From positions 20,091 to 84,090 of the forward strand of contig DASVCV010000002.1 in NCBI GenBank assembly GCA_036381415.1: a DNA stretch of 64,000 bases. Reading direction: 5' to 3'. Source of the stretch: Patescibacteria group bacterium. GTDB taxonomy: Bacteria > Patescibacteriota > Microgenomatia > UBA8517. Positions 1 through 64,000 of this stretch are shown piece by piece. The position numbers were made by a program, and so were the translations under genes. The notes beneath the pieces are model-generated. The model was not told the DNA's origin, ran no database searches, and saw nothing but the letters and a program-made list of their open reading frames with translations. Numbering within the stretch: position 1 is the stretch's first letter; each line of letters begins with the position of its first letter.

Positions 1-417
1 CTGGATGGCAGGGCAGCTGGTTTTGCACCCTTAAAACTGACAAAAATTGCTGCAGGGAACCATAAATTAACAGTTGAATACCCAGGCTCGGGGCAGCGCA
101 ATTTAAGCGTAAGGACGCTTAACGGATACAATTTAACTGCTGTTGTTAAGTTAGCTAATAGTACTAATACTTCTACTCTTGGAGTGCAAACTAAGAGTTC
201 ACCTCAGGTTGAGGTTTTAGAGACAGCAGCTGGGTTTTTAATTGCAAGAGAAACTCCAACTACTGCATCAAATGAAGTTGGACATGCGCTTGATGGACAG
301 AAATATAATTTTATTTCTAAGAGCAGTGACTCTCAATGGTATGAGGTCGATCTGGGGGGAGGGAAAAGTGGCTGGATTTCGGTACTATATGCAACTGTAT
401 CAGGTGAATTGAAATAG
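1..417 (+). CDS. 3' (C-terminal) fragment of a larger protein cut by the window edge. The C-terminal ~60 aa resemble a bacterial SH3 (SH3b) domain.
   Basis: Frame 1 is open from nt 1 with no stop until 417. The listed GTG at 184 is internal. The W-Y-E-V...G-W-I motif is typical of SH3b folds. Confidence 0.45.
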   Translation: MDGRAAGFAPLKLTKIAAGNHKLTVEYPGSGQRNLSVRTLNGYNLTAVVKLANSTNTSTLGVQTKSSPQVEVLETAAGFLIARETPTTASNEVGHALDGQKYNFISKSSDSQWYEVDLGGGKSGWISVLYATVSGELK

Positions 418-488
418 ACCCGAAACTCCTATAGTATGTTTACTGTTTTTCACGCGTGTAAACAAATTGGGGAGAGAATTAAATGAAA

Positions 489-1445
489 TTATCTTAAGAA
501 GCTGAAAGTTAAACTTCCGTATAGAATCCAGATGACCATCATTGTCCAAATTACGACTGATGCAACCAATGGAATATCTGACAGCAAAAGCTTTTCTGGA
601 GCCTCAGATCTCCCCTCAAAGATAAGTGCCTGATATCTCATTATTCCGAAAATTGTGACAGGGATTGTTATCATTAAAAGCTTGTTTATTGTTGTAGTGC
701 GTGAAAACTCTGAAAGGAAGAGCCAGAGATTAAGTGGTACTTTGGGAGATTCAAAAAATGTAAAGAGCGCCCAGCTCATCCAAGATGCATTTCCGAACAT
801 AGTTACATATGAATTAAGAAGATCTTTTGGATATTTCTGAAGAGATTTTCTGGTCTCCCCTCCTGGGACAATCCCCAATTCTGCTCTTCTTTTGCCTGAG
901 GCAAGGAAAAGAGCAACTGATATTACACAAAGAAGGAACCAGACTGAAAGATGGGCATCAATTACAAAAGCTCCTGCATAAATTCTTATTACAAAGCCGG
1001 TTGCAATAATGAGGATGTCTAGAACAGGTACGTTTTTAAGGATCAGTGAATAGGCTAACTGGATAAGAAGATAGCTTAGAATAAGTACAAATAACAGGTC
1101 TGAGAGAGCTTTGGAAAGAAGAAGAGCGATAACAGCTAGAAAAAGAGTTTCAGCTATGGCGATTGAGACAGGCAATGTTCCTTTTGCAATAGGTCTCCCC
1201 TTTTTGATTGGGTGAAGCCTATCTGAAGGCGCATCGACAATGTCGTTAAAAATGTAAGTGGCTGAAGCTGCAAGGCTAAATGCCCAAAAGGCCCAGAATG
1301 CTCTTAAAAAGAAAAACTTATCATATAGAAGACCTGAGAAAATAAGTGCAGCAAAGATACTTAAGTTTTTTGTCCAATGAGGAGGGCGAGTGACAAGAAT
1401 GGCAGCTTTTAATGTTTTAGCTATTTGGGACGGTAGGTAAGCCAT
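489..1445 (-). CDS. UbiA-family polyprenyl transferase (decaprenyl-phosphate phosphoribosyltransferase-like).
   Basis: About 8 predicted TM segments. The NDIVDAPSDRLHPIKKGRPIAKG stretch matches the UbiA NDxxDxxxD / RPIxxG motif. Genomic context is glycan carrier-lipid genes. Confidence 0.75.
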   Translation of the reverse strand: MAYLPSQIAKTLKAAILVTRPPHWTKNLSIFAALIFSGLLYDKFFFLRAFWAFWAFSLAASATYIFNDIVDAPSDRLHPIKKGRPIAKGTLPVSIAIAETLFLAVIALLLSKALSDLLFVLILSYLLIQLAYSLILKNVPVLDILIIATGFVIRIYAGAFVIDAHLSVWFLLCVISVALFLASGKRRAELGIVPGGETRKSLQKYPKDLLNSYVTMFGNASWMSWALFTFFESPKVPLNLWLFLSEFSRTTTINKLLMITIPVTIFGIMRYQALIFEGRSEAPEKLLLSDIPLVASVVIWTMMVIWILYGSLTFSFLR

Positions 1446-2488
1446 AATATTAATCCACCAATTGTGAATCCTACACCGATCATTGTATATAACTTAAAGT
1501 CAGTATTCAAATTAAGAGCTAAAATACCTAACAATGCAGTGATTGCCCAGTAAAGAAGTGCTACCTGGGGTTTGGTTAGACCTAAGTCTAGAAGACGGTG
1601 GTGTAAATGTCCCCTATCACCCCAGAACGGAGATTTGCCTGAGGCAATTCTTCTTACAATTACATAACCTGTGTCAATTAAAGGAACGGCAAGAGCTACT
1701 AAAAGAAGTCCAACCTTGGCTGTTGCAAGTATTGCTAATATTGCTAAAAGATAGCCTGCAAGGTTAGATCCAGCAAAGGAGGGCATTATCTTTTGCGGAT
1801 AGATGTGCCATGGAAGAAATCCTAGAAAAGCACCTCCTGTAGCAGCAGCTAAAATAATGACTGGTTTTTGAGTTGGATCTGGGGCAAATCTTAATGAAAG
1901 AATTGCTATGACAAAGGCTGCAATTGCAACTACTCCTGTTAGCTGGCCGTCTACTCCTTTTGCTCCAAAATTTAGAGCATTCATGAGAAGAACAATTAAA
2001 AAGAGAGCAAAAAGATCAGAAAGAATCCAAATACTATGAAAAGAACCAAAAATCTGGAAAGTAATTTGAGGATGAGAAAGATCTATTATTCCTCCAAATG
2101 GGTTTGTAATGTAGGCAATTCCAATTCCTGCTGCAATTGGGAAAAGAGCTGCTATAAACTGAATTACTAATCTAAGGTAAGGGTTAAGATCAAACTTATC
2201 ATCTAGAATACCCATTATCATAATCACAACAGCACCAGCAATAATTCCAAGAAGGTGTTTATCTATGGGAAGAAACACGGCAGTTGCTAAAAGAAATGCA
2301 GTAAAGATGGCAAGTCCTCCCCCTCTTGGTATTGGATAGGTATGGAGGACTTTGGGGTGTTTATGTTTGGCTGGATCATCTATAAGGCCAACTTTCCAAG
2401 AAAGGAGTAGGACAAAAGGTGTTACCAGAAATGAAATAATTGCTGCCAAAATTGCAGGAGGGAAAATAAGCTGGTTTATATTTGTCAT
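1421..2488 (-). CDS. Polyprenyl-phosphate sugar-1-phosphate transferase, MraY/WecA/TagO (GT4) family.
   Basis: Polytopic membrane protein with ILDDKFDLNPYLRL (DDxxD loop), NALNFGAKGVDGQ (NxxNxxDGxDG-like) and GHLHHRLL (HHR) motifs. Confidence 0.7.
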   Translation of the reverse strand: MTNINQLIFPPAILAAIISFLVTPFVLLLSWKVGLIDDPAKHKHPKVLHTYPIPRGGGLAIFTAFLLATAVFLPIDKHLLGIIAGAVVIMIMGILDDKFDLNPYLRLVIQFIAALFPIAAGIGIAYITNPFGGIIDLSHPQITFQIFGSFHSIWILSDLFALFLIVLLMNALNFGAKGVDGQLTGVVAIAAFVIAILSLRFAPDPTQKPVIILAAATGGAFLGFLPWHIYPQKIMPSFAGSNLAGYLLAILAILATAKVGLLLVALAVPLIDTGYVIVRRIASGKSPFWGDRGHLHHRLLDLGLTKPQVALLYWAITALLGILALNLNTDFKLYTMIGVGFTIGGLILWLTYRPK

Positions 2489-2809
2489 TTAAATTTTTCC
2501 TACAAGTAGAATTATTCTTAATACTGTAATTGCAGAAAGAGCTGTTACTACAACTGTAAGGCCAACAAGAATTTGTTTTATGAACTCTTCTTTAGAGGTT
2601 TTACTTATAAAAATATTGGCTCCAATGAAGGCGAGAGCTACAAAAGGAGGAATAATTAGAGCCCAGGTGTTTGCCAGTTGTTCATCTCCATATGGAAGGC
2701 CATAAAAAAGAGGTACAACAGGAGGTAGGTGCGGCTGCAAAAGAAGTATTACTAGAATTATGAGAAGATTTACGACAGCAGCTGCCACTTCTATTTTTTC
2801 TATTAGCAT
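2489..2809 (-). CDS. Small integral membrane protein (3-4 TM), function unknown.
   Basis: 106-aa hydrophobic ORF packed tightly (1 nt gap) between the GT4 and GT-C genes on the same strand. Confidence 0.4.
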   Translation of the reverse strand: MLIEKIEVAAAVVNLLIILVILLLQPHLPPVVPLFYGLPYGDEQLANTWALIIPPFVALAFIGANIFISKTSKEEFIKQILVGLTVVVTALSAITVLRIILLVGKI

Positions 2810-2828
2810 TTACCAAATTGTAGACTAA

Positions 2829-4349
2829 TTACTGTGGTAGACGCAATTGAGGCTTGGGAATGTTGATTTTGATCCAGATTTCATAGTTTGAGCTGGTTTC
2901 AACTGGAACATAGTTTAGAGCAAGAAAACTTCCAAGAGCTGGAAAACTTCCTCCTTCTTCTAGGGTTACTATGAATTTTGGCGGATTACTTTGCAGGGCT
3001 TTTATTACATCTTCTTTTGATGAAAAGTCACTGATATGATAATTTGCTACATATTTAAAAGGCGGAAGCCTTTTAGATAGTGCATAGATTGGTGGAGAAT
3101 CTCCCCAAACAAAAACAGGGTCATTGTAGTTTGATGATATAGAAAGATATTTGGCAATTTTGTAATTTCTATTAACATGAGAATCGAATTCATCAAAATA
3201 TTCTTCTTTTGATATCTGGTGTGTTGCAAATCTGATAAAGCGGCTGTAGTAGGTAAATGTTGAGTAGTAGTAAAACTTGTAATAGACAGGAACTAGAAGA
3301 GCTAAAAATAATGGTATTACTGCAAGAGCTTGTTCAATTCGAGTGGAAGCTAAGAGAATTGCAGTAAGAATAGATATTGGTGCAATAGATTGGATTAGAT
3401 AGTGGGGATACGGACGTTCGGAAAGAGTTGCTGCAAAGAGACTTGTTAATAGCCAAATGGTAGCAAAGATGAATGGTGTTGAAAGCTTCTTATTTTTAAT
3501 TTTAAGAATTACTAATCCTATTAGGATGACAGAGGATCTTAAAAGAAGAGGACCATTTTTAACTAAGAAAGGAGTTTGGTTTTCTCCCCCTCTCCAAGAT
3601 GAAAGGTAGCCAACATTTTGAAGGAATGCTGCAACTAGGTACTCATTAAATGCTCCTTTTGTCCAATACCAAATGAAGGTTGCAAGAATGGGCAGAATAA
3701 AACCTAAAGCAAGAACAAAAGTTTTTTTGATAATGCTAATAACATTTTCTTTATTTATTTTTGAAACTACAATCCAAAAAAGAACTACGGCTGGAACATC
3801 AAAACTTGCAGGGATTTTAAAAAGAGCTGCTAATGAAAAAAGAAGTCCTGCAAAAAAGATCTTTTTGTAATTTGGCTTAGTAAGAAGTATTAAAAAGGCT
3901 AGCATTATTGGGCCAATAAGGAAAAGTTCACTATTTACAATATTTCCTTCTAAAAGTGGAAGAGTGGAAAGAAGAGCAAAAATAACCGTAGCAATTTTTT
4001 GGAGTTTTGTGTTGTTTTCAAAAAGAATAGTTGTAAGTTTCCAGAATACTACCACAGTTACCAGCATCCAGAAGGCTAGAATTACTTTGAACCAAAAAAG
4101 GTTTCCGCCTATGGCTGCTAAAAGGTAAATTAGTGGAGGTTTATTGTCATGAATGTTTTTGTAGAGAGTAAGACCGTGACGAATTCCTTCTCCTAAAGTT
4201 AGATATATCATTTCATCTCCATATGAGTAGGGTTCAAAAAATGAAGGAATACGAAGTATTAATGTTAGACCTAAGAGGCAACAGAGCCAGTTTGGAATTC
4301 CTAACTTTCTATCTAATTCTTTGATCTTATTTATTATCTGACGAACCAT
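2829..4349 (-). CDS. GT-C fold membrane glycosyltransferase (ArnT/PMT-like, GT39/GT83 type).
   Basis: N-terminal YSYGDEMIY DE motif in the first extracytoplasmic loop, a following KPPL motif, and 10+ TM helices. Confidence 0.65.
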   Translation of the reverse strand: MVRQIINKIKELDRKLGIPNWLCCLLGLTLILRIPSFFEPYSYGDEMIYLTLGEGIRHGLTLYKNIHDNKPPLIYLLAAIGGNLFWFKVILAFWMLVTVVVFWKLTTILFENNTKLQKIATVIFALLSTLPLLEGNIVNSELFLIGPIMLAFLILLTKPNYKKIFFAGLLFSLAALFKIPASFDVPAVVLFWIVVSKINKENVISIIKKTFVLALGFILPILATFIWYWTKGAFNEYLVAAFLQNVGYLSSWRGGENQTPFLVKNGPLLLRSSVILIGLVILKIKNKKLSTPFIFATIWLLTSLFAATLSERPYPHYLIQSIAPISILTAILLASTRIEQALAVIPLFLALLVPVYYKFYYYSTFTYYSRFIRFATHQISKEEYFDEFDSHVNRNYKIAKYLSISSNYNDPVFVWGDSPPIYALSKRLPPFKYVANYHISDFSSKEDVIKALQSNPPKFIVTLEEGGSFPALGSFLALNYVPVETSSNYEIWIKINIPKPQLRLPQ

Positions 4350-5662
4350 ATAAATTTAAGGTCTGAAAATGTGTGGATTTCTCCTACATTATAATTTGGG
4401 ATTTTTACTTCATCGACCGGACCGCTTGTTATTACTCCAACTCTAAAAGCATTTTTGGGAAGAGTGTAGACAGTGTCAGAGGGTGTCATCAAAGCAGTTC
4501 CAACAAAGAAAGGAAGAGCACCCTTACTTGTTAAATAAATGGGTGCATCTATGTTGTAATATTTTGCTTCCCATAAATGATGGGCAGTTCCATTCCAGTT
4601 AACAACATAGTCGTCTCCCCTTTTTGATTCATGAACATATTGGGCTAAATCTTTAAAAGGAAGTTTTGTAGGATGAGTGAAGTAGGTGAAATCAATTATT
4701 AAAAAGAGGGAAACAAGAATTGCAATGAATGGTGTTGAGATTTTTCGTCTTGAAGAGGCAAGAACTAACATTCCTGCTGGGATTGCATAAAGAAGGTATC
4801 TGTCAAAAAAAATGGGTTGGAATTTTTGTGAGACAAGCCAAGTTAAAAGAATTGGGCCAAAAAACCAAAGAAGAAGAAAGGCTGATTTTTGTATGTTTTT
4901 GTGCCACTGTCTTAGAACTAAAATAATAAGTCCAAAAATTAGAGCTGGTTTGGCTAATGGGTTATTAATTCCAGTTGCAAGATATTTAGCAGAAAGTCCA
5001 AGAAAATCAGTAATGGTAGGTTTTCCTAACCAGAAGCCAGAGCCAACCATTTTGGTTTGGTTATAGAGTGGGATAAGCCAGGGAATATACAAGACTCCAA
5101 TTGCAAGGAAGGAAAGGAAGTGGGAAATTGCATTTTGCCTTTCTTCTTTTGCCTTTTTGCCTTTTTTTGTGAATGCAAATGCTGCTTGTTTTAGGAACCA
5201 AACTCCTTGGATAAATATTGCAAAGATAGCAAAGTGATGGGTGTAGAGGCTAAGAACAGTTGCTACTACATATGGAATCCACTTTTTGGTGAGCATGAAG
5301 TAGAAGGAAGCAGTTACTGTTAGGGCAAGTAAGCTGTACATTCTTCCTTCAAAAGCATAGTTAAAAAAGAAGGGATTTAGAAACACAAGAATGGCTGCAA
5401 TGGCAGCAACATTTTTGTCCCAAAGATATTCCCCAATTTTATATACAAAAAAGATGGCTAAGAGAAAAAAGAGGAAGGAAAGAAGTCTAATTGCTACTTC
5501 ACCATGTCCAAAAAAACCAAACCAGATATGTTCTAAAATGTTGTATAGAGGTGGAGATGTGTCATGAGTGATTGTAGAAATTATGTCAGGGATAGATTTT
5601 TGAGAAAGAACTGCTGAGAAAGCTTCATCACCCCAAATACTTACATTAAATTGGTTAAGCAT
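4334..5662 (-). CDS. GT-C fold membrane glycosyltransferase (PMT/YkcB-like).
   Basis: N-terminal WGDEAF DE motif, a polytopic membrane body and a C-terminal soluble domain. It overlaps the downstream GT-C gene by 16 nt, consistent with an operon. Confidence 0.65.
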   Translation of the reverse strand: MLNQFNVSIWGDEAFSAVLSQKSIPDIISTITHDTSPPLYNILEHIWFGFFGHGEVAIRLLSFLFFLLAIFFVYKIGEYLWDKNVAAIAAILVFLNPFFFNYAFEGRMYSLLALTVTASFYFMLTKKWIPYVVATVLSLYTHHFAIFAIFIQGVWFLKQAAFAFTKKGKKAKEERQNAISHFLSFLAIGVLYIPWLIPLYNQTKMVGSGFWLGKPTITDFLGLSAKYLATGINNPLAKPALIFGLIILVLRQWHKNIQKSAFLLLWFFGPILLTWLVSQKFQPIFFDRYLLYAIPAGMLVLASSRRKISTPFIAILVSLFLIIDFTYFTHPTKLPFKDLAQYVHESKRGDDYVVNWNGTAHHLWEAKYYNIDAPIYLTSKGALPFFVGTALMTPSDTVYTLPKNAFRVGVITSGPVDEVKIPNYNVGEIHTFSDLKFIWFVR

Positions 5663-5714
5663 TGTACTTTTAGTCTAGCAAGAAAGAGAAGGAAGTTAAA
5701 GTTTGGATTATGGA

Positions 5715-5945
5715 TTATAGATGAAGTGTGTCATCTCCCTCTGACACTTTTGAGTTACCTGCGTCAATTACTCTGTATGTGAAATCTTGTAGGTCGCCAC
5801 ACAGGCATTTACCATCAAAAAGATTAGATTTATTTAAATATTCTTTTGGAGGAAGAAGATTAAGGTGAGCCATATGTGAAATTAATTGTTTCTTTAGGCA
5901 TAATTCACAACCCAAGCATTGAGGAAGAGGACATCTTTCCAACAT
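5715..5945 (-). CDS. Small Cys-rich protein (CPLPQCLGCELC...CLC), possible metal or redox binder.
   Basis: 76-aa ORF with 6 Cys. Shares a CELC motif with the neighbouring 70-aa ORF. No homolog recognised. Confidence 0.25.
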   Translation of the reverse strand: MLERCPLPQCLGCELCLKKQLISHMAHLNLLPPKEYLNKSNLFDGKCLCGDLQDFTYRVIDAGNSKVSEGDDTLHL

Positions 5946-6044
5946 GGTTTATTATAACTTTACAAATTTTGAGGTCAAGGTCAGCAGTAAGAGGGGGATT
6001 TTTTCGATATTGAAAGCTATTGGTGGAGGAGAATATTGTGTTGT

Positions 6045-6257
6045 TCAACGTTTTTTGTGCAGAATAATAGTGTCTACTCCAAAAGTTTTGGACGTATCCA
6101 GCTTGCTCTTAAGATGCACCGATGATAATTCCCTTACCTTTGGACAAGGGGTGACGAATGCCAGGATTTTTTCAAGATCTATTCCTTTTGCTCTTGCTTT
6201 TGATAGCTTTTCCCAGTCGGCACATCCTCCTTCTTTGTTGCAGAGTTCACAGGACAT
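6045..6257 (-). CDS. Small CxxC-containing protein.
   Basis: 70-aa ORF starting MSCELCNKEGGC. Sits in an intergenic gap between the GT-C and GT2 genes on the same strand. Confidence 0.3.
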   Translation of the reverse strand: MSCELCNKEGGCADWEKLSKARAKGIDLEKILAFVTPCPKVRELSSVHLKSKLDTSKTFGVDTIILHKKR

Positions 6258-6289
6258 TGTCAGATATTACCTTAATGAATGGGTGATGT

Positions 6290-7783
6290 CTAGACTTTTT
6301 CCGTTACTTTATATTCTATATATTTACCCAACATAAGGCGTGTGTGCGCATCTAAACCTGGAAGAGCTGAGAAGAAAAACCCTGCAACAGGCATTAATAT
6401 AAATTCAAAAGGAACAAGAAGGGCACGCCATAACGGAAAGGTTGCCGGCCTTTTTGGTTTATAGTAACTATCAATAATAATCATTACTAGAAGAAATACT
6501 AGAGCAACTGTTAAAACAAAAGAGGAAAGTTTTGGAACAGTATAGCCTAGAACGGTTCTTCCAAAAGCTGGATTAAGAATTGTTGGGACTGTGAGTCCAA
6601 TTGTAATAATGAACCAGTTAACTGGCCATAAAAAGTGGGACCAGATTACATATACCAACCTTAATGTTTTTTCAAAGAAGGGAACGTCTGGGGTTAGGAA
6701 GTAATCTCTAATTATCCATGGATCATCTGAAGCTCCCCATGCCCATCTTTTAAGCTGTTCATATTGAGTAACTAGGGTTTTCCAGACAGTTGTTGATTGA
6801 GCAGCGTCTGCAAATAATGGAAGATAGATTGGTTCCACTTCTAGCTTTCCTTTCATTTTGTAAAAAGCTTTAAAAAATATTCCCCAATCTTCTGGAATTT
6901 TATCTGGATCCCAATAGCCTACTTCATCAAGAAGTTTAAAAGAAAGAGAGTAGTTTTGCTGATTAATAAGGCGGTCACGACGAGGTAGTTGAGAAAGATT
7001 CCAGATTGAGCCAAGAGTATTTTGAACACGAGTGATTGCAGGAAGTTCCCAAATGTTGTTGTAAAACATTACTGCTGGCTGCCAGAAGTAATTGTATCTT
7101 CTTGGATTATCTAAGAATTTAAAAGTAAGACAAGAGAAATGCTTGGGGTGGTATTTATGGTCTGCATCACAGGAGGTGACTGTATAGTAATTAATGTCTT
7201 GTCCTTTTGCATCAATTAAATTTTCTTTAACCCAAATTGCAGCAAAGCGTTCGTTAGAGGCCTTTCCGGCAACTTCACCAGGGACTAATTCATGAACTGT
7301 TACAACTAGATTTCCAAAAAGTTTGCCAAATTTTTCTTTTAATATTTTTACTTTAGGAAGACGAGACTCTTCTGGTTCTTTTTTCTCCATTGCCATTACA
7401 ACAATGAGCTGTTTAAGAGGAAGATCTTGAGAAGCCAGAGACTTAAGAGTTCTTTCTAAGATATGTATGGGTTCTTTGTAGGTTGGGATTATTACAACAT
7501 GACGTACCTTTTCCCAGTCGGGGAAAGCTTTAATATCCCCTACCCAATCAAAGTTCATTGAGGCTTGTACTCTTATATGGGAAATAACAACTGTGATTGC
7601 AATTTGGAGTGATTGGTAAAACCAGTAAATATTAAAAAATAAAACAAAGTAAGCAACTGCATTTGGGATAACAAGAATTCCCCAGTATGGAAAAAGAATT
7701 AAATTCCAGGAGACAAAACCTGGAAGGATTTCCAAGAATCTTAAAACACCTTTTTCATGCTTAAGAATAAAATTTCTAATCAT
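6290..7783 (-). CDS. Family 2 glycosyltransferase, processive type (cellulose/chitin-synthase-like) with C-terminal TM helices.
   Basis: VVIIPTYKEP (first D/UDP-binding region), SCDADHKY (DxD), QLKRWAWG (Q-x-x-R-W processivity motif), and N- and C-terminal TM segments. Confidence 0.75.
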   Translation of the reverse strand: MIRNFILKHEKGVLRFLEILPGFVSWNLILFPYWGILVIPNAVAYFVLFFNIYWFYQSLQIAITVVISHIRVQASMNFDWVGDIKAFPDWEKVRHVVIIPTYKEPIHILERTLKSLASQDLPLKQLIVVMAMEKKEPEESRLPKVKILKEKFGKLFGNLVVTVHELVPGEVAGKASNERFAAIWVKENLIDAKGQDINYYTVTSCDADHKYHPKHFSCLTFKFLDNPRRYNYFWQPAVMFYNNIWELPAITRVQNTLGSIWNLSQLPRRDRLINQQNYSLSFKLLDEVGYWDPDKIPEDWGIFFKAFYKMKGKLEVEPIYLPLFADAAQSTTVWKTLVTQYEQLKRWAWGASDDPWIIRDYFLTPDVPFFEKTLRLVYVIWSHFLWPVNWFIITIGLTVPTILNPAFGRTVLGYTVPKLSSFVLTVALVFLLVMIIIDSYYKPKRPATFPLWRALLVPFEFILMPVAGFFFSALPGLDAHTRLMLGKYIEYKVTEKV

Positions 7784-9207
7784 TATTTTAGCCGTGGGAA
7801 AAGAGGATTACCCTTTTTGATTTTAGGCCCTTTAAATTGTTTTTCTATTTTGTTGGCAGTATCGGGAAGGAAGGGTTTGAGATCTACTGCAATTTGTCTA
7901 ATATCATTAACAAGAAATTCAAGTACTTTTTGAAGTTCTTCTCCTTTTAATTCCCAGACTTTTTTACTATTTATTAGAATGTCTGCTTCTTTTATTTTGT
8001 CCCAAATAAATTTTAAAGCATCGTCAAACTCGTAATTAGAAAGAGCGATATCGATGTCTGGTTCTATATTGGATTTATTTTCTGGAAAACTAAATTTAGA
8101 GTTTTGGGCAAGGGTTGAAATTCTAGAGATTAAATTTCCGAGGCCGTTTGCTAGGTCTGCATTATATGCAGTTTCAAATTTTTCGAAAGTGAAATCGCTG
8201 TCTTCCCATGGATGAATTTTTGCTAGTAGATAATATCTAGTTGCATCAGTTCCATATTTTTCTACTAGTTCATATGGAGAAACCACATTCCCCAAACTTT
8301 TGCTGATTTTTTGCCCATCCTTAGTTACAAAACCATGAATGAAGACTTGTTTAGAGTTTGGAAGACCTGCTGACATTAACATTGCTTGCCAGATAGCTGT
8401 TTGTTGACGAAGGTTATCTTTTCCAGCAAATTGGATTACAGGCCACCATTTTTTAAATTCATTTGCTTTATCAGGCCACCCTATTGCTGAAACATAATTC
8501 ACTAAGGCATCGAACCATACAAACATTACATGTTCTGGATCCCCTGGGACATCTATTCCCCATGGCATTTTGCTTTTCAGTCTTGAAATACTGAAGTCTT
8601 GAAGGCCGTTTTTGACGAATGTTTTTATTTCTTTGTACTTTGATTCGGGAACTACAAAATCTTGGTTTTTTTCATAAAACTTTAGTAATTTATCTTGGTA
8701 TTTGGAAAATTTAAAAAAATAATTTTCTTCTTCGTATATTTCTATTTGTAAGTTTGGATGAATTGGGCATCGATTATCTACAAGTTCTGAGTCGGTTTTT
8801 TCCAGTTCGCATCCTACGCAATACTTAATTTTGTAAAGTTTTTTGTAGATATCTCCATTTTTTAAGCATTTTTCCCAGAATTCTTGAGCTGCTTTTATGT
8901 GGTGTTCATCAGTAGTTCTTATGAAGCTATTGTAGGTCAGATTAAGGGCCTTTTTAAGATTGTCAAACTTGGTTGCGTATTCATTTACATATTGTTGCGG
9001 CTTTTTTCCTTGCTCGATTGCTTTTCTATAGATTTTTAGACCATGCTCGTCTGTTCCAAAGTTAAAAAATACGCTATATCCAGACAACTTTTTGTGCCTG
9101 GCATAGGCATCTGCCTGCACTATTTCAAGTGCAAATCCTATGTGTGGATCAGAGTTGACATACGGTAGTGTTGTTGTTAAGTAGATGTTTTTTGTGCTCA
9201 TGCGCAA
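7783..9207 (-). CDS. metG: Methionyl-tRNA synthetase (minimal form, no C-terminal tRNA-binding appendix).
   Basis: PYVNSDPHIGF (HIGH-class motif), KISKSLGN (KMSKS), and a zinc knuckle CVGCE...CPIH. Confidence 0.9.
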   Translation of the reverse strand: MRMSTKNIYLTTTLPYVNSDPHIGFALEIVQADAYARHKKLSGYSVFFNFGTDEHGLKIYRKAIEQGKKPQQYVNEYATKFDNLKKALNLTYNSFIRTTDEHHIKAAQEFWEKCLKNGDIYKKLYKIKYCVGCELEKTDSELVDNRCPIHPNLQIEIYEEENYFFKFSKYQDKLLKFYEKNQDFVVPESKYKEIKTFVKNGLQDFSISRLKSKMPWGIDVPGDPEHVMFVWFDALVNYVSAIGWPDKANEFKKWWPVIQFAGKDNLRQQTAIWQAMLMSAGLPNSKQVFIHGFVTKDGQKISKSLGNVVSPYELVEKYGTDATRYYLLAKIHPWEDSDFTFEKFETAYNADLANGLGNLISRISTLAQNSKFSFPENKSNIEPDIDIALSNYEFDDALKFIWDKIKEADILINSKKVWELKGEELQKVLEFLVNDIRQIAVDLKPFLPDTANKIEKQFKGPKIKKGNPLFPRLK

Positions 9208-10222
9208 ATTTTAGCATGTCTATACCTTTATAGCCATATATTTTATTCCTATAGTTTATGTTTTTAAGTAATTTTTTACAGTCCCTAATTTTTTCTTTAT
9301 GTTTTAGATGTGGCTTTAAGAGTGTGGCAAAACGATAATTATCTATTTTTCGATCTAGGGTTAAAATCCAATAGTTATGGTTGTGTGAGTAACCATCTTT
9401 TCCTGTGTAGCCTTTTTTGACTCCTAGAAAGATTTTAGGATGAAACTTTCTTTTAGCTAGAAAATTAAATATTTGTTTAAGAATTGCTTTGTTATAGTTC
9501 CCAAGAGAAAATTTTGCAGACTTTTTATCTTTTGTAATGTAAAAACTACCCTCTGCGTCTATAAATCCTGCTAGTATGGATAGAAAAATTTCATTCTTTT
9601 TAAAAACCCAGCTGGGAAATTTTGAGTATTTTTTAAGTAGAAATTCGAAAGAGTTGTCTACACTACATTCAATCTGTTGTTTTCCTGTTTTGTAGGTTTT
9701 ACTTATCCAAATTCTTCCGTATGGAAACAGAAGCCTCTTAATTAATTTGATTTGTTCTGCATGAGTTGAGGCACAATCTATAAGAATTGTTTCACTATTT
9801 TTATACATTTTTCTTACTCTTAGATCACCTATTCTAAACCCAAGAATATATGCTTTTTCCTTTAGGTTTTCTGAAAACGGACGTCTTTTTGTAATAATGT
9901 GTGCTGCTGCTAAACTTTTTATGGGAAGATCATAATTTCTTATTTTTCTATCGATTGTGGAATACGCACACTTGTAAATTTTTGCAATTTTTCTACTAGA
10001 TAATTTTTGTTTAACATATAACTTTTTTAGTTCCTCTTTACTTATATTTGGTCCAGGTATTCCTGATGATCTTAGTGGAATTTCTAATTCTTTTGCTCTT
10101 ATTTCGATAGTTCTTACACTAAAACCTAATAGCTTTGATATTTTTAGTAGATTCCAGTGTTTGTTTATGTAGTAATTTTCTAATAGTTCTTTGGTTATAA
10201 TATTTCTTCTTTTTGTCGGCAT
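9149..10222 (-). CDS. Free-standing double-motif LAGLIDADG homing endonuclease with two N-terminal NUMOD1-like HTH modules.
   Basis: Two dodecapeptide motifs, AYILGFRIGDL and LAGFIDAEGSF, separated by about 90 aa. Two HTH-like repeats (LGFSVRTIEIRAKEL; SRKIAKIYKCAYSTIDRKIR). Very AT-rich compared with its neighbours. The 3' end overlaps the metG start by about 58 nt. Confidence 0.7.
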   Translation of the reverse strand: MPTKRRNIITKELLENYYINKHWNLLKISKLLGFSVRTIEIRAKELEIPLRSSGIPGPNISKEELKKLYVKQKLSSRKIAKIYKCAYSTIDRKIRNYDLPIKSLAAAHIITKRRPFSENLKEKAYILGFRIGDLRVRKMYKNSETILIDCASTHAEQIKLIKRLLFPYGRIWISKTYKTGKQQIECSVDNSFEFLLKKYSKFPSWVFKKNEIFLSILAGFIDAEGSFYITKDKKSAKFSLGNYNKAILKQIFNFLAKRKFHPKIFLGVKKGYTGKDGYSHNHNYWILTLDRKIDNYRFATLLKPHLKHKEKIRDCKKLLKNINYRNKIYGYKGIDMLKFAHEHKKHLLNNNTTVCQL

Positions 10223-10272
10223 AATTCATTATTGTCCAAAGATAAACCGAAGTCAAACATTTACCGAAGTTT

Positions 10273-10626
10273 TTATTTGCCTACAAATTTCTTAATTTTG
10301 TCTGCCCATTGGTTTGCCCACTCTTCTGCTTCAAGTTTTTTAATGGCTAACTCAAATCCTTTTTTCTTCATCATATTTGCAACATCTGCAATTGTTGCAG
10401 AGGATACCTTAAGGTTATTTTTAATATTGGTGTAGCTTCTTCCTTTTTTTAACCAATAGGCGACAGCTAATCTTTTTGAGAAACTTTCAAATTCTGCTTG
10501 GGTAAAAAAGTCTTGGAGGAACTGGTGTGATTCTTGGGGGGTCTTAATATCTGCAACTACCTGGGCTAAGGTTTTGCTGATTTGGTTTTTTAGAATGTCG
10601 TTTACTTTACTACTTGATACTCTCAT
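10273..10626 (-). CDS. TrpR-like YerC/YecD family DNA-binding protein.
   Basis: About 117 aa. The RLAVAYWLKKGRSYTNIKNNLKVSSATI stretch is the characteristic YerC/TrpR HTH region. Confidence 0.75.
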   Translation of the reverse strand: MRVSSSKVNDILKNQISKTLAQVVADIKTPQESHQFLQDFFTQAEFESFSKRLAVAYWLKKGRSYTNIKNNLKVSSATIADVANMMKKKGFELAIKKLEAEEWANQWADKIKKFVGK

Positions 10627-10635
10627 GCCATTGGA

Positions 10636-10977
10636 TTAGTGGCTAGTATACCAAAAGTAAAGTTCAAAGGCGAGGGCAGTAGCGGTAATTAAAATTAGGT
10701 TTACGATGTTTCCTACTCCAAAGTATCTAAGAATTATAAATAAAGTAATGGCAGCTGCTGTGATTAATCCACGTCTGACATTTATGAAAATAGTTGTGAG
10801 TGAGAAAAAAAGAGTTGCAAAAACAATGGTAAAAAAGACAGGTACTGCCCCAAAGGTGTCTGGGTCTACAAAGACTATTATTAGAAGGAGTGAAATCCAG
10901 AGAAAAAGAGTGATTGCAAGAAGGGGAAAAAAGTTTTTTCTTTTCCTTATTTGGTTTTTGCGAATCTCACGTCTCAT
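10636..10977 (-). CDS. Small membrane protein (3-4 TM), unknown function.
   Basis: Hydrophobic 113-aa ORF. No motif recognised. Confidence 0.4.
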   Translation of the reverse strand: MRREIRKNQIRKRKNFFPLLAITLFLWISLLLIIVFVDPDTFGAVPVFFTIVFATLFFSLTTIFINVRRGLITAAAITLFIILRYFGVGNIVNLILITATALAFELYFWYTSH

Positions 10978-10994
10978 TGTATACTCATTATACG

Positions 10995-11990
10995 ATGGAT
11001 CCCGTTATAGTTCTGGTATTAGTTGTTGGTGGAATACTGCTTTTAGGTCTTTGGATCAACAAAAGATTTATGGAGTTAAAAGAGAGCCAGAAGACTTCTC
11101 CAGAATTACTTCAGGTTATACAAATGCTACAGAACTCATCGACTGAGGACAGAAAAGTTTTGCTTGAGAACTTGCAGTCTAATACAAGAACTTTAAATGA
11201 CAGACTTGATAATGCTGCAAAAATTATTTCTTCAGTGCAGAGAAATATTGGAGAAATGAGTGAGATAGGAAGAAGTATGAAAGATTTGCAGCAATTTTTA
11301 CAGAGTCCAAAGTTAAGAGGAAATGTGGGAGAACAAGTTTTAAAAGAATTATTGGGACAAATGCTTCCTAAAGGATCATTTCACCTTCAGTATGCATTTA
11401 AGTCTGGTAATAAAGTGGATGCAGCAATCACAACAACAGCTGGTATTGTTCCAATTGATTCAAAGTTTCCAATGGAGAATTTTAGAAGAATGATGGGAGA
11501 TGGAAGTGAAGCAGAGAAAAAAGTATTTGCCAAACAGTTTGAAAAGGATGTGAGAATGCATATTGATGCCATATCTAAAAAATATATTTTGACTGATGAG
11601 GGGACTATTGATTATGCATTAATGTATATTCCTAGTGAAGCTGTTTATTATGAAATAGTCAATAACCCTGATCTTTTTGAGTATTCAAATAAAATGAGAA
11701 TACTTCCAGTTTCCCCTACTACTTTCTATGCATATATGAGAGCCATACTTATGAGTTTTGAGGGACAAAAAATAGAACAAAAGGCAAAAGAAATTCTTTC
11801 TTCAATTAGAGCGGTTCAAAAAGACTACACTAAAGTGGAAGATAATTTAGGAGTATTACAGAAACATTTAAATAGTGCATACAACAAAATGTCTGAAGTT
11901 TTTGTTTCATTTACACAACTGGGGCAAAAGATTTCAACAACTTCAAGTTTGGGTCAGGAAGTAAAAGAAAAAGATACCTTACTTCCCTAA
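10995..11990 (+). CDS. rmuC: DNA recombination protein RmuC.
   Basis: N-terminal TM, a long coiled coil and a C-terminal RILPVSPTTFYAYMRAIL (RmuC VSPTT motif). The likely true start is the MDPVIVLV Met, not the upstream M at 10914. Confidence 0.7.
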   Translation: MDPVIVLVLVVGGILLLGLWINKRFMELKESQKTSPELLQVIQMLQNSSTEDRKVLLENLQSNTRTLNDRLDNAAKIISSVQRNIGEMSEIGRSMKDLQQFLQSPKLRGNVGEQVLKELLGQMLPKGSFHLQYAFKSGNKVDAAITTTAGIVPIDSKFPMENFRRMMGDGSEAEKKVFAKQFEKDVRMHIDAISKKYILTDEGTIDYALMYIPSEAVYYEIVNNPDLFEYSNKMRILPVSPTTFYAYMRAILMSFEGQKIEQKAKEILSSIRAVQKDYTKVEDNLGVLQKHLNSAYNKMSEVFVSFTQLGQKISTTSSLGQEVKEKDTLLP

Positions 11991-12890
11991 TTCTTTTTCT
12001 ATAACTTCTGAACTTTTTTCTGGTTGGTAAGCAAATATATTGTGCCCTGAGTTTGGTATTTCTATAAAATCTGAAATTAAATTTTTTGTTGTAGTTTTTA
12101 GAAGATCGTTTCCACCGTAAATGAAAACTGTTTCATTTTTAACTTTAGGGAGTAATTTTGGAAGATCTTCTTCAATCTCTTTTTTGACATCAATGTCAGC
12201 TGATGTTTTTGGATCATTTTGGGACAGTAACTCTAGGGTTTTTTGTTTGGCTCTAGTACTTTCTTCACCTACATTTCCGTATACAATTGGAATTAAAAAT
12301 GTTTCTTTTCCAAAGCGAGTTGAGGCTAAATATCTTCGTATGCTAAGGGGTACTTTTTCAGCAATTTCTACCTGTGTACCTGTTACTTTGCCTGGGACTC
12401 CAACCAGAATTTGTTTTCCCTGAGTACAGTTCTTTGCTGATGCTCTGATTGCAACAATTGTCCCTAATGAAAAACTAATAATTGGTGATTTTTGCAAGTT
12501 ATTTTGTTGGATAAATTCACAAAGACTTTGGGCGAATAAATCAGTATTATGGATTTCTCCTTCAATTGCATCTGAGGCCCCATAACCGGGTAGGTCTATT
12601 AAATAAACTTTATAGTTCTTAGCAAGTTTTTCTTCCCAATGAGACCAAGGATTACTTAGAAGAGAGCCGTGTACCATAATTACTTCTGGGCCATTTCCAA
12701 TTACACGATAGCTTTGTTTTGTGCTTTTAAACTCAAAAGTTTGGTTATACGGTAGTTGTTGTCGTTTTTCGGGTAGAAAAGTGGACACAGATAAAACTAT
12801 CACTATAAAGATTATACAAGCAATAAAAAGGAGCCATTTTTTCCATCCTTTTTGGTGTGCTTCATAGTATAAATTAGATTGATTCTCCAC
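11979..12890 (-). CDS. Membrane-anchored alpha/beta-fold hydrolase.
   Basis: N-terminal TM, then VIMVHGSLLSNPWSHW...YKVYLIDLPGYGASD. A nucleophile elbow (SLGT) is plausible. Confidence 0.65.
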   Translation of the reverse strand: MENQSNLYYEAHQKGWKKWLLFIACIIFIVIVLSVSTFLPEKRQQLPYNQTFEFKSTKQSYRVIGNGPEVIMVHGSLLSNPWSHWEEKLAKNYKVYLIDLPGYGASDAIEGEIHNTDLFAQSLCEFIQQNNLQKSPIISFSLGTIVAIRASAKNCTQGKQILVGVPGKVTGTQVEIAEKVPLSIRRYLASTRFGKETFLIPIVYGNVGEESTRAKQKTLELLSQNDPKTSADIDVKKEIEEDLPKLLPKVKNETVFIYGGNDLLKTTTKNLISDFIEIPNSGHNIFAYQPEKSSEVIEKELGK

Positions 12891-12907
12891 TGTTATAATG
12901 TTAAAAC

Positions 12908-15814
12908 ATGATAGCTAATATGAACCAAAAACTCAACGAAGAACAACTTGAAGCAATTAAACATGGAGAAGGACCACTTCTTATTATTGCTGGAGCTGGA
13001 ACTGGAAAAACTACAGTAATTACTGAAAGGATTAAGCATTTAATTGAAAAGAAAGTTGCAGAGCCAAGTGAAATTTTAGGACTTACTTTTACAGAGAAAG
13101 CTGCACGTGAGATGGAAGAAAGAGTGGATGTAGCACTCCCCTATGGATATACCCAGATGTGGATTATGACATTTCATTCTTTTTGTGACAGGATTTTGCG
13201 GCGTGATGCACTTCATATTGGGTATGATCCAAAGTACAAACTAATGACTGAAGCTGAGACAGTGCAATTAGTGAGACGTAATCTTTTTAAATTTGATTTA
13301 AAGTATTTTAGACCTTTGGGAAATCCAACAAAATTTATAGGTGGAATGACACAGCATTTTTCCAGACTTCAGGATGAAAATATTTTGCCAAATGACTATA
13401 TAAAATGGGCAAAAGGAAAGATGCAAAAGAGTGAAAGTGAAGAAGAAAAGAAGGATGGAGAAAAGTGGCTGGAGCTAGCCAATGCTTATAAAGCATATGA
13501 GGAGTTAAAAGTTAAAGAAGGTGTAATGGATTTTGGGGATTTAATTGTTAAGACTATAAAACTTTTTAGAGAGAGACCTAATATCTTAAAAGAATATCAA
13601 AAACAATTTAAACATATTTTGATTGATGAATTTCAAGATACAAACTATGCACAAAACGAACTGGCACTTCTTTTATCTAAAACTTCCAAAAATATAACAG
13701 TGGTTGGGGATGATGATCAGTCAATTTATAGATTTAGAGGAGCAGCAGTATCTAATATTATTCAGTTTAGAAAGAATTTTCCTAAAGTAAAAATTGTAGT
13801 TTTAACTAAGAACTACCGTTCTACTCAAGAAATTCTTGATAAGTCATATGAGCTAATACAACACAATAATCCAGATAGGCTGGAAGCAATTGAGAATATA
13901 GATAAAAAACTTGGGTCTCAGAGAAAAACAAAAGGAGAAGATGTTGGTTTTATTCATGTAGATAGGGTGGAAAATGAAGCGGATGCTGTTGCTAAAAAAA
14001 TAAAAGAGTTAGCAAGGCAAGAAAAAAGAAAATATAGCGATTTTGCAATTTTAGTTAGGGCAAATAATCATGCAGAACCTTTTACAAGAGCATTGTCTAG
14101 AAATGGAGTGCCTTATCAGTTTTTAGGTCCTGGAAGACTTTTTAGACAATCTGAAATTGTAGATTTAATTGCTTATTTGAAAGTTTTATACAACTTTGAA
14201 GATTCTGTTTCAATGTATAGATTACTTTCTATTGAACACATTGATATAGAAGGAAGAGATTTGGCTGCAATTGGAAATTATGCGAGAAAATACAATTTAT
14301 CTTTGTTTGAAAGTGCTGAAAAGATAGATGATATTAAAGTAAGTGAGAAAACTAAAGAAAAGGTTAAAAAAATTGTTGATGTAATTAAGAAACACTTAAG
14401 ACTTGCAAGAAAGGAAAGTGCTGGACAGCTTCTTTATTATTTTTTGGAAGATACTGGCCTTCTTACTAAACTTTTGACTCCTAAAACAGTGGATGCTGAA
14501 AAGAAGGCTGCAAATATTTCTAAATTTTTTGATAAGTTAAAAACATATGAGGTAGACCATGAGGATGCAAGTGTAGCAAGTGTTGTTGATTGGATAGATT
14601 TGTCAATGGAGTTAGGAGAGTCACCTGTAGCTAATGATATGGATTGGACAGATGTGAATGCGGTCAACATTTTGACAGCTCATTCTTCTAAAGGACTGGA
14701 GTTTCCTGTTGTATTTTTAGTTAATCTTACCAGTGGACGCTTTCCTACAGTTGAGAGACGGGAACAGATTCCAATTCCGGAAGAGATTATAAAAGAGATA
14801 CTGCCAAAGGGTGATTATCATATGCAGGAGGAAAGAAGGCTTTTCTATGTGGGAATGACTAGGGCAAAAGACAGGCTGTTTTTTGCTGCGGCTAATTATT
14901 ATGGGGAAGGGAAAAGGGAGAAAAAGGTTTCACCTTTTATTTTTGAGGCATTAGGAGATGAGACAGTGGGAAGTGAAGAAGGACAACAGGGAGAACAATT
15001 ATCCTTTTTAGACTATGCAAACAAGGAAGAAAAAATTAAGAGCAAGGCAAATAAGTTTCATATTGATTACTTGTCCTACTCTCAGATTGAGACATTTAAA
15101 GTTTGTCCCCTTCACTACAAGTTAAGATATATTTATAAAGTTCCTACACCTACTTCTGCCAGTCAGAGTTTTGGAATATCTGTTCATGATGCTTTGAAAG
15201 ATTTTTATGCATCTATTAATGAGGGCCAAAAAGCAAGTAAAGATTTGCTTATTAACTTACTTGGCAAGAATTGGATAAGGGAAGGATTTAGTTCTAAAAA
15301 CCATGAAAGTAAGTTTTTAGAGAAAGCAAAAGAGTTTTTGAGCGAGTATTTTGAAAAAGAGTATAACAAGGAAAGAAAAACAGTGCTATTGGAGCAGCCA
15401 TTTACTGTTCCTTTAGAGAATGGGAATCCTAGTAGGCCACTTAAAATTGGAGGAAAGATAGATAGAGTGGATGAACTTGCTAATGGGAAAATAGAGATTA
15501 TTGATTACAAAACTGGAGCAAATGTGCCAACTCAAAAACAGGTGGACCATGATATGCAGCTAACTTTCTATGCTTTGGCTGCAACAATAATGAAGCAACC
15601 TCCTTTTGGGAAAAAGCCTGAGGATGTAAAACTTACTCTATATTATTTTGATAGCCATAAAAAGATTTCTACAGTTAGAACTGGAAGTGATTTAGAAAAG
15701 GCAAAGAAAGAAATATTTAAAATTAGAGAACAAATAGAGAAGTCTGATTTTACCTGTACTAATGGAATACTTTGCAGAAATTGTGAATATAAACTACTTT
15801 GTGCAGGAGAATAA
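12908..15814 (+). CDS. UvrD/PcrA-family superfamily 1 helicase fused to a C-terminal PD-(D/E)xK (RecB/Cas4-like) nuclease domain with a 4-Cys Fe-S cluster signature.
   Basis: Helicase motifs: AGAGTGKTT (Walker A), DEFQDTN, YRSTQEIL, TAHSSKGLEFPVVFL, VGMTRAKDRL. C-terminus: CPLHYK ... GKIDRVDEL ... EIIDYKTG ... C-x2-C-x5-C (CRNCEYKLLC). Confidence 0.8.
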   Translation: MIANMNQKLNEEQLEAIKHGEGPLLIIAGAGTGKTTVITERIKHLIEKKVAEPSEILGLTFTEKAAREMEERVDVALPYGYTQMWIMTFHSFCDRILRRDALHIGYDPKYKLMTEAETVQLVRRNLFKFDLKYFRPLGNPTKFIGGMTQHFSRLQDENILPNDYIKWAKGKMQKSESEEEKKDGEKWLELANAYKAYEELKVKEGVMDFGDLIVKTIKLFRERPNILKEYQKQFKHILIDEFQDTNYAQNELALLLSKTSKNITVVGDDDQSIYRFRGAAVSNIIQFRKNFPKVKIVVLTKNYRSTQEILDKSYELIQHNNPDRLEAIENIDKKLGSQRKTKGEDVGFIHVDRVENEADAVAKKIKELARQEKRKYSDFAILVRANNHAEPFTRALSRNGVPYQFLGPGRLFRQSEIVDLIAYLKVLYNFEDSVSMYRLLSIEHIDIEGRDLAAIGNYARKYNLSLFESAEKIDDIKVSEKTKEKVKKIVDVIKKHLRLARKESAGQLLYYFLEDTGLLTKLLTPKTVDAEKKAANISKFFDKLKTYEVDHEDASVASVVDWIDLSMELGESPVANDMDWTDVNAVNILTAHSSKGLEFPVVFLVNLTSGRFPTVERREQIPIPEEIIKEILPKGDYHMQEERRLFYVGMTRAKDRLFFAAANYYGEGKREKKVSPFIFEALGDETVGSEEGQQGEQLSFLDYANKEEKIKSKANKFHIDYLSYSQIETFKVCPLHYKLRYIYKVPTPTSASQSFGISVHDALKDFYASINEGQKASKDLLINLLGKNWIREGFSSKNHESKFLEKAKEFLSEYFEKEYNKERKTVLLEQPFTVPLENGNPSRPLKIGGKIDRVDELANGKIEIIDYKTGANVPTQKQVDHDMQLTFYALAATIMKQPPFGKKPEDVKLTLYYFDSHKKISTVRTGSDLEKAKKEIFKIREQIEKSDFTCTNGILCRNCEYKLLCAGE

Positions 15815-16075
15815 TTACTTAAAAGACATTATTAGAAGGCCAGATTTTTGAATATCAGATTGAGTCCAGAACTTTTGTTTTTTAGTATTTAAGACGAAAG
15901 TTATCTCTTTTTCTAATTTTCTACCAGTGTATTTTTTAGTTACCGGGTCATATTCTTCAAGAACTAAGATATCTCCTTTTTTACAACTAAAATTAGCAAG
16001 TCTGGCATCAAAGGTTTTTTTACCATCCAAAATTTCTTGAAAGAATGGCATCCAAGTTTTCTTCCTAATTTTCAT
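15815..16075 (-). CDS. ASCH-like / DUF3850 domain protein.
   Basis: 86 aa with the W-x-PFF-x-I-x-x-GKKTF-x-R ... GD-x-LVL-E ... YTGR pattern typical of DUF3850. Confidence 0.55.
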   Translation of the reverse strand: MKIRKKTWMPFFQEILDGKKTFDARLANFSCKKGDILVLEEYDPVTKKYTGRKLEKEITFVLNTKKQKFWTQSDIQKSGLLIMSFK

Positions 16076-16914
16076 AATTTGATTATACTATTTGTTTTTT
16101 TGAAACTTCCAGGATATTCAACTTCGTTTCCTCCAAACCCTTTTTTAAATTTAGTAAAACCTTTCCATGAGTTAAGAGGAAATCTTTCATCATAAATTCC
16201 ATCAAAATCAAATACTTTATGTTTACACTTCTTTCCTAAAAGTATCGCTTGCCAAGTTAGAAGAGTTGGTGCAAACAGTTTTCTTCCTAAACTATTGCTT
16301 GCAGCATACATATAATAAATAGTGTTATTGGTACTTAGAAGCAAAAGACCAGCAATTATTTTTTTGTTCTTTTTTGCAATTAGCGAGTCTGATTTATTTC
16401 CAAAAGCATCATAAATGGCAATTATGCTTTTCTTTTGAGAAAGAAATGGGAATCTTTTCCTTTCAAAATTTTCTCTCCAGAACTTTGCAAATTCATTTAT
16501 ATTTTTGGAGTGGGTAATTTCTACCCCTTTTTTCTTAGAGAGATTAATGTTGTATCTAGTTTTGGAAGACATATCTAAGAGTAGATTCTTTTCAGATTTT
16601 GTAAGATCAATTTGTATAGTTTTAGTTGGAAGAGAAAAAGATTTACCTTTTTTGAAGTTGTTTTTTAATAATAAATTATGAGAAGAGGAGAAGAACGGTA
16701 AATCTGGTTCAATAGTTGTTTGATATATTTTATATTTATTCTGTAAATATTTTATATCTTTAAGAATTAGTTTTTTAGGTCTTTGAACTTTTAATAAATA
16801 TCCAAGTAATGGAATTCTTTTTAAAAAATAATAATTACCATTAATTTTTTCTACTTTCCATCCAATAGATTTTAGATAGCTTGCCCATTCACTGGTTTGT
16901 CTTAAATCTTTCAT
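16072..16914 (-). CDS. FemAB/FemX-family peptidyl (aminoacyl-tRNA-dependent) transferase for peptidoglycan bridge formation.
   Basis: N-terminal region MKDLRQTSEWASYLKSIGWKV and overall about 280-aa GNAT-duplication architecture. Paralog of the 17471..18406 ORF. Confidence 0.6.
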   Translation of the reverse strand: MKDLRQTSEWASYLKSIGWKVEKINGNYYFLKRIPLLGYLLKVQRPKKLILKDIKYLQNKYKIYQTTIEPDLPFFSSSHNLLLKNNFKKGKSFSLPTKTIQIDLTKSEKNLLLDMSSKTRYNINLSKKKGVEITHSKNINEFAKFWRENFERKRFPFLSQKKSIIAIYDAFGNKSDSLIAKKNKKIIAGLLLLSTNNTIYYMYAASNSLGRKLFAPTLLTWQAILLGKKCKHKVFDFDGIYDERFPLNSWKGFTKFKKGFGGNEVEYPGSFKKTNSIIKL

Positions 16915-16946
16915 AATATGGTTAGCTATTATATTATATTAATAAG

Positions 16947-17474
16947 ATGAATAAGTTTTTGAAGTTTGTGCTTGGACTTTCAATTGTAGGAGTGGCTGCA
17001 GTTGTTTTAGTTCCTGTAATTTTTCTTTTGTTATATTTGTTTGTTTTTAAACCTGTAAAAATAGTTGGCTTGTCTATGGCTCCAAGCTATAAGAATGGAC
17101 AATACTATATGGTAAATAAGCTAGGTAGGAATAATATTTCAAGAGGAGATGTAATTATTTTTCGCGTACCACCAGAAGGTAAAAGTGATTACATACAGAG
17201 AGTTGTAGGTTTGCCTGGGGAAAAAGTAAAAATAGAGAAAGGGAAGGTTTATATAAATGGACAAGTGCTAAATGAGAGTTATCTTGATTCTGGTATTACT
17301 ACGAATTCAGGTACTTACTTAGAAGAAGGGAAGGAAGTTACAATTCCAGAAAATAAATATGTGACATTTGGAGACAACCGAGATCATAGTCTTGATTCAA
17401 GAATTTTTGGATTTCTTCCAAGGGAAAATGTTGTTGGTAAAGTGTGGTTTTGCTATTTTGCTTGCAGTCTTTAG
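16947..17474 (+). CDS. lepB: Signal peptidase I.
   Basis: N-terminal TM, then VGLSMAPSY (catalytic Ser box), RVVGLPGEKV and GDNRDHSLDSR boxes. Confidence 0.85.
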   Translation: MNKFLKFVLGLSIVGVAAVVLVPVIFLLLYLFVFKPVKIVGLSMAPSYKNGQYYMVNKLGRNNISRGDVIIFRVPPEGKSDYIQRVVGLPGEKVKIEKGKVYINGQVLNESYLDSGITTNSGTYLEEGKEVTIPENKYVTFGDNRDHSLDSRIFGFLPRENVVGKVWFCYFACSL

Positions 17475-18406
17475 AACTTCGGTTTAGATAAACCTGTTGA
17501 TGATTTTCCTTTTAAGTAAAACCATCTTGCTGTGTCAAATCCTTTATATAGATAGTAGAGAGGTTTGTTTATAATCAAATCCCAAGTTCCTACAAATTCA
17601 ACAACTTCTGGATTAAATCCTTCTTTAAACGGAGTAAAGCCTTTACCTGGTTCTCTTCCCCACATATCAAAAGTTTTTAATCCATTCTTTTTTCCAAATT
17701 TGATGGCCTCCCACATCATTAAATTGTTTGGCATTACATTTTTATATTTGTCTGAGCTTGCTCCATATGGATAATAAAGAAATTCTTTGTATGTAAATAG
17801 AACCCAGGTTGTAACTATTTCATTATTAAAAGATGCAGTTAATAGATGGGCAATGCCTGCAGGATGTAGTGTTTCCCACATTAGTCTGTGGTATTTTTCA
17901 TTATGAGCATAGAAGTTTTGTCGTTGAGTGGTTTGCCTTGTTAATTTGATATATTCATTAAAGGCTTTATCTGAGTTGTCTTCTTTGACTTCTACACCTT
18001 TTCTTTGAGCAAGGCGGATGTTGTACCTGGTTTTTGGCTTAAACGAGGAAAGAAGTTCATCTTCTTTTTTTGTTAGGTCTAGCCAAAATGTAGTTGGAGT
18101 AAAGAAGGTCTTTCCTTTAACACAATGATTTTGTTTTAGGAGATTAATTACGCTTTCATCTTTAAGGGTATTTGGTTCAAGTTTTATAAAAATTAGATTG
18201 CTCTTTTTTGCAAAATCTTTTAAGTACTCTAGCATCTCCTTGGTTGGAGTTGGGCCTTTTATAAACATCCCAAGCTTATATTTAGTAAGAGGAATTTTGT
18301 GAAGAGTAAGGGTGCCGTATTTGGTCTCTACTACTTCATTCCCCCATTTTTTTCTAAATAAGCTCCATGCAGGAGATTGGAGAGGATGTTGAGATGGAAC
18401 TTTCAT
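17471..18406 (-). CDS. FemAB/FemX-family peptidoglycan bridge-forming transferase (second paralog).
   Basis: MKVPSQHPLQSPAWSLFRKKWGNEV N-terminus and overall similarity to the 16072..16914 ORF. Confidence 0.6.
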   Translation of the reverse strand: MKVPSQHPLQSPAWSLFRKKWGNEVVETKYGTLTLHKIPLTKYKLGMFIKGPTPTKEMLEYLKDFAKKSNLIFIKLEPNTLKDESVINLLKQNHCVKGKTFFTPTTFWLDLTKKEDELLSSFKPKTRYNIRLAQRKGVEVKEDNSDKAFNEYIKLTRQTTQRQNFYAHNEKYHRLMWETLHPAGIAHLLTASFNNEIVTTWVLFTYKEFLYYPYGASSDKYKNVMPNNLMMWEAIKFGKKNGLKTFDMWGREPGKGFTPFKEGFNPEVVEFVGTWDLIINKPLYYLYKGFDTARWFYLKGKSSTGLSKPKF

Positions 18407-18407
18407 T

Positions 18408-20276
18408 TTAATAAAGATTGTCTGTATCTATATCTATATTATACTCATCTAGGATATATTCATTGTCTGAAGATTCCAAAAGGCTTTCTGGAATATCAAT
18501 TATGAATCTTGAGATTGGGTTTGAAACTCTTTGTCCAAAGAAAAGTCTGTGAGAAGCGTAGGTGAGGAAAAGTACTTCTTTTGCACGGGTAACTCCAACA
18601 TATGCAAGACGCCTTTCCTCTTCAATTTGATTTGAGTCAAAAAGAGACCTTGAGTGAGGAAAGATTCCATCTTCCATTCCTACTAAAAAGACGACAGGGA
18701 ATTCGAGACCTTTGGCGGCATGAAGAGTCATTAGGGTTACTTTATTTGAATTTGATCCATTGGAAGTGTGGAGTGTCCCATCTGAATTTTGTTCTGCTTG
18801 AACAAGAGCTACATTTTCAAGAAACTCTTGAATATTTGGAAATTGGGTGGCAACAGATCTTAATTCTTTAATGTTTTCTAGCCTTTGAATATTTTCTTCA
18901 GTTTCTTTTTTGTAAGAGGAAAGATAGTCAATTGCAGATACAAGAGAGTCCATTATATCTAGGGTTGTGTAGTTTTCTAAGCTTTCCAGTTTAGATTTAA
19001 ATTCCTCAAACTTTGCTTTTCTTCTGACACCAAGTTTGTCTACCCTTTTTTGAGAAACTTTATCTCTTGGATTAACTAGTAGCCTTAAGAAGGAAAGAAC
19101 GTCTTTAATTTCTTTTCTGTCATAGAATTTGACGCCACCAACAAGGACGTAGGGAATTCCTGCATGAAGAAGGGATTCTTCTAAGACACGAGATTGGGCA
19201 TTTGTTCTATACAAGATTGAAAAATCTCGGAGGGAGTAGCCTTGAGTTTTAAGACTTGCAATTTTGTTTACAATGAAAGCTGCTTCGTCAAAACCGCTTT
19301 TGGCTTGGTAGAGTTTTATTTTTTTGCCAGTATCATTTAAGGTCCAGAGCTTAAGGATTGGGTGAGAGGTGTTTTTGGAAATGATTGCATTTGCTGCATC
19401 AAGAATTGTTTGGGTGGAGCGGTAGTTTTGTTCAAGATTTATTACTTTCAAGTTTGGATAGTCTCTTGAAAGATAATTAATGTTTCTATAGTCTGCACCA
19501 CGCCAAGAATAGATTGATTGGGATGCATCTCCTACACAAGTCAGGTTTCCTGTAGAGCCAACTAAAAGTTTGGTCAGATGATACTGGATTTTGTTTGTGT
19601 CTTGCCACTCATCAACTAGTATGTGAGTTAGTTTTTGCTGCCACTTAGTGCGAACTTGGGGTTTTTCTTCTAGAAGTTTGACAGTTTTATTTAGAAGATC
19701 ATCAAAATCAAGGGCATTGATTTCAGTGAGAAGTTTTTCATAGCTTGCAAAAATTTTAAAAACTTTTTCATCAAAATCTGTTTGTGCATTTTCTCCAAAG
19801 GCAAGTGCATTAATCATTTTGTTTTTTGCACTGGAAATTATATTTGCTACAGCAGCTGGGTTGTATGAATCTTCAGAAAGATTAAAATCAGAAAGCACTT
19901 CTTTGATTGCATCTTTTTGGTCTGCATCATCATATATGACAAAGTCGGGTGAAATTCCAATTTCACGTCCATCGATTCTAAGAAGCTTTACACAGAAAGC
20001 ATGGAAGGTGCCTGCAAAACCAGGCATATCACTTGAAAGCTTTGCAATTCTTTCCTTCATCTCGGTGCTTGCTTTGTTTGTAAAAGTCATGAGAAGGATT
20101 TGAGTTGCGGGTACTCCTTGGGAGATAAACCAGGCAGCACGGTGGGTTAAGACTTTTGTTTTACCTGAACCTGCTCCTGCAAGAACCAGAAGCGGACTTT
20201 TAGGGTATGTGACTGCGTCTATCTGAGCTTTATTTAAATCTGCTAAAATATCCATGATGGTAAAGAAAAGAAACAA
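18408..20276 (-). CDS. ATP-dependent DNA helicase PcrA/UvrD family.
   Basis: LLVLAGAGSGKTKVLTHR (Walker A), DEWQDTN, YRSTQ, TLHAAKGLEFPVVFL, VGVTRAKE. The annotated TTG start (20276) is less likely than the in-frame ATG at 20255 (MDILADLNKAQ). Confidence 0.85.
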   Translation of the reverse strand: MFLFFTIMDILADLNKAQIDAVTYPKSPLLVLAGAGSGKTKVLTHRAAWFISQGVPATQILLMTFTNKASTEMKERIAKLSSDMPGFAGTFHAFCVKLLRIDGREIGISPDFVIYDDADQKDAIKEVLSDFNLSEDSYNPAAVANIISSAKNKMINALAFGENAQTDFDEKVFKIFASYEKLLTEINALDFDDLLNKTVKLLEEKPQVRTKWQQKLTHILVDEWQDTNKIQYHLTKLLVGSTGNLTCVGDASQSIYSWRGADYRNINYLSRDYPNLKVINLEQNYRSTQTILDAANAIISKNTSHPILKLWTLNDTGKKIKLYQAKSGFDEAAFIVNKIASLKTQGYSLRDFSILYRTNAQSRVLEESLLHAGIPYVLVGGVKFYDRKEIKDVLSFLRLLVNPRDKVSQKRVDKLGVRRKAKFEEFKSKLESLENYTTLDIMDSLVSAIDYLSSYKKETEENIQRLENIKELRSVATQFPNIQEFLENVALVQAEQNSDGTLHTSNGSNSNKVTLMTLHAAKGLEFPVVFLVGMEDGIFPHSRSLFDSNQIEEERRLAYVGVTRAKEVLFLTYASHRLFFGQRVSNPISRFIIDIPESLLESSDNEYILDEYNIDIDTDNLY

Positions 20277-21450
20277 GGCTAACTATGAGCCCTCCAACGA
20301 TTTTAGCATGAATGAGGAAGGGAATTCAGATGAAAAGTTGGAATATTCTTCAAATAAGATGTTTGGAATAAAAGATAAAAACTTGGCTAAAAGGAAAGTG
20401 TTTTTGTCTAGAGCTAGAAGAAGATTGTTTAAACATGTTTGGGTTGCAAGAGTGTTTTTAATTATTATTGGCATTTGCTTGCTGGCTATTTTAGGATTTT
20501 TTGGAGTTAATGGACTTAAAGGTACTACCTTTGGCCAATATGTGGGAGTTGGTAAGAATTTTATTTTTCCTCCTAGCGGATTAGTTCCTGAAATTGATGG
20601 GAGGATAAATATTTTACTAATGGGCAAAAGCGGGGAAGGTCAGGACTCACCTGATCTTACTGATACTATGATTCTTGTTTCTATTTCCCAGTCAGACCAT
20701 AAGATAAGTTTAATTTCTATTCCCCGTGATATTTGGATACCTGATTTGCAGGCAAAAATAAACAGCAGCTATTACTGGGGAAAACAAAAATCACAAGGAT
20801 CAGCTCTTGCTGGTATTGTTCTTGCTAAATCAACGGTTGAGGAAATAGTGGGAGTGCCAATACAGTATGGTGTTGTTATTAATTTCTCAGGATTTCAAAA
20901 AGTGATTGATGAGATAGGCGGAGTAGATGTAATGGTTGATAGAGGATTTACTGATACGCAATACCCTTTGCCTGGGCATGAGGCAGATAATTGCAATGGA
21001 GACCCTACCCTGGCTTGCAGATATCAGACGGTTACTTTTAAAGCAGGGCTTAATCATATGGATGGGGCAACTGCTTTAAAGTTTGTTAGGTCAAGACATG
21101 CTCCTGGAGATGAAGGAAGTGATTTGGCAAGAGCACAAAGACAGCAAAAGGTAATTAAGGCAATTATGGAGAAAACACTTAGCCCAGCTACTTTTCTTTC
21201 ACCTTCAAAAATAACTTCATTAGTTGCAATTTTAAATAGTTCTGTAGAAACTGACATGGCTGCTGCTAAGGCTGCAGTAGTTGGACGGTATGTTGTTGAT
21301 GCAAGAAACAATATAGTAACTCATGCAGTTCCAGAAGAGCTTTTGGCTGAAGGTCCTAAATCATATTTATATGGATATCAGTTTGTGTTTTTGCCAAAAA
21401 AGGGAGATTGGTCAGATCTACAAAAATGGGTGAAACAAAATCTTCCTTAA
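20254..21450 (+). CDS. LytR-CpsA-Psr (LCP) family cell-wall polymer phosphotransferase.
   Basis: TM anchor, then INILLMGKSGEGQDSPDLTDTMILVSIS...ISLISIPRDIWIP, the LCP core. The start is ambiguous: the ATG at 20254 overlaps the divergent helicase start, and a later Met (about 20359, MFGIKDK) is also plausible. Confidence 0.8.
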   Translation: MMVKKRNKANYEPSNDFSMNEEGNSDEKLEYSSNKMFGIKDKNLAKRKVFLSRARRRLFKHVWVARVFLIIIGICLLAILGFFGVNGLKGTTFGQYVGVGKNFIFPPSGLVPEIDGRINILLMGKSGEGQDSPDLTDTMILVSISQSDHKISLISIPRDIWIPDLQAKINSSYYWGKQKSQGSALAGIVLAKSTVEEIVGVPIQYGVVINFSGFQKVIDEIGGVDVMVDRGFTDTQYPLPGHEADNCNGDPTLACRYQTVTFKAGLNHMDGATALKFVRSRHAPGDEGSDLARAQRQQKVIKAIMEKTLSPATFLSPSKITSLVAILNSSVETDMAAAKAAVVGRYVVDARNNIVTHAVPEELLAEGPKSYLYGYQFVFLPKKGDWSDLQKWVKQNLP

Positions 21451-21452
21451 AT

Positions 21453-22577
21453 TTAGAAAGCCCATTGGCCTTTGACAAAAAGAACGGAGAAATAAAGTAG
21501 AAGACAGGAAAAGATTAATACCAAAGGTATAAACACTATTTTTCTTTTTGAAATTAAAGCAAGAAATATAAACAAGGGAGGGATTGAAAGAAGGTATCTT
21601 GGAGTGCTTAAAAGAAAACTTGTTGAGGTAATAAAAAGGATAGAAAGAATATAATAGACCCAGTCTCTTACTTTTAATTTTTTAATTATGAAAGGAATAA
21701 GAGCAAAACATAGAATGGCAAGTCCCCCTTCAAAAAGACCAAGCATGAGTGAATCATGAGTCAGAGGTATTTTAAGAAATCCTAGACTGTTTTTTATACT
21801 AACCCATGGAAAATCAAGATGTTTGTACCAATGAGTTTCTAGAACTTCTTTAAAAGCAAAGATTTTACCAAACAATAACCAATTAACAGCAAGGTAAGTA
21901 GAAATAGAAATAATGAATGGAATTGTTATCAGAACTGAGAGAAGAATTTTTTTCTTTAAATTAATTTTTTCTAGTAGTAAAGAAACAAAAAGAGTGGGTA
22001 GTGTTATTAAGCCCATTGTTCTTGTTAAAAAGGTCAGTGCTCCCGAAAGAGAGGACTCATACCAATTTTTGTTTTGAGAAAAGAAGAAGCAGGATACTAA
22101 AAGGAAAAAGAATAATGATTCTGTATATCCAATTGAAAAAAAGTATGAAGTCGGAAAAATATTAAGAAGCACAAGAGATTTTAAGGCAGTTTGTTCATCG
22201 TAGTCTTTTTTTACAAGAAGGTAGAATACTAAACTTCCTAGAATGAAGAAGAAATTGGATACTAATAAAGCTGAAGTAAATACGTTTTTAATTAGCAAAT
22301 TAGCAAAGGTTACAATTGCAGGATATAGAGGTGGGAAAACTATGAAGTTTGCTTCATCTCCACTTGTTCCATACCAATGTTGGGTTATATATAAATAGTG
22401 AGGAGTGTCCCATCTGTTCCAGGTAGAGTCCAGAAGGATGGGTTTATGTGTTTGATAGCCAACTATTAAAAGGGGAAGAATAAGAATAACAATTCTTCCT
22501 AATCCTATTAGAAGAGCAATGGAGATAAGTTTATGTTTTTCTGACTGTAGTTTAAGCCTTTGCATTAAATGTCTCAT
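21453..22577 (-). CDS. Polytopic membrane protein, probable GT-C-type glycosyltransferase (DUF2029/GT87-like).
   Basis: 11+ TM helices with a conserved acidic/aromatic first loop (WNRWDTPHYLYI). The fold assignment is inferred. Confidence 0.45.
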   Translation of the reverse strand: MRHLMQRLKLQSEKHKLISIALLIGLGRIVILILPLLIVGYQTHKPILLDSTWNRWDTPHYLYITQHWYGTSGDEANFIVFPPLYPAIVTFANLLIKNVFTSALLVSNFFFILGSLVFYLLVKKDYDEQTALKSLVLLNIFPTSYFFSIGYTESLFFFLLVSCFFFSQNKNWYESSLSGALTFLTRTMGLITLPTLFVSLLLEKINLKKKILLSVLITIPFIISISTYLAVNWLLFGKIFAFKEVLETHWYKHLDFPWVSIKNSLGFLKIPLTHDSLMLGLFEGGLAILCFALIPFIIKKLKVRDWVYYILSILFITSTSFLLSTPRYLLSIPPLFIFLALISKRKIVFIPLVLIFSCLLLYFSVLFVKGQWAF

Positions 22578-25151
22578 GCTTTTATACTAAATTCTATGCT
22601 GGGGAAGAAATTTAAACAACTTATTATTCCCAAGAATCTCATTTTATCAGTTTTATTTGTACTTGGAGTAAGGCTTGCCTTTTCACTTCTTCCTAGTTTT
22701 CAGATAGATATGGGGACTTGGCTTGCATGGGCAGGAAGGCTTCGTGATTTAGGGTTTGATAAATTTTACTCTGACACTGTTTGGACTCAATATACTCCTG
22801 GATATTTGTATTGGCTTTGGGTTATGGGAAAGACAGGTATTATTTCAGAAGTTGCAATTAAACTACCAGTAATACTAGCTGATATTGGAGTGGGAGTAAT
22901 TATTTGGAATCTAGTCAGAAAGGTTGGCAAGAATACTGCACTTGCTGCATTTTTTGCATATACGCTTAATCCTGTTGTGATATTTAACGGATCAGTTTGG
23001 GGACAAATTGATGGGATATTTACTTTGTTTTTATTTTTGGCAGTTTATTTGATTAATGAGAAGAAAAGTGTTGTTTTGGGATGGAGTATGTGGGCAATTG
23101 CATTTTTAATAAAGCCGCAGGCTTTTGCTATTTTGCCTTTTCTAGTTCTAATAACTTTAAAGAAATATACTATTAAACAAATTCTAAAAGCAGGGATAGT
23201 TACCCTTCTTCTAATATTGGCACTTTCTATTCCATTTTTCCCAACCAATCCAATCTTTGGGTTACCAGATCTAATAAATAAAATGAGTCTTTACTATCCT
23301 TATACTTCTGTTTTTGCTTTTAATGTTTGGACTTTGGTTGGAATGTGGAAGGCAGACAGCACTACTTTTTTGGGAATACAGTATTTTTATATTGGAATTG
23401 GGATGTATGCTCTTTCACTGTTGTTTCTTTTTTGGAAATTTAGAAATAAATTGGATGAGCAAAAGATAGTTTATTTAGTTGTTGCACTTTCATGGATTGC
23501 TTTCTTTTTGTTTCCAACAAGAGTTCATGAAAGATATCTTTTCCCAGCATATGCATTTTTAATTACAGGATCAGCTCTTTCTAAATCAAAAGCATTATCT
23601 ATTTTTTATGTAGTACTTTCTTTTTTAAACTTTTTAAATTTATACCATCCATATGCCTACTATGCTCAGAATTATTTGGTTTCCAAATGGTTGCTTGATT
23701 TTACTGGGAGTGCTTCAGTTTCAATTGGAATTGGAACTTTCTTAATCTTTTTGGCAATTTCATTTAGCGAGAGATTTAAATTCTTGGAAAAAATAAATAT
23801 TTTCTCAAAGAAAAATAGACGTACAATAAAAAATGATTCTAAAGCGGGTAGATTAGGGAATATTTTTATGGGAGGTAAGGATTATGTATTGGGAATGAAA
23901 AATTTGGAAGTTAAGAAAGTAAATTTGCCTCATATTAAATTAACTAAAAAACAAATAAATATCCTTTTAGGAGTAGTAATTGCATTTTCTTTTGTAACAC
24001 GAGTATTTATGTTAGCTAATCCACCTCAGGAATATTTTGATGAGGTATATCATGCATTTACTGCAAGGCAAATGCTGCATGGAAATAAAATGGCTTGGGA
24101 GTGGTGGAACACACCCCCTGTTGGGTTTGCATATGAGTGGACACATCCACCTTTAGCTAAAGAAGGAATGGTTTTGGGAATGTTGGTATTTGGAGAAAAT
24201 CCATTTGGATGGAGAATACCTGGAGCACTTTTGGGGGTGGGAAGTGTAATACTTATCTACTTAATTGCCAGAAAACTTTTTGAGGATGATTTGGCAGGAG
24301 TACTTGCAGCAGGAGTATTTAGCTTAGATGGATTACCCCTTGTACTATCTAGGATTGGGATGAATGACAGCTACTTTTTATTTTTTGCGCTGACTTCAAT
24401 TTATTTTTACTTAGATAATAAAAATAGACTATTTAAAAATAGTAATAACTTTTTGGCTGCATTAACATTTGGGTTGTCCCTTGCTTCTAAATGGAGTGCT
24501 TTATGGGCCATTCCTATCTATGTTGCAATACATTTTCTTTTAAAGAGAAAATTAACTATCTCATATCTGTGGTTTTTGGTCTTACCTCCTTTAGTTTATG
24601 TTGCAACCTATATTCCCATGTTTATCAGCGGACATAATTTCTCAATATTTATTGAGATGCAAAAACAGATGTGGTGGTATCACACTAATTTGCGTGCCAC
24701 TCACCCGTACACATCTCCCTGGTGGAGCTGGCCATTTTTAGTCAGGCCAATCTGGCTTTATACAAGCGGAAGATTAGGAGACACTATTTCAAACATCTAT
24801 GCGATGGGGAATCCAGTTGTATTTTGGTTTGGATTAGGGGCAGTTGTTGTAACGGCAGTGAAAGGGTTAATGGAAAGGAGCAAGAAATTAATATTGGTTG
24901 CATTTGCATATTTAATTTTCTTTGTACCTTGGGCACTATCTCCAAGAATAATGTTTTTGTACCACTATCTTCCTTCAATTCCATTTTTGGCAATTGCAAC
25001 TGGGTATGTTTTAAGAAAGCATAAAGAACTCATTGCTCCTGTATTTATTGTAGGACTTGTTACTTTTATTTACTTTTACCCACATTTAATTGCAATGAAA
25101 GTTCCAGTTGTATTTGATTCTTCATACTATTGGTTTGATAGCTGGAGATAA
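22569..25151 (+). CDS. Fused 860-aa membrane glycosyltransferase. N-terminal GT-C/DUF2029-like half, C-terminal PMT (GT39) family protein O-mannosyltransferase-like half.
   Basis: The C-terminal half carries PPQEYFDEVYHAFTARQ (PMT DE motif) and a PMT_2-like distal region. 20+ TM helices overall. Overlaps the divergent GT-C gene start. Confidence 0.65.
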   Translation: MSHAFILNSMLGKKFKQLIIPKNLILSVLFVLGVRLAFSLLPSFQIDMGTWLAWAGRLRDLGFDKFYSDTVWTQYTPGYLYWLWVMGKTGIISEVAIKLPVILADIGVGVIIWNLVRKVGKNTALAAFFAYTLNPVVIFNGSVWGQIDGIFTLFLFLAVYLINEKKSVVLGWSMWAIAFLIKPQAFAILPFLVLITLKKYTIKQILKAGIVTLLLILALSIPFFPTNPIFGLPDLINKMSLYYPYTSVFAFNVWTLVGMWKADSTTFLGIQYFYIGIGMYALSLLFLFWKFRNKLDEQKIVYLVVALSWIAFFLFPTRVHERYLFPAYAFLITGSALSKSKALSIFYVVLSFLNFLNLYHPYAYYAQNYLVSKWLLDFTGSASVSIGIGTFLIFLAISFSERFKFLEKINIFSKKNRRTIKNDSKAGRLGNIFMGGKDYVLGMKNLEVKKVNLPHIKLTKKQINILLGVVIAFSFVTRVFMLANPPQEYFDEVYHAFTARQMLHGNKMAWEWWNTPPVGFAYEWTHPPLAKEGMVLGMLVFGENPFGWRIPGALLGVGSVILIYLIARKLFEDDLAGVLAAGVFSLDGLPLVLSRIGMNDSYFLFFALTSIYFYLDNKNRLFKNSNNFLAALTFGLSLASKWSALWAIPIYVAIHFLLKRKLTISYLWFLVLPPLVYVATYIPMFISGHNFSIFIEMQKQMWWYHTNLRATHPYTSPWWSWPFLVRPIWLYTSGRLGDTISNIYAMGNPVVFWFGLGAVVVTAVKGLMERSKKLILVAFAYLIFFVPWALSPRIMFLYHYLPSIPFLAIATGYVLRKHKELIAPVFIVGLVTFIYFYPHLIAMKVPVVFDSSYYWFDSWR

Positions 25152-25290
25152 TTACTTCTAGAGAGTAAAAGGGAATTAGGGTGGTGGCTTCAACCATTTT
25201 AGTTCTTTTAGTTTGGTAAATACTAAATTTATTGTTCTAGAGGTACAACACAAAATAATTAAGCAAGTCTAAGACTAGTTAATAGAAGTG

Positions 25291-26019
25291 TTAGAGAGCT
25301 AGTATTACTGCTCCTATTAGAAGGACTATACCTCCTGCAATTGCAAGCCAGGTTGGAGTTGATACTCCAGCTTGTGGAAGAGCAGGTGCAGGGGTTGCCA
25401 CTGTTGGTTTTGGTGTTGCAACTACAGTGGGAGTTGGGGTGGCAAGTGCGACAGGCGTAGGTGTTGGAGTTGCGCATACGCAAGTTGTGCTTGTAGTACA
25501 TGATGGGTTTCTACAAACACCTGTAGTTCCAGAAGTTATATAGCAGGTCATTCCAGACTGACAGTTTGCATCAGATCCGCAAGTTCCACCGCATGCATTG
25601 GGTACCCCTGGCGTTGCAGTAGGAGTTGGAGTTGCAGTCGGGGTTGGTGTTGCAGTTCCTGAGGGAGTAGGAGTTGGAGTTGCAGTTGCAGCAGTAATGG
25701 CAAAACTTGTTGTGCAGATACTTGAAGTGGCTGCACATGCACCATTTACGATGTTTTGTCCTGAAGGACAACAATAAACTGTTGAACCATTAGCTGGACT
25801 TATACAAGAAGTAGAGCCTGCAATGCTGGTTGCATTACAATTTAATCCTGCAGCACATTGTTCTGCTGCTCCAGGTTTACTGGTGGGTGCAGTTGGTGCA
25901 ACTGATTCTTGTCTTAACTGATATAGCCTTAAAGCAGTAAATACTGCAATTCCTGCAAGAATTACAGTTGCTCCTAGTATTAATATTGTTACTAAATTTT
26001 TCTTTACAAATGCTTGCAT
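25291..26019 (-). CDS. Cys-rich, Pro/Thr-linker-rich surface protein B2. N-terminal signal-anchor, C-terminal LPQAG sorting signal plus hydrophobic tail.
   Basis: N-terminus MQAFVKKNLVTILILGATVILAGIAVF. 22 Cys, (TPTP)n linkers, an 8-Cys module NACGGTCGSDANCQSGMTCYITSGTTGVCRNPSCTTSTTCVCA. C-terminus LPQAGVSTPTWLAIAGGIVLLIGAVILAL. Confidence 0.6.
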   Translation of the reverse strand: MQAFVKKNLVTILILGATVILAGIAVFTALRLYQLRQESVAPTAPTSKPGAAEQCAAGLNCNATSIAGSTSCISPANGSTVYCCPSGQNIVNGACAATSSICTTSFAITAATATPTPTPSGTATPTPTATPTPTATPGVPNACGGTCGSDANCQSGMTCYITSGTTGVCRNPSCTTSTTCVCATPTPTPVALATPTPTVVATPKPTVATPAPALPQAGVSTPTWLAIAGGIVLLIGAVILAL

Positions 26020-26023
26020 ATTA

Positions 26024-27520
26024 TTAGAACCATTGGTTTAGAACTTGATGATGTAATTGTCCTGAAACTGTGAAATTGGTGATATTTGTTGGTATTGTGT
26101 ATTCTTCATAGAAATCAGCACTGCTTGGACGCTTAGTGGCTACTTCAGGTTGCAAGGTTCCATTAATAGTGAATCTTGCTTTATCAAATACTCCAGAGGT
26201 TGTTGTACCTGTAAGTGTAAAGCGTATTTTATCTCCTGGTTTTAAAGCCGAAAGCTGAGTTGTGGTTAGAGGATTCCAGTTAGTGTCATAAATTTGTATT
26301 CCAGTGCATGTTGCGGTTGGAGTTGGACCACAGGCTTGTTGTACTTCAGCAGCGGTTGGGTTTGCTCCTGATGAGTTAAGAACATATGAGTTTCCTTGGT
26401 CACGAGCAACGCAGTTATTTGTTGTCCATCCAGTAGGAAGTGTGTCTGGGACGCAATATGTGGTGTTGTTTGTCCCTGTTCCTACTGTACAACTTGGTCC
26501 AACTATGTATCTACAAACTGAGCCTGTTTGACAAAGGCCAAGAGATGCACTGCATGGATTTCCACAGGCATTTAGGCTACTGCAGTCGCAGTTTCTTCCA
26601 GGAATGGTTTTTCCAATACAGCTTGCATTTTGACAGATCCCTGCAACGCATGTAACAGTTCCACCATTTCCTGCAGCAGCGCAGTCACTTGTTTGAGTAC
26701 ATGCCTGTCCACAGGTTGGTTTAGGAGTGGGAGTAGGTGCTGATCCACCTGCACAAGTTGAAGGATTCCAAACACATGCTCCTTGGGGATTTCTTTGACA
26801 TTCCGAGCCTCTTTCTCCTACACCTGCTTCAACACAAGAGCAGCTTCCGCAAGCTCCCCATCCTGGCTGGATTGTTGGAGCTGGGGCTGTTGAACTTGTT
26901 GGAGTAGGTGAAGGTGGGACATAACCGCTTGTGCTACATTGTCCAGATGTAGCTGCGGGACAACCAGACTGGCATCCACAAGAGCTGTTTTGGGATACAC
27001 AATTTACAGTTCCGTCAGAATTGTAGAAACAATTATCGCATTTGTTTGCATTGAATTTATCTCCACATCCAGCAAATCCTCCAGGAGTGTTGTTTGATGC
27101 TCCGCCACAGGCGTCAAGTCTAACACAAGGTCCGTAAGTGTTGTTTGCTTGGCATACTACTCCTGTTCCAGCTCCATTACATTCAATACAGGATTGTTCA
27201 CCTGGGTTAACACATGATGCTCCTGGTGCTGCGCCTCCACCAGCTGCCTTCTGTTTAAAAATTTGCTGTTGTTGAACTAGGAGTAGTCCTGCTCCAACTC
27301 CTACTACTAAGAGAACTAGTCCAAGAATGGTTGGAATGAGTGCCCTTCTTCTGGGTGACGGTGGGGCAAAGTCTGTTTGTGGTGGAGTTGTAATGTTAGT
27401 GTCAGCTGGTCCTCCTGCACCTGTTTCAGGAGGAGTTTCTGTTGGAAAAGTTGGATTTGTCCCTGGGTCACTTGGCGCGATTGTGTTGGTGGAATTTTGA
27501 GGGCTGGTATTATCTTGCAT
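26024..27520 (-). CDS. Large Cys-rich surface protein A2. N-terminal Pro/Thr-rich segment plus signal-anchor, about 45 Cys, and a conserved C-terminal beta-rich domain.
   Basis: PRRRALIPTILGLVLLVVGVGAGLLLV anchor. Many CxC / CxxC disulfide-type spacings. The C-terminal IYDTNWNPLTTTQLSALKPGDKIRFTLTGTTTSGVFDKARFTINGT domain is shared with the 28342..30033 ORF. Confidence 0.6.
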   Translation of the reverse strand: MQDNTSPQNSTNTIAPSDPGTNPTFPTETPPETGAGGPADTNITTPPQTDFAPPSPRRRALIPTILGLVLLVVGVGAGLLLVQQQQIFKQKAAGGGAAPGASCVNPGEQSCIECNGAGTGVVCQANNTYGPCVRLDACGGASNNTPGGFAGCGDKFNANKCDNCFYNSDGTVNCVSQNSSCGCQSGCPAATSGQCSTSGYVPPSPTPTSSTAPAPTIQPGWGACGSCSCVEAGVGERGSECQRNPQGACVWNPSTCAGGSAPTPTPKPTCGQACTQTSDCAAAGNGGTVTCVAGICQNASCIGKTIPGRNCDCSSLNACGNPCSASLGLCQTGSVCRYIVGPSCTVGTGTNNTTYCVPDTLPTGWTTNNCVARDQGNSYVLNSSGANPTAAEVQQACGPTPTATCTGIQIYDTNWNPLTTTQLSALKPGDKIRFTLTGTTTSGVFDKARFTINGTLQPEVATKRPSSADFYEEYTIPTNITNFTVSGQLHHQVLNQWF

Positions 27521-27597
27521 TTAATTTTTTATGAATATGAAGCTAGTCATTTCTAGCCCTATACCCATCATAGAAAGAGCTAGAGCTGGTGTCAAGT
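27521..27597 (-). pseudogene. Remnant copy of the 3' end (sorting-signal-encoding tail) of the 30045..31382 gene. It marks the junction of the tandem duplication.
   Basis: Translates to ...LTPALALSMMGIGLEMTSFIFIKN*, cf. ...DLTPTLALSMMGIGLVVTSFILWKKLEI* at the true gene end. About 70 nt of DNA are near-identical to 30069..30130. Confidence 0.55.
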
Positions 27598-27615
27598 AAA
27601 TTGTTTGTAAATTCT

Positions 27616-28332
27616 TTAGAGAGCAAGTATTACTGCTCCTATTAGAAGGACTATACCTCCTGCAATTGCAAGCCAGGTTGGAGTTGATACTCCAGCTTGG
27701 GGAAGAGCAGGTGCAGGGGTTGCAACTGTTGGTGTAGGAGTTGCAACTGCAATAGGTGTAGGAGTTGGGGTTGGTGTTGCACATACGCAAGTTGTGCTTG
27801 TAGTACATGATGGGTTTCTACATACTCCTGTAGTTCCAGAAGTTATATAACAGGTCATTCCAGATTGACAGTTTGCATCAGATCCGCAAGTTCCATTACA
27901 TGCATTTGGTGCTCCAGGTGTTGGAGTAGGAGTGGGTGTAGGAGTTGGAGTTGGTGTAGGTGTAGCTGTTGCACAAACACAGTTTGAGTTTGATGCACAG
28001 GATGGATTTACACAGATGTTGTTTCCAGATACTGTTTGGCAAGTTAGACCAGTTGGACAATTTGATTGACCACCTGGAGTAGTACAAGCTTCATAGCATT
28101 GAGGTACTGGTGTAGGAGTAGGAGTTGGTGTTTCAGCAGTAAGTGTAAAGGACAGTGCTTGGCAAGCAGGGTTTACTTGAGCACCTGGATTACTAGTAGG
28201 AGCAGCAGGAGAAACAGACTCTTGTCTTAACTGATATAGCCTTAAAGCAGTAAATACTGCAATTCCAGCAAGTATTACAGTTGCTCCTAGTATTAATATT
28301 GTTACTAAATTTTTCTTTACAAATGCTTGCAT
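27616..28332 (-). CDS. Cys-rich, Pro/Thr-linker-rich surface protein B1 (paralog of B2). Two copies of the 8-Cys module and an LPQAG sorting signal.
   Basis: N-terminal 40 aa and C-terminal about 95 aa are identical or near-identical to B2. The first domain is replaced by a second 8-Cys module (CYEACTTPGGQSNCPTGLTCQTVSGNNICVNPSCASNSNCVCA). Confidence 0.6.
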   Translation of the reverse strand: MQAFVKKNLVTILILGATVILAGIAVFTALRLYQLRQESVSPAAPTSNPGAQVNPACQALSFTLTAETPTPTPTPVPQCYEACTTPGGQSNCPTGLTCQTVSGNNICVNPSCASNSNCVCATATPTPTPTPTPTPTPTPGAPNACNGTCGSDANCQSGMTCYITSGTTGVCRNPSCTTSTTCVCATPTPTPTPIAVATPTPTVATPAPALPQAGVSTPTWLAIAGGIVLLIGAVILAL

Positions 28333-28341
28333 ATTATTTTT

Positions 28342-30033
28342 TTAATTCCATGTATTTAACGCTGCATGGTGAATTTGTGCTGTTACTGTGAAACTTGTTA
28401 CACCTACTGGAATTGTGTACTCATCATAGAACTCTTGAGTTGCTGCTGGTTTGGTTGTTGTTACTTCTGGTCTTAAGGTTCCATTAATAGTAAATCTTGC
28501 TTTATCAAATACTCCAGATGTGGTTGTTCCAGTTACAGTAAATCTAACCTTGTCTCCTGCTTTAAGAGCTGATAATTGAGTGGTTGTAAGCAGATTCCAG
28601 TTTGTGTCATATGCTTTTACAGCCTGACATTGTGCAGTGGAAGGAGCGGTTGATCCAGGAGGGTTGGTTGGTGTTGTTCCTCCACCAGTAGTTGGAGTAG
28701 TTGGTGCTTCAATGGTGCCAGCTGGTGCGGCGCAGGACTGGCGGTCGGCATCGTATGAACAAGATATGGTTCCATTGTTGCAGAAGCAGTCGTAATTGCT
28801 TGGTTGGTTGTAATGGTCACCGCAACCTGCAAATCCTCCACTGCCGACTGTGCGGCCATCATATACTCTACATGTGTTGCCAGTAGTTGGGGGAGTGCTC
28901 CCATTACAAGTGTGTGTTGTTTCGTTACAATCACCGCTTAAACAACTTGTGTCGTATATACAAGTTGCTCCGTCTGGCCTGTTGCCGATCTCACCGCAGC
29001 GGTCTGTACGGATACAATCCCATTGACCAAGAGCGTTACAGTATGCTTGTTGAGTTGGACCTGCGCCTCCTGCTGGTTCTCCGTTTGCACCACTACAGTC
29101 TCCGCAAGCTTTTCTGTCTCCTGTGGTACATACTCTTCCTGTAGCATTTGAATAACCTCCGCAGGCTATTAATGTACCAGCGTTGCCGTAGCAGACTTTC
29201 TGTCCGGATTTAACTGTTCCTGCAATACAGGTAATACAATGAAGTGGACTTGAGCAGTTTGCATCTGAGGTACAAGTATCGCCTTCCCCACCTGTTGTTG
29301 TGCCTCCTGGAGTTGTACCTCCGCCGCTGGTGGTTGCAGTTGGACAGCTTTCACCTGCTGGACAACATCTACCTAGATAGCTTCCATTAGATTGTTGACA
29401 ACCTGCACCTGGATATACATAAGTCCATCCTGTAGCTGGGCATTGTCCACGATCAGAACCACTTGATCCAGTACACCAAGCACCTGCAGGAGCCGTTGGT
29501 TGAGTTCCTCCACTACTTGGTTGAGAACACATGCCAAGAGTGTTGCTGCATCCAACTGCAGATCCTCCACCACCTGAACAGTTCCAGTTGTAGTTTCCAG
29601 GACATTCTCCTCTATTACCTACTCTACAATCTCCAGTACACCAGCCGCCTGCTCTTTGATTTAGAAGCTGTTGTCTTTGAGTAAGTGCTAATCCTGCTCC
29701 AACTCCTACTACTAAAAGAACTAATCCAAGAATTGTTGGAATGAGTGCCCTTCTTCTTGGTGAAGGAGGGGCAAAGTCTGTTTGTGGCGGGGTTGAAATT
29801 CCAGAATCAGGTGGAACTCCTCCTCCATTGCCTGTATCTTGTGGTGTTTCTGTTGGGAAGGTTGGACTTGTATCTGCTGGTTGAGTGGTAGTTGTGGTTG
29901 TTGTTTCTGTAACTGTTACAGGTGGTACAGATAATGGCTGGTCTGTAAGAGTTGGTGGAGTACTCGTACTTTGATCAGTAGGAAATGTAGGATTAGTAGA
30001 AGTATTTTGTTGATTTAGAGTACTATCTTGCAT
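28342..30033 (-). CDS. Large Cys-rich surface protein A1 (paralog of A2).
   Basis: Same N-terminal anchor (PRRRALIPTILGLVLLVVGVGAGLAL) and C-terminal domain as A2. A different Cys-rich central region of about 50 Cys, and a longer poly-Thr N-terminal segment. Confidence 0.6.
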   Translation of the reverse strand: MQDSTLNQQNTSTNPTFPTDQSTSTPPTLTDQPLSVPPVTVTETTTTTTTQPADTSPTFPTETPQDTGNGGGVPPDSGISTPPQTDFAPPSPRRRALIPTILGLVLLVVGVGAGLALTQRQQLLNQRAGGWCTGDCRVGNRGECPGNYNWNCSGGGGSAVGCSNTLGMCSQPSSGGTQPTAPAGAWCTGSSGSDRGQCPATGWTYVYPGAGCQQSNGSYLGRCCPAGESCPTATTSGGGTTPGGTTTGGEGDTCTSDANCSSPLHCITCIAGTVKSGQKVCYGNAGTLIACGGYSNATGRVCTTGDRKACGDCSGANGEPAGGAGPTQQAYCNALGQWDCIRTDRCGEIGNRPDGATCIYDTSCLSGDCNETTHTCNGSTPPTTGNTCRVYDGRTVGSGGFAGCGDHYNQPSNYDCFCNNGTISCSYDADRQSCAAPAGTIEAPTTPTTGGGTTPTNPPGSTAPSTAQCQAVKAYDTNWNLLTTTQLSALKAGDKVRFTVTGTTTSGVFDKARFTINGTLRPEVTTTKPAATQEFYDEYTIPVGVTSFTVTAQIHHAALNTWN

Positions 30034-30044
30034 CTTTTATTTTT

Positions 30045-31382
30045 TTATATTTCTAACTTTTTCCAAAGTATGAAGCTAGTCACTACTAGCCCTATACCCA
30101 TCATAGAAAGAGCTAGAGTAGGAGTCAAGTCACCAGACACTGGAATGGCACTCCCCGTGGCTGGAAGAGTAATTCTTGTTGTCCCAGATGTTGTTGAAAC
30201 AGGGGTTGGAGTTGGTGTTGGAATGGGAGTGGGTGTTGGAATAGGTGTAGCAGAACCAGATGCAACAAAAGCTGGTCCTTCAGAAGCTTGAACAACAAAT
30301 GTTTTTGTTAAGGTTTGCAGAATTCCTTGGGCGTCTGTCCAGGAAACTGAAAGAGTGTGAGTTCCTGGATCTAGATTTGCAGGTGGATTCCAGGTCCAGG
30401 TTCCATCAGCAGCAGCTGTAACTGTTGCCGTTTGGGGAGTGGACCTGACAGTAATAGTAATTTTTGTATTAGGAGTGGCAGTTCCCATGATTTGAGGTTT
30501 AGCAGTGGAAATTATTTCGCCATCTTTGATACTTGTAACGGTTACAGTTTTTGTTGTTCCTGAGGTTGTAGCAGTATTTCCTAAGTTAAAACCTGCTGAT
30601 GAAGTTGCTGTGTCAGGCAAATTAAGATTTGATTGAGGATTTCCTCCTTCGGTGTTACCAGGATTACTTCTAAAATCATATGTTTGTCCAAGTTTGATAA
30701 CAGGAGTTGGGTTGGCTGATTTAGGATAGATTTGAGCAGTTGAGACTCCACTTACTCCACCTTGAACAAAAATTTGAAGAAGAGTGGAGTCTGGGGAAAT
30801 AGTTGCATAACTTGTGAGATCTGGTTTAAGTGCAGTGCTAATTGGAATTACCCAATTACCGTTAGCTGAAGTTAAGGCAGACATTGGGTTAAATCCAGTT
30901 CCATTTACATAGACCAGAACTTCTGGAGCTGGAAGGCCACCTGCATCTTCAACTGTTCCTGATATCAAGATCTGAGTAGGAAGAGTGGATGTTGTTTGTG
31001 AGGCAGTTTGGGTGTTCCAAGGGATTCCTGAGTTGTCATAATCAGAGCCAGCTGAATTAATTTTAAAATAGTAGGGAGTTGATGGACTTAAGGTAGTTAC
31101 TTGGACCCAATGAATGGTGGTAGCAGTTTGGGAAGCAAGTGTTGTCTGGCTTAAACTGTCTTGACTTACCCCATATTTGACATATCCAACGGTTGGTTTG
31201 TCAGTAATCCAAGAAATTGCAAAAGAAGAGGAAGATTGGTTTGTTATTCTTACATCTTGGGGTGCAACATCAGGAGAAGCACCAAGCTTAAATTGCTTGG
31301 ATGTTGCAACAAGAAAAATACCTGCTCCCATACCAAGTACAAGAACTAGTATTCCTATTAGTGTTGGGATTTTCCCTCTCAT
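30045..31382 (-). CDS. LPXTG-anchored multi-domain surface protein (Fn3-like, CarboxypepD_reg-like and Ig-like domains, PT-rich stalk).
   Basis: N-terminal signal MRGKIPTLIGILVLVLGMGAGIFLV. Fn3-like region SFAISWITDKPTVGYVKYG...YYFKINSAG. Ig-like region DGTWTWNPPANLDPGTHTLSVSWTD. (PTPTPIPTPTPTP) stalk. C-terminal LPATG plus hydrophobic segment plus KKLEI, a canonical sortase signal. Confidence 0.65.
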   Translation of the reverse strand: MRGKIPTLIGILVLVLGMGAGIFLVATSKQFKLGASPDVAPQDVRITNQSSSSFAISWITDKPTVGYVKYGVSQDSLSQTTLASQTATTIHWVQVTTLSPSTPYYFKINSAGSDYDNSGIPWNTQTASQTTSTLPTQILISGTVEDAGGLPAPEVLVYVNGTGFNPMSALTSANGNWVIPISTALKPDLTSYATISPDSTLLQIFVQGGVSGVSTAQIYPKSANPTPVIKLGQTYDFRSNPGNTEGGNPQSNLNLPDTATSSAGFNLGNTATTSGTTKTVTVTSIKDGEIISTAKPQIMGTATPNTKITITVRSTPQTATVTAAADGTWTWNPPANLDPGTHTLSVSWTDAQGILQTLTKTFVVQASEGPAFVASGSATPIPTPTPIPTPTPTPVSTTSGTTRITLPATGSAIPVSGDLTPTLALSMMGIGLVVTSFILWKKLEI

Positions 31383-31717
31383 GGCGTGGTTCCTCCTGGA
31401 GTTGCTGACTGACTGGCAATTGGAGTTGCTGACTCACTTGCAACGGGTGTTGCAACAGGTGTTGGGGTAGGAAGAGTGGATGCAGTAACGGTATTATTTC
31501 CGATCTGGTCATCACTAAGGTACATTCTTTGTTGTAATTTATTTAGAGCAGCTACGTCAAGAGTGGGATTTAAGGGTGCAACAATTTCAGCAGGTACTGG
31601 GGGAGAAGGCTTTATAGTTAGGGTTCTATAAACCTCAAAAGCAATCCAGAAAAAGATTGTGATTAGGGTAATTATTGCAAGAGTTACTCCTGCTGGTGTT
31701 TTTATTCCTCTTTTCAT
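31379..31717 (-). CDS. Membrane-anchored Pro/Thr-rich protein co-transcribed with pilN/pilO. Possible pilus-associated component.
   Basis: 112 aa: N-terminal TM (MKRGIKTPAGVTLAIITLITIFFWIAF), then a PT/ATP-rich low-complexity tail. ATGA start/stop overlaps with both neighbouring genes. Confidence 0.45.
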   Translation of the reverse strand: MKRGIKTPAGVTLAIITLITIFFWIAFEVYRTLTIKPSPPVPAEIVAPLNPTLDVAALNKLQQRMYLSDDQIGNNTVTASTLPTPTPVATPVASESATPIASQSATPGGTTP

Positions 31718-32379
31718 TTTGTTTGGGCTGTTTGAGCTTCCTGGTAAGGGGCTCTTCCTTCTATGGTTAGATATAAATTTTTAACATTATCAATTTCTGT
31801 TGCAGTAAAATTTAGACTGTCAAAGACAAGAGGACGTCTTAAAAGTTCAATATCTGCAAGGAATGTTGAGATGGTGTTGTAGTCGCCTGCTACTGAAATA
31901 GATACTCCAACCCCTGAACTTCCTTGCGGAAGAGTTTTTCTTTGATCAGGGGGACCTGCAAGAACAGGGGAAGTCCCTGCAAGAGTTATTTGTTCACTTC
32001 CTATGTTTTGAGTAACAACATTATCTTTTTTAATTACTCCTTCAATTTGGCGGATGTATTGACCAAGAGATGGAGATGTGGGAACTGCATCAGAAAGAAG
32101 AGCAATATTTGCCTGTTGGGATGCAAGAATACTCTGAGCTTGCTGAAGGTTTAGGATTTTAGCATCCATTTGTTCTATGGTTTTTTGCTTTTCATTAATT
32201 TCTGTTAAGAGGTTAGAGATGGTAAGGGCAGTTGGCTTAATGGCAAAGATTGAAAAAAGGCCAATAGTAACTATGGAAAGTAGAAGCTCAAGAAAGGCTT
32301 TTAAGTCTGGCCTTCTTTTGTAAAGAGCCATTAAGTTAAATAGATACTGTTGTCCTCTAAAGTAGCTTTTAGGTCCCAT
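31714..32379 (-). CDS. pilO: Type IV pilus assembly protein PilO.
   Basis: Basic N-terminus plus one TM and a coiled coil. C-terminal ISVAGDYNTISTFLADIELLRRPLVFDSLNF is similar to the PilO core. Start uncertain: 32379 or 32331, while the ORF track gives 32484. Confidence 0.65.
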   Translation of the reverse strand: MGPKSYFRGQQYLFNLMALYKRRPDLKAFLELLLSIVTIGLFSIFAIKPTALTISNLLTEINEKQKTIEQMDAKILNLQQAQSILASQQANIALLSDAVPTSPSLGQYIRQIEGVIKKDNVVTQNIGSEQITLAGTSPVLAGPPDQRKTLPQGSSGVGVSISVAGDYNTISTFLADIELLRRPLVFDSLNFTATEIDNVKNLYLTIEGRAPYQEAQTAQTK

Positions 32380-32953
32380 TTGGTTTAGGCGTAGCTGCCA
32401 CTCCTTTCTGTGTAGCAAGAACTTGGAAAGTGATATTGCCTGTTGTTTGGTCAATTGTGGTTTGAGTAAGAGATACTTTATCAAACATATTTGGGATTGC
32501 TTTTAAGTTTGCAATAAATGTACCTGCTCCAACTTCTGAGGTGGAAGTTGCTCTAATTTCAACTGCAGATGCATCTACTGAAAGAAATGTTATTTGGACA
32601 GTATCAGGAAGAGCAGTTGTTAGGGTTTGAAGAAGAGGAATGTATTTGCTTTTGTCATATGCAACAGAAGAGAAAATGGCTAACTCTTTTTGAGCTTCTC
32701 TAAAGTTCTTTTCAACTTGGGCATATGAGGTAATAACTGCCTTTTTTTGATTTATAGCTTCTGTTAGGTCGCTTACTTTGGAGTCAAGCCAGAATCTAGA
32801 GAGAAATGCTCCCATTACGACCATTTCAGTTGCAATGACAATGAGCCTAAATGAAGAAATAAGCCATCTAAAAATTCTTCCTAGAGTGGATGATTCGAAC
32901 TCTTCTTGTGGAAGAAGATTGATCCTTGGTTCTTTAGTGTTGCGGGCAGCCAT
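32369..32953 (-). CDS. pilN: Type IV pilus assembly protein PilN.
   Basis: The hallmark N-terminal INLLP motif (PRINLLPQEE), a single TM, a coiled coil and a C-terminal ALPDTVQITFLSVDASAVEIRATS region. Confidence 0.75.
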   Translation of the reverse strand: MAARNTKEPRINLLPQEEFESSTLGRIFRWLISSFRLIVIATEMVVMGAFLSRFWLDSKVSDLTEAINQKKAVITSYAQVEKNFREAQKELAIFSSVAYDKSKYIPLLQTLTTALPDTVQITFLSVDASAVEIRATSTSEVGAGTFIANLKAIPNMFDKVSLTQTTIDQTTGNITFQVLATQKGVAATPKPNGT

Positions 32954-33019
32954 ACAATTAGAGCCAATGACTATTCAATGGCTACTTCAATATAACATAA
33001 CCGTGAGGTTCACAAAAGA

Positions 33020-33313
33020 TTATTTTTTGGAAGCTTTTTTAGAAGATTTTTTGGGAGCAGCTTTTTTAACTGGCTTAACTGGTTTTGCTAATTTAGAAAG
33101 AGCTGATTTAATTCTTGCTGCTTTATTCTTATGGATTACTTTCTTTTTTGCAGCACGATCTGCAAGAGAAGATGCTTTTTTAATACTTACCTGGCTTTTA
33201 GTTTTCTTTGCTAGTCGTATTGCAGCATCCAAATCCTTTATAATAATTGTGTTAACAGATGCTTTCTGGGCTGACCCTCTTAAAGCTCTTTTGGCTGTTT
33301 TAGTTACAGGCAT
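33020..33313 (-). CDS. rpsT: 30S ribosomal protein S20 with a Lys-rich C-terminal extension.
   Basis: MPVTKTAKRALRGSAQKA...IHKNKAARIKSALSKL matches the S20 signature. Start taken at Met-14 of the listed ORF. Confidence 0.8.
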   Translation of the reverse strand: MPVTKTAKRALRGSAQKASVNTIIIKDLDAAIRLAKKTKSQVSIKKASSLADRAAKKKVIHKNKAARIKSALSKLAKPVKPVKKAAPKKSSKKASKK

Positions 33314-33363
33314 GCCTGAAGTATAATTCAAAATGCTCGTAATTTCAATCAAACACTAAAAAG

Positions 33364-35055
33364 ATGAACAATTTGATTAGACAGGGAAAGAAGATTTTCT
33401 TTTCAGAACAAACAACAGTACTTTCTGCAGCTGGAGTAATAATGCTAATGACCTTTGGGTCACAGATACTTGGGTTTGTTAGGGCAAGGGTTGTTCTTCA
33501 TTTTTTTACAACAAGTGATTCCTCACTTTTTTTTGCTGCATTAAGGCTGCCTGAACTTGTTTTTGAAATATTAATGTATGGAATGTTTTCTTCAGCTTTT
33601 ATTCCTGTTTTTAGCAAGGCAATTAAAAAGGGAGAAGATGCTTGGGATATTGCAGGCAGAGTAGTTAATTTAGGGCTTTTGATTTTTGGAGTGTTTGCAA
33701 TAATCATGGGGATTTGGGCTGACAAAATATATGCGGTTATTGCTCCAGGATATACACCTGATCAGATTATTCAGATTGCAAATCTAGCTCGTGTATTATT
33801 TATTGCTCAAGGAATATTTATTGTAAGTTATGTACTTACTGGAGTACTTGAGTCTTTAAAGAGGTTTTTAATTCCAGCTCTGGCTCCTATTTTTTACAAC
33901 TTAGGACTAATACTTGGGACAATACTATTAAGTAATAGGTTTGGGCTTATGGCTCCTGCAATTGGAGTTGTAGTTGGAGCTTTTGTACATTTTTTGATTC
34001 AGCTTCCTTTGGCATTCAAGCTTGGATTTAGGTTTAGTTTGAGATTAAAGCCCAATAGTGGTGTTAAAAGCATTATTAAACTTGCAACTCCGCGTTTAGC
34101 TGATCTTTCATTTCAACAAATAGTGTCTGTGGTTGAACTTTACTTTTCATCTTTGATTTCAACAGCATCTTATACCTATTTGACTGTTGCTAATTCACTT
34201 CAGTCAGCACCTGTAAGGTTGTTTGGAATATCTCTTGCTAAAGCTGCACTTCCAACCTTGACTCACCAGGATGAGAATCCAGAGGAATTTAAGAGAACAC
34301 TTCTTTCAACTATTTATCAGATGTTTTTCCTAGTTATGCCGGTTGTGACTTTCTTTATAGTGTTAAGAATTCCAACAACAAGACTGTTTTTCGGAACTGC
34401 AAACTTTGACTGGAATGCAACAGTGCAAACAGGAATGGTTCTTTCAGCTTATGCTCTTGGAATTCCATTCCAGGCAGCTGTAGCCATACTTGCCCGTGCT
34501 TTTTATGCATTTCATGACACAAAAACTCCTGTTCTTATATCAATAGTAGGAGACGGGGCAATAATAATTGCTGATTTTGTTCTTATAAAAGGGTTTGGGC
34601 TTCCACTTTGGGCTTTGTCTTTCTCTTTTTCTCTGGGAGCTTTTATAGAAACATTGGTTCTTATCTTTCTTATAAATAAAAAACTTAAAAATATGCCTTT
34701 CCTTTCGGTAATGCCTACAATTTTAAAGAGTGTTTTTGCAGCAACTGTTTCTGGGACAACAATGTATATATTAATGAAGGCACTTGATAAGTCGGTTTGG
34801 GAGAAGCGGGGACTTAACCCATCACTTCTTATTCCTTTTGATAAATTAGTTCTTGATACAAGATATACTGTAAATCTTATAATTCTTACTGCAGTAGTTG
34901 GAGCAATTGGACTTGCAGCTTATGTTGTTACTTCATATTTACTAAAGTCAGGAGAACTAACTAGCTTAATTAGAGTTATCAGAAGAAACCATATTTTAAG
35001 ATTTAGACAAAAGTTAGAGCCTGTTACTGAAAAACCTTCTGCAGATATTCCTTAA
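33364..35055 (+). CDS. murJ: Lipid II flippase MurJ (MviN).
   Basis: 14-TM MOP-superfamily topology. N-terminal SQILGFVRARVV is MurJ-typical. Confidence 0.85.
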   Translation: MNNLIRQGKKIFFSEQTTVLSAAGVIMLMTFGSQILGFVRARVVLHFFTTSDSSLFFAALRLPELVFEILMYGMFSSAFIPVFSKAIKKGEDAWDIAGRVVNLGLLIFGVFAIIMGIWADKIYAVIAPGYTPDQIIQIANLARVLFIAQGIFIVSYVLTGVLESLKRFLIPALAPIFYNLGLILGTILLSNRFGLMAPAIGVVVGAFVHFLIQLPLAFKLGFRFSLRLKPNSGVKSIIKLATPRLADLSFQQIVSVVELYFSSLISTASYTYLTVANSLQSAPVRLFGISLAKAALPTLTHQDENPEEFKRTLLSTIYQMFFLVMPVVTFFIVLRIPTTRLFFGTANFDWNATVQTGMVLSAYALGIPFQAAVAILARAFYAFHDTKTPVLISIVGDGAIIIADFVLIKGFGLPLWALSFSFSLGAFIETLVLIFLINKKLKNMPFLSVMPTILKSVFAATVSGTTMYILMKALDKSVWEKRGLNPSLLIPFDKLVLDTRYTVNLIILTAVVGAIGLAAYVVTSYLLKSGELTSLIRVIRRNHILRFRQKLEPVTEKPSADIP

Positions 35056-35084
35056 ATTTTACTCTTCCCAGAGCTTGACACTTA

Positions 35085-35111
35085 TTAGCAGTCATGATAG
35101 TCTAGTGCCAA
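35085..35111 (+). promoter_or_regulatory. CIRCE-like operator (HrcA binding site) immediately upstream of hrcA.
   Basis: TTAGCAGTC-N9-TAGTGCCAA versus consensus TTAGCACTC-N9-GAGTGCTAA (3 mismatches). A TTGACA -35-like hexamer lies at 35075..35080. Confidence 0.5.
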
Positions 35112-35843
35112 ATGACAACAGGTCTTACTTCCCGTCAAACACAAATTTTAAAAGCAATTGTAGATGAATATATATCAACTGCAGAACCTGTTGGGTCAGT
35201 AGCACTAGATAAAAAGTACAATCTTGGAATTTCTCCTGCAACTATAAGAAGCGAGATGGTTAATTTAACCAAAATGAAATATTTAAAGCAGCCTCATACT
35301 TCGGCAGGACGTGTTCCAACTCCACATGCAATGAAATTCTATATTAATCAATTAATGGAGGAAAAACAGATGAGTGTTACTGATGAAGTAAGAACTAAAG
35401 AACAAGTTATTGATGCAAAAGGAAATTTTGAAAAAATAATGGAGGAAGCAACTGAGGCTTTAGCTGATAGGACTCATTCTTTGGCAATTGCTGCAACAGA
35501 TGATGGAGATGTATGGAGAGCAGGAATGTCTAATATTTTTGATAATCCTGAGTTTGATAATATTGCCATTTGTCATGACATTTTTACATTTTTAGAAGAA
35601 GAAAAAGGATTAATGGATTTATTTTTCCAAAGATTAACTGGACTTACTCCAGTTGAAGTTATCTTTGGACCTGATTTAAATACTCCATCCCTTGCTGATT
35701 TGGGAGTGGTTGCAACTAGGTTTGATATTAATGGAAAACAAGGAGCAATGGGAGTGGTTGGACCTTTTAGACTTAACTATCAGGTAGTTATTCCAACTGT
35801 AAGGTATATTAGAAACTTAATCCAGGAACTGGCTGGAGTTTAA
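35112..35843 (+). CDS. hrcA: Heat-inducible transcription repressor HrcA (short form).
   Basis: N-terminal winged HTH LTSRQTQILKAIVDEYISTAEPVGS...ISPATIRSEM is the HrcA signature. Confidence 0.8.
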   Translation: MTTGLTSRQTQILKAIVDEYISTAEPVGSVALDKKYNLGISPATIRSEMVNLTKMKYLKQPHTSAGRVPTPHAMKFYINQLMEEKQMSVTDEVRTKEQVIDAKGNFEKIMEEATEALADRTHSLAIAATDDGDVWRAGMSNIFDNPEFDNIAICHDIFTFLEEEKGLMDLFFQRLTGLTPVEVIFGPDLNTPSLADLGVVATRFDINGKQGAMGVVGPFRLNYQVVIPTVRYIRNLIQELAGV

Positions 35844-35854
35844 TTACTAATTAA

Positions 35855-36322
35855 ATGAAAAATAAAAAAGTACAGGAAAAGAAAGTAGAAAAAGAAGGAA
35901 AAGAAGTTGGTGAGTTAAAAAACCAACTTGCAAGAGCACTTGCTGACTATGACAATTTAAGAAGAAGAACAGAAGAAGAAAAGAGTATTTGGATAAAGTT
36001 TGCAACAGGAAAATTTATCCAGAGCTTGTTACCTATTTTGGACGCAATTGAGGCATCTTTAACTCATACTAAGGATCAGGGTTTGGCAATTGCAGTAGGA
36101 CAATTAAAAGATTTACTAGCTAGTGAAGGACTTGAGGAAATTAAACCAAAAAAGAGTGAGGAGTTTGATGAGAATTTAGAAGAAGCTATAGAAGTGGTTG
36201 GTGGGAAGAAAGAAGATTTTGGGAAAATTGCAGAAGTGGTAATGTCTGGATGGAAATTTAAAGATGGACCTGTAATAAGACATGCAAAGGTCAAGGTCTA
36301 TCAAAAGGGTCTTGACAACTAA
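35855..36322 (+). CDS. grpE: Nucleotide exchange factor GrpE.
   Basis: LKNQLARALADYDNLRRRTEEEK and a C-terminal beta-domain. Lies between hrcA and dnaK. Confidence 0.85.
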   Translation: MKNKKVQEKKVEKEGKEVGELKNQLARALADYDNLRRRTEEEKSIWIKFATGKFIQSLLPILDAIEASLTHTKDQGLAIAVGQLKDLLASEGLEEIKPKKSEEFDENLEEAIEVVGGKKEDFGKIAEVVMSGWKFKDGPVIRHAKVKVYQKGLDN

Positions 36323-36349
36323 TTGGCACTCGTAGTAGATTAGTGCTAA
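36323..36349 (+). promoter_or_regulatory. CIRCE element (HrcA operator).
   Basis: TTGGCACTC-GTAGTAGAT-TAGTGCTAA is a near-perfect 9-N9-9 inverted repeat matching the CIRCE consensus. It sits directly after the grpE stop. Confidence 0.7.
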
Positions 36350-36362
36350 GAAAGAAATAAAT

Positions 36363-36749
36363 ATGACAGAAAGATTAAACATTGAGGGTAGGAGTCAACT
36401 GGAAAAAGAGTTTGAGACACTTGATGTTTTGATGAAGTACTATATGAAAGACCTTAAACGTGGGGGGAAGATTACACAGGAGCAGGGAGAATTAGTAAGA
36501 GAATATGTACGTGCTGAATTTTCTTACTCAGATGAGAAAAGAAAACTTGGTGATAAAAGTGATATAGAGATTGTTGATAAATTGATTGTAAAGCATCATG
36601 AGTTAGAGGAAAGATGGCAAAACACTGGAGGCTTAAATCGGGGAACTTTGATGAGTAGGGCAGATTCTTTACACAGAATGACGACGGGTAGGTTTAAAAT
36701 TCCCTGGAAGGAAGCGAGAGCAGAATTAAAAGAGAAAGGATTAAGGTAA
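36363..36749 (+). CDS. Hypothetical protein embedded in the heat-shock operon between CIRCE and dnaK.
   Basis: 128-aa charged, helical ORF with no recognisable motif. Tight spacing: 7 nt to the dnaK start. Confidence 0.5.
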
Positions 36750-36756
36750 CGAACGT

Positions 36757-38658
36757 ATGGCAAAAATAGTAGGAATTGATTTAGGAACAACAAATTCAGT
36801 AGTTGCTGTTATGGAGGGAGGACGACCTAAGGTTATCCCTGCAGCTGATACTGGACGAAATATTACTCCATCTGTGGTTGAACCAATTAAGAATTTGGTT
36901 GGGGATGTTGCCAAAAGGCAAATGATTCTTAACTCCAAAAATACAATTTATTCTATTAAAAGGATAATGGGAAGAAGAATTGATGATCCTGAAACTAAAA
37001 GAACTATTGAGATGGTCCCTTACAAAGTTAAATCAGGTAAGGCAAGCATGGCAGTTGTTGAAGTAGATGGAAAAACTTTTACTCCTCAAGAAATCTCTGC
37101 AAGAATTTTGATGAAATTAAAGAAAGATGCAGAAGGGTACTTGGGAGAAAAAGTAACACAAGCTGTTATAACAGTTCCAGCTTACTTTGATGATGCTCAA
37201 AGGCAAGCAACAAAACAGGCAGGAGAAATTGCTGGATTTAAAGTAGAAAGAATAATTAATGAGCCAACTGCAGCAGCTTTGGCATATGGACTTGATAAAA
37301 AGAATGCACAAAAGATTGCTGTTTATGATTTGGGAGGAGGAACTTTTGATATATCTGTACTTGAATTAGGAGATGGAGTATTTGAGGTAAAGGCAACTAA
37401 TGGAGATACACACTTAGGAGGAGATGACTTTGATGCAAAGATTGTTGACTATATAGTAGATGAATTTAAGAAAGAAAATGGAGTTGATTTAAAGAAAGAT
37501 GCACAGGCACTTCAAAGAGTAAGAGATGCTGCGGAAAGAGCAAAGATAGAACTGTCTGCAAGCGAGGAAGTAGAAATAAACCAACCTTACATTACTCAGC
37601 AAGATGGACAGCCACTTCATTTAACAATGAAATTAACTAGGGCAAAGCTTGAGAGCTTGGTTGGTGATTTAATTCAAAAGACAATTGACCCAGTAAAGGC
37701 TTGCTTAAAAGATGCAAAGATTGATGTAAAAGATATTGATGAAGTGGTCTTGGTTGGAGGGATGACAAGAATGCCTAAGGTAATTGAAGCTGTTAAAGAC
37801 TTCTTTGGAAAAGAACCAAATAAAAGTGTAAATCCAGATGAAGTAGTTGCAATTGGAGCTGCAATTCAAGGAGGAGTATTAGGAGGAGAAGTAAAAGATA
37901 TATTACTGCTTGATGTTACTCCATTAACTTTGGCAATTGAGACACTTGGAAGAGTAGCTACTCCAATGATTCCAAGAAATACAACAGTGCCTGCAAGCAA
38001 AACTGAAGTATTTTCAACTGCAGCTGATAATCAGACACAAGTAGAAATTCATATTACACAAGGAGAAAGACCAATGGCAGCTGACAACAAATCTCTTGGA
38101 AGATTTACACTTGATGGAATTCCACCAGCTCCAAGAGGAGTGCCTCAAATTGAAGTTACTTTTGATATTGATGCATCAGGAATACTTAAAGTAACTGCAA
38201 AGGATAAAGCAACTGGAAAGAGTCAAAATATTACAATTTCTGGAGCTGTTGGATTATCTGATGAAGAGGTAAAGAAAATGCAGACTGATGCAGAAAAGCA
38301 CAAAGAAGAGGATGAAAAGAAATCAGAATTGATTAAGGCAAAAAATGCAGCAGAAGGACTAGTTGCTACTGCTGAAAAAGCTTTAAAGGATGCAGGAGAC
38401 AAAGTTCCAGCAGATGTAAAAGAAAAAGTAGAAGAGAAAATAAAAGCTGTTAATGAGGTAAAAGAGAAAGACAACAAGGAAGAAATTGAAGCAAAGACAA
38501 AAGAATTATCTGAAACTCTTTCTCAGGTTGGACAGGCAATGTATGGACAGCAGGGTGCACAAGGACAGCCAAACTCTGAACCACAAGGTGAAGAACCAAA
38601 AGAAGAAAAAAAGAAAAAGAATGAAGGAAAAGTGGAAGAGGGAGAAGTAGTAGAATAA
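36757..38658 (+). CDS. dnaK: Chaperone DnaK (Hsp70).
   Basis: [28 protein letters not shown]. Full-length 633 aa with an acidic C-terminus. Confidence 0.95.
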
Positions 38659-38666
38659 AATAGGGC

Positions 38667-39533
38667 ATGGCGGCCAAATCAGACTACTATGACATCCTTG
38701 GTGTCTCCAAAAATGCTTCAGCTGATGAAATAAAAAAAGCTTACAGAAAGCAAGCTTTAGAGTGGCATCCTGACAAACATCCTACAGAAAAAGATGCTGC
38801 TGAAAAAAGATTCAAAGAAATAAATGAGGCATATCAGATTCTTTCTGATACTTCTAAAAGACAAGCATATGATCAGTTTGGACATGATGCTTTTGCACCA
38901 GGTGGAGCAGGAGCTAGACAAGGGGGTTTTCAGGGAAATCCTTTTGGAGGTGGGGGACCATTTACGTATACTTATACAAATTCTGGTGGTGGGCAGAATC
39001 CTTTTGGAAATTTTGATTTTGGAGATCCATTTGATATTTTTGAACAATTCTTTGGAGGAGGGAGACAAAACAGAGTTCCTAGATACAGCATGACAATTGA
39101 CTTCATGGAAGCAATTAATGGAACTGAGAAAACAGTTGATATAGAAGGCAAGCGTCGTACAATAAAGATACCTGCTGGAGTAGAGGAGGGATCTAGAATT
39201 AACTTTAATGACTTTACTTTGTCTGTAAATATCCGGCCTCATGAAATTTTTGAAAGAGATGGAGCTGATATTTATGTTAGATTTGATATTCCTTTTTCTA
39301 TTGCAGCCCTTGGCGGAACTGTTAAAGTTCCTACAGTTGATGGAGATTTAGCAGTAAAAATAAGACCAGGGACTCAGTCAGGAATACTTGTAAGACTTAG
39401 AGGGAAAGGAGCAACTCACTTGAGAGGACGCGGACGAGGTGATGAGTATGTCAGAATTAATGTTGCAGTTCCCTCTCACCTATCAAGAAGCCAAAAGAGT
39501 TTGGTTGAGGAAATGAAGGAAGAAGGATTATAA
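38667..39533 (+). CDS. J-domain co-chaperone, DnaJ class II (CbpA-like). G/F-rich region but no Cys-rich zinc-finger domain.
   Basis: DYYDILGV...[13 protein letters not shown] (HPD motif), a GGFGG-rich linker and DnaJ C-terminal domains. No CxxCxGxG repeats. Confidence 0.8.
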
Positions 39534-39548
39534 AGGTTTAGTTTTTTT

Positions 39549-39782
39549 CTAACGGGATAAATCTTCTACGGCAGAGTAATTTTCTATAAGTTGATCTAAC
39601 TCCTCATGAAGCTTGGCAATAAATTGCTGGTCTGGTTCTATGCTTTCATATTTTTTAAGCATTTCGACTGCCTTTCCATAATCTTGCCAGTTTTCATCTG
39701 TTGGATTTTTTTCGACACTAAGACTTTTTGCCCAAACATTTAAGTAAAGAGAAAGAGGGTATATTTTTCGTTCGTTGTTCAT
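39549..39782 (-). CDS. Small protein, member 1 of a tandem three-gene paralog family (function unknown).
   Basis: 77 aa. Shared pattern YL-x5-S...(K/E)NP/DP...IV-x-DF(E/Q)-x-GEG...MP-x-Y with the two ORFs downstream. Confidence 0.45.
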   Translation of the reverse strand: MNNERKIYPLSLYLNVWAKSLSVEKNPTDENWQDYGKAVEMLKKYESIEPDQQFIAKLHEELDQLIENYSAVEDLSR

Positions 39783-39833
39783 TGATTTATTCTAACACTT
39801 GAGTAAAGGTGTGTCTTTATGGATGTGTAAAAT

Positions 39834-40058
39834 TTATTTTTTGTCTAGAGGTGGGTAGTACTCAGGCATTTCCTTCATTAGCTCACTTACTATTGACATA
39901 CTTCCCTCACCTATTTGAAAGTCATGTACTATTTTTCTTGCCCTAATTAGGGCATCATGATTTTTTGGGGTTTGGCTTTCATGATATGCGCGGGATTTTA
40001 TTCCTAGATAAATTCTGACTGCCTCTGGAATTGTGTTTGCATGCTCTTTTCCGGGCAT
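39834..40058 (-). CDS. Small protein, member 2 of the tandem paralog family.
   Basis: 74 aa. VRIYLGIKSRAYHESQTPKNHDALIRARKIVHDFQIGEGS...MPEYY. Confidence 0.45.
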   Translation of the reverse strand: MPGKEHANTIPEAVRIYLGIKSRAYHESQTPKNHDALIRARKIVHDFQIGEGSMSIVSELMKEMPEYYPPLDKK

Positions 40059-40064
40059 AAATAA

Positions 40065-40328
40065 TTATAGTTCTTTGTTGATTTTTGCTCTTTGTTCTTG
40101 ATATCCAGGCATGTTTTTAGCAAGTTCTTCATCCATTCTTCTAATGATTTCAGGGTCTCCTTTTCCTTCCTCAAAGTCTCTAACAATATTAAGTGTTTCA
40201 TCAAGAGATCTTTTATTCTCAGCGGTTGGGTCTTTGTCGAACACACTTAACCTGGCAAGAAGATAAATTTGAGCTACAAGAGGTACGTCTCTAAAAGGCA
40301 TATAAAAGATTATAGCAGTCTTTTCCAA
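40065..40328 (-). CDS. Small protein, member 3 of the tandem paralog family.
   Basis: 87 aa. AQIYLLARLSVFDKDPTAENKRSLDETLNIVRDFEEGKGD...MPGY. Confidence 0.45.
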   Translation of the reverse strand: MEKTAIIFYMPFRDVPLVAQIYLLARLSVFDKDPTAENKRSLDETLNIVRDFEEGKGDPEIIRRMDEELAKNMPGYQEQRAKINKEL

Positions 40329-40384
40329 GTTTGACTTCCTTGGAGCCTTGAGCTAGAATATCTCCAGGTTATTAGAGAAGGGTT

Positions 40385-40410
40385 TGGTGGGCATGTCCCA
40401 CCATTTTTTT
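40385..40410 (+). terminator. Intrinsic-terminator-like hairpin plus T-tract, 11 nt upstream of the nusA start (possible attenuator).
   Basis: GGTGGG-catgt-CCCACC followed by ATTTTTTTTT on the + strand. No + strand gene lies immediately upstream. Confidence 0.4.
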
Positions 40411-40420
40411 TAGAAATAAT

Positions 40421-41572
40421 ATGGCACAACAAACAGCTAGAACAGAATTTGCACAAGCTCTTAAGGCAGTAGCTACAGAGAGGGGCTTAGATGCAGAAGT
40501 AATAATAGATACTATTAAACAGGCAATTATTGCAGCTTATAAAAGGGATGCAAGAGATGCTGGTGTTGAGACAGAGGAAATGGATTATGATGTTGATCTT
40601 CATTCAGTAACTGGAGAAACTAAAGTTTATGGATTTCCAATAGGAAAACCTGAAGAAAAGAAAGATGTGACACCTCCTGGATTTGGAAGAATTGCAGCAC
40701 AAACTGCAAAGCAAGTTATTCATCAGAAAATAAGAGAAGCAGAAAAGGGGGCAATTATGAGTGAGTTTAGCGGAAGAGTAGGAACCTTAATTTCTGGAAT
40801 GGTACTTAGATTTGATGGACCAAATGTAAAGGTTGATGTAGGCAGAGCTGAAGCTATTATGCCAACTGAAGAAAGAGTTCCTACTGAGAGACTATCTTTA
40901 AATCAAAGACTAACCTTCTACCTTAAAGGAATTGAGGAAGGACCAAGAGGAAAAAGAATTATTTTATCTAGGGCTGATCCTGAATTTGTAAAAAAGCTTT
41001 TTGCCCGTGAAGTCCCTGAAATTGCATCAGGATCTGTTGAAATTAGAGAAATTGCAAGAGAAGCTGGAGTAAGAACAAAGATTGCAGTCTTTTCTAACCA
41101 ACCAGGAGTTGATCCTGTAGGATCTTGTGTTGGACAAAAAGGAGTAAGAGTTCAGGCAGTTACTAATGAATTAAATGGTGAAAGAGTTGATATTATTCCT
41201 TGGAACAGTGATGCAAAGGAATATGTTAAAGCAGCTTTAGCACCTGTTGAAATACTTACTATTAAGCTTGATAAAAAGGCAAAAATTGCAAAGATTAAAG
41301 TGCCTGAGGATCAGCTTTCACTTGCCATAGGACGTGAGGGACAAAATGTGAGGCTTGCCGGCCAACTTACTAATTGGAAAATTGACATAGAAGGAGATGT
41401 CGTTAAATCAAAAGACAAAGAAGAGAAAAAGGAAGAAGAAAAAGTGGAAGAGAAGGAAGAAAAGGTAGAATCAAAGGTAGAGGAAGTGGAGAAAAAAGAA
41501 GCAGTAGTGGAAGATAGTAAAAAAGATCAGAAAACAAGGACTGAAGAAGTTAAGCCTGAGAGCGAAAAATGA
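40421..41572 (+). CDS. nusA: Transcription termination/antitermination factor NusA, with a Lys/Glu-rich C-terminal tail.
   Basis: N-terminal domain, S1 and two KH regions (GREGQNVRLAGQLTNWKIDI). Followed by infB. Confidence 0.9.
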   Translation: MAQQTARTEFAQALKAVATERGLDAEVIIDTIKQAIIAAYKRDARDAGVETEEMDYDVDLHSVTGETKVYGFPIGKPEEKKDVTPPGFGRIAAQTAKQVIHQKIREAEKGAIMSEFSGRVGTLISGMVLRFDGPNVKVDVGRAEAIMPTEERVPTERLSLNQRLTFYLKGIEEGPRGKRIILSRADPEFVKKLFAREVPEIASGSVEIREIAREAGVRTKIAVFSNQPGVDPVGSCVGQKGVRVQAVTNELNGERVDIIPWNSDAKEYVKAALAPVEILTIKLDKKAKIAKIKVPEDQLSLAIGREGQNVRLAGQLTNWKIDIEGDVVKSKDKEEKKEEEKVEEKEEKVESKVEEVEKKEAVVEDSKKDQKTRTEEVKPESEK

Positions 41573-41679
41573 AAAAAAGCATGGTAGTTACTACTTTTTG
41601 TACCTCTTAATTTAAGGCTTTAACATCTTTGACGCCTTGAAAGTTTTCTTTTTAATTTTGTTTTTTAGTTGTATTTAAT

Positions 41680-43065
41680 ATGGAAATATCAAGAGCACCA
41701 ATAGTAGTAGTTTTAGGGCATGTTGATCATGGTAAAACATCCTTACTGGATGCTGTTAGAAAAACCAATGTAACAGCAAGGGAGGCAGGAGGAATTACTC
41801 AGAAAATAGGAGCTTCAGAGATTAAAACAAAAGATGGTAAAAAGATAACTTTCATTGATACTCCAGGACATGCATTATTTTCTGCAATGAGGCTTAGAGG
41901 AGCAAAATATGCTGATATTGCTCTACTTATAGTTGCAGGAGATGATGGAGTTGCTCCACAAACCAAAGAGGCACTTACTATTATTAGAGAAGAAAAAATT
42001 CCTTTTATAGTTGTAATTACTAAAACAGATTTACCAACAGCTTCTACTGAAACAGCTTTGCAGCAATTAGAAAAAGAAGGAGTTTACTTTGAAAAAAGAG
42101 GGGGAGATACTTCCTATATAGAAGTATCTGCAAAAACAGGTAAAGGAATTGAGGATTTACTTGATTTAATTAGTTTGGTTTCTGAAGTAAGTGATGTTAA
42201 GTCAGATCCTGAAGGAGAATTATCAGCTACTGTTCTTGAAACAAGTAAAGATAAAAAAGGACTTTTGGTGTCAGTTGTTGTAATAAATGGAAAATTGAAA
42301 GTTGGAGATACAGTATATGCTGGAAAAATTGAAGGCAAAATTAAGGGATTATTTAATGATTTAGGGAAAGCTGTAAAAGAATTAAATCCAGGTGAGCCAG
42401 GTCAAATTCTAGGATTTTCAGAACTAGCTCCAACTGGTGCAACTATTAAATCAAAGCCATATGAAATAAATGAAAATTTATCTAGAACTAATGGAGAAAA
42501 AGAATCAAGAGTAAAGATTTATGTGAAGGCAAAGACAGCTGGAGGTTTGGAAGCATTAATTGGAAACCTGCCAAAAGGAGTGTATGTAGTAGGATCCAGT
42601 GTTGGAGATTTAAATGAAAATGATGTTTTTTTGGCAAAAGCAGCTGATGCATCTATTTTTATCTTTGAGGCAAAAACACCATCTTCTGTTTCAAAACTAG
42701 CAGATACTGAAGGAGTAGCTATTGAAAGATTTGATATTATTTATGCCTTAATTGAGAGGCTGACTGATCTTGTTACTTCAGGAGAAACAAAGATTTTAGG
42801 AAGAGCACAGGTAGTTGCCTCATTTCCATTTAATGGAAAGAAAGTGGCAGGATGCAAGGTTGTTGAGGGGGTTATTAAAAAGCAGGATAGACTAGAACTT
42901 CAAAGGGGAGAATCTACTATAGGTAGTGTAAGAGTTACTTCAATTAGAAAGCAAAAAGATGAAGTAAACCAGGTAAGACAAGGGGAAGAATGCGGAATAT
43001 TATTTGAGCCTCAGCTTGATTTTAAAGTGGCTGATATGTTACTATCGGTTTCCAAAAGGCCATAA
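41680..43065 (+). CDS. infB: Translation initiation factor IF-2 (minimal 461-aa form starting at the G domain).
   Basis: GHVDHGKTSLLD (G1), DTPGH (G3), ITKTDL (G4). Position after nusA. Confidence 0.85.
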   Translation: MEISRAPIVVVLGHVDHGKTSLLDAVRKTNVTAREAGGITQKIGASEIKTKDGKKITFIDTPGHALFSAMRLRGAKYADIALLIVAGDDGVAPQTKEALTIIREEKIPFIVVITKTDLPTASTETALQQLEKEGVYFEKRGGDTSYIEVSAKTGKGIEDLLDLISLVSEVSDVKSDPEGELSATVLETSKDKKGLLVSVVVINGKLKVGDTVYAGKIEGKIKGLFNDLGKAVKELNPGEPGQILGFSELAPTGATIKSKPYEINENLSRTNGEKESRVKIYVKAKTAGGLEALIGNLPKGVYVVGSSVGDLNENDVFLAKAADASIFIFEAKTPSSVSKLADTEGVAIERFDIIYALIERLTDLVTSGETKILGRAQVVASFPFNGKKVAGCKVVEGVIKKQDRLELQRGESTIGSVRVTSIRKQKDEVNQVRQGEECGILFEPQLDFKVADMLLSVSKRP

Positions 43066-43067
43066 GT

Positions 43068-43901
43068 ATGGACAAATCATTTAAAAGACTAGTAGATGCA
43101 GCTAAATCAGTATTGATCTTACTTCCAACCAACCCAGTTTTTGATCAAGTAGCTGCAGGATTGGCTCTTTACTTAGCATTAACTGACACCAAAGGAGTTA
43201 ATGTTGCATGCTCTTCTGACATGCTTGTTGAGTTTAATAGGTTAATTGGTGTTAATAAAATTAAAAAGGAATTAGGAAATAAAAACTTAACAATAACTTT
43301 GGCTGGATATAACCCAGATAATATTGAAAAGGTTTCATATGATTTGGAAGAAAATGGAGAAATGAAGCTTAATGTTATTACCAAAGCTGATGGAGTTCCC
43401 CCAACTGCAGATCAAGTTAAACTTGTATTTACTGGAATTGCAGCTGACTTAATAATTTTGATTGGAGGTCAGCAGGGAAGTGATTTTCCAGAGCTTTCAA
43501 ATAAAGATTTGGCTGACAAGAAAGTGGTTCATATTGGAACTAGTGAGGTTAGAGTTGAAGGAAGAGATACTATCTCTTTTGCAAGACCAGCATCAAGTGT
43601 TTCAGAATTAATGGGAAGTTTAATTAAAGAAAGCGGGTTTCCAGTTGATGCAGATGCTGCAACTAACTTAGTAATGGGAATTGAAGAAGGAAGCAGAAAC
43701 TTTACTTCAAAAGATACCACTGCAGATACATTTGCAATGATTGCAGATTTAATGAAATTGGGTGGAAAAAGAATTACAGAAGCACAAATTCCAGGAAGGA
43801 ATTTTCCACCTGGAGCAATACCAGGAGAAGTTCCTCAGTCAGGACAAGCAGCACCTCAATCTTGGATGGAACCAAAGATATATAAAGGTACTTCAGTCTA
43901 A
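43068..43901 (+). CDS. DHH/DHHA1-like (NrnA-like) protein with degenerate catalytic motifs.
   Basis: The architecture and spacing match NrnA (ILLPTNPVFDQV...IGGQQGSD...VVHIGTS...ATNLVMGIEEGSRNF). The H-x-N-P-D-G-D and DHH residues are replaced (PTNPVFDQ; HIG). Confidence 0.5.
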   Translation: MDKSFKRLVDAAKSVLILLPTNPVFDQVAAGLALYLALTDTKGVNVACSSDMLVEFNRLIGVNKIKKELGNKNLTITLAGYNPDNIEKVSYDLEENGEMKLNVITKADGVPPTADQVKLVFTGIAADLIILIGGQQGSDFPELSNKDLADKKVVHIGTSEVRVEGRDTISFARPASSVSELMGSLIKESGFPVDADAATNLVMGIEEGSRNFTSKDTTADTFAMIADLMKLGGKRITEAQIPGRNFPPGAIPGEVPQSGQAAPQSWMEPKIYKGTSV

Positions 43902-43921
43902 CTTGATAAGAAGCTGTTGGT

Positions 43922-44473
43922 TTATTTCTGTAAAGTGATGTCTTTTGCTCCACTTTTAAGAGCTATTTGAACAATTTGTTCTAAATCGGTATTTTTTATA
44001 TCTGGTCCTATAGAATCTGGAATTTTCAGTGAGATGTCTTGGGTTGCTTTAAAAGTGCCGTTTTCTTGTTGGACAACATAGAAGGTGTGTATTTCCGGTT
44101 CGACACCGGGAAGTATTTCTGACAGGCTCTGAGAGAAAGCCGTGATCTTTTGTTCTACGTCTATTTTTGAAGCAGTTAAAGTGCTTTGGGTGGAGGTAAG
44201 AACAAAATTTATCATAACTGTTTTTGTGGGTTCAGGGGGAGTTGTTGGTGATGGGGTTGGTAGACTGTATGGTATTGGTATTGCAGTGGCTTGAGCTGTT
44301 GTACTTGTAGAGGAATTGTTTTGAAGTTTTCTTGATAGATAATCAATGCCTGACCCTATTAGGAAGAGGGCAAGAAGGGAAAGAATAAGTGTAATCCCTG
44401 CTGTTATCCCCCATTTGGCATATGATGAAGTAACGACTTTTTTGAAAGTATTTCTTATTCTTCTAAAGGCCAT
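43922..44473 (-). CDS. Membrane-anchored hypothetical protein with a Pro/Thr-rich linker and a C-terminal globular domain.
   Basis: N-terminal TM (WGITAGITLILSLLALFLIGSGI), then PIPYSLPTPSPTTPPEPT, then a 100-aa domain. Confidence 0.45.
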   Translation of the reverse strand: MAFRRIRNTFKKVVTSSYAKWGITAGITLILSLLALFLIGSGIDYLSRKLQNNSSTSTTAQATAIPIPYSLPTPSPTTPPEPTKTVMINFVLTSTQSTLTASKIDVEQKITAFSQSLSEILPGVEPEIHTFYVVQQENGTFKATQDISLKIPDSIGPDIKNTDLEQIVQIALKSGAKDITLQK

Positions 44474-44570
44474 ATTACTATCCTTGTTATTCTTTAGATA
44501 TTATGATATTATAGCCAAGATGTAAACAAGGTTTACTTTGGAATAAGCCTACTTTGTTTAACATGACTAT

Positions 44571-44837
44571 ATGGCACTACCAACAGACGAGAAGCAAAAG
44601 ATAATTAAGAAGTTTGCCAGAGAGAAAGGCGATACAGGATCTCCTGAAGTACAAATAGCCTTACTTTCTGCACAGATAGATAAATTAGTAGGTCATTTGA
44701 ATGAACATGCAAAAGATGTACATTCAAGACGCGGACTACTTTCAATGGTAGCTAAAAGAAGAAGACTTTTGAGTTATCTTCAAAAGCGAGATAAAGCTCG
44801 ACACGAAGCTCTAAAGAAAGAGCTTGGTTTAAAGTAA
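44571..44837 (+). CDS. rpsO: 30S ribosomal protein S15.
   Basis: [17 protein letters not shown]...[15 protein letters not shown]...RRRLLSYL matches the S15 signature. Confidence 0.9.
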
Positions 44838-44867
44838 TATTAAAATAGAAAATATATACATAAATAA

Positions 44868-47258
44868 ATGACAGAAGTTTCAAAAAGTATTGAGTTAGGC
44901 GGAAGAACACTTACACTTTCCACAGGAAAATTAGCACAACAGGCAAATGCAGCAGTAATGGCCAGATATGGTGACACAGTTGTTTTTGCAACTGTAGTTT
45001 CCTCAGCTCCAAAAGAAGATTTAGGGTATTTTCCTTTAACAGTTGATTATCAAGAGAGACTTTATGCAGGAGGAAGAATTAAAGGATCTAGGTGGGTTAA
45101 AAGAGAAGGAAGACCAACTGATGAAGAAATACTTGCTGCAAGATTAATTGACCGCTCAATTCGTCCTCTTTTCCCATCAACTTATAAAAACGAAGTACAG
45201 GTAATTGTTATGGTTTTGTCAGTGGACATTGAGAATGATCCATCAATTTTGGCAGCTGTAGCAACTTCAGCAGCACTTTCAATTTCATCCATACCTTGGA
45301 ATGGACCAGTTGCACCGGTAAAGGTAGGTCTTAAGGATGGAACTGCTTTTATTAATCCAGTTGAGTCTGAACTTAAATATTCTGATTTAGATTTAGTTGT
45401 AACTTCAACTGCTGAGTCAGTTGTGATGATTGAGGCAGGAGCAAAGGAAGTAACTGAAGAAGAAGTTGCAAAGGCAATTGATTTTGCTAAGGCAGAAGGA
45501 GGCAAAGTAATTGATTTAATTAATGACTTTAAGAAAGAGGTAGGAAAAGAAAAGCAAGTTGCTCCTAAAGAGAAGAAAAATCCAGAACTTGTAAAAAGAG
45601 TAAAGAAATTAGTTGGAACTAAATTAGAGAGTTTGGTAGGAGATATGGCACTTCATGAAGGTGGAGATGCAGGTATGGCAGCATTCCAGCAAGCAATAGT
45701 TGCTGACATGAGCCGCGAAGAGGCTGGAGAGGCACTTTCAATTTTAGAAGAATTAATTCATGAAAAAACCCGTGAGATAATTTTGGCTGGTGGAAGGCCA
45801 GATGGACGTAAGCATGATCAAATTAGAAATTTGTCTGCTGAAGTAGGAATACTTCCTAGAACACATGGATCAGCAATATTTAAGAGAGGACAAACACAAG
45901 CTCTTACTGTAACAACACTTGGTGCACTTTCCTTGGGGCAATTAATTGAAACTGCAGAAGGAGAAGAAACAAAAAGATATATACATCATTATTCTATGCC
46001 TCCTTATGCAACAGGAGAAACAGGAAGATTTGGAAATCCATCAAGACGTGAAATAGGACATGGAGCACTTGCTGAAAGGGCACTCTTGCCTGTTATCCCA
46101 TCTGAAGATAAATTCCCATATGCAATTAGAGTTGTATCAGAAGTAATGAGTTCTAATGGATCAACTTCAATGGCATCAACTTGCGGATCAACTCTTTCAT
46201 TGATGGATGCTGGAGTTCCACTAACATCACCTGTTGCTGGAATTGCAATGGGAGTTGTTATTGAAAATGACAAAAAATATGCAATCTTAACTGACATTGT
46301 TGGATTTGAAGATCATATGGGAGATATGGATTTCAAAGTTGCTGGAACTGAAAAAGGAATTACAGCATTACAGCTTGATGTAAAAACATTGAAGCTTACT
46401 CCAAAAATACTTTCTGAAGCACTTACACAGGCAAAAGAGGCAAGACTTGAAATTATGGAAGTTATTAAAGGAGCAATATCAAAACCTAGGGCACAGGTTT
46501 CCCAATATGCACCTAAAGTAGCAATGGTTAAAGTTGCAGTAGATCAAATTGGGGAAGTAATTGGGTCTGGTGGAAAGACAATTAAGAAGATAATTGCTGA
46601 CACTGGAGCTCAGGTTGAAATGCAAGATGATGGAACAGTAAATATTTCAGGAATCAGCCAGGAATCAATTGATAAAGCAGTTGAGATTGTTAAGAACCTA
46701 ACTAAGAAAGTACAAGCTGGAGAAATATATGATGGAACAGTTGCAAGAATCCAACCTTTTGGAGCATTCGTAGAAATACTTCCTGGAAAAGATGGAATGG
46801 TACATGTTTCTGATATGGGTCAAGAAGGACAGTATGTTAATACTCCAGAAGATGTTGTAAAAATTGGAGATAAAGTAAAAGTAAGAGTAAAGGAAGTAGA
46901 TGCAATGGGAAGAATTAATCTTTCTATGAGAATGGATCCATCTACTGATAAAAAGATAGAAAGAAGACCAAGTAGCGGAGGAGATAGAGGTGGAAGAGGA
47001 GGATTTGGTGGAGATAGAAGAGGTGGGTTTGGAGGAGACAGACGTGGTGGATTTAGTAGAGGTGGAGATAGAGGAGGATTTAGAGGAAGAGAAGGAGGAG
47101 ATAGAGGAGGATTTGGTGGAGATAGAGGTGGAGCAAGATCATCTGGACCACATTTTCCTACAAGTAGATTTGTATCAGGCGGCAGAGGTGGAGATAGAAG
47201 AGGTGGCGGACGAGGTGGAAACGACAGAGGCGGACGCGGGGGATTTAGAGGCGAGTAA
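44868..47258 (+). CDS. pnp: Polynucleotide phosphorylase (PNPase) with an unusually long C-terminal RGG/GDR-repeat tail.
   Basis: Two RNase PH domains, KH and S1 domains ([18 protein letters not shown]). The last ~100 aa are about 15 Gly/Arg repeats (G-G-D-R-G-G-F). Confidence 0.9.
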
Positions 47259-47280
47259 CTTCATGATATAGTGAGATAGT

Positions 47281-48318
47281 ATGGATTCTGCTCACAGCCA
47301 GATTGATGAACTTGTTAACAAAGTAAAAGGTGTAAGACTTCCTGAAGGATTGGCTGAAATAGTACTAACTAGATTAGAACAGCTTTCAAAGCTGACTAAT
47401 TCCCCTACTTTTTTACCTGAGTTTGACAGCATGAATAGATATGTAGATTGGATTGTGAATTTGCCTTGGGATAAAAAGACACAAGATATTTTAGATTTAG
47501 ATCACTCCAAGAAAGTTTTAGATAAAAACCATTTCGGTTTAAATGAAATTAAAGACAGACTTTTAGAATACATATCTGTACTTAAACTTAGAGGAAATAC
47601 TGCAGAGATTGCACGCGCCCCTATTCTTTGCTTTGTAGGGTTAGTTGGAACTGGAAAAACAACTATTGCGTCATCAATTGCAGAAGCACTTGGCAGGAAG
47701 TTTGCCCGCATTCCTTTTGGAGGAATGGGAGATCCACTTGATTTAAGAGGCCAGTCAAGACTGCATGCAGAAGCAGAGCCTGGAAAAATAATTAAAGCTT
47801 TAAAGGGAACTGGATCAAGAAATCCAGTAATTCTTCTTGATGAAATAGATAGGGTTACAGATCAGGGAAGAGCTTCTATTATGGGAGTATTAGTTGAACT
47901 ATTAGATCCAGAACAAAATCATGCCTTTGTTGATCACTATATTGATTATCCTTTTGATTTATCAGAAGTATTATTTATTGCAACTGCAAACAATACAACA
48001 AATATTGCTACAGCAGTATTAGATAGGTTGGAGCCAATTCAAATGCCTTCATATACTGATTTAGAAAAGATAACAATTGGAAAAACCTATGTATTGCCTA
48101 AGGCAGTTAAGACGGCTGGGATTCCTGATGGAGCACTTTCTTTTGATGAAGAAGTGTGGCCACAAGTTGTAAGACCTTTGGGATTTGATGCAGGAATTAG
48201 AACTTTAGAGAGGACTATTGATGGAATAGTGAGGAAAGTGGCAAGAGAAATAGTTGAAGGAAAATCACAATCTGTTAAAATCACTTCACAGAATGTAAAA
48301 CAATACATTCCTCAATAA
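47281..48318 (+). CDS. Lon-family AAA+ ATPase module without a protease (S16) domain.
   Basis: YVDWIVNLPWDK...DHFGLNEIKDRLLEY (Lon pre-AAA helix), PILCFVGLVGTGKTT (Walker A), ILLDEIDRV (Walker B), LLDPEQNHAF, VLDRLEP (sensor/Arg). The ORF ends at the end of the AAA+ alpha-subdomain. No Ser-Lys protease domain follows. Confidence 0.75.
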   Translation: MDSAHSQIDELVNKVKGVRLPEGLAEIVLTRLEQLSKLTNSPTFLPEFDSMNRYVDWIVNLPWDKKTQDILDLDHSKKVLDKNHFGLNEIKDRLLEYISVLKLRGNTAEIARAPILCFVGLVGTGKTTIASSIAEALGRKFARIPFGGMGDPLDLRGQSRLHAEAEPGKIIKALKGTGSRNPVILLDEIDRVTDQGRASIMGVLVELLDPEQNHAFVDHYIDYPFDLSEVLFIATANNTTNIATAVLDRLEPIQMPSYTDLEKITIGKTYVLPKAVKTAGIPDGALSFDEEVWPQVVRPLGFDAGIRTLERTIDGIVRKVAREIVEGKSQSVKITSQNVKQYIPQ

Positions 48319-48324
48319 ATTTAA

Positions 48325-48999
48325 ATGAGTGAAGCCCCAAAATTTTATACAGAAGAGACTTCTATTGATGATTTGTTGAAATCAGTGCCAGCTGACACAA
48401 AGGTTTTATCTTTGTGTGAGGGTCATACAAGTCAAGCAACAAAAAGAGAAGTTGCAGAGTGTATGGAAGAATTAGGAAGGTTAGGTTTTACACATTTAGC
48501 AATGGAAGCTTTTGGAATTGATGCACAGGAGGCATTGAATGAATACCAAGAAAGTTCAACGAATAAAGGTAGAAAGGGTTTACTTAAGTATTTAAAAAGA
48601 GGCTTGGGTGGATGGCTGACCAAAGGGCCTGAATTATATATGGGAATAGTTGATGCTGCTATTAAAAATGGAATAAAGGTAAGAGGAATTGCTTTGCCAC
48701 AAAAAGAAGAGAGTAAATTTTCTGGAGTTTTTGAGTTAAGAGATCTACTAGATAGAAAGGATATACATATGGCGGGAGCTGTAGCATCTATACTAAATGA
48801 GAATCCAAGCAATAGGGTTATTACTTTTACAGGGACTAATCACGTCATATATGGCAAATCAATGGGAGGGTACTTAAGAGAAAGTAAAATTGATACATTT
48901 AATGTTGTGTTTTTGGGTAAAGATTACCCAACTGAAGAATTGACTAAAAGAAAAGGAAATTTGTTATATGATTGTGTTATACAGTTATCTGAAAAATAA
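48325..48999 (+). CDS. Hypothetical protein (possible GExH-type ChaN/TraB/Tiki-like fold, low confidence).
   Basis: 224 aa. SLCEGHTSQ (a G-E-x-H-like motif near the N-terminus) and VITFTGTNHVIYG. Not a Lon protease domain. Confidence 0.4.
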   Translation: MSEAPKFYTEETSIDDLLKSVPADTKVLSLCEGHTSQATKREVAECMEELGRLGFTHLAMEAFGIDAQEALNEYQESSTNKGRKGLLKYLKRGLGGWLTKGPELYMGIVDAAIKNGIKVRGIALPQKEESKFSGVFELRDLLDRKDIHMAGAVASILNENPSNRVITFTGTNHVIYGKSMGGYLRESKIDTFNVVFLGKDYPTEELTKRKGNLLYDCVIQLSEK

Positions 49000-49002
49000 A
49001 AT

Positions 49003-49605
49003 ATGGATAAAAGAGAAAAGTTAAAGAAATTAAGAGAAGAGATGTTAGCTGATGAGAGCTTACCTCTAAGAAAGGGAGCAACTAATTTGGTTTTTGGAGA
49101 GGGAAATGCTGATGCCAAAATACTAGCAATTGGGGAAGGTCCTGGGTTCCATGAAGATAGATTAGGAAGGCCATTTGTAGGTAATGCAGGTAATCTACTT
49201 AACAAACTTCTTGCTACTATAAAATTAAATAGAGAAGATGTTTTTATAACCAACATGGTTTTTTATAGGCCTCCTAATAACCGTGATCCATTTCCTAATG
49301 AACTTAAAGCATTTGAAAAATATATGGATCAGATTATTGAAATAATTAGTCCCAAAGTAATTATTACTTTGGGAAGATTTTCCATGGGTAAGTTTTTACC
49401 AGATGTTAAAATTAGTTCTGTGCATGGGAGGACTTTTAAGCTAAACTTCAAGGGTAGAGGGATAACTGTTGTTCCAATGTATCATCCGGCAGCAGCATTA
49501 AGAAGGAATGATGTGATGGAGCAAATAAAAGCAGATTTCTTAAAATTGCCGACTATCTTAAAAGAGGCTACAAAACCTGAAATAAAACAGGAAGGACTAT
49601 TCTAA
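49003..49605 (+). CDS. Uracil-DNA glycosylase, family 4.
   Basis: LVFGEGNADAKILAIGEGPGFHEDRLGRPFVGNAGNLL matches family-4 UDG motif A (GEGPG...ED) and the PFVG.AG motif. C-terminal HPAA (motif B). Confidence 0.8.
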   Translation: MDKREKLKKLREEMLADESLPLRKGATNLVFGEGNADAKILAIGEGPGFHEDRLGRPFVGNAGNLLNKLLATIKLNREDVFITNMVFYRPPNNRDPFPNELKAFEKYMDQIIEIISPKVIITLGRFSMGKFLPDVKISSVHGRTFKLNFKGRGITVVPMYHPAAALRRNDVMEQIKADFLKLPTILKEATKPEIKQEGLF

Positions 49606-49620
49606 ATTATTTAAAAATAT

Positions 49621-51270
49621 ATGGGACTTAAATTTATTGCAATATCAGGAACTACTGGAGTGACACAAAATTGCTATGTCTATGAGTATGGAAATGACAT
49701 GATTGTTGTTGATTGTGGAGTAGGTTTTCCAGAACCTGAAATGTATGGAGTGGATTTAATTATTCCTGACTTTAGTTATATTATTCAAAACAAAAGCAAG
49801 TTAAAAGGGATTGTAATTTCTCATGGACATGAAGATCATCTAGGGGCACTCCCCTTTCTACTTAAAGAGGTAAATGTTCCGATTTATTCAACTGAATTGG
49901 TTGCTGGATTTATTGAGGATAAGTTTGAGGATCAGGGAATAAAAGCTCCTAAGGTAAATATCTTTAACCCAGAGAGGGATTCTGTAACTCTTGGAGTGTT
50001 TAAGATAACTCCATTTAGAGTTTCTCATTCAGTTCCTGATGGAGTTGGGTTTTGCATTGATACACCAGAAGGAAAAGTATTTCATGTACCTGATTATAAA
50101 TTTGATTGGACACCAGTTGATGGCAAGCCATTTGATGTAGCAAAAGCTGCAAGTTTGGCAAGTGAGGGAGCACTCATGCTTGCATCAGATGCATTAGGAT
50201 CAACAACTGCCGGATATACAGAAAGTGAGAAATCAATTGAGGGAAGAATTGAGATGATTGTAAGTAAAGCTACAAAACAAGTTTTCTTTACGACAATTTC
50301 TTCAAATATTTCTAGAATTCAGCAAGCAATTAATGTTGCTTCACGGTTAGGAAGAAAGGTTTCTATTATCGGCCGCTCAATTGATAGAAAGGCTGCAATT
50401 GCAAAAGAATTGGGGCTTCTTAAATATCCTGAAAATTTAGTAATTAATCCAAAGCAGGCAGGAAAGTTAGATCCTTCAAAGATTATGTACATAATATCTG
50501 GTTCATATGGACAGCCAGGAAGTGCTTTATATAGAACTGCACTTGGAGAACATGACTTTTTACAAATTGATAAAGAAGATATTGTAATATTTTCTTCAGA
50601 TCCAGCTCCTCCTGGGTCTAAAACAAATGTTGATTTTGTGGTTGACCATTTAATAGAAGCAGGGGCTGATGTTCATTATTATGAGATACAAGAAGATTTG
50701 CATGTTTCAGGACATGGATGCCAGGAAGATATAAAAATGCTATTTGCATTAATTAAACCAAAATACTTTATTCCAATTGGAGGAACAATTAGACACATGA
50801 GAGCTTTCAGTGAAATAGCACAGGATATGGGAGCATCTGCCAACCGTGTGTTTGAGCTAAGAGAAGGGGATGTTGTAGAGTTTGCTAATCAGAATGCAAA
50901 GAAGACTGGACATATTCAGGTTAAAAATGTGTTGGTGGATGGGCTTGGAATTGGGGATGTTGGAAACGTAGTATTACGGGATAGACATGTACTTGCTAAA
51001 GAGGGAGTTGTTATTGCAATACTTCATATTGACTCTGACAAACAGATAATAGTAGAAAACCCAGACCTGGTTAGCCGAGGTTTTGTGTTTGAAGGAAAGA
51101 ATTCAAGAATTCTGGAGGAGGCTTCAAAGCAGCTGAAGAATTTTTTGGATAGGAAAAGAAGGGTGGATTCAAAACTGGCAAGGGATGCAGCAGTAGACTT
51201 TTTGGAAAGGTTCTTTTTCAAGCAGATAGGAAGAAGACCAATGATACTTCCTGTGGTAGTTGAAGTGTAA
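49621..51270 (+). CDS. rnj: Ribonuclease J (metallo-beta-lactamase / beta-CASP RNase).
   Basis: VISHGHEDHLGALPFL (HxHxDH), beta-CASP motifs and a C-terminal domain. 549 aa. Confidence 0.9.
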   Translation: MGLKFIAISGTTGVTQNCYVYEYGNDMIVVDCGVGFPEPEMYGVDLIIPDFSYIIQNKSKLKGIVISHGHEDHLGALPFLLKEVNVPIYSTELVAGFIEDKFEDQGIKAPKVNIFNPERDSVTLGVFKITPFRVSHSVPDGVGFCIDTPEGKVFHVPDYKFDWTPVDGKPFDVAKAASLASEGALMLASDALGSTTAGYTESEKSIEGRIEMIVSKATKQVFFTTISSNISRIQQAINVASRLGRKVSIIGRSIDRKAAIAKELGLLKYPENLVINPKQAGKLDPSKIMYIISGSYGQPGSALYRTALGEHDFLQIDKEDIVIFSSDPAPPGSKTNVDFVVDHLIEAGADVHYYEIQEDLHVSGHGCQEDIKMLFALIKPKYFIPIGGTIRHMRAFSEIAQDMGASANRVFELREGDVVEFANQNAKKTGHIQVKNVLVDGLGIGDVGNVVLRDRHVLAKEGVVIAILHIDSDKQIIVENPDLVSRGFVFEGKNSRILEEASKQLKNFLDRKRRVDSKLARDAAVDFLERFFFKQIGRRPMILPVVVEV

Positions 51271-51322
51271 CTTCAAATATTTTATATTGGTTTCTCCATA
51301 CCTTTAGTTGGTATAATGAATT

Positions 51323-53440
51323 ATGAGTCAAAAGAATAAAAAAAGGATGAAGTCCAAGAAAGCCTTTAAGTTAAAACTTAAGAAGGAAACAATGCACTCC
51401 ATTTCTCAGGTAGTTTTCTTTGCATTGACTGCTCTTGTTATTATTTCATTCTCAAGAAGAGGTGAAATTCTTATTCAACTAAATGATTTTTTGATGACTT
51501 ACTTTTCTTGGACAACAATATTTTTGCCTTTCATTTTTCTTTCTTTTGGATTTTTGGTTTCTAAATTTAGAAATCCTCTGTCTTCTCCAAATGTTGTAGT
51601 TGGTGCACTCTTATTTTTTATTTCTCTAATGACTCTTTCAAGGGCAGGCATAGTTGGACAGGCAAGCTGGGAAGGATTATCAGGTCTTATTACAGGAGTG
51701 GGAGCATTTATACTTTTGTGTGGAACAATATTGGTGGGACTTATTATTTTATTTAACACATCTTTGGACCAAGTACTTGCTTTGGTTGGAGATGGACTTA
51801 AACAGTTAAGGTATTATATTTTAGGTGAGAAGAAATTTGAAAAAGGATTAACTGGACTTACACCTAAAAAAGAATTAAAAGTGGTTGGGGGAAGTATTAA
51901 TACTCCAGCTCCTAATTCTAGGAATGATAAGTCAGCAGTTTCTAAAGAACCTCTTGAATCAAAACTTGTAAGTAATGTTCCTGGAGAAAGCAAAGTTTGG
52001 AAGTATCCTCCTTTATCTATTTTGACCCACACTGAGGGAGGTCATGCAGATAGAGGAGACATTAAAGGAAATGCTCATATTATTGAGCAGACATTAGAGT
52101 CTTTTGGAATCACAGCAAGAGTTGTTGAGGTTAACCTTGGACCTGCTGTGACACAATATGCATTAGAAGTTGCACTTGGAACGAAGCTTTCTAAGATTAC
52201 GGCTTTGGAGAGGGATATGGCACGCGCTTTGGCTTCTCCAACAGGTCAAATTAGAATTGAAGCACCCATTCCTGGGAGAAGCTTGGTTGGAATTGAGTTA
52301 CCTAATAGAGCACCTGAGTTTGTTCCTCTAAAGAAAATGATGGAGTCAGAGATACTAACTTCCAGTAGTTCAAAGCTTTCAGTATCACTTGGATTTGATG
52401 TTACTGGAAAACCAGTTGTAGCTGATATTGGACGCATGCCGCATGTTTTAATTGCAGGGCAAACTGGAAGTGGAAAATCAGTTTGTATAAACACTTTTCT
52501 TTCTACGCTATTGTTTAGAGCATCCCCTTCTGAGGTTAAATTAATTTTGGTTGATCCAAAGAGAGTGGAATTAACTGGATATAACGGAATTCCACATTTG
52601 CTTGCTCCTGTAATAGTGGAGCCTGAGAAAGTTATTTCAGCATTAAGATGGGTAATGGCTGAAATGGACAGAAGATATAAATTGTTTGCTCAAGCTGGAG
52701 TAAGAAATATTGATGCATATAATGAGATGAGTGGGTTCCAAGCACTTCCTTTTATTATTCTATTTATTGATGAACTTGCTGATATTATGCTTTTCTCACC
52801 AGTTGAAGTTGAGGATGCAATAACCCGTATTGCTCAGATGTCTAGAGCTACTGGAATTCATATGGTACTTGCTACTCAGAGGCCTTCAGTTGATGTTATT
52901 ACGGGACTTATCAAAGCAAATATTCCTGCTAGAATTGCATTTGCGGTATCTTCTTTGGTGGACTCTAGAGTGATTTTAGATACTCCTGGAGCAGAGAAGT
53001 TATTAGGAAAAGGAGATATGCTTTATCTTCCTCCTGAACAGGCAAAGCCTATGAGAATTCAGGGAGCATATGTGTCTGATAAAGAGATAACAAGTCTTGT
53101 GACATTTTTGAAGAATCAGGGAGTTACTCCACAATATACTGATGAAGTTACAACTATGGCAAAAGCAGGAACAAATATGGTTCCTGGAGTTGAAGGGAAT
53201 TTGGATGATTTGTTTAAAGAGGCAGTTAAAATAGTCTGCCAATTTGATAAAGCATCCGCGTCACTTCTACAGAGACGTCTGTCTGTTGGATATGCAAGAG
53301 CTGCCAAAATTATTGACCAATTGGAGGCAGCACATGTAATTGGTCCAGGACAGGGAGCAAAGCCAAGAGAGGTTTTGATTCAGGATGCTGAAGCTTTTTT
53401 GTCTGCTGGCAAGAATGATGCTCCTCCCCTTTCTGGTTAA
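51323..53440 (+). CDS. ftsK: DNA translocase FtsK/SpoIIIE.
   Basis: N-terminal 4-5 TM, a linker, a motor domain with LIAGQTGSGKSVCINT (Walker A) and FIDELADI (Walker B), and a C-terminal gamma winged helix (LLQRRLSVGYARAAKIIDQLE). Confidence 0.9.
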   Translation: MSQKNKKRMKSKKAFKLKLKKETMHSISQVVFFALTALVIISFSRRGEILIQLNDFLMTYFSWTTIFLPFIFLSFGFLVSKFRNPLSSPNVVVGALLFFISLMTLSRAGIVGQASWEGLSGLITGVGAFILLCGTILVGLIILFNTSLDQVLALVGDGLKQLRYYILGEKKFEKGLTGLTPKKELKVVGGSINTPAPNSRNDKSAVSKEPLESKLVSNVPGESKVWKYPPLSILTHTEGGHADRGDIKGNAHIIEQTLESFGITARVVEVNLGPAVTQYALEVALGTKLSKITALERDMARALASPTGQIRIEAPIPGRSLVGIELPNRAPEFVPLKKMMESEILTSSSSKLSVSLGFDVTGKPVVADIGRMPHVLIAGQTGSGKSVCINTFLSTLLFRASPSEVKLILVDPKRVELTGYNGIPHLLAPVIVEPEKVISALRWVMAEMDRRYKLFAQAGVRNIDAYNEMSGFQALPFIILFIDELADIMLFSPVEVEDAITRIAQMSRATGIHMVLATQRPSVDVITGLIKANIPARIAFAVSSLVDSRVILDTPGAEKLLGKGDMLYLPPEQAKPMRIQGAYVSDKEITSLVTFLKNQGVTPQYTDEVTTMAKAGTNMVPGVEGNLDDLFKEAVKIVCQFDKASASLLQRRLSVGYARAAKIIDQLEAAHVIGPGQGAKPREVLIQDAEAFLSAGKNDAPPLSG

Positions 53441-53454
53441 TATATAAAACTTAT

Positions 53455-54081
53455 ATGAGAAAATTTAGTGATTTTTTAATTGAAGCTAGGCGTGGCAAAG
53501 GACTAAAAGTGTCTGATGTTAGTGAAATGACAAAAATTAAGATGCAGTTTATCACTGCAATAGAAAATGAAGATTGGGAAAAACTTCCTCCTTTTCCAGT
53601 TGTTGTTGGGTTTGTTAAGAGTATTGCACATTTTTTAAATATTAATGAAAGAGAAGCTGTTGCACTCTTAAGAAGAGATTATCCAATTAAACCGGTTGTG
53701 GTAGCTCCTAAGCCAGATATGGAAACTAAATTTGTATGGTCACCAAGAAAAACTTTTGCAACTGGAGTAATTTTAATTGTTCTTGTAGTAGCAGGATATT
53801 TGGGTCTTTCTTATAGAAAATTTTCTAGTCCACCTAGATTGGTTGTTAGCGAACCAAAAGAAGGACAGACAGTAACAATAGGGACTTTGAAAGTTTTAGG
53901 AACAACTGATGTAGATGCAACTGTTAAGGTGAATAATCAACCAGCACTTGTGAGTGATCAAGGAGATTGGTCAACTGATATTAGTGTAGATAAAAATACT
54001 ACCAGTCTAACTATTGAGGCATTATCCAGATCTGGAAAGACTACTACAATTAATAGGAAAATACAGGTACAATCTAAATAG
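53455..54081 (+). CDS. rodZ: RodZ-like cytoskeletal protein (XRE-type HTH, one TM, C-terminal beta domain).
   Basis: N-terminal HTH FSDFLIEARRGKGLKVSDVSEMTKIKMQFITAIENEDW, then a TM, then a DUF4115-like C-terminus. Confidence 0.55.
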   Translation: MRKFSDFLIEARRGKGLKVSDVSEMTKIKMQFITAIENEDWEKLPPFPVVVGFVKSIAHFLNINEREAVALLRRDYPIKPVVVAPKPDMETKFVWSPRKTFATGVILIVLVVAGYLGLSYRKFSSPPRLVVSEPKEGQTVTIGTLKVLGTTDVDATVKVNNQPALVSDQGDWSTDISVDKNTTSLTIEALSRSGKTTTINRKIQVQSK

Positions 54082-54100
54082 AAATAATTAATTAGTAATA

Positions 54101-54343
54101 ATGACAAGCATTCAAACAGTATTAGTAATTGTAATAATAGCTTTAGCTTTTCTTTTATTTATAGTTGGATTTCAGGTGCTCATGATTATTCTTGATTTAA
54201 GAAGAGCAATTAAGAGATTAAACAGTATTTTAGAGGATGCAATCTTAGGTGGAGGATTAATTAGACCTGAGAAGCTTACTGGAATAATGGAGCTGTTTAG
54301 AAAAGGAAAAGATCGAGGGTTGGGAACACATGGACAAAGGTAG
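54101..54343 (+). CDS. Small single/double-TM membrane protein.
   Basis: 80-aa ORF with a hydrophobic N-terminus and a basic C-terminus. Confidence 0.35.
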   Translation: MTSIQTVLVIVIIALAFLLFIVGFQVLMIILDLRRAIKRLNSILEDAILGGGLIRPEKLTGIMELFRKGKDRGLGTHGQR

Positions 54344-54346
54344 ATT

Positions 54347-55063
54347 TTAAAATTTGTGCCTCATCCAATTTTTGGCATTTCTTTTTGCTTCTTCTTTTGT
54401 AATAACTTTAAGATGTACGTCCATCCCCATATTTGGATCCACATTGTCTGAAATAAGGTGTGTGGGGGCATTTTCAATTTTTGTAATAATATTTCTTAAG
54501 TCAAAAATAAAAGATCTGATTGGCAGATGAGTAGTGTCTTTGAGCTTATATATATTTTTTGAAAAGAAACCATTGTCTTTAGGTCCTTTTTGTAGAGATT
54601 TAAGGCACCTAATACCTTCCTCATACCTTACTTCATCAGATTGGAAGTTTTCAAAGTTTGTATAGGTTTGAGGCTTTGCTGTGTTTTGAATATGTATATA
54701 TGGCCACAAAGAGGCAAGGAAGGATTTTAAGTCTTTGTTATCCAGTAGTTTGAAAACTGCGTTTGACTGCAGTCTCCTTTTAATCCATGTATCAAGTGTG
54801 ACGTTTTGTAGTTCTGGGTAGGTAAGATTTAAAAATTCATTTAATTGGGATACTCTTATTCCTAAGCGTTCTGCTTCGATTTTTAGAGAGCAGTTGCGAA
54901 GTTTAAGCCAAGAGGCACCTTCTACTTTTGGCTCTTCCTTTTGTGCCATTGCGTTTTTGGGAACATCGACAGATTGTGGCTGTTGCCCACAAAAACCTTC
55001 TCTTTCCAGGTGGTATGAATAAGCTGACATACGGAAGTTTTCACTTTCGGCTATATGATACAC
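54347..55063 (-). CDS. Hypothetical soluble protein (238 aa).
   Basis: Long ORF with no competing frames. No motif recognised. Confidence 0.45.
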   Translation of the reverse strand: MYHIAESENFRMSAYSYHLEREGFCGQQPQSVDVPKNAMAQKEEPKVEGASWLKLRNCSLKIEAERLGIRVSQLNEFLNLTYPELQNVTLDTWIKRRLQSNAVFKLLDNKDLKSFLASLWPYIHIQNTAKPQTYTNFENFQSDEVRYEEGIRCLKSLQKGPKDNGFFSKNIYKLKDTTHLPIRSFIFDLRNIITKIENAPTHLISDNVDPNMGMDVHLKVITKEEAKRNAKNWMRHKF

Positions 55064-55066
55064 CTT

Positions 55067-56920
55067 TTAGGCAAGTATTTTATATCTTAGGACTCTAAAG
55101 GAGTTAAGTATGGGGAAGAAGTCAGTTACAAAATTATAGGCAGCTGCTCCTTGGGGTCCCATCTGGGAGGTAAGAACTAGTGTTAAGCCTATTGTGTTGA
55201 CTATACCCCAAATTAAAAAGTTTTGTTTTGAAATATTAGTTGTGTAGCGGCCGAGTTTGATTGCCTCAGCTACTTTAGAAAAATTATCCTGCATTAGGGC
55301 TATATCTGCTGCTTCAATTGCAGCATCAGATCCGATTGCACCCATTGCAATTCCAATATCTGCTAAGGCAAGGGAGGCGGCGTCATTTACTCCATCTCCT
55401 ACCATTGCCAATTTACCTTTTTTACTTAAATAAGTTTTGACATATTTAAGTTTGTCTTGGGGAAGAAGATTGGCATGGAATGTTGTAATGCCTACTTCTC
55501 TTGCTACACGGCTTGCCACATTTTCATTATCTCCCGTAAGCATGATAATGTCTTTTACACCTAAAGTTTTGAGCTTTGCGATAGTTGATTTGGCATCAGG
55601 ACGAATTTGGTCTGCAAGGGTTAGAAATGCTGCGAGCTTTCCTTTTATTCCGAGAAAGACCACGTCATATCCATCTTTTTGGTAGTCTTGGGCTGTTTTT
55701 ATCTGGTCTTGGGTTACTTCTACTTTTTCTTCTGAAACAAATCTTTGGCTTCCTACAACAACCTTGCTTCCGTTATAAGTAGCTACAATTCCTTTTCCTG
55801 CTACTTCTTTAAAGTTTTGAGGAGTTTTAATAGGGACACCATCATTTTTTGCATGCTGCGTTATTGCTTTTGCAATTGGATGTTCGGAAACTGATTCAAT
55901 GGATGCAAAAATGGAAAGAGCCTCATGACTTTTTAGCTTGCCAAAAGTGATAATTTTTTCAGTTTTAACAATTCCTTTTGTTAGAGTTCCTGTTTTATCA
56001 ACTATTATAGTATTAACTTTGGCAAGTCCTTCTATGAAGCTTCCTCCTTTAATAATTATTCCTTGTCTTGCCCCTTTTGCTATTGCACTCCAGAAGGCTA
56101 AAGGAATTGCTACTGCGATGTCATCAGCACATGCTACAAGAAGAACTGAAAGAACTATTGAGAGGTTGGAAGTTAAGAGATAAACTGCGATGGATCCAAA
56201 AAGAGTGATAAGAATATAGACAGTTGCAAATTTGTCAGCAACAGTTTGAATTCCAAGTTTCCCTCCTTGGGCTGACTCAACAAGTGCTACTATTTTTTCA
56301 AAAGTGGTGTCTTTACCTACTTTTTCTGTTTTAACAATTAAAGATCCTGTTAGACAAAGAGTGGAGCTTAACACTTTATGACCTTTTGTTTTAGTAACTG
56401 GAATTGATTCGCCTGTAAGGGAGGATTGATCAATTGAGGCATCTCCTTCAACTATTATTCCGTCGATCGGGATTCTATCTCCTGTTTCAACAACAACTAA
56501 ATCCCCTACATTTACATGTTCTACTGGTTCTTGAACAATTCCACCTTCTTTTTTTATTTTTACAATTTCTGGGCGGAGCTTAAGAAGACTTTTAATGGCA
56601 TCATGTGCTTTACCTTCTGTGTAGTCGCCAAAAATACGGGCTGAAGTGATCATTAGATTAATGAAAACTACAGATGCCCACTCACGGTTAAGAAGGGAAA
56701 CAAAAAGTGCAATGGAGGCGAGTAGGTCAACTGTTACTTTTCTATGTCTGACTGCTTTGAGTGCACTTAGCACTACAGGAATTGTTGCAAAGGTGCCAAC
56801 AATAACTATTAGAGTGTTTTCTGTCATGAATGGAAAGAGTTTTAGGTAATAGGTAACTAGAGAGAGAATAAGAGCTATAAGAAGAGCAATATTTAATTTA
56901 AGTGAGAGAGATTTATCCAT
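55067..56920 (-). CDS. P-type ATPase, P1B-like architecture lacking both an N-terminal metal-binding domain and the CPx motif.
   Basis: LTGESIPV (actuator TGES), VDKTGTLT (phosphorylation site), SEHPIAKA (P1B HP motif), MLTGDN, GDGVNDAASL. TM6 reads VACADDIAV where CPC is expected. Confidence 0.8.
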   Translation of the reverse strand: MDKSLSLKLNIALLIALILSLVTYYLKLFPFMTENTLIVIVGTFATIPVVLSALKAVRHRKVTVDLLASIALFVSLLNREWASVVFINLMITSARIFGDYTEGKAHDAIKSLLKLRPEIVKIKKEGGIVQEPVEHVNVGDLVVVETGDRIPIDGIIVEGDASIDQSSLTGESIPVTKTKGHKVLSSTLCLTGSLIVKTEKVGKDTTFEKIVALVESAQGGKLGIQTVADKFATVYILITLFGSIAVYLLTSNLSIVLSVLLVACADDIAVAIPLAFWSAIAKGARQGIIIKGGSFIEGLAKVNTIIVDKTGTLTKGIVKTEKIITFGKLKSHEALSIFASIESVSEHPIAKAITQHAKNDGVPIKTPQNFKEVAGKGIVATYNGSKVVVGSQRFVSEEKVEVTQDQIKTAQDYQKDGYDVVFLGIKGKLAAFLTLADQIRPDAKSTIAKLKTLGVKDIIMLTGDNENVASRVAREVGITTFHANLLPQDKLKYVKTYLSKKGKLAMVGDGVNDAASLALADIGIAMGAIGSDAAIEAADIALMQDNFSKVAEAIKLGRYTTNISKQNFLIWGIVNTIGLTLVLTSQMGPQGAAAYNFVTDFFPILNSFRVLRYKILA

Positions 56921-56970
56921 TGGTTTATTATAACCTAGCTCATAGGTTTTGATTAGGATATAATTGCGTC

Positions 56971-58308
56971 ATGCAAGCAAATGAAGTAAGAGAAAAGTAT
57001 TTAAAGTTTTTTGAAAAGAGGGGCCACAAGCGAATTGACCCGGCTTTACTTGTTTTAAAAGAAGACCCTACAACTTTGTTTACCTCTTCTGGAATGCAAC
57101 CTTTGGTTCCTTATTTAATGGGAAAAGATCATCCAGAAGGAAAAAGACTGGTTGATTCACAACCTTCTTTAAGGGCACAAGACATAGAAGAAATTGGAGA
57201 CAACCGTCATCAGACTCTTTTTGAGATGCTAGGGAACTGGAGTTTAGGAGATTATTTTAAAAAAGAACAGATCCCTTGGTTTTATGAATTTATGACTGGT
57301 GAACTTGGACTTCCAAAAGATAAGCTTTATGTGACTGTCTTTGAAGGGAATGACCAGGTTCCTAAAGATGAAGAAACTCATGATCTTTGGAAATCTTTGG
57401 GGATAGCAGAAGATCACATTTATTTTTATGGAGACAAGAAGAACTGGTGGAGTAGGGCTGGTACTCCTGATCAGATGCCTGATGGAGAAATAGGAGGACC
57501 TGACTCTGAAGTATTTTTTGAATTTGGTTCTGTGAAACATGACAAGAAGTTTGGAGACAAATGTCATCCAAACTGTGATTGTGGAAGGTTTTTAGAAATT
57601 GGCAACTCTGTTTTTATGCAATACAAAAAGCAAGCTGGGAAACTTGTTGCATTGCCTAAGAAAAATGTGGATTTTGGTGGAGGGTTAGAACGTCTGACTG
57701 CTGCAACCAATAATAATCCAGATACTTTTAGTACAGATTTGTTTTCTATGATTATTGAGGAAATCGAAAAGGCTTCTGGGAAATCTTATGGAGAAGAGAA
57801 AAACAAAGGAGCAATAAGAGTGGTTGCGGATCACATGAAGGCTGCTACTTTCTTAATTAAAAGCGGAGTGGTGCCTTCTAATAAATATCAAGGATATATT
57901 TTGAGAAGACTTCTTAGGAGAGCTGCACTTAAGATGAGAGATCTGAAAGGTGAAATAAACGGAAATGTTTTAGCAGGAGTTCTTGATGCAGTAGTTTCTA
58001 CTTATAAAGGTGTTTATTTTGATGAGAAAGATAATGTAGGAAGCTACAAAGATATTGTAAGAGAAGAAGTAGGAAAGTTTGCTAAGAATGTTGAAAAGGG
58101 GTTAAGCAAAATGGAAAAAGTGAGGAAAGAAGATATTAATGCAAAGTTTGCTTTTGATCTTTTTCAGTCAGAAGGATTTCCTTTTGAAATTACTCAAGAG
58201 CTTGCAGCTAAAAAAGGTGTTAGGCTTTTAAGAGAAGAATTTGAAAAAGAGATGGAAAAGCACCAGAATATATCTAGAGAAGGATCAGGGGTATTTAAAA
58301 TAAAATAA
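56971..58308 (+). CDS. alaS: Alanyl-tRNA synthetase, catalytic plus tRNA-recognition domains only (no editing or C-Ala domains).
   Basis: KFFEKRGHKRIDPALLV...TLFTSSGMQP (motif 1), NRHQTLFEMLGNWSLGDYFK (motif 2), FGGGLERL (motif 3). The ORF stops at 445 aa and the next ORF is unrelated. Confidence 0.85.
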   Translation: MQANEVREKYLKFFEKRGHKRIDPALLVLKEDPTTLFTSSGMQPLVPYLMGKDHPEGKRLVDSQPSLRAQDIEEIGDNRHQTLFEMLGNWSLGDYFKKEQIPWFYEFMTGELGLPKDKLYVTVFEGNDQVPKDEETHDLWKSLGIAEDHIYFYGDKKNWWSRAGTPDQMPDGEIGGPDSEVFFEFGSVKHDKKFGDKCHPNCDCGRFLEIGNSVFMQYKKQAGKLVALPKKNVDFGGGLERLTAATNNNPDTFSTDLFSMIIEEIEKASGKSYGEEKNKGAIRVVADHMKAATFLIKSGVVPSNKYQGYILRRLLRRAALKMRDLKGEINGNVLAGVLDAVVSTYKGVYFDEKDNVGSYKDIVREEVGKFAKNVEKGLSKMEKVRKEDINAKFAFDLFQSEGFPFEITQELAAKKGVRLLREEFEKEMEKHQNISREGSGVFKIK

Positions 58309-58310
58309 TT

Positions 58311-58736
58311 ATGGCAGAGGAGAAGAAAAAGGATTCAGGAGCAACGGGATTTTTAAACAAATACTGGTGGGTTTTACTTGGTGGGTGTGGTTGTATTGTT
58401 GTTATTCCATTTGTTATTGCTTTTGTTGTGGGAGTTTTGTTAGTTGCTGTAAATCCAGCTGCTCAGATTAACAAAGCAAAAGATGCAAGAAGAAGTAATG
58501 ATCAGGTTCATGTGCAAACGGCACTTGAGAGCTACTATATTGATAAGAGTGTATATCCAACTTCTTTAGATGAATTGGTACCGTACTATATGGCTCTTGT
58601 TCCAGTTGAAACTGATTCTCAGGTTGCTCCTTATAAATATACAGTTTTAGATAAAGGGATAAATTATCAGTTTTGTGTAACTTATTCATCTGGTGAGTTT
58701 AAGTGTGTTGACTCCAAAAGCGTTATAGGTAGATAA
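58311..58736 (+). CDS. Type IV pilin / pseudopilin-like protein with an atypical N-terminus.
   Basis: A 29-residue hydrophobic segment followed by AAQINKAKDARRSNDQVHVQTALESYYIDKSVYP (pilin alpha1-beta fold signature). It lacks the canonical G|F-x-x-x-E prepilin site. Confidence 0.5.
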   Translation: MAEEKKKDSGATGFLNKYWWVLLGGCGCIVVIPFVIAFVVGVLLVAVNPAAQINKAKDARRSNDQVHVQTALESYYIDKSVYPTSLDELVPYYMALVPVETDSQVAPYKYTVLDKGINYQFCVTYSSGEFKCVDSKSVIGR

Positions 58737-58784
58737 TTTTCAATTTAATAACAGGCTTGGTCGTGCTACAATGATTCTTAACTC

Positions 58785-61031
58785 ATGGAAGAACATTTTT
58801 GGTCTTTAGCTCTTGAAACCGGCTGGGTGCAGGCGGCTATTTGGACGATTAAAGAAAAAGAAGCACATGTTGTTGCAGTTTCAAATGCAGTTGCTTGGGA
58901 AAGTGATGAAGACTTACTTAGTGCCTGTGACACAGTTCTTTCTTCCATAGTTTCAGGACTAGCTGAAAATGCAAAGGAACCTTCTAAGACTGTATTTGGT
59001 GTTCCACCTGGATGGGTAGGAGAAGGGCAAATTAAAAAAGAATATTTAGATAGAATTAGAAATATATGCCACAAATTATCTCTTGAACCTTCTGGGTTTG
59101 TAGTACTGCCTGAAGCTATTGCTCATTTCAAAAAATCTGAAGAGAATGCACCTGTTTCTGGAGTAATTGTTGGAGTAGGAACAGATGCATTAGATATTAC
59201 TGTTGTTAGACTTGGAACAATTATTGGAACAGTTAATGTGGGAAGAAGTTTGTCTGTTTTAGATGATGTTGTTGAAGGAATTGCAAGGTTTGGGGGGGCA
59301 GAGCCATTTCCTTCAAGATTTTTAATATATGATGGGAAGAGTGCTGAATTGGAAGATGTAAGGCAGGAACTTATAAAAGCGGATTGGACAGGTGAGCTTA
59401 AAACAAAAGCTAAGTTTCTTCATACTCCACAGGTGGAAATAGTTGATCCAAAAATGAAAATGGTTGCAGTGAGTCTAGCTGGAGCTAGTGAAATAGGGCA
59501 GGCAAATGTGGTTACTTTTGATTTGGGAGAAGAAAAGGCTGAAAAACTAAAAGAGGAAAAGCCAGAAATAAAAGTAGAACAACCTAAAGAGGATTTGAGT
59601 TCTCATGAGAATTTGAGTGAGGTGGCAAAAGCTACTGATTTTGGTTTTGTAATGGATCAAGATATAAATGAAGTTGCAGGTGCAACAAATCCTAACCCAG
59701 TTCAGACTTCAGCCAATACTCCTAGTTTTGTAACTTCTCCTCATCCAGTTTCTAACCCTTTTCCTCGTAATCCAATTAGTAAAATCAAGCATAATATAGT
59801 AAGGTTACCTTTGATTTTAAGCGGAGCTTGGCCGCTTTCAGCGGTGAAAGGAAAAATGGATCAAAGAAATAAAATTAGCATGCCTGGTGGAGAAGCTAGA
59901 AAGAAAATGCCTATTATTTTGGCAATAGCTGGGGCAGCTCTTTTGATATTTGGATTTATTGGATGGTGGTTTTTACCAAAAGCTGAAGTGACTATTTTTG
60001 TTTCTCCAAAAAAGATTGAACAAAAGCAGCTTATAACATACGATCCAAAACTTACTGATCCTGATATTTCAAAAAGACAACTTCCTATTTCAACTGTTTC
60101 CACTTCAGTAAGTGGAGATAAGACAAAATCTACAACTGGGACTTTAACTATTGGGGATAGGGCAAAGGGATCAGTTGTTATTAGAAATGGAGGATCAGAT
60201 GATATTGGTCTTACAGCTGGAACAATTTTAACAGGACCAAATAGTCTTAAATTTAGTCTTGATAATGGAGCTTCTGTTTCTGCTGCAACATCCCCATCAA
60301 ATCCTGGAACTGCAACAATTTCTGTAACAGCTTCTGGGATTGGAGCAGAATACAATTTGGCTAAGGGAGAAACACTTCAGGTGGGGAATTTTTCAAAAAG
60401 CCAGGTGGATGCTTTAGTGGATTCAGATTTTTCAGGTGGGTCAAGCCAGGAAGTGGTTGCAGTTTCCAAAGATGATTTATCAGTTTTGCAGAAAGATTTA
60501 ACTAGTGAATTGACTGAAAAAGCTCAAAACCAATTAAAGGAAAAACTTGGGGATGATGAGATACTGCTTGATCCTGCTACGATTGCAACAGCTTCTGGAA
60601 TAACTTATGATCATGTTGCAGGGGATCAGGCTTCAACACTTAAACTTAGTGAGAACTTAAGCCTTACCAGTTATGTAGTTTCAAAAAAGAATTTAGGGAA
60701 TTTGGCTAGGGATATTGTAAAAGGACAGGTGCCTAATGGGTTTGTTGTTAAGGATGATCAGATAAGTACTAATTTTGATACAAAATTGGGATTAGTTGAT
60801 GGAGTGTGGAAGCTAGATACTACATTTAATGTTAATTTGTTACCACAGATTAATACTGATGATATTGCTAAAAAAATTGCAGGCAAATCTCAAAAAGCAG
60901 CGCAAGAAATATTATCTAGGATAGCAGGTTATGTGAGAGCTGAGATACACCTGACAAAAGGTTTTCCCAGCTTTGGTACTTTACCTCATGTTGTTAAAAA
61001 TATTTCTGTTGAGTTGTCCTCAGAAAAATGA
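58785..61031 (+). CDS. Bitopic protein: N-terminal actin-like (ASKHA, PilM/GspL-cytoplasmic-domain-like, degenerate) domain, one TM, and a about 340-aa extracytoplasmic Thr/Ser-rich beta domain.
   Basis: SLALETGWVQA and VIVGVGTDALDITVVRLGTIIG resemble the phosphate-1 and phosphate-2 regions of the actin fold with substitutions. TM at about aa 385-405. ATGA overlap with the sortase gene. Confidence 0.45.
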   Translation: MEEHFWSLALETGWVQAAIWTIKEKEAHVVAVSNAVAWESDEDLLSACDTVLSSIVSGLAENAKEPSKTVFGVPPGWVGEGQIKKEYLDRIRNICHKLSLEPSGFVVLPEAIAHFKKSEENAPVSGVIVGVGTDALDITVVRLGTIIGTVNVGRSLSVLDDVVEGIARFGGAEPFPSRFLIYDGKSAELEDVRQELIKADWTGELKTKAKFLHTPQVEIVDPKMKMVAVSLAGASEIGQANVVTFDLGEEKAEKLKEEKPEIKVEQPKEDLSSHENLSEVAKATDFGFVMDQDINEVAGATNPNPVQTSANTPSFVTSPHPVSNPFPRNPISKIKHNIVRLPLILSGAWPLSAVKGKMDQRNKISMPGGEARKKMPIILAIAGAALLIFGFIGWWFLPKAEVTIFVSPKKIEQKQLITYDPKLTDPDISKRQLPISTVSTSVSGDKTKSTTGTLTIGDRAKGSVVIRNGGSDDIGLTAGTILTGPNSLKFSLDNGASVSAATSPSNPGTATISVTASGIGAEYNLAKGETLQVGNFSKSQVDALVDSDFSGGSSQEVVAVSKDDLSVLQKDLTSELTEKAQNQLKEKLGDDEILLDPATIATASGITYDHVAGDQASTLKLSENLSLTSYVVSKKNLGNLARDIVKGQVPNGFVVKDDQISTNFDTKLGLVDGVWKLDTTFNVNLLPQINTDDIAKKIAGKSQKAAQEILSRIAGYVRAEIHLTKGFPSFGTLPHVVKNISVELSSEK

Positions 61032-61714
61032 GAAGTAGTTTCTTCGTAAAAATACTAGCTATTGCTTGTGGAATAGGTGGAGTTGGAATTTTGGCTTGGG
61101 TTTTTTTACCAATCTTTTTTTATGAGTTTACTGCACCACCACTAATGTCTTATCTATCTCCACTTCCTGATAACACTCAAGCTGCAAATAGTACTAACGG
61201 AAGCTTTGATGATACTAAGGCAAGCAACTGGTTTGTGGGATCTAATCCATCTGATTTTAAAAAAGGAAGTGTTACTTTTTATAACTTATCAATTCCGAGA
61301 TTAGGAATTTCTGATGCTGTAGTTGCAGTTGGAGGAGAGGATTTATCACAATCTTTAATTCAATATCCTGGAACTGCCTTACCAGGCAGACCTGGGAATG
61401 CTACAATTTTTGGACATTCGGTACTTCCTCAGTTTTATAGTGCTACAAACTATCTAACTATTTTTTCAGACTTACCTAGCTTACAAAAGGGAGATGGAAT
61501 AAGTATAAGATCTGATGGAATAAGTTATGAATATAGAGTGGAGGAAAAATTTGAAGTACTACCTACTGATGTGCAAGTGCTAGAGCAAAATTTAAGTGAT
61601 TCATTTTTAACTTTGGTTACTTGTGTTCCACCTGGAGATCCAAGACGTCCAAGAAGGCTTATAATAAGGGCAAGGATTGTTCCTTTGCAAAATACAAATA
61701 CGGGACAGAATTAA
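61028..61714 (+). CDS. Sortase (transpeptidase) family protein.
   Basis: N-terminal TM. TIFGHSV (catalytic His), LTLVTCVPPG (TLxTC catalytic Cys) and a downstream Arg-rich region (DPRRPRR). Confidence 0.8.
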   Translation: MRSSFFVKILAIACGIGGVGILAWVFLPIFFYEFTAPPLMSYLSPLPDNTQAANSTNGSFDDTKASNWFVGSNPSDFKKGSVTFYNLSIPRLGISDAVVAVGGEDLSQSLIQYPGTALPGRPGNATIFGHSVLPQFYSATNYLTIFSDLPSLQKGDGISIRSDGISYEYRVEEKFEVLPTDVQVLEQNLSDSFLTLVTCVPPGDPRRPRRLIIRARIVPLQNTNTGQN

Positions 61715-61731
61715 ATTAAAACAAATTTAAC

Positions 61732-62106
61732 ATGAAAATTTTGGGAATTGATTTTGGATTAAAAAAATTAGGGTTAGCAATATCTGATGGAAAGTTGGCT
61801 GAACCTTATGCTGTTGTGAGATACCAAAATGAAGAAAAACTTATTAATCATTTGAAAGGAATTATTAAGAAAGAAGGTATAGAAGAGGTAATAGTTGGAG
61901 TGTCTGAAGGAGGAATGGGAGAGCAGTCAAAAAAGTTTGGAGAGAAGATTAGTGAGTTTATAAGAACTGAATACCAAGATGAGACATTAACTACACAGGA
62001 TGCAAATAATTTAGCTATTTCATCAGGTATTTCAAGGAAGAAAAGAAAAAGTATGGAAGATGCATATGCTGCTTCTTTGATGCTTCAGGACTACTTGGAC
62101 AGATAA
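61732..62106 (+). CDS. ruvX: Holliday junction resolvase-like / pre-16S rRNA nuclease YqgF (RuvX).
   Basis: MKILGIDFGLKKLGLAISDG is a RuvX signature. Confidence 0.85.
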   Translation: MKILGIDFGLKKLGLAISDGKLAEPYAVVRYQNEEKLINHLKGIIKKEGIEEVIVGVSEGGMGEQSKKFGEKISEFIRTEYQDETLTTQDANNLAISSGISRKKRKSMEDAYAASLMLQDYLDR

Positions 62107-62163
62107 TTAAATGGCATTTTTTAGAGTCTTGCGTGGTATACTTAGATATCATAATATAGTCAC

Positions 62164-62364
62164 ATGTTTAAAAATGTAATATCACCAATTCAGGCGTGGC
62201 TTTTATCTCAGGGAAGATGTGTAGGATGTGGAATGCCTTTGTCTCAGGGAAAGGTTGAGAAGCACAAAGGGGGAGATGAAAAAATAACTTGTAAGTGCAA
62301 GAGAATTTATATTAGAGATGGAAAGACTAAAAGATATAGACGTGCACTTCTTGAAGAGGTCTAA
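62164..62364 (+). CDS. Small zinc-ribbon protein.
   Basis: 66 aa. CVGC ... CKCK pair and a basic C-terminus. Confidence 0.35.
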   Translation: MFKNVISPIQAWLLSQGRCVGCGMPLSQGKVEKHKGGDEKITCKCKRIYIRDGKTKRYRRALLEEV

Positions 62365-62385
62365 TTTAGGCTATACTTACTTCTA

Positions 62386-63366
62386 GTGAAGAAAAAACTT
62401 ACTTTAATTCCAGCTTTAATTTTGGTTTTACTTGTTGGTGGGGCTATTTTCGTCTCTTATCAACTCCGTGCTCCTAATACTAATAAAGGAACTCAAAGAT
62501 TTATTATTGAGAAAGGTAGTTCTGGAGCTGCAATTGCCAACAAGCTAGAAAAGCAAGGAATTATTAGAAATGGTTTAGTTTTTAGACTGTATACAAAGTT
62601 TACAGGGGTAGCTACTAGAATCCAGTCTGGAGAATATGAACTAAGTTCTAATCTTACTGTTCCAGTTTTAGTTGCAACTTTACTTAAGGGCCCAACTGAA
62701 GTTTGGGTAACAGTTCCTGAAGGATTAAGAAGGGAAGAAGTAGTACAAACCTTAATAGAGGATATGAAGCTTACTGGAACTAGAGCTAGTACTTTTTCTT
62801 CTGACTTTTTAAATGGAACTATTGGGAAAGAAGGGTATTTGTTTCCTGATACTTATTTAATTTCACTTGATGCTAATGCAAATAGTGTTATTAAAGTAAT
62901 GGAAAGTACTTTTGAGAAAAAATATGCAGATGCTTCCAAAACTCAAACAGCAAGTTTGAATCGTGAACAAGCAGTGATCCTAGCTTCTATTATTCAAAGA
63001 GAAGCAATAACGGCAGAGGATATGAAGGGAGTTGCTTCGGTACTTGAAAATAGGTTAGCAATTGGAATGGCATTGGGGTCTGATGTAACAGTGGAATATG
63101 GATTAGGATATGACCCAGTTGAAAAAACTTGGTGGAAAAAAGATCTGACTGCAGATGACCTTGCAATTAATAGTCCGTATAACACAAGGATAAATGCTGG
63201 TCTTCCTCCTACTCCAATTAGCAACCCAGGATTAGTTGCCTTAGAGGCAGCACTTAATCCGCCACAGACTAATTATTTGTATTATCTTTCTGATTCGGAC
63301 GGAAAACTTCATTTTGCGACAACCCTTGAGGAACATAATGCAAATATACAAAAATACTTACAGTAG
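62386..63366 (+). CDS. mltG: Endolytic murein transglycosylase MltG (YceG family).
   Basis: N-terminal TM, LRAP-like region, SPYNTRINAGLPPTPISNPG (YceG signature). Lies after ruvX as in the conserved alaS-ruvX-mltG neighbourhood. Confidence 0.85.
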   Translation: MKKKLTLIPALILVLLVGGAIFVSYQLRAPNTNKGTQRFIIEKGSSGAAIANKLEKQGIIRNGLVFRLYTKFTGVATRIQSGEYELSSNLTVPVLVATLLKGPTEVWVTVPEGLRREEVVQTLIEDMKLTGTRASTFSSDFLNGTIGKEGYLFPDTYLISLDANANSVIKVMESTFEKKYADASKTQTASLNREQAVILASIIQREAITAEDMKGVASVLENRLAIGMALGSDVTVEYGLGYDPVEKTWWKKDLTADDLAINSPYNTRINAGLPPTPISNPGLVALEAALNPPQTNYLYYLSDSDGKLHFATTLEEHNANIQKYLQ

Positions 63367-63451
63367 GTATTGACAGATGAATTGATGAGTTCTAGACTTT
63401 CTTTTTAGAGATGATTAAGGAAAGGATACGAGGAGGTTTAGATAAGCTGCA

Positions 63452-63476
63452 GGGAGCCGAAGGGCTCCTTTTTTTT
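63452..63476 (+). terminator. Rho-independent terminator downstream of mltG.
   Basis: GGAGCC-gaag-GGCTCC perfect 6-bp GC-rich stem, followed by a T9 tract. Confidence 0.6.
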
Positions 63477-63785
63477 GGACACAATGGGAAAGAAAAAAGT
63501 TATGGGACTATTGAGACTTCAGATGGGCAATTTATAGATGGAGAACCAAAAGAAGGACCCAAAGGACCTTATGACAGAATCATAAAATTTGGCTGCCAGA
63601 ATCATACAAAGGGAAAGATTGCTCCTGTTAAAAGATATACAAGAGGAAGATCTCCTAACCTTACTATTACTGGTTCTGAGGATGAATCTATTAAAGAAGC
63701 ATTGAAAAGTGTGAGCCACCTTGTAAATAATTCTGAGCATTCACATAGTAATGCAGAAGATAGATTAGTCTACCAGGAAACAATA

Positions 63786-64000
63786 ATGCCTGTATTTGAA
63801 AAAAATACAATGGAGTTATATGAGGAACTTAAAAAACAAGGAGTTTTGGAAAATAATAACTATGTAATTTGCGGCCCTTTAAGAGGTGGAGAGTTCACTA
63901 TTGCTGCTTTAATTTACAATGCCCATAAAATTGGATGGGATATACCTTTTGACAGAATTGCCTGCTATGAACTTAAAAGGGTATTGATGGACAATGGAGA
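63786..64000 (+). CDS. 5' portion of a purine phosphoribosyltransferase (HGPRT-like) gene, continuing past the window end.
   Basis: MPVFEKNTMELYEELKKQ...NNNYVICGPLRGGEFTIAALIYNAHKIGWDIPFDRIACYE fits the HGPRT N-terminal hood and flexible-loop pattern. Upstream, the same frame is open from 63441 without an ATG. An ATG at 63485 in another frame precedes an A6 homopolymer, so a frameshifted longer gene cannot be excluded. Confidence 0.4.
   Translation, partial: MPVFEKNTMELYEELKKQGVLENNNYVICGPLRGGEFTIAALIYNAHKIGWDIPFDRIACYELKRVLMDNG

Follow-up and report, generated by a model that had tools for sequence, protein, structure and literature searches.

We analyzed a window of 64,000 nucleotides from a member of the Patescibacteria (GenBank contig DASVCV010000002.1), and all positions below refer to this window. 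Four genes for Cys-rich proteins (A1, B1, A2, and B2), all on the minus strand, lie in a cluster with genes for a surface protein, PilN- and PilO-like proteins, and a convergent glycosyltransferase:

32369..32953, minus strand: PilN-like protein (PF05137, E = 6e-7) with an INLLP motif
31714..32484, minus strand: PilO-like protein (PF04350, 22 bits, at the cutoff)
31379..31717, minus strand: X, a small bitopic protein of 112 aa, conserved in the operon
30045..31382, minus strand: U, a surface protein that lacks Cys and has fn3/Big_13 domains as well as a canonical sortase signal (LPATG, helix, KK)
28342..30033, minus strand: A1, 563 aa with 35 Cys
27616..28332, minus strand: B1, 238 aa with 17 Cys
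27521..27592, minus strand: remnant of the 3' end of a U gene (TPALALSMMGIGLEMTSFIFIKN, then a stop), between B1 and A2
26024..27520, minus strand: A2, 498 aa with 37 Cys
25291..26019, minus strand: B2, a paralog of B1, 242 aa with 15 Cys
22569..25151, plus strand: protein O-mannosyltransferase-type GT-C enzyme (PMT and PMT_4TMC in the C-terminal half, PMT_2-like in the N-terminal half), convergent with B2

The U remnant is the scar of a tandem duplication of a unit made up of the U tail, A, and B. The gene order MurJ / PilN PilO X U A B / PMT .. LytR is kept in about 70 genomes of Woesebacteria/Microgenomates, with B as the last gene of the operon pilN-pilO-X-U-A-B. In most of these genomes, a gene for a GT39-type protein O-mannosyltransferase is convergent with B. 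Judging from this synteny alone, the PMT probably glycosylates the TP linkers of B. In Actinobacteria, Pmt enzymes of the GT39 type O-mannosylate exported segments that are rich in Thr/Ser and Pro. The convergent gene gives indirect support to O-glycosylation of the linkers, which an earlier, sequence-only reading of this DNA had compared with the heavily O-glycosylated linkers between glycoside hydrolases and CBMs.

That reading had also described a repeated module with eight cysteines between Thr/Pro linkers in the B proteins, and the repeat is indeed there. By regular expression and translation, its spacing is C-x3-C-x5(8)-C-x5-C-x4..10-C-x4-C-x5-C-x-C. There are two copies in B1, one in B2, and a divergent one in A2, with flanking (TP)n linkers. 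From the first to the last Cys the module spans 40-42 aa, rather than the 43 or so that were claimed, and the spacing is not uniform, as the second gap of B1 module 1 is x8 instead of x5. The copies, and the linker between the two in B1, are:

27973..28098, minus strand: B1 module 1 (residues 79-120, CYEACTTPGGQSNCPTGLTCQTVSGNNICVNPSCASNSNCVC), of the variable type II flavor; 43.6 bits with the module profile
27901..27972, minus strand: B1 inter-module linker (ATATPTPTPTPTPTPTPTPGAPNA), encoded by a 6-nt tandem array
27781..27900, minus strand: B1 module 2 (residues 145-184, CNGTCGSDANCQSGMTCYITSGTTGVCRNPSCTTSTTCVC), of the conserved type I flavor; 60.7 bits
26582..26713, minus strand: divergent but full 8-Cys module of A2 (residues 270-313); 14.2 bits over profile positions 1-41
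25474..25593, minus strand: type I module of B2 (residues 143-182); 60.3 bits

The B2 module differs from B1 module 2 at a single residue. The hairpin of B1 module 2 has a long x10 gap, which is rare, and the PN-x at the C-terminal end of the inter-module linker is part of the type I signature. The A2 copy had been called degenerate; its score is weak, but the whole profile is aligned and 8/8 Cys are in register. None of 20,000 shuffles of B1 matched the strict spacing, so the 8-Cys pattern is far above chance.

The module recurs well beyond this genome. We found 176 copies with this spacing in 120 homologs, and a search with the module profile gave 1,943 protein clusters at E ≤ 1e-3 (288 at E ≤ 1e-10), mostly from Patescibacteria. 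Across 97 aligned copies from other genomes, 8/8 Cys are invariant and Arg32 is kept in at least 90%. No entry in Pfam, NCBIfam, or the PDB spans the whole 8-Cys module, and neither the window proteins that carry it nor their module copies have a Pfam match. Thus the suggestion that the module is new holds: it is a real, recurrent, and previously unnamed mini-domain of the ultra-small Patescibacteria (CPR).

Protein B carries the module between TP linkers. B1 consists of an N-terminal transmembrane helix, a lone Cys, two 8-Cys modules, TP linkers, and LPQAG with a C-terminal helix. In B2, a 6-Cys unit stands in place of the first module; this unit, with its CCPSG, is also found in A-type proteins such as P0154. 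The other features that bear on B are:

28162..28164, minus strand: Cys57 of B1, the lone Cys that is invariant in the family; it starts the strand motif C-Q-A-L-S-F-T-L
27619..27705, minus strand: C-terminal sorting-type signal of B1 (LPQAG, VSTPT, hydrophobic helix; no charged tail)
25735..25857, minus strand: 6-Cys unit of B2 with CCPSG (residues 55-95)
25714..25716, minus strand: Cys102 of B2, a lone Cys (ICTTSFAITAA)
61028..61714, plus strand: sortase (PF04203, E = 2e-24) with the active-site motif TLVTC

Across the family, the order is helix, P-x-x-P-x-S-x-P-x-A, lone Cys, TP linker, module(s), second TP linker, and L-P-x-[SA]-G-x-x-x-P-T with a helix. The N-terminal membrane helix is highly conserved, and the lone Cys sits on a short strand, C-x-L-x-F-T-L. 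The number of modules per B ortholog varies from 0 to 4, and at least 13 orthologs consist of the stalk and one Cys without any module. The module is therefore an optional insert in the B stalk. Some relatives of B carry adhesin-type VWA or DUF11 domains; apart from these two and Ig-like domains, no other domains were seen in the homologs.

B resembles the LPXTG surface proteins of Gram-positive bacteria in having LPxxG followed by a hydrophobic helix, a TP-rich region before it, and a sortase gene in the genome (a gene for SPase I also lies within the window). The neighboring protein U, with its canonical LPATG signal, is a further point of likeness. B homologs keep the P and G of LPxxG without exception and the L in at least 90%. 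Unlike in the Gram-positive proteins, position 4 of the motif in B is [SA] rather than Thr, there is no charged tail, and the N-terminus is an unusually conserved membrane helix instead of an ordinary signal peptide. The LPQAG signals of B1 and B2, which lack the charged tail, score 14.0 bits with TIGR01167, versus a cutoff of 15.9 bits. We consider B to be a bitopic surface protein with a sortase-like signal, and the genome's sortase probably processes this signal.

The predicted structure of the module is a defined fold: AlphaFold2 gave a pLDDT of 89 and a pTM of 0.66, with a beta-hairpin at residues 20-33. The sequence-only reading would have fallen if the module had no defined fold or were confined to this genome, and the results went against both. 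Foldseek's best neighbor was the Dkk-type cysteine-rich domain of Draxin (5z5k_B; TMq 0.59, rmsd 1.4 Å over 38 columns, probability 0.99, E = 0.11), followed by ICK toxins, Dkk1, and EETI-II; all of the Foldseek matches have E > 0.1 and are not significant. In a profile search of the PDB, the top match was the DPY module of Dumpy (1oig, E = 0.001), whose tCtsnsdCpsgltC..vCRnp aligned with ECVLNSDCPSNQACVNQKCRDP. Scytovirin was second (E = 0.005), and knottins were next. Pfam's Dumpy_DPY model touched 44 of the 97 copies below its threshold (best E = 4e-6), and among the homologs P0019 alone reached the cutoff of 27 bits (at 27.3 bits).

The resemblance centers on the inner four cysteines of the module. 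The DPY spacing C-x5-C-x5-C-x4-C is found in 99 of the 176 homologous copies; in the window copies, the last of these gaps is x10, and the first is x8 in B1 module 1. By sequence, the inner four Cys appear to resemble the Dumpy DPY, knottin, or Dickkopf motif marginally. We propose that C2-C5 (C-x5-C-x5-C-x4..10-C) would form a disulfide-directed beta-hairpin of this kind, with C2-C4 and C3-C5 as the predicted pairs, and that the outer cysteines (C1, C6, C7, and C8) would form two further disulfides that clasp both ends. On this model, four disulfides would hold together an extracellular mini-domain of about 40 residues.

None of the known domains matches the module throughout. DPY (PF21164, 1OIG) is similar in its flanking residues (NSDCPS..C....CR[DN]P), and both are beads in long extracellular fibre proteins that are Thr/Pro-rich or modular. 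But a DPY unit is about 21-24 residues long, with 4 Cys and two disulfides, while the module has 8 Cys in 40-42 residues, with an additional C-x3-C in front and C-x5-C-x-C behind. The settings differ as well: DPY and EGF modules alternate along an insect matrix protein, while the module is found in a bacterial TP stalk. DPY (Cx5Cx5Cx4C, two disulfides) resembles CREMP modules, with connectivity 1-3, 2-4 (PMC12723725). Draxin is the nearest structural neighbor, at E = 0.11. The module profile also matched bacterial multi-repeat lipoproteins, such as P0147, which are DUF7107/Dickkopf_N proteins. Their repeats match profile positions ~6-30 only, and they lack the outer four Cys, the CRNPSC...C-x-C tail, and the context of TP linkers.

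The knottins (EETI-II, MCoTI, carboxypeptidase inhibitor, and spider and cone-snail toxins) are similar to the module in size, in the beta-hairpin with two crossing disulfides (predicted for the module), and in the motif CxxxxDC..G.C. Overall, the knottin-type neighbors in fold or sequence have E-values of 0.02-10. In contrast to the module, with its 8 Cys and no Cys at the IV position, knottins have 6 Cys, a characteristic adjacent IV-V pair, and the connectivity I-IV, II-V, and III-VI, with the third disulfide passing through the ring. We also considered whether the module might inhibit proteases in the manner of knottins or WAP domains, so that, tethered to the surface, it would shield the cell or its pili from proteases of the host or the environment. 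The PDB profile search matched squash trypsin inhibitors and potato carboxypeptidase inhibitors (E = 0.02-0.1), EETI-II superposes on the module model at 0.9 Å over 26 columns, and the Pfam models WAP, CarbpepA_inh, and Squash touched 27 (best E = 3.7e-4), 16, and 8 of the 97 copies, respectively. However, all of these matches are sub-threshold and involve the generic C-x5-C-x5-C-x4-C core only. The module lacks the central CC pair of the eight-Cys WAP core (PF00095), so it does not belong to that family. There is no conserved reactive-site loop, the loops that determine specificity in inhibitors are the most variable ones except in type I, and orthologs have anywhere from 0 to 4 modules. We find an inhibitor improbable.

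The modules fall into two flavors. Type I occupies the last place in 76 of the 120 proteins, and is seldom found elsewhere in the chain (4/56). Conservation is 96-100% at its N, G, T, G, S, N, G, R, and N positions, and its hairpin has two or three aromatic positions that are occupied in 51-81% of copies. The type I copies in the window have lost two of the three hairpin aromatics and retain one. These two paralogous copies differ by six synonymous and two non-synonymous changes, and a dN/dS of ~0.09 points to purifying selection on the type I module. The strong conservation of residues other than Cys in type I is not explained by a role as a pure spacer, and this wall-proximal subtype may bind something.

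Could binding be the main function? The module might be a small domain (CBM-, hevein-, or scytovirin-like) that binds carbohydrates or a host surface and is held out by the glycosylated stalk. Scytovirin, the second-best PDB match, is a cyanobacterial lectin; the near-invariant Asn, Ser, Thr, and Arg of type I, together with the hairpin aromatics, are the usual make-up of sugar-binding faces; the adhesin-type domains in relatives of B fit as well; and CBM1 structures were at ranks 3 and 17 in Foldseek. Against this, the CBM1 matches have E = 2 and E = 7 with an rmsd of 4.2 Å, and are not significant. There is no Pfam CBM match, and at least 13 orthologs do without the module. The variable type II copies do not show this aromatic and polar signature. 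The conserved copy adjoins the wall anchor instead of lying at the distal tip. On balance, we think it rather unlikely that binding is the main function.

The sequence-only reading had likened the B proteins to glycoside hydrolases that are joined by a linker to a CBM, and saw a weak resemblance to CBM1. The first comparison is unsupported because there is no catalytic domain: A1, A2, B1, and B2 have no catalytic family in Pfam or NCBIfam, and we reject a CBM-type architecture, as neither a glycoside hydrolase nor another catalytic domain is present in the same polypeptide. CBM1, a cellulose-binding domain of fungi, is also a small disulfide domain beside a (here, probably) O-glycosylated Thr/Pro linker, and there is a weak resemblance in fold. 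However, CBM1 is about 36 aa long, with 4 Cys and a conserved planar triad of aromatic residues, and is attached to a glycoside hydrolase. The module has 8 Cys and no enzyme, with aromatics that are conserved in type I of other species only. Given the lack of a Pfam match, the 8 Cys, and the single hairpin aromatic in the window copies, we also reject membership in CBM1; Dumpy DPY, scytovirin, and knottins are closer in sequence.

Protein A is the other Cys-rich component. A2 has a disordered N-terminus, a transmembrane helix, a Cys-rich ectodomain, and a conserved C-terminal beta-sandwich. A1 matches the module profile only in part of the core, at residues 251-281. The C-terminal domains of both proteins contain a lone Cys:

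28345..28638, minus strand: C-terminal Ig-like domain of A1, with the lone Cys in AQCQAVKAYD
26027..26317, minus strand: C-terminal Ig-like domain of A2, which starts with the conserved lone Cys (TATCTGIQIYD)

The number of cysteines is almost always odd. Among the B homologs, 82/120 have 8n+1 Cys and 119/120 have an odd count; the ectodomains of A, which have from 3 to 43 Cys, have an odd count in 39 of 40 cases. These counts fit cysteines that are paired. Furthermore, the lone Cys of A and the lone Cys of B co-vary. Together, the odd counts and the co-variation suggest a disulfide link between A and B. As a point against extracellular disulfides, we did not see a gene for Dsb or VKOR within the window.

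Parity also bears on an alternative without disulfides, in which reduced cysteines of the module would coordinate metal in the way of a metallothionein or of a zinc or iron cluster. The module packs eight Cys into 40 residues, anoxic groundwater is home to many Patescibacteria, and a few Pfam models of zinc fingers and metallothioneins matched weakly. But the odd counts in A are better explained by cysteines that must pair, with one left free, than by metal sites of three or four Cys. The AlphaFold2 fold is confident and its nearest neighbors are all disulfide knots, and there are no conserved His, Asp, or Glu co-ligands. Metal binding seems highly improbable.

Tentatively, and with more doubt than confidence, we suggest that A and B are joined covalently as a heterodimer via their single unpaired cysteines, in which the N-terminal B strand C-x-L-x-F-T-L would pack against the first strand of the C-terminal Ig-like domain of A, C-x-x-[VI]-K-A-Y-D. 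This would make for an undescribed type of surface organelle of Microgenomates, tied to PilN and PilO.

As for the module itself, we lean, by a little, towards a structural role: the four-disulfide mini-domain would be inserted 0 to 4 times in the Thr/Pro-rich stalk of B and would act as a rigid, protease-resistant, disulfide-locked node within an extended, glycosylated stalk. The type I copy, nearest the wall anchor, would offer an additional surface on which a candidate ligand, either a glycan or a partner protein, could dock.

An unannotated family with about 2,000 protein clusters could seed a new Pfam or NCBIfam model, and a 40-residue scaffold with four disulfides may interest engineers of knottin-like binders. 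In the literature that we searched, we found no description of this strictly conserved six-gene envelope operon and its adjacent O-mannosyltransferase.

A large share of the diversity of bacteria belongs to the Patescibacteria (CPR). The members cultivated to date live as obligate episymbionts, and little is known about how they attach to hosts. Cysteine parity and co-variation predict that A and B each have exactly one free Cys and are joined through a disulfide, which bears on how Patescibacteria construct their surfaces. If the prediction is correct, then B would be a sortase-sorted, O-mannosylated, knot-studded stalk that is disulfide-coupled to the hypervariable, Cys-rich ectodomain of A, and this ectodomain could be the element by which these episymbionts recognize a host or a substrate.

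The module is carried by two paralogous surface proteins with a Thr/Pro (TP) stalk, B1 and B2, whose neighbors A1 and A2 are proteins with Cys-rich ectodomains. The relevant features of the window are:

28342-30033, minus strand: A1 gene
28345-28638: C-terminal domain of A1
27616-28332, minus strand: B1 gene, with module copies at residues 79-120 and 145-184
28162-28164: lone Cys of B1 (Cys57)
26024-27520, minus strand: A2 gene
26027-26317: C-terminal domain of A2
25291-26019, minus strand: B2 gene, with one module at residues 143-182
25735-25857: six-Cys unit of B2 (residues 55-95)
25714-25716: lone Cys of B2 (Cys102)
21453-35055: MurJ / pilN-pilO-X-U-A-B / PMT .. LytR block, with strictly conserved order

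The sequence-only reading had proposed an eight-Cys module that occurs twice in B1 and once in B2. The coordinates of all three copies were confirmed by translation, and 0 of 20000 shuffles of B1 reproduced the strict Cys spacing, which excludes chance or low complexity as the origin of the module. (Mis-called open reading frames are excluded by the homologs and by synteny.) The proposed pattern stands, but the copies are 40-42 residues long instead of about 43, and the second gap of the first B1 copy is x8. A single residue separates the B2 module from the second B1 copy. The two B1 copies are joined by the linker ATATPTPTPTPTPTPTPTPGAPNA, encoded by a 6-nt tandem array. The proposed degenerate copy in A2 is weak (14.2 bits), but the whole module profile, built from 97 copies taken from other genomes, aligned to residues 266-314 with all eight Cys in register. 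A1 has a partial match to the core of the profile only. Given the shuffles, the located copies, and the alignment to A2, we consider the module to be confirmed.

The module extends well beyond this genome. At least 339 proteins are related to B1 (E ≤ 1e-3); all are unannotated, and wherever the source is named, it belongs to the Patescibacteria. The 120 best of these relatives contain 176 copies of the module, with the essentially invariant spacing C-x3-C-x5-C-x5-C-x4..10-C-x4-C-x5-C-x-C. In an alignment of 97 diverse copies, none of the eight Cys varies, and one Arg is conserved in at least 90% of the copies. When 1.84 billion cluster representatives were searched exhaustively with the HMM, 1943 proteins matched at E ≤ 1e-3, of which 288 reached E ≤ 1e-10. 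Among the full-length matches, most proteins have a helix at the N-terminus and a [LIV]PxxG-plus-helix signal at the C-terminus; one of these matches comes from a Kerfeldbacteria MAG. A second class matches the inner core only, many times per protein, and comprises bacterial DUF7107/Dickkopf_N repeat proteins. Separately, P0121 (840 aa, from a Kerfeldbacteria MAG) carries five of the modules, DUF4215 repeats, and, at the C-terminus, an AhpC/TSA domain with a thioredoxin fold; it may connect the module to thiol-disulfide chemistry.

AlphaFold2, run on the module alignment, predicts a defined fold (pLDDT 89, pTM 0.66) in which a beta-hairpin spans the fourth and fifth Cys. Foldseek gave no matches at E < 0.001 in either PDB or BFVD. 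The best-scoring PDB structure was Draxin's cysteine-rich domain, which is of the Dkk type (TMq 0.59, rmsd 1.4 Å, E = 0.11); next came ICK toxins, Dkk1, and EETI-II. The neighbors in BFVD were EGF-like proteins of giant viruses. By sequence, the top PDB match of the profile was the DPY module of Dumpy (1oig, E = 0.001), followed by scytovirin (E = 0.005) and then squash and carboxypeptidase inhibitors. Among the 97 copies, the weak contacts in Pfam were to Dumpy_DPY (44), WAP (27), and DUF7107 (22); just one homolog passed the cutoff for Dumpy_DPY, and barely, and the window's own copies have no match in Pfam. DPY is a two-disulfide unit with the spacing Cx5Cx5Cx4C, and it resembles CREMP modules, whose connectivity is 1-3, 2-4 (PMC12723725). 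From these matches and from the architecture of DPY, we infer that the inner four Cys form a disulfide-directed hairpin of the DPY or knottin type, and likewise its connectivity, with C2-C4 and C3-C5 as the expected pairs. The outer four Cys would be an added clasp around this hairpin. On this reading, the module is a DPY/knottin/Dkk disulfide hairpin enlarged to eight Cys. No family specific to it is present in Pfam, NCBIfam, or PDB.

The sequence-only reading also likened the arrangement to that of glycoside hydrolases with a linker and a carbohydrate-binding module (CBM). This analogy fails because A and B have no catalytic domain. CBM1 did appear among the Foldseek matches, at ranks 3 and 17 (E = 2-7). 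We favor a role of the module as a four-disulfide node in the stalk of a surface protein; a primary role as a lectin or CBM is less likely, and a role as a protease inhibitor is less likely still.

The modules come in two types. Type I has the consensus PN-x-C-[GN]-G-T-C-G-S-[ND]-x-N-C-..-L-x-C-Y-x-G-[FY]-C-R-N-P-S-C, with 96-100% conservation at non-Cys positions; aromatic residues occupy three positions of its hairpin at frequencies of 51-81%, and the type I module of P0016 has all three. Type II modules vary apart from the Cys. The last, anchor-proximal module is of type I in 76/120 proteins, as compared to 4/56 modules at other positions. Of the window's modules, the second in B1 and the one in B2 belong to type I; their hairpin is of a rare long form and has a single aromatic residue. 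The first module of B1 is type II. Between the paralogous type I copies, there are 6 synonymous and 2 non-synonymous differences (dN/dS ~0.09). A docking role is probable for the strongly conserved type I copy next to the anchor, with either a glycan or a partner as the ligand.

Across aligned homologs of B, the N-terminal helix (..ILAG[IV]A[IV]FTA.RLYQLRQ..) is highly conserved. A P-x-x-P-x-S-x-P-x-A segment is invariant, as is a single lone Cys on a short strand, C-x-L-x-F-T-L (Cys57 of B1). This Cys is not part of a lipobox: it lies about 25 residues past the helix, and the preceding residues depart from the pattern L-[AS]-[GA]-C. The C-terminus is L-P-x-[SA]-G-x-x-x-P-T plus a helix, without a charged tail, and scores 14.0 bits against a cutoff of 15.9 for the LPXTG model. 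U, a surface protein with fn3/Big_13 domains from the same operon, has a canonical LPATG-helix-KK signal, and the window encodes a sortase (61028-61714; PF04203, E = 2e-24) and signal peptidase I. Apart from weak LPXTG-type matches on B, we found no Pfam or NCBIfam family in A1, A2, B1, or B2. The module is optional in B: homologs have 0-4 modules within the TP linkers, and orthologs from at least 13 species have only the helix, the lone-Cys strand, the TP stalk, and the LPxxG signal. In other orthologs, an Ig-like, DUF11, or VWA domain replaces the module or is added to it. B2 and A-type proteins also share a second, six-Cys unit, C-x5-C-x10-C-x10-CC-P-[SA]-G-x..-C, which has no match in Pfam. 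Examples are TCGTGLNC...CISGGQTVYCCPSG...C in the A-type protein P0154 (residues ~154-195) and QCAAGLNC...CISPANGSTVYCCPSG...C in B2; in A1, it occupies residues 187-230.

Although the A proteins contain anywhere from 3 to 43 Cys, the count is odd in 39/40 complete cases. For B, it is odd in 65/70 loci and in 119/120 database homologs, and 44 of the 46 complete A/B pairs are odd/odd. U and the small bitopic protein X have no Cys. The conserved lone Cys of A opens the C-terminal domain (Cys469 of A1, in AQCQAVKAYD). In loci L053 and L067, a second Cys has appeared simultaneously in both partners, five residues before the first; this yields C-x4-C in A and in B, and both counts are even. Where A is absent (L066), B has no Cys, and where no A was detected (L030), the lone Cys is missing from B. 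This co-variation argues for pairing of the ectodomain Cys and so for disulfides in the module; a metal-binding role is the least likely of the alternatives to the node. The same sequence patterns suggest a functional coupling between the lone Cys of A and that of B, for which an intermolecular A-S-S-B bond would be the simplest basis.

The A-B pair in the window is a tandem duplicate. The spacer between B1 and A2 (27521-27592) contains a degraded version of U's 3' end (TPALALSMMGIGLEMTSFIFIKN*, versus TPTLALSMMGIGLVVTSFILWKKLEI in U), so the duplicated unit began inside U. At the DNA level, the units are alike only over the conserved gene ends, with 78-86% identity there. Only one A-B pair is present in the closest relative, L078. 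Its B and U are 83% and 84% identical, and half of the ectodomain of its A (gene at 8422-9978 of L078) cannot be aligned with A1 or A2. The Cys-rich ectodomain is hypervariable, and those of A1 and A2 cannot be aligned with each other, yet the helix and the C-terminal domain of A remain conserved. The pattern is cassette-like, as is characteristic of exposed surfaces that serve in recognition or evasion. For the C-terminal domain, an Ig-like sandwich is predicted (pLDDT 88.7). It has no sequence match in PDB and no significant Foldseek match there (all E > 0.02); the nearest structures (fn3-like modules of CbhA, the carbohydrate-binding domain of Wzt, and RhoGDI) indicate a generic Ig-like sandwich.

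In 75 loci, the gene order is MurJ(-) / PilN PilO X U A B (+) / PMT(-) ... LytR(-), and it is strictly conserved in about 70 Woesebacteria/Microgenomates genomes. The syntenic loci (L002-L078) belong to genomes at the species level whose titles name Woesebacteria, Microgenomates, or Patescibacteria. The PilN homolog keeps the INLLP motif, and no pilM adjoins the operon. The pilN-pilO-X-U-A-B operon seems to be undescribed so far: literature searches on the CPR, on sortases, on Cys-rich proteins, and on O-mannosylation turned up nothing about the module or the operon. Between 26000 and 30000, where the Thr/Pro/Gly/Cys-rich A and B genes lie, GC content rises to 0.45, as compared to ~0.35 in the rest of the window. 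We reject horizontal transfer as the cause, since the operon is syntenic throughout the lineage; the rise looks like an effect of coding composition. Elsewhere in the window, an open reading frame at 9149-10222 has weak matches to LAGLIDADG homing endonucleases and HTH domains; it is directly upstream of the Met-tRNA synthetase gene (7783-9207) and overlaps its start.

Convergent with B is the gene (22569-25151) for a protein O-mannosyltransferase of the GT39 type (860 aa), which contains PMT and PMT_4TMC domains. These domains are fused to an N-terminal half that resembles a second membrane domain, of the GT-C/PMT_2 type, and there are more PMT_2-like genes at 21453-22577 and 4334-5662. In Actinobacteria, GT39-type enzymes O-mannosylate Thr residues of Pro-rich exported segments. 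The conserved adjacency of the PMT gene supports O-glycosylation of the TP linkers, which we infer from it. B, a probable sortase-type surface protein, belongs to a conserved PilN/PilO-linked envelope operon; its stalk is probably O-mannosylated, and the module would be set into it as a four-disulfide node.

Follow-up and report, generated by a model that had tools for sequence, protein, structure and literature searches.

A conserved Woesebacteria locus joining predicted PilN and PilO homologs to four putative envelope proteins

Results

Layout of the rpsT–B2 block

In the 64-kb stretch of DNA analysed (hereinafter the window), nine genes follow one another on the minus strand, in the order rpsT, pilN, pilO, p112, p445, A1, B1, A2 and B2:

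33020–33313, minus strand: rpsT (ribosomal protein S20; Pfam PF01649 Ribosomal_S20p, E = 5.8e-11)
32369–32953, minus strand: pilN (PF05137, 29.8 bits against a cutoff of 22.8)
31714–32379, minus strand: pilO (PF04350, a marginal 22.0–22.4 bits against a cutoff of 22)
31379–31717, minus strand: p112, open reading frame of 112 aa, joined to pilO by an ATGA overlap
30045–31382, minus strand: p445, 445 aa (Pfam Pur_ac_phosph_N, fn3, CarboxypepD_reg and Big_13), joined to p112 by an ATGA overlap
28342–30033, minus strand: A1, A gene of the first Cys-rich pair
27616–28332, minus strand: B1, B gene of the first Cys-rich pair
26024–27520, minus strand: A2, tandem paralog of A1
25291–26019, minus strand: B2, tandem paralog of B1

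The order, strand and coordinates agree with the original prediction for all the genes it listed, as do the co-directional block and the ATGA overlaps joining pilO, p112 and p445; its count of ten genes is corrected to nine. The junctions from rpsT to B2 measure 66, −11, −4, −4, 11, 9, 95 and 4 nt, with the pilO ATG at 32379 lying inside the end of pilN. The predicted spacing of at most 12 nt or an ATGA overlap is therefore found at six of eight junctions and fails at rpsT–pilN (66 nt) and B1–A2 (95 nt). No terminator-like site was found on the minus strand at any junction of the block. Envelope genes are abundant in the region (MurJ, PMT, LCP, FemAB, signal peptidase).

PilN and PilO are genuine homologs

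In PilN, an N-terminal INLLPQEEF motif is followed by a single transmembrane segment and the PilN domain. Specifically, the N-terminus (RINLLPQEEF...FRLIVIATEMVVMGAFLSRFWLD) places a short cytoplasmic INLLP stretch before the single transmembrane segment. INLLP, E18 and F19 are invariant among 21 diverse orthologs, PF05137 is carried by all but one of the 120 PilN homologs listed, and the ortholog profile matches M. xanthus PilN (3JC8; E = 4e-7). PF04350 is matched by 29 of 39 PilO orthologs (best E = 2.4e-10), and the PilO ortholog profile matches M. xanthus PilO with E = 5.3e-9. Pfam and ortholog profiles bear out both predicted identities.

Four putative envelope proteins downstream of PilO

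p112 has one transmembrane segment and a conserved N-terminal part of ~65 aa (...PLxPxLDxxxL...). Its tail varies, being rich in Pro/Thr or in acidic residues; in the window it is Pro/Thr-rich. p112 has no match in Pfam or NCBIfam, and neither p112 nor p445 matches PilP or a secretin in these databases. p445 consists of an N-terminal transmembrane segment or signal peptide, three β-sandwich domains, a Pro/Thr linker and a putative sorting signal. Its C-terminus carries LPATG, as well as IPVSG at an ortholog-conserved position, followed by a hydrophobic segment and KK. In its orthologs, [LIV]Px[TS]G or TPETG is followed by LTPT and a hydrophobic segment. p445 does not match the LPXTG anchor model TIGR01167.

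A1 opens with a Pro-rich stretch, after which come a single transmembrane segment, a variable Cys-rich region and, at the C-terminus, a conserved β-rich domain of ~95 aa. This last domain is found in 900 representative clusters; in essentially all of the 150 listed it lies at the very C-terminus, and its only matches are weak Ig-like ones. The middle region of A is a variable mosaic, occasionally replaced by VWA or CARDB domains. The N-terminal transmembrane segment of B1 (LAGIAVFTALRLYQLRQ) is highly conserved; it is followed by two 8-Cys modules with Pro/Thr linkers, and the protein ends with LPQAG and a hydrophobic segment. B does not have the basic C-terminal tail typical of classical LPXTG signals, and it scores 14 bits with TIGR01167, under the cutoff of 15.9. 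LPx[TASG]G is kept in 60 of 68 B orthologs.

A2 conserves the transmembrane segment and C-terminal domain of A1, with an unrelated Cys-rich middle, and B2 is near-identical to B1 at both ends, with one Cys module replaced. The 95-nt gap between B1 and A2 is a relic of p445:

27525–27597, minus strand: non-coding relic of the p445 3' end, 86% identical to 30058–30130

It includes a duplicated promoter-like element, TTGACA-17-TATGAT at 27567–27595, which is the top promoter-like match of the region (11 of 12). A2–B2 is a recent mosaic tandem copy, duplicated together with the promoter-like element.

The locus is conserved in 86 related loci

The locus was compared with 86 related loci, mostly from Woesebacteria/Microgenomates MAGs and nearly all from separate assemblies. 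Wherever locus length suffices, the order rpsT, pilN, pilO, p112, p445, A, B is kept, with murJ divergent at the rpsT end and PMT convergent at the B end, and this seven-gene order spans PilN identities of 32–87%. Median gaps are 1 nt for pilN–pilO, −4 nt for pilO–p112 and p112–p445, 6 nt for p445–A and 5 nt for A–B. The pilO/p112 and p112/p445 ATGA overlaps, of a type that is the usual mark of co-translated partners, are kept across about 70–78 species. p112 was found in about 79 related loci, and p445 is missing altogether from one subclade. In these small genomes the hrcA, murJ, PMT and LCP flanks are as syntenic as the cluster itself; because the whole neighbourhood is equally syntenic, conserved order alone is weak evidence for shared function.

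The gene directly upstream of pilN is rpsT in 86/86 related loci and pilM in none. Consistent with the original prediction, pilN is thus without its usual pilM neighbour in the window and in all 86 loci. Because the arrangement recurs in these loci, nearly all from separate assemblies, an assembly artefact is ruled out as its origin. Judged from sequence, the locus is conserved across Woesebacteria and encodes bona fide PilN and PilO homologs with four envelope proteins. We found no description of the arrangement rpsT–pilN–pilO–p112–p445–A–B in Woesebacteria in the literature searched.

Promoter-like elements suggest three nested units

Promoter scans, which report sequence matches to a consensus only, and RNA folding predictions define the following features:

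33320–33348, minus strand: σ70-like promoter TTGAAA-17-TATACT of rpsT, in the divergent murJ/rpsT spacer
32989–32997, minus strand: extended −10 promoter-like motif TGtTATATT, in the 66-nt rpsT–pilN spacer
32962–32985, minus strand: hairpin predicted in the pilN 5' UTR, AGCCAtTGA...TCAtTGGCT, downstream of the −10 motif and ahead of the pilN ATG
30100–30128, minus strand: promoter-like TTGACT-17-TATGAT inside p445 codons LTPTLALSMMG, 66 nt upstream of A1

Of 83 related loci, 70 have a comparable promoter-like match before rpsT, and in 53 of 56 rpsT–pilN spacers TGnTATA[TG]T occupies the aligned position. In 8 loci the extended −10 is ≤10 nt from the pilN ATG, so that a leaderless mRNA would result. 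Predicted folding energies are −19.3 kcal/mol (z = −2.1) for the 86-nt rpsT–pilN spacer region and −10.1 kcal/mol (z = −3.0) for the 35-nt pilN UTR. Across 36 loci with pilN UTRs of ≥22 nt the mean z is −1.8; stem sequences differ, and RNAalifold on a MAFFT alignment gave no consensus structure.

Upstream of A, a TTGAC[AT]-17-TATNAT-type element occurs in 88% of cases (64 of 73), and its spacer is 17 nt in 56 of the 64 matches. In contrast, promoter-like matches occur upstream of internal genes in 10–44%, and across the related loci they are not enriched before pilO or p445. The sorting-signal Leu codon that falls within the element is TTG in 53 of 54 cases, compared with 17% of Leu codons overall, and the neighbouring synonymous sites are variable. 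The element persists in the p112–A spacer in five of six loci that do not have p445.

Given the conserved σ70-like element before A and this codon-level evidence of selection, the Cys-rich genes are probably a separately promoted unit. Likewise, rpsT need not belong to the operon, because the conserved extended −10 separates it from pilN. The original prediction had named internal promoters or terminators as what would split its single operon: promoter-like elements are present before pilN and before A, and terminators are not found, which counts in part against that operon. The block thus suggests three nested transcription units instead of one simple operon.

p748 has an actin-like domain and a baseplate-like ectodomain

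Two overlapping genes lie on the opposite strand, 26 kb from the pilN cluster:

58785–61031, plus strand: p748, 748 aa, with an ASKHA N-domain, one transmembrane segment and a baseplate-J-like ectodomain; overlaps the sortase gene
61028–61714, plus strand: sortase (Pfam PF04203, E = 2.1e-24), which probably processes p445 and B

p748 had been predicted to be a PilM/GspL-like actin-fold fusion. AlphaFold2 models have pLDDT of 92 for the ASKHA N-domain and 86 for the ectodomain. Foldseek places P. aeruginosa PilM among the best matches of the N-domain (TMq 0.59–0.63, E about 1e-8), with PPX/GppA (E = 1e-9), EutJ and FtsA being comparable. By secondary-structure count of the model, the 250-aa ASKHA domain is minimal, with two core subdomains. 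In PilM, the PilN N-terminal peptide is bound in a groove between subdomains 1A and 1C, and the modelled p748 seems to be without the additional subdomain that contributes to this groove, which argues against such binding by p748. The ectodomain model matches phage and diffocin baseplate wedge proteins (E about 1e-6) and, with similar E, a domain of the Streptomyces galactose-oxidase homologue GlxA. Foldseek returned no PilN or GspL match for the ectodomain model, and the ferredoxin-like fold was not found. The only Pfam match of p748 is a weak one to Baseplate_J, and therefore no PilM- or GspL-type family is detected; phmmer against the PDB found no PilM, and NCBIfam gave only a spurious weak match. 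The actin-like (ASKHA) fold of the original prediction is thus supported, and the PilM/GspL identity is not: given the negative Pfam and phmmer searches, the minimal ASKHA domain and the baseplate-wedge-like ectodomain, p748 cannot be demonstrated to be PilM or GspL.

p748 has 621 homologs, with about 45% identity across Microgenomates. The order alaS–p748–sortase–ruvX is conserved, and p748 always adjoins the sortase. We regard p748 as a candidate partner of the pilN cluster. The neighbour of p748 that had been called pilin-like is rejected as such, being an orphan ORF with zero homologs among 5.8 billion proteins and missing from relatives.

Other type IV pilus genes are absent from the window and related loci

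Pfam searches of the window, covering its non-overlapping ORFs of at least 100 aa, detected no pilM, pilB, pilC, pilT or pilD, and neither a GspE Walker A motif nor a G/FTLIE prepilin motif was found there. Pilin, ATPase, platform-protein and peptidase genes are absent from both the window and about 1.8 Mb of related loci, which thus do not contain the complete type IV pilus set (extension ATPase, platform protein, prepilin peptidase and class III pilins). The link to a pilus is therefore made only through PilN/PilO homology. Most Patescibacteria classes have conserved pilB, pilT, pilM and pilC genes (PMC12206443). Class III (prepilin) signal peptides are missing from p112, p445, A and B, so that these proteins cannot become subunits of a type IV filament. 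The pilus tip-component role suggested previously for the LPATG and Cys-rich proteins is thereby ruled out; a cargo role may still apply and has a Gram-positive precedent (PMC11580942).

Discussion

As in the pilMNOPQ operon of P. aeruginosa and M. xanthus, pilN and pilO are adjacent, in the same order and overlapping or abutting, and PilN keeps the INLLP motif, which in those systems binds PilM. Downstream of pilO come two more envelope genes, which occupy the places of pilP and pilQ, an analogy of position only. In contrast to that operon, the Woesebacteria locus has no pilM, no PilP homolog and no secretin homolog; encoded downstream instead, in a single-membrane cell, are a small protein that crosses the membrane once and a putative wall-anchored Ig-like protein of the sortase type.

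The single-membrane setting is shared with Gram-positive pili (pilM–pilN–pilO of C. perfringens and C. difficile), as is the linkage of surface-protein operons with sortase and LPXTG proteins. In C. perfringens, export of the folded VWA-domain protein BsaC through peptidoglycan requires PilM, PilN and PilO, along with PilA3 (PMC11580942). PilN and PilO of Woesebacteria may similarly move or position folded surface proteins across thick peptidoglycan. However, pilM, pilN and pilO of those Gram-positive systems lie beside pilB, pilC and pilins with the cargo operon elsewhere, whereas here pilN and pilO join surface-protein genes, apart from any pilM, pilB or pilC. The pilus loci described in the same superphylum (Saccharibacteria TM7x loci 1 and 2, PMC12206443) also differ, in that pilM, pilN and pilO are co-located with pilB, pilC, pilT, pilD and pilins (PMC12206443; PMC6744442). 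Envelope proteins enriched in CPR include PilN and PilO, and sortase is near-ubiquitous in Microgenomates (PMC12206443; PMC6744442).

p445 resembles Gram-positive LPXTG proteins in its [LIV]Px[TS]G, hydrophobic segment, basic tail and Ig-like/Fn3 repeats, and B in its LPx[SA]G and hydrophobic C-terminus; a sortase gene is present. Unlike those proteins, B ends without a basic tail and carries an N-terminal transmembrane segment whose conservation far exceeds that of an ordinary signal peptide; LPXTG models score under cutoff, and neither a pilin motif nor an isopeptide-type domain was detected. p748, with its degenerate actin-like cytoplasmic domain, transmembrane segment and large outer domain, recalls GspL/GspM of type II secretion, but its outer domain is like a phage baseplate wedge (J/gp6-like) rather than the ferredoxin-like GspL/PilN fold, and it has no T2SSL Pfam match and always adjoins sortase, not secretion genes.

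The best explanation, which we hold tentatively and at somewhat under an even chance, is a conserved PilN/PilO–envelope locus of three nested co-directional units that ties a type IV platform to the wall. The missing pilus genes, the equally syntenic flanks, the subclade without p445 and the lack of a basic tail on B count against it. It is rather unlikely that the genes are merely neighbours, with PilN and PilO serving an ordinary pilus whose other genes lie elsewhere and p112, p445, A and B being unrelated surface proteins. The equally conserved positions of hrcA, murJ, PMT and LCP, the A–B promoter-like element, the dispensability of p445 in one subclade and the many envelope genes nearby would all fit such a reading, but the pilO/p112 and p112/p445 overlaps kept in about 70–78 species, and the lack of promoter enrichment upstream of pilO and p445, argue for coupling of these genes.

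PilN and PilO could instead have been co-opted as the scaffold of a non-pilus, sortase-coupled display system, with p748 and sortase as partners and p445 and B as substrates. The absence of an adjacent pilM in all 86 loci, the ASKHA fold of p748 with PilM among its best TM-scores, its invariable position beside the sortase, its conservation across Microgenomates and the sortase-type signals on two cluster proteins are consistent with this. However, p748 seems to lack the groove-forming subdomain of PilM, matches PPX/GppA, EutJ and FtsA about equally well, and is encoded 26 kb from the cluster within a different conserved neighbourhood (alaS...ruvX); we consider co-option improbable. Less probable still is the originally predicted single rpsT–B2 operon with Cys-rich and LPATG proteins as pilus tip or cargo: the genes are indeed co-directional and tightly packed, their junctions have no terminator-like site, and Gram-positive bacteria offer a precedent of cargo dependent on type IV pilus proteins (PMC11580942), but the proteins have no class III signal peptide, conserved promoter-like elements precede both pilN and A, and there are nine genes with gaps of 66 and 95 nt.

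In the favoured platform–wall explanation, the three units would be co-directional, with no terminator between them. rpsT would form a unit alone, with its own promoter; pilN–pilO–p112–p445, whose genes abut or overlap, would be driven by the conserved extended −10 promoter; and A–B would be driven by the promoter within the final p445 codons. PilN and PilO, as single-pass membrane proteins, would form their usual heterodimer within the platform of a type IV filament, and the invariant INLLP N-terminus of PilN would dock a PilM-type cytoplasmic partner encoded elsewhere. p112 and p445 would be produced in fixed proportion with PilN and PilO, and p445 would be fixed to peptidoglycan following sortase cleavage. 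Together, p112 and p445 would tie the membrane platform to the wall, as a single-membrane counterpart of the PilP/PilQ end of pilMNOPQ. A would be membrane-anchored, with a variable Cys-rich or adhesin-type middle, which may have an adhesin function, and a conserved distal domain; B would be Cys-rich and anchored by a sortase-type signal. A and B, under a promoter separate from that of pilN, would be surface proteins that diversify rapidly and are either displayed at the site where the platform meets the wall or exported through it.

Gene content and conservation of the pilN-pilO locus

The minus-strand block between 33313 and 25291 contains nine genes, not ten as in the original prediction:

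33020-33313 (-), rpsT, ribosomal protein S20 confirmed by Pfam
32369-32953 (-), pilN, Pfam PilN at 29.8 bits against a cutoff of 22.8
31714-32379 (-), pilO, Pfam PilO at cutoff
31379-31717 (-), p112, 112-aa anchor protein (single transmembrane segment, Pro/Thr-rich tail)
30045-31382 (-), p445, 445-aa putatively wall-anchored protein with Fn3-like, CarboxypepD_reg-like and Big_13 domains (Pfam)
28342-30033 (-), A1, Cys-rich
27616-28332 (-), B1, Cys-rich
26024-27520 (-), A2, Cys-rich
25291-26019 (-), B2, Cys-rich

The junctions from rpsT to B2 measure 66, -11, -4, -4, 11, 9, 95 and 4 nt in order. The spacing claimed for the block, at most 12 nt or an ATGA overlap, is found at six of the eight junctions and fails at rpsT-pilN (66 nt) and B1-A2 (95 nt). 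G+C content is ~35% in the window; the region 25291-30033 has 45% G+C, compared with ~35% in the rest. An Rfam search of the window gave no match, and no tRNA genes are present in it. A 357-aa ORF at 9149-10222 (-), with matches to LAGLIDADG homing endonucleases and an HTH, abuts and overlaps the start of metG.

By profile comparison, pilN and pilO encode real PilN/PilO homologs. M. xanthus PilN (3JC8) is retrieved at E=4e-7 by a profile built from 21 PilN orthologs, and M. xanthus PilO at E=5.3e-9 by one built from 39 PilO orthologs; PF04350 is matched by 29 of 39 PilO orthologs. The N-terminus 'INLLPQEEF' and the transmembrane segment are near-invariant in PilN orthologs of only ~40-45% overall identity. 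The window PilN itself has a 100% identical counterpart in a MAG labelled 'Patescibacteria group bacterium'. In established type IV pilus systems, the N-terminal motif of PilN binds PilM. The invariance of this motif suggests that a cytoplasmic partner of PilN still exists.

Identical-protein look-ups and one scan of species-representative genomes yielded 86 related loci, nearly all from Candidatus Woesebacteria or Microgenomates MAGs. Many of the records bearing them (L007, L008, L010, L011 and others) have titles that name an 'uncultured Gammaproteobacteria bacterium' or an 'Alphaproteobacteria bacterium', which looks like source mislabelling. Four complete Woesebacteria genomes have the locus: CP011214.1, CP066686.1, OY970314.1 and OZ246419.1. 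To determine gene order, the window proteins were compared by BLASTP with every ORF in the 86 loci. Each sufficiently long locus has the single order hrcA<murJ<, rpsT>pilN>pilO>p112>p445>A>B, <PMT (arrowheads give direction), with median gaps of 64 nt for rpsT>pilN, 1 nt for pilN>pilO, -4 nt for both pilO>p112 and p112>p445, 6 nt for p445>A and 5 nt for A>B. Most loci have a single A-B pair, one subclade is missing p445, and a few lineages carry extra genes between p445 and A. As originally predicted, pilM is not found upstream of pilN: in the window and the 86 loci, rpsT directly precedes pilN and pilM never does. Because related loci share one order, the absence of pilM beside pilN is a lineage trait and not an assembly error.

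Motif scans of 88 loci and the window found no GspE Walker A motif and no prepilin signal, and no pilus genes were found on the contigs reached beyond both window ends, all of them short. A relaxed prepilin scan was positive in a single locus, with two genes of KGFTP[IL] type. The two genes (L085, 8642-9945) are extra genes between rpsT and pilN whose products begin MxxxKGFTP[IL]ILVVVL..., prepilin-like without Glu5; they are the sole pilin-like feature adjoining pilN among the 86 loci.

[quoted passage not shown] The supplements of these two papers do not give PilM presence for Woesebacteria, and a literature search found no description of the split arrangement.

Envelope and surface proteins encoded downstream of pilO

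In p112, an N-terminal part of ~65 aa is conserved and the tail is variable. The C-termini of p445 orthologs carry [LIV]Px[TS]G or TPETG, followed by LTPT, a hydrophobic segment and a basic tail. The p445 of the window has IPVSG at this position; the LPATG noted in the original prediction lies 8 residues upstream.

The N-terminal transmembrane segment of B is strikingly conserved ('LAGVAIFTAIRLYQLRQ..VAPNVP'). We rejected a generic lineage signal peptide as its explanation, since the motif is confined to B-position genes in ~1.8 Mb covering this neighbourhood only. In most B proteins the number of Cys is 1, 9, 17 or 25 (1+8n), which reflects an 8-Cys module present in 0-3 copies. The module, C-x3-C-x5-8-C-x5-C-x8-10-C-x4-C-x5-6-C-x-C, is unclassified, and its copies are separated by Pro/Thr linkers. 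The C-terminus of B consists of LPx[SA]G, a hydrophobic segment and '...LLAL', without a basic tail, and scores just under the cutoffs of LPXTG-anchor models.

In A proteins, a Pro-rich N-terminus and one transmembrane segment are followed by a middle that varies strongly (1-48 Cys) and by a conserved C-terminal domain of ~95 aa. The domain occurs in ~900 representative clusters; among the 150 listed, it forms the very end of the protein in essentially every case. Searches with a profile of the domain gave only weak Ig-like matches, with neither a solved structure nor a Pfam family above threshold among them. In the middles of 95 representatives, the only Pfam domains are CARDB (3), VWA (1) and alginate lyase (1). 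These middles would fit a display scaffold for binding modules. Prepilin signals are absent from p112, p445, A and B, so these proteins cannot be pilus subunits, and the original idea that the Cys-rich and LPATG proteins are pilus tip components is not upheld.

FemAB, sortase, LCP, MurJ and PMT-family enzymes are encoded in the window. In nearly all related loci, the cluster end faces a convergent gene for a PMT-family protein O-mannosyltransferase, 22569-25151 (+) in the window. Genes for more PMT_2 enzymes (21453-22577 and 4334-5662), LCP, MurJ, a signal peptidase and two FemAB proteins are also nearby. O-glycosylation could plausibly act on the Pro/Thr-rich linkers of p112, p445, A and B.

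Predicted transcription units

Three promoter-like features lie within the block:

32989-32997 (-), extended -10 motif upstream of pilN, within the rpsT-pilN spacer (32954-33019)
30100-30128 (-), promoter-like element upstream of A1, within p445 codons
27567-27595 (-), best promoter match of the region (11 of 12), inside the B1-A2 gap

The extended -10 sequence TGnTATA[TG]T is present at an aligned position in 53 of 56 rpsT-pilN spacers; only three of the 56 contain a Shine-Dalgarno-like sequence. Among the 53 motif-bearing loci, 8 have the motif no more than 10 nt before the pilN ATG, a spacing expected of leaderless mRNA. Longer pilN leaders tend, in per-sequence folding only, to form a hairpin of varying sequence (mean z=-1.8, 36 loci). 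RNAalifold returned no consensus structure for the pilN 5' UTRs because MAFFT did not put the hairpins in register. A hairpin between rpsT and pilN was rejected as a terminator, as it lacks a U-tract.

Upstream of A, TTGAC[AT]-17-TATNAT occurs within 150 nt in 64 of 73 cases and scores at least 10 of 12 in 71%, and the spacer is exactly 17 nt in 56 of the 64 hits. The identical scan upstream of pilN, pilO, p112, p445 and B gives 10-44%, with 1-11% at 10 of 12 or above. The element sits within the p445 codons for the sorting signal and membrane anchor, 'LTPTxxLS(I/M)MG'. Its Leu codon is TTG in 53 of 54 cases, compared with 17% of p445 Leu codons, while the Pro, Thr and Leu codons beside it vary freely. 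In loci without p445, a comparable element is found in the p112-A spacer in five of six. This looks like dual coding, with a putative sigma-70-type promoter kept in p445 codons by selection on synonymous sites. Counting ~7 nt downstream from each -10 element, transcripts would start near 32982, 30093 and 27560 (-).

In a consensus scan, terminator-like sites were absent from the minus-strand junctions and overall no commoner than in shuffled sequence. We conclude that pilN-pilO-p112-p445 and A-B are nested units, each with its own predicted promoter; read-through between them is possible. The original prediction described a single operon and named internal promoters or terminators as evidence against it. 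The junctions free of terminator-like sites agree with that description, and the conserved promoter-like elements before pilN and A speak in part against it.

The B1-A2 gap (95 nt) is a copy, 86% identical, of the final 73 nt of p445 and carries the promoter match, indicating that the duplicated unit is promoter, A and B. The two units are mosaic: nucleotide identity is 77-98% in the A transmembrane segment and in the greater part of the A C-terminal domain and of each B end, and the Cys-rich middles are essentially unrelated (30-45% identity).

The p748-sortase gene pair

The 748-aa protein p748 (58785..61031, +) had been described as a PilM/GspL-like actin-fold fusion. Its actin-like N-domain is borne out: the model of residues 1-250 has a minimal ASKHA fold (pLDDT 92). 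In Foldseek, PPX/GppA is the best match of this domain by E-value (1e-9), and P. aeruginosa PilM has the top TM-score among the matches listed (0.59-0.63), with EutJ and FtsA comparable. The PilM/GspL part of the description is not supported: sequence searches with p748 detected no PilM- or GspL-type family, and the ectodomain model (pLDDT 86) resembles baseplate wedge proteins of phages and diffocins, not the PilN/GspL fold. The nucleotide-binding motifs look degenerate from sequence. The p748 family has more than 600 members across Microgenomates, always directly followed by sortase, in the order alaS-p748-sortase-ruvX. This architecture and sortase pairing (58785-61714 in the window; also L087 and L088), conserved across Microgenomates, appear to be undescribed.

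The supposed pilin-like gene upstream of p748 is a 141-aa orphan membrane ORF. It has only a sub-threshold GspG match and no homolog but itself in 5.8 billion proteins, and is missing from relatives. In the alaS region (56971-58736), the window alaS encodes 445 aa without the tRNA_SAD part and is followed by this ORF; alaS of relatives encodes 574-598 aa and is ~130-150 codons longer.

Relatives also carry a single RNA polymerase gene of ~2,350 aa with beta and beta' domains (rpoB-rpoC fusion), downstream of yceG:

L087, 14585-21652, rpoB-rpoC fusion
L088, 14577-21605, rpoB-rpoC fusion
L090, 2327-6526, rpoB-rpoC fusion

Discussion

The evidence best supports PilN and PilO as the alignment pair of a type IV filament machine, with p112 and the wall-anchored p445 as co-translated envelope partners. 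In a single-membrane cell, p112 and p445 would be a functional analogue of the PilP/PilQ end of pilMNOPQ, and A and B would be paired, fast-evolving surface proteins under a promoter of their own, either adhesins or cargo. The genes may instead be mere conserved neighbours, which we consider rather unlikely. The flanking housekeeping genes are equally syntenic, so conserved order alone says little about shared function; against mere neighbourhood, the ATGA overlaps are also conserved, and they are the stronger evidence of shared function.

In C. perfringens, PilM, PilN and PilO are required to export a folded VWA-domain protein through peptidoglycan, the closest functional precedent for the Woesebacteria locus (PMC11580942). 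Co-option of PilN/PilO as the scaffold of a sortase-coupled display system seems improbable. We give similarly little credence to the proposal that the Woesebacteria PilN/PilO are no longer simply part of a pilus and form the membrane-embedded core of a separate surface-display apparatus that spans the wall. There, PilN/PilO, p112 and sortase-anchored p445 would form a fixed bridge from membrane to peptidoglycan that functionally replaces PilP/PilQ in a single-membrane cell. The sortase-linked p748, with its actin-like domain and baseplate-like ectodomain, might operate it from the cytoplasm, and the A/B proteins, as interchangeable Cys-rich adhesin cassettes, would be exported and displayed through or beside the bridge and serve attachment to host cells.

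The predicted promoter inside protein sorting-signal codons can be tested directly by transcript mapping. On the prevailing view, Patescibacteria live attached to other microbes, with type IV pili and surface adhesins as the main candidate means of attachment. To our knowledge, it is not known how a one-membrane cell secures a pilus machine to its wall. The locus provides concrete, lineage-conserved candidate partners for PilN and PilO, together with a rapidly diversifying family of Cys-rich surface proteins of ~900 sequence clusters with defined conserved ends.

Follow-up and report, generated by a model that had tools for sequence, protein, structure and literature searches.

Is a Lon gene that stops short of its protease domain a damaged gene, one part of a divided protease, or a gene for a protein in its own right? 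The question is raised by a gene behind pnp in the 64-kb stretch of DNA analyzed here (the window). A first-pass annotation had offered two readings of it, a stand-alone unfoldase or chaperone possibly associated with RNA or protein, and the remnant of a split Lon. The gene and the parts of its product that matter for the answer are as follows.

47281..48318, + strand: stand-alone Lon-derived AAA+ ATPase gene, 345 aa (Pfam, TIGR00763, phmmer, AF2/Foldseek)
47281..47595, + strand: N-terminal helical region, residues 1-105, five helices (AF2 secondary structure, LonA alignment, PMC6722904)
47638..47661, + strand: Walker A, GLVGTGKT, residues 120-127 (alignment)
47746..47787, + strand: remodeled pore loop 1, RGQSRLHAEAEPGK, residues 156-169 (alignment)
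47830..47850, + strand: Walker B, ILLDEID, residues 184-190 (alignment)
47989..48027, + strand: sensor-1 Asn237 to trans-acting Arg finger Arg249 (LDRLE) (alignment)
48157..48201, + strand: clade-specific lid signature W293..VRPLGFDAGIR307, with sensor-2 Arg307 at its end (alignment)

The product consists of a helical bundle, an alpha/beta nucleotide-binding domain, and a Lon-type lid, in this order. Pfam recognizes AAA (PF00004) at residues 116 to 253 and Lon_lid (PF22667) at residues 278 to 330 and has no further match in the ORF, neither to S16 (PF05362, Lon_C) nor to the Lon N-domain (PF02190, LON_substr_bdg). The NCBIfam model for endopeptidase La (TIGR00763) matches with an E-value of 1e-100, but the match is confined to model positions 251 to 573 of 795, and its 338 bits lie below the whole-protein equivalog cutoff of 608; the score for NF008053 is 246 against a cutoff of 891. 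In a phmmer search of the PDB, ORF residues 7 to 343 align with Bacillus subtilis LonA (3M6A; E = 5e-80), and the ORF pairs with residues 244 to 579 of E. coli Lon, i.e., with the helical bundle and the AAA+ module only. The range matched by tblastn with E. coli Lon as the query agrees, and residues 1 to 245 of E. coli Lon gave no tblastn match. The alignment with Lon from the helix preceding the AAA+ domain to the end of the lid, proposed in the first pass, is confirmed. Identity to LonA is 35 to 38% along the entire ORF. Residues 1 to 105 are the counterpart of the C-terminal portion of the HI(CC) domain/3-helix bundle in LonA and keep the LonA motifs YVDW..LPW and HFGL..K.R.LEY, and the end of the ORF coincides exactly with the boundary between the AAA+ and protease domains of LonA. 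The C terminus is the lid itself; a docking tail or loop is absent from both the alignment and the AF2 model.

The AF2 model is confident and complete (pLDDT of 89.8). Foldseek aligned it with the AAA+ modules of LonA and LONP1 at TM scores of 0.8 to 0.89 and with the E. coli Lon 235-584 construct (6N2I) at TMq/TMt of 0.87/0.88. In crystals, this E. coli fragment, a stable, ADP-binding unit, adopts the form of an open helical hexamer (PMC6722904). It has the same domain boundaries as the ATPase; the helical bundle, the nucleotide-binding domain, and Lon_lid are common to both, as are the Walker A/B, sensor-1, Arg finger, and sensor-2 residues. However, Lon 235-584 is a proteolytic fragment, whereas the ATPase is a natural gene product under selection. 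Complete LonA (TIGR00763, MEROPS S16 subfamily A) has the LON_substr_bdg and S16 Ser-Lys domains, and the ATPase has neither.

Among Microgenomatia-type CPR bacteria, at least 422 species genomes encode a relative of the protein. The best 80 of these belong to the Woese-, Shapiro-, Gottesman-, Levy-, Davies-, Ames-, and Roizmanbacteria and to WWE3; members from Dojkabacteria were identified separately from this list. The best 120 homologues are all 344 to 351 aa long and 72 to 96% identical, with 100% query coverage. A dN/dS of 0.05 against L001, like that of pnp, indicates strong purifying selection, and the median identity to the window protein (55%) equals that of PNPase and exceeds those of IF2 and RNase J. 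In a neighbor-joining tree, the smallest clade with all 81 locus sequences takes in just 12 others, all of them protease-less, and this clade of 93 was free of any protein with an S16 or N-domain in 89 of 100 bootstraps. The clade sits on a long branch, with a neighbor-joining distance to LonA of 1.18 versus 0.72 to 0.73 inside each group, and the LonAs closest to it come from outside the CPR, from Clostridiales and Gram-negative contexts. A candidate AAA+-S16 intermediate near the clade, P0218, was rejected as an ordinary LonA, split by frameshifts in a GC-rich, error-laden contig. Judged by these sequence relationships, the ATPase is a member of a monophyletic, stand-alone, vertically inherited, ancient, and housekeeping-grade LonA-derived family, which evidently lost both the substrate-recognition domain at the N terminus and the S16 protease domain. 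One MAG (CAZBWW01) carries two copies of the gene (L063 and L085), for which paralogy is indistinguishable from a mixed bin.

Is the motor of this family still functional? Every residue for ATP binding and hydrolysis is invariant, the trans-acting Arg finger included: in the alignment, K126/T127, D187/E188, N237, R249, and R307 are each conserved in all 93 clade members, so that the Walker, sensor, and Arg finger residues that the first-pass annotation had called intact are intact throughout the clade. A trans-acting Arg finger operates only between the subunits of an oligomer. Because this finger and both Walker motifs are invariant, we infer an oligomeric ATPase, which may assemble as a Lon-like ring or spiral. 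The helical hexamer of the equivalent E. coli fragment supports such a predicted assembly (PMC6722904). Around these residues, the clade has diverged from LonA. Walker A reads GL[VAQ]G.GKT in the clade versus GPPGVGKT in LonA, and the lid reads W..RP[LV]G[FY]DAGIR versus [LIV]..YTREAGVR.

A further change concerns pore loop 1, the substrate-gripping and translocating element of LonA, whose Tyr397 is required in MtaLonA (PMC8503904). At this position, Tyr is present in 59 of 59 LonA sequences, whereas the clade has F21/H18/S12/Y10/L7/R7/Q6 plus others (n = 93). The window protein has His162 for the LonA-invariant Tyr (Y398 in E. coli), Ala163 for Ile/Val, Glu164 for Gly, and Glu166 for Met/Leu; in place of the aromatic-hydrophobic-Gly translocation motif (E. 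coli Y398-I399-G400) stands H162-A163-E164. Acidic residues are newly fixed in the loop, with Glu or Asp at +2 in 83 and Glu at +4 in 91 of the 93 members. Since the pore-loop Tyr is lost and acidic residues are fixed, classical Lon-like threading is doubtful, at least in the Woesebacteria subgroup; about one-third of the clade keeps Phe or Tyr at this position, and for the family as a whole threading may therefore still occur. The earlier proposal of an unfoldase or chaperone thus stands as far as the Lon-type ATPase is concerned, but its Lon-like threading is put in doubt by a remodeled loop that had gone unnoticed. The signature of the clade comprises GL[VAQ]G.GKT, a [DE]AEPG pore loop, W..RP[LV]G[FY]DAGIR, and a product that terminates with the lid after about 345 aa; the window protein has all four and falls within the monophyletic clade. 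An aromatic residue in pore loop 2 was dropped as a second discriminator, as this column is variable in LonA as well.

A strongly conserved, stand-alone family that usually lies between PNPase and RNase J is, we conclude, most likely a motor put to a new use, neither a damaged protease nor a divided one. We hold, with moderate confidence, that the protein is a non-proteolytic, oligomeric, Lon-derived ATPase and acts on protein or RNP clients by remodeling them. ATP hydrolysis would drive remodeling of the clients without their degradation, in a chaperone-like or disassembly activity. The clients could be proteins or protein-RNA complexes; in place of classical threading by a Tyr paddle, the protein would probably use its helical bundle or acidic pore to engage them. 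Most likely they would come from the machinery encoded alongside, which in most lineages means PNPase and RNase J and elsewhere the products of chaperone operons that lie nearby or adjacent.

There are precedents for non-degradative AAA+ proteins of protease families, namely, yeast mitochondrial ClpX (Mcx1), which acts without ClpP, chloroplast FtsHi, and proteolytically inactive Lon as an assembly chaperone. In these, either the pore loops are still of the canonical aromatic kind or a protease domain persists in inactive form; in the window family, in contrast, the domain is physically absent and the loop is remodeled. LonC (e.g., that of Meiothermus taiwanensis) shows that Lon-derived proteins can be chaperones (PMC13069640, PMC3391209). 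In LonC, however, it is the ATPase activity that is gone and the protease domain that remains, which is the reverse of the window family. LonB, LonC, LonBA, and the window family are alike in being members of the Lon family with one of the two activities lost or modified. However, a P domain follows the A domain in all described Lon subfamilies (PMC9569914), as in LonB (which also has a membrane anchor), LonC, and LonBA, whereas the window family is without a P domain. A large and ancient bacterial lineage retains the Lon motor alone, under housekeeping-level selection and with a rebuilt substrate-contacting pore loop, and the family amounts to a natural experiment in the non-proteolytic uses of a Lon AAA+ ring. 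The family also suggests that the ultra-small CPR bacteria manage proteostasis, and possibly RNA turnover, with a toolkit unlike that of model bacteria.

What the clients might be is a question for the genomic neighborhood, which in the window includes the following genes.

44571-44837, + strand: rpsO (context)
44868-47258, + strand: pnp, with a 110-aa RGG-rich basic C-terminal tail (context)
48325..48999, + strand: ChaN/Tiki-superfamily gene (PF04187), outside the conserved unit (Pfam)
49003-49605, + strand: UDG-family gene (conserved downstream array)
49621-51270, + strand: RNase J (conserved downstream array)
51323-53440, + strand: FtsK (conserved downstream array)

The position behind pnp and near RNase J noted in the first pass is correct; pnp ends 22 nt before the start of the ATPase gene, with no terminator-like site between them, and RNase J follows downstream. 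The conserved order of the array is rpsO-pnp-LonAAA-(UDG)-RNase J-FtsK. Of 65 evaluable loci, 53 have RNase J on the same strand no more than 4 kb downstream (directly adjacent in 28), and of 63 evaluable for pnp, 42 have it no more than 4 kb upstream. The gaps between the genes are narrow, at 22 nt in the window and with medians of 36 to 54 nt, and the array is also retained in a deeply divergent GC-rich subfamily (about 43% identity, contigs of 56% GC). These features would suit a more specific version of the preferred explanation, in which the ATPase is the ATP-consuming part of a minimal CPR degradosome, docked on PNPase and/or RNase J and remodeling them or RNP substrates, in the role of a DEAD-box helicase. 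Such helicases (RhlB, CshA, and RhpA with RNase J) are components of known RNA degradosomes. Both there and here PNPase or RNase J has an ATPase encoded or assembled alongside it, a functional analogy drawn from synteny only; DEAD-box helicases differ wholly from the ATPase in fold and mechanism, and nothing here supports RNA binding or unwinding by the ATPase. The PNPases of these loci have basic disordered tails with the conserved short motifs GPHFPTSRF and DHPLxxQFRRER (tail peptide DHPLAQQFRRER), opposite in charge to the acidic pore loop, and two further genes would fit the same theme: a NUDIX gene inserted between the ATPase and RNase J genes in WWE3 loci and a weakly NrnA/RecJ-like gene upstream of rpsO.

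However, UDG and FtsK, which share the array, are as conserved as neighbors, so the array may be mere frozen housekeeping synteny; among CPR housekeeping genes, synteny need not imply functional coupling. In 10 loci, all of one lineage, the gene stands divergently beside groES-groEL with neither pnp nor RNase J nearby. Moreover, the ATPase has no nucleic-acid-binding signature, there is no overall charge shift that would hint at nucleic acid binding (median pI of 6.19 in the clade and in LonA AAA+ modules alike), and the acidic pore speaks against the threading of RNA itself. The RNA-metabolism link is hence compatible with the synteny but putative, and we consider a dedicated accessory ATPase of RNA decay unlikely. 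A functional link to PNPase and RNase J would make it a new type of degradosome component. Distinctly less likely is an extended form, in which the ATPase is the ATP-driven core of a hitherto unrecognized, helicase-independent CPR RNA-decay machine. Its acidic pore would grip the basic disordered tails, with their conserved short motifs, of PNPase and/or other RNA-binding proteins and would thereby serve PNPase and RNase J by loading or recycling proteins or by stripping them from RNA.

Two other contexts were considered. The hrcA-grpE-dnaK-dnaJ genes lie about 10 kb upstream of the gene, but control by HrcA/CIRCE was rejected: CIRCE-like sites sit near hrcA, dnaK, and dnaJ and none next to the ATPase gene, and no CIRCE operator was found upstream of the gene or in the groES-LonAAA intergenic regions. 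Membership in an anti-phage defense system was likewise rejected, as PADLOC models gave only weak, fragmentary, generic P-loop matches (E-values no better than 4e-6) and the gene lies in a housekeeping array.

Could the missing domains be encoded elsewhere? The ATPase and a separately encoded S16 subunit, perhaps with an N-domain subunit, would then reconstitute an ATP-dependent protease, a reading to which the intact ATPase site, the end of the ORF at the exact domain boundary, and the aromatic pore-loop residue kept in one-third of the clade lend some weight. We searched all six frames of the 64-kb window and of 88 related loci (about 80 species; 1.47 Mb in total) with profiles built from 103 S16 and 71 Lon-N sequences, which detected E. 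coli lon as a positive control at 1e-88 and 1e-97. Neither an S16 domain nor a Lon N-domain was found in any of these frames, and no frameshift in the window joins the ORF to an S16 domain. The search reached about 10 kb either way of each homologue, a neighborhood of about 20 kb and not a whole genome, so that a split Lon could still draw its S16 subunit from the rest of each genome. Recent gene fissions, though, normally leave their pieces adjacent, and the neighbors are instead pnp, UDG, RNase J, GroES, and others. Longer relatives (P0172, P0164, P0140, P0136, and P0151) were considered as carriers of degenerate S16 or N-domains, but their extensions are low-complexity and match neither profile. 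The lack of a Lon N-domain noted in the first pass is thereby confirmed by Pfam, tblastn, and the six-frame search. Against a split protease also speak the loss of Tyr and the fixation of acidic residues in the very loop needed for delivery to the protease chamber (PMC8503904), the monophyly and long branch of the clade, and the new conserved signature in the lid, which adjoins the protease domain in LonA. We therefore regard a split Lon as very unlikely; the "remnant" of the first pass is a monophyletic family of uniform length.

Could the ring instead serve another peptidase? AAA+ rings often pair with separate peptidases, as in ClpX/ClpP and HslU/HslV, and a Lon-type ring with an intact ATPase site might dock on or regulate one of the FtsH, ClpP, or HtrA type. 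However, no peptidase gene is a conserved neighbor in the 88 loci, the pore loop is remodeled, and the ATPase stops at its lid, with nothing to dock by. The sole candidate is the next gene, which the first-pass annotation had rightly called unrelated and free of S16 and which Pfam assigns to ChaN/Tiki. This superfamily includes metalloproteases. The gene product has no solved relative, and the gene is missing from all 87 related loci and so is a lineage-specific insertion; a Tiki-type protease was accordingly rejected as the partner, and we judge service to any other peptidase highly improbable. That the ORF is a pseudogene, a truncated call, or an assembly artifact of a normal lon gene, as the partial, below-cutoff match to the NCBIfam lon model might suggest, is refuted by the same-sized, full-coverage products in hundreds of independent assemblies, the low dN/dS, the lack of S16 and N-domains in any nearby frame, and the complete AF2 model.

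We found nothing specific in the literature on protease-less Lon or on Lon in CPR bacteria, and Méheust et al. (2019) lumped all Lon-family proteins in one family. Annotation of the family suffers from a systematic problem: its members go under several names ("Lon protease," "ATP-dependent Lon protease," or "AAA family ATPase"), and gene content surveys count them as Lon.

The protein encoded by the ORF listed first below is, as the first-pass annotation had proposed, a Lon AAA+ module that lacks a protease domain, and the Walker, sensor and Arg-finger residues read from the sequence are all in place.

47281-48318, forward strand: ORF encoding the 345-aa Lon-derived AAA+ protein (LonAAA), with Walker A (K126, T127), Walker B (D187, E188), sensor-1 (N237), Arg finger (R249) and sensor-2 (R307) present
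48325-48999, next gene after LonAAA: ChaN/Tiki-superfamily gene (PF04187, E=1.8e-12; "EGH" motif)

The only Pfam domains in LonAAA are AAA (116-253) and Lon_lid (278-330). TIGR00763, the NCBIfam equivalog for endopeptidase La, matches with E=1e-100 over model positions 251-573 of 795 only, and the score of 338 bits is well under the cut-off of 608. In a phmmer search against the PDB, residues 7-343 align to Bacillus subtilis LonA (3M6A, E=5e-80), and further alignments are to Thermus and Meiothermus LonA, human LONP1 and residues 244-579 of Escherichia coli Lon. An AF2 model computed from a family alignment of 21 sequences is confident (pLDDT 89.8, pTM 0.84), and the structures closest to it are LonA/LONP1 AAA+ modules (TM 0.78-0.89). 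These include the crystallized E. coli Lon fragment 235-584 (6N2I; TMq/TMt 0.87/0.88), and hence the domain boundaries are identical. The C-terminal end (...KQYIPQ) aligns with LonA ...YLG(V/P), just before the linker to the protease domain. LonAAA belongs with the Lon-type AAA+ modules and lacks three defining features of LonA, namely the N-domain, the Ser-Lys protease (S16) domain and the pore-loop Tyr. NCBIfam, Pfam and PADLOC hold no model specific for such a protease-less family.

Neither missing domain is encoded nearby. A tblastn search of the window with the N-domain and S16 domain of E. coli Lon gave no match, nor did HMM profiles made from 71 N-domain and 103 S16 sequences in any of its six frames, while both profiles recover E. 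coli lon (1e-97 and 1e-88). There is thus no frameshifted protease domain hidden near LonAAA, and the absence of the N-domain, also evident from Pfam, stands. Some protease-less relatives carry low-complexity (Q/P- or S/N-rich) N- or C-terminal extensions, and these matched neither profile. The next gene is indeed unrelated and not S16. It is inserted between LonAAA and a UDG-family gene (UDG) and was found in 0/87 related loci, and hence is a lineage-specific insertion; for the same reason we rejected it as a replacement (Tiki-type) protease partner. A sequence search found no solved structural relative of its product.

LonAAA is part of a large family. In a set of 5.8 billion proteins, each of the best 120 homologues is 344 to 351 aa long (query coverage 97-100%, identity 72-96%); the named entries are Candidatus Woesebacteria or Patescibacteria, and the annotations vary among "Lon protease," "ATP-dependent Lon protease," "AAA family ATPase" and "hypothetical." When all 1.84 billion cluster representatives were scanned, further protease-less relatives appeared at 41-60% identity, each with AAA and Lon_lid only. 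With each GTDB species represented by one genome, at least 422 genomes carry a relative; the best 80 comprise Woese-, Shapiro-, Gottesman-, Levy-, Davies-, Ames- and Roizmanbacteria and WWE3, plus single MAGs labelled Nomurabacteria and Saccharibacteria, and Dojkabacteria members were seen separately. Taxonomy from MAG titles is unreliable for many members. Many titles among the best 80 are evidently mislabelled: at seven loci and others, GTDB representative MAGs with the CPR-specific gene and synteny are titled "uncultured Gammaproteobacteria," "Pseudomonadales" or "Candidatus Methanoperedens," which look like wrong organism labels in public records.

In a neighbor-joining tree of 249 Lon AAA+ modules (about 330 columns), the smallest clade with all 81 locus sequences adds 12 other proteins, all protease-less. 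Between the window and its relative at locus L001 (96% amino acid identity), dN/dS is 0.05 for LonAAA and about 0.07 for pnp. Across loci LonAAA matches PNPase in conservation, with a median identity to the window of 55%, and IF2 (41%) and RNase J (39%) lie below it. Family size, the clade, dN/dS and conservation together show a single ancient domain loss followed by strong constraint. The idea of a remnant is not borne out, and a pseudogene or artefact is excluded by the uniform length, monophyly, dN/dS and conservation.

Of the changes from LonA across the 93 aligned clade members, that in pore loop 1 matters most. LonA has RGHRRTY[IV]GAMPG, with Tyr in 59/59 sequences, and LonAAA in the window has RGQSRLHAEAEPG. 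At the Tyr position the clade has F (21), H (18), S (12), Y (10), L (7), R (7), Q (6) and others (n=93), followed directly by Pro, Ala or Leu; His prevails among the 120 closest (Woesebacteria) relatives. Two positions have become fixed as acidic, with E/D at +2 in 83/93 and E at +4 in 91/93. In MtaLonA, degradation requires Tyr397 of pore loop 1, which as part of a spiral staircase contacts the chain being translocated (PMC8503904). Two further signatures separate the groups: Walker A is GL[VAQ]G.GKT in the clade versus GPPGVGKT in LonA, and the lid has W293 (92/93), R298-P299 (91/93), G301, F/Y302 (93/93) and D303 versus [LIV]...YTRE. Pore loop 2 was dropped as a degenerate feature, as the same column is variable in LonA too. 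The ATPase chemistry of the clade is predicted to be conserved, including the trans-acting Arg finger, which implies an oligomer, and the substrate-contacting pore is under a different constraint from that of LonA. Threading by the whole family may still occur, because the residue is still aromatic in about one-third of its members.

We consider it very improbable that LonAAA is half of a split Lon partnered by a separately encoded S16 gene, the alternative raised by the first-pass annotation. Such a system predicts an S16 gene, usually adjacent in some lineages, but six-frame searches of the window and of about 10 kb around the gene in 88 related loci gave none; it predicts a retained translocation loop, but pore loop 1 has changed; and it predicts a short branch from LonA, but the clade lies at a mean distance of 1.18 from LonA, versus 0.72-0.73 within each group. 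The LonAs nearest to the clade are non-CPR and all about equally distant, and the clade is free of any S16- or N-domain-bearing protein in 89/100 bootstrap replicates.

On the best-supported reading, LonAAA is a Lon-derived ATPase that works alone as an oligomer and without proteolysis. In every Lon subfamily described so far (A, B, C and BA), a protease domain follows the ATPase domain (PMC9569914), unlike in the LonAAA family. LonC has lost ATPase activity and kept the protease and is thus reciprocal to LonAAA. In the literature we found neither a Lon-derived family that lacks the protease nor any account of Lon in CPR. Méheust et al. (2019), who surveyed the protein families of CPR, pooled all Lon proteins as one "Lon" family (911 CPR and 983 non-CPR genomes), in which only 56% of members have the N+AAA+Lon_C architecture. 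The equivalent E. coli Lon fragment is a stable, ADP-binding unit that crystallizes as an open helical hexamer (PMC6722904), which makes a protease-free Lon motor physically plausible.

Relatives share the array hrcA-grpE-dnaK-dnaJ-nusA-infB-(276-aa unknown)-rpsO-pnp-LonAAA-(UDG)-RNase J-FtsK-RodZ-like. The reported placement directly after pnp holds: in the window a 22-nt gap without a terminator-like site separates the two genes, and pnp is within 4 kb upstream in 42/63 loci. RNase J lies downstream on the same strand within 4 kb in 53/65 evaluable loci, directly adjacent in 28, and median intergenic gaps are 36 to 54 nt. The deeply divergent subfamily P0167, P0305 and P0310 (~43% identity, 56% GC) keeps rpsO-pnp-(Zn-ribbon/DUF3352)-LonAAA-RNase J-FtsK; hence the arrangement is ancient. 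There are exceptions. In 10 loci of a coherent subclade (Roizmanbacteria and relatives; at ~9-11 kb in each locus), LonAAA is divergently transcribed from groES-groEL and adjoins neither pnp nor RNase J; an RNaseH_like (PF04308) gene often lies downstream on the opposite strand. Sugar-metabolism genes replace pnp upstream in 8 loci. WWE3 loci have a Zn-ribbon protein inserted upstream and a NUDIX gene downstream, which in five WWE3-type loci lies between LonAAA and UDG/RNase J. NUDIX RNA pyrophosphohydrolases prime RNase J-dependent decay in Bacillus, and the NUDIX gene may therefore be a further RNA-decay link. One Saccharibacteria-labelled MAG (CAZBWW01) has two LonAAA copies differing at 58% of sites, one in groESL and the other in pnp/WWE3-type context; either the copies are genuine paralogues or the bin is mixed.

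Sequence signatures and synteny are the basis of our functional proposals. The origin of LonAAA from a quality-control enzyme and its recurrent closeness to dnaK and groESL operons suggest that it would remodel clients in a chaperone-like manner, and the deeply conserved pnp-X-RNase J arrangement suggests that these clients would lie in RNA turnover. Of the unfoldase or chaperone role first suggested, the ATPase residues and the Arg finger fit, but the Tyr of threading is not conserved. In the same lineages the tails of PNPase are basic, disordered and marked by conserved short motifs, and the LonAAA pore is acidic. UDG and FtsK are as faithful neighbours as pnp and RNase J, and the pI of the clade is the same as that of LonA; synteny by itself is no proof of functional coupling.

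Further features of the window are as follows.

46929-47258: PNPase C-terminus, a 110-aa RGG-rich tail
43068-43901: conserved 277-aa gene between infB and rpsO, in 34 loci, without Pfam match
35085-35111: CIRCE-like inverted repeat, 3 mismatches to TTAGCACTC-N9-GAGTGCTAA, upstream of an hrcA-like gene
36323-36349: CIRCE-like inverted repeat, 2 mismatches to the same consensus, just downstream of grpE
25291-30033: tandem duplication of a two-gene unit

Basic, disordered PNPase tails of 25 to 110 aa were noted beside LonAAA in 23 loci and others, with a conserved 11-residue motif in Woesebacteria and DHPL[AS]xQF[RK]RER in Levybacteria-type genomes; such motifs might serve for docking. The 277-aa gene may encode a divergent, perhaps inactive, DHH-family protein, given its weak similarity to NrnA (NCBIfam E=0.004) and to a RecJ-like protein (PDB 8IOO, E=0.5). 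Both CIRCE-like repeats lie at the start of the hrcA-grpE-dnaK-dnaJ cluster, and no CIRCE operator was found adjoining the LonAAA gene. Lons with two or three tandem Lon-type AAA+ modules, then one S16 domain, and no N-domain (889-1675 aa) also occur among the representative proteins (P0121-P0138 and others). At locus L097 (1434-10242) such a gene is flanked by a canonical LonA and a third AAA+Lon_C paralogue; we know of no description of these proteins. The duplicated unit encodes membrane proteins of 242 aa (25291-26019) and 238 aa (27616-28332) with near-identical N-termini, each followed by a Thr/Pro-rich protein of ~500-560 aa, and its GC content is ~45% versus ~36% elsewhere.
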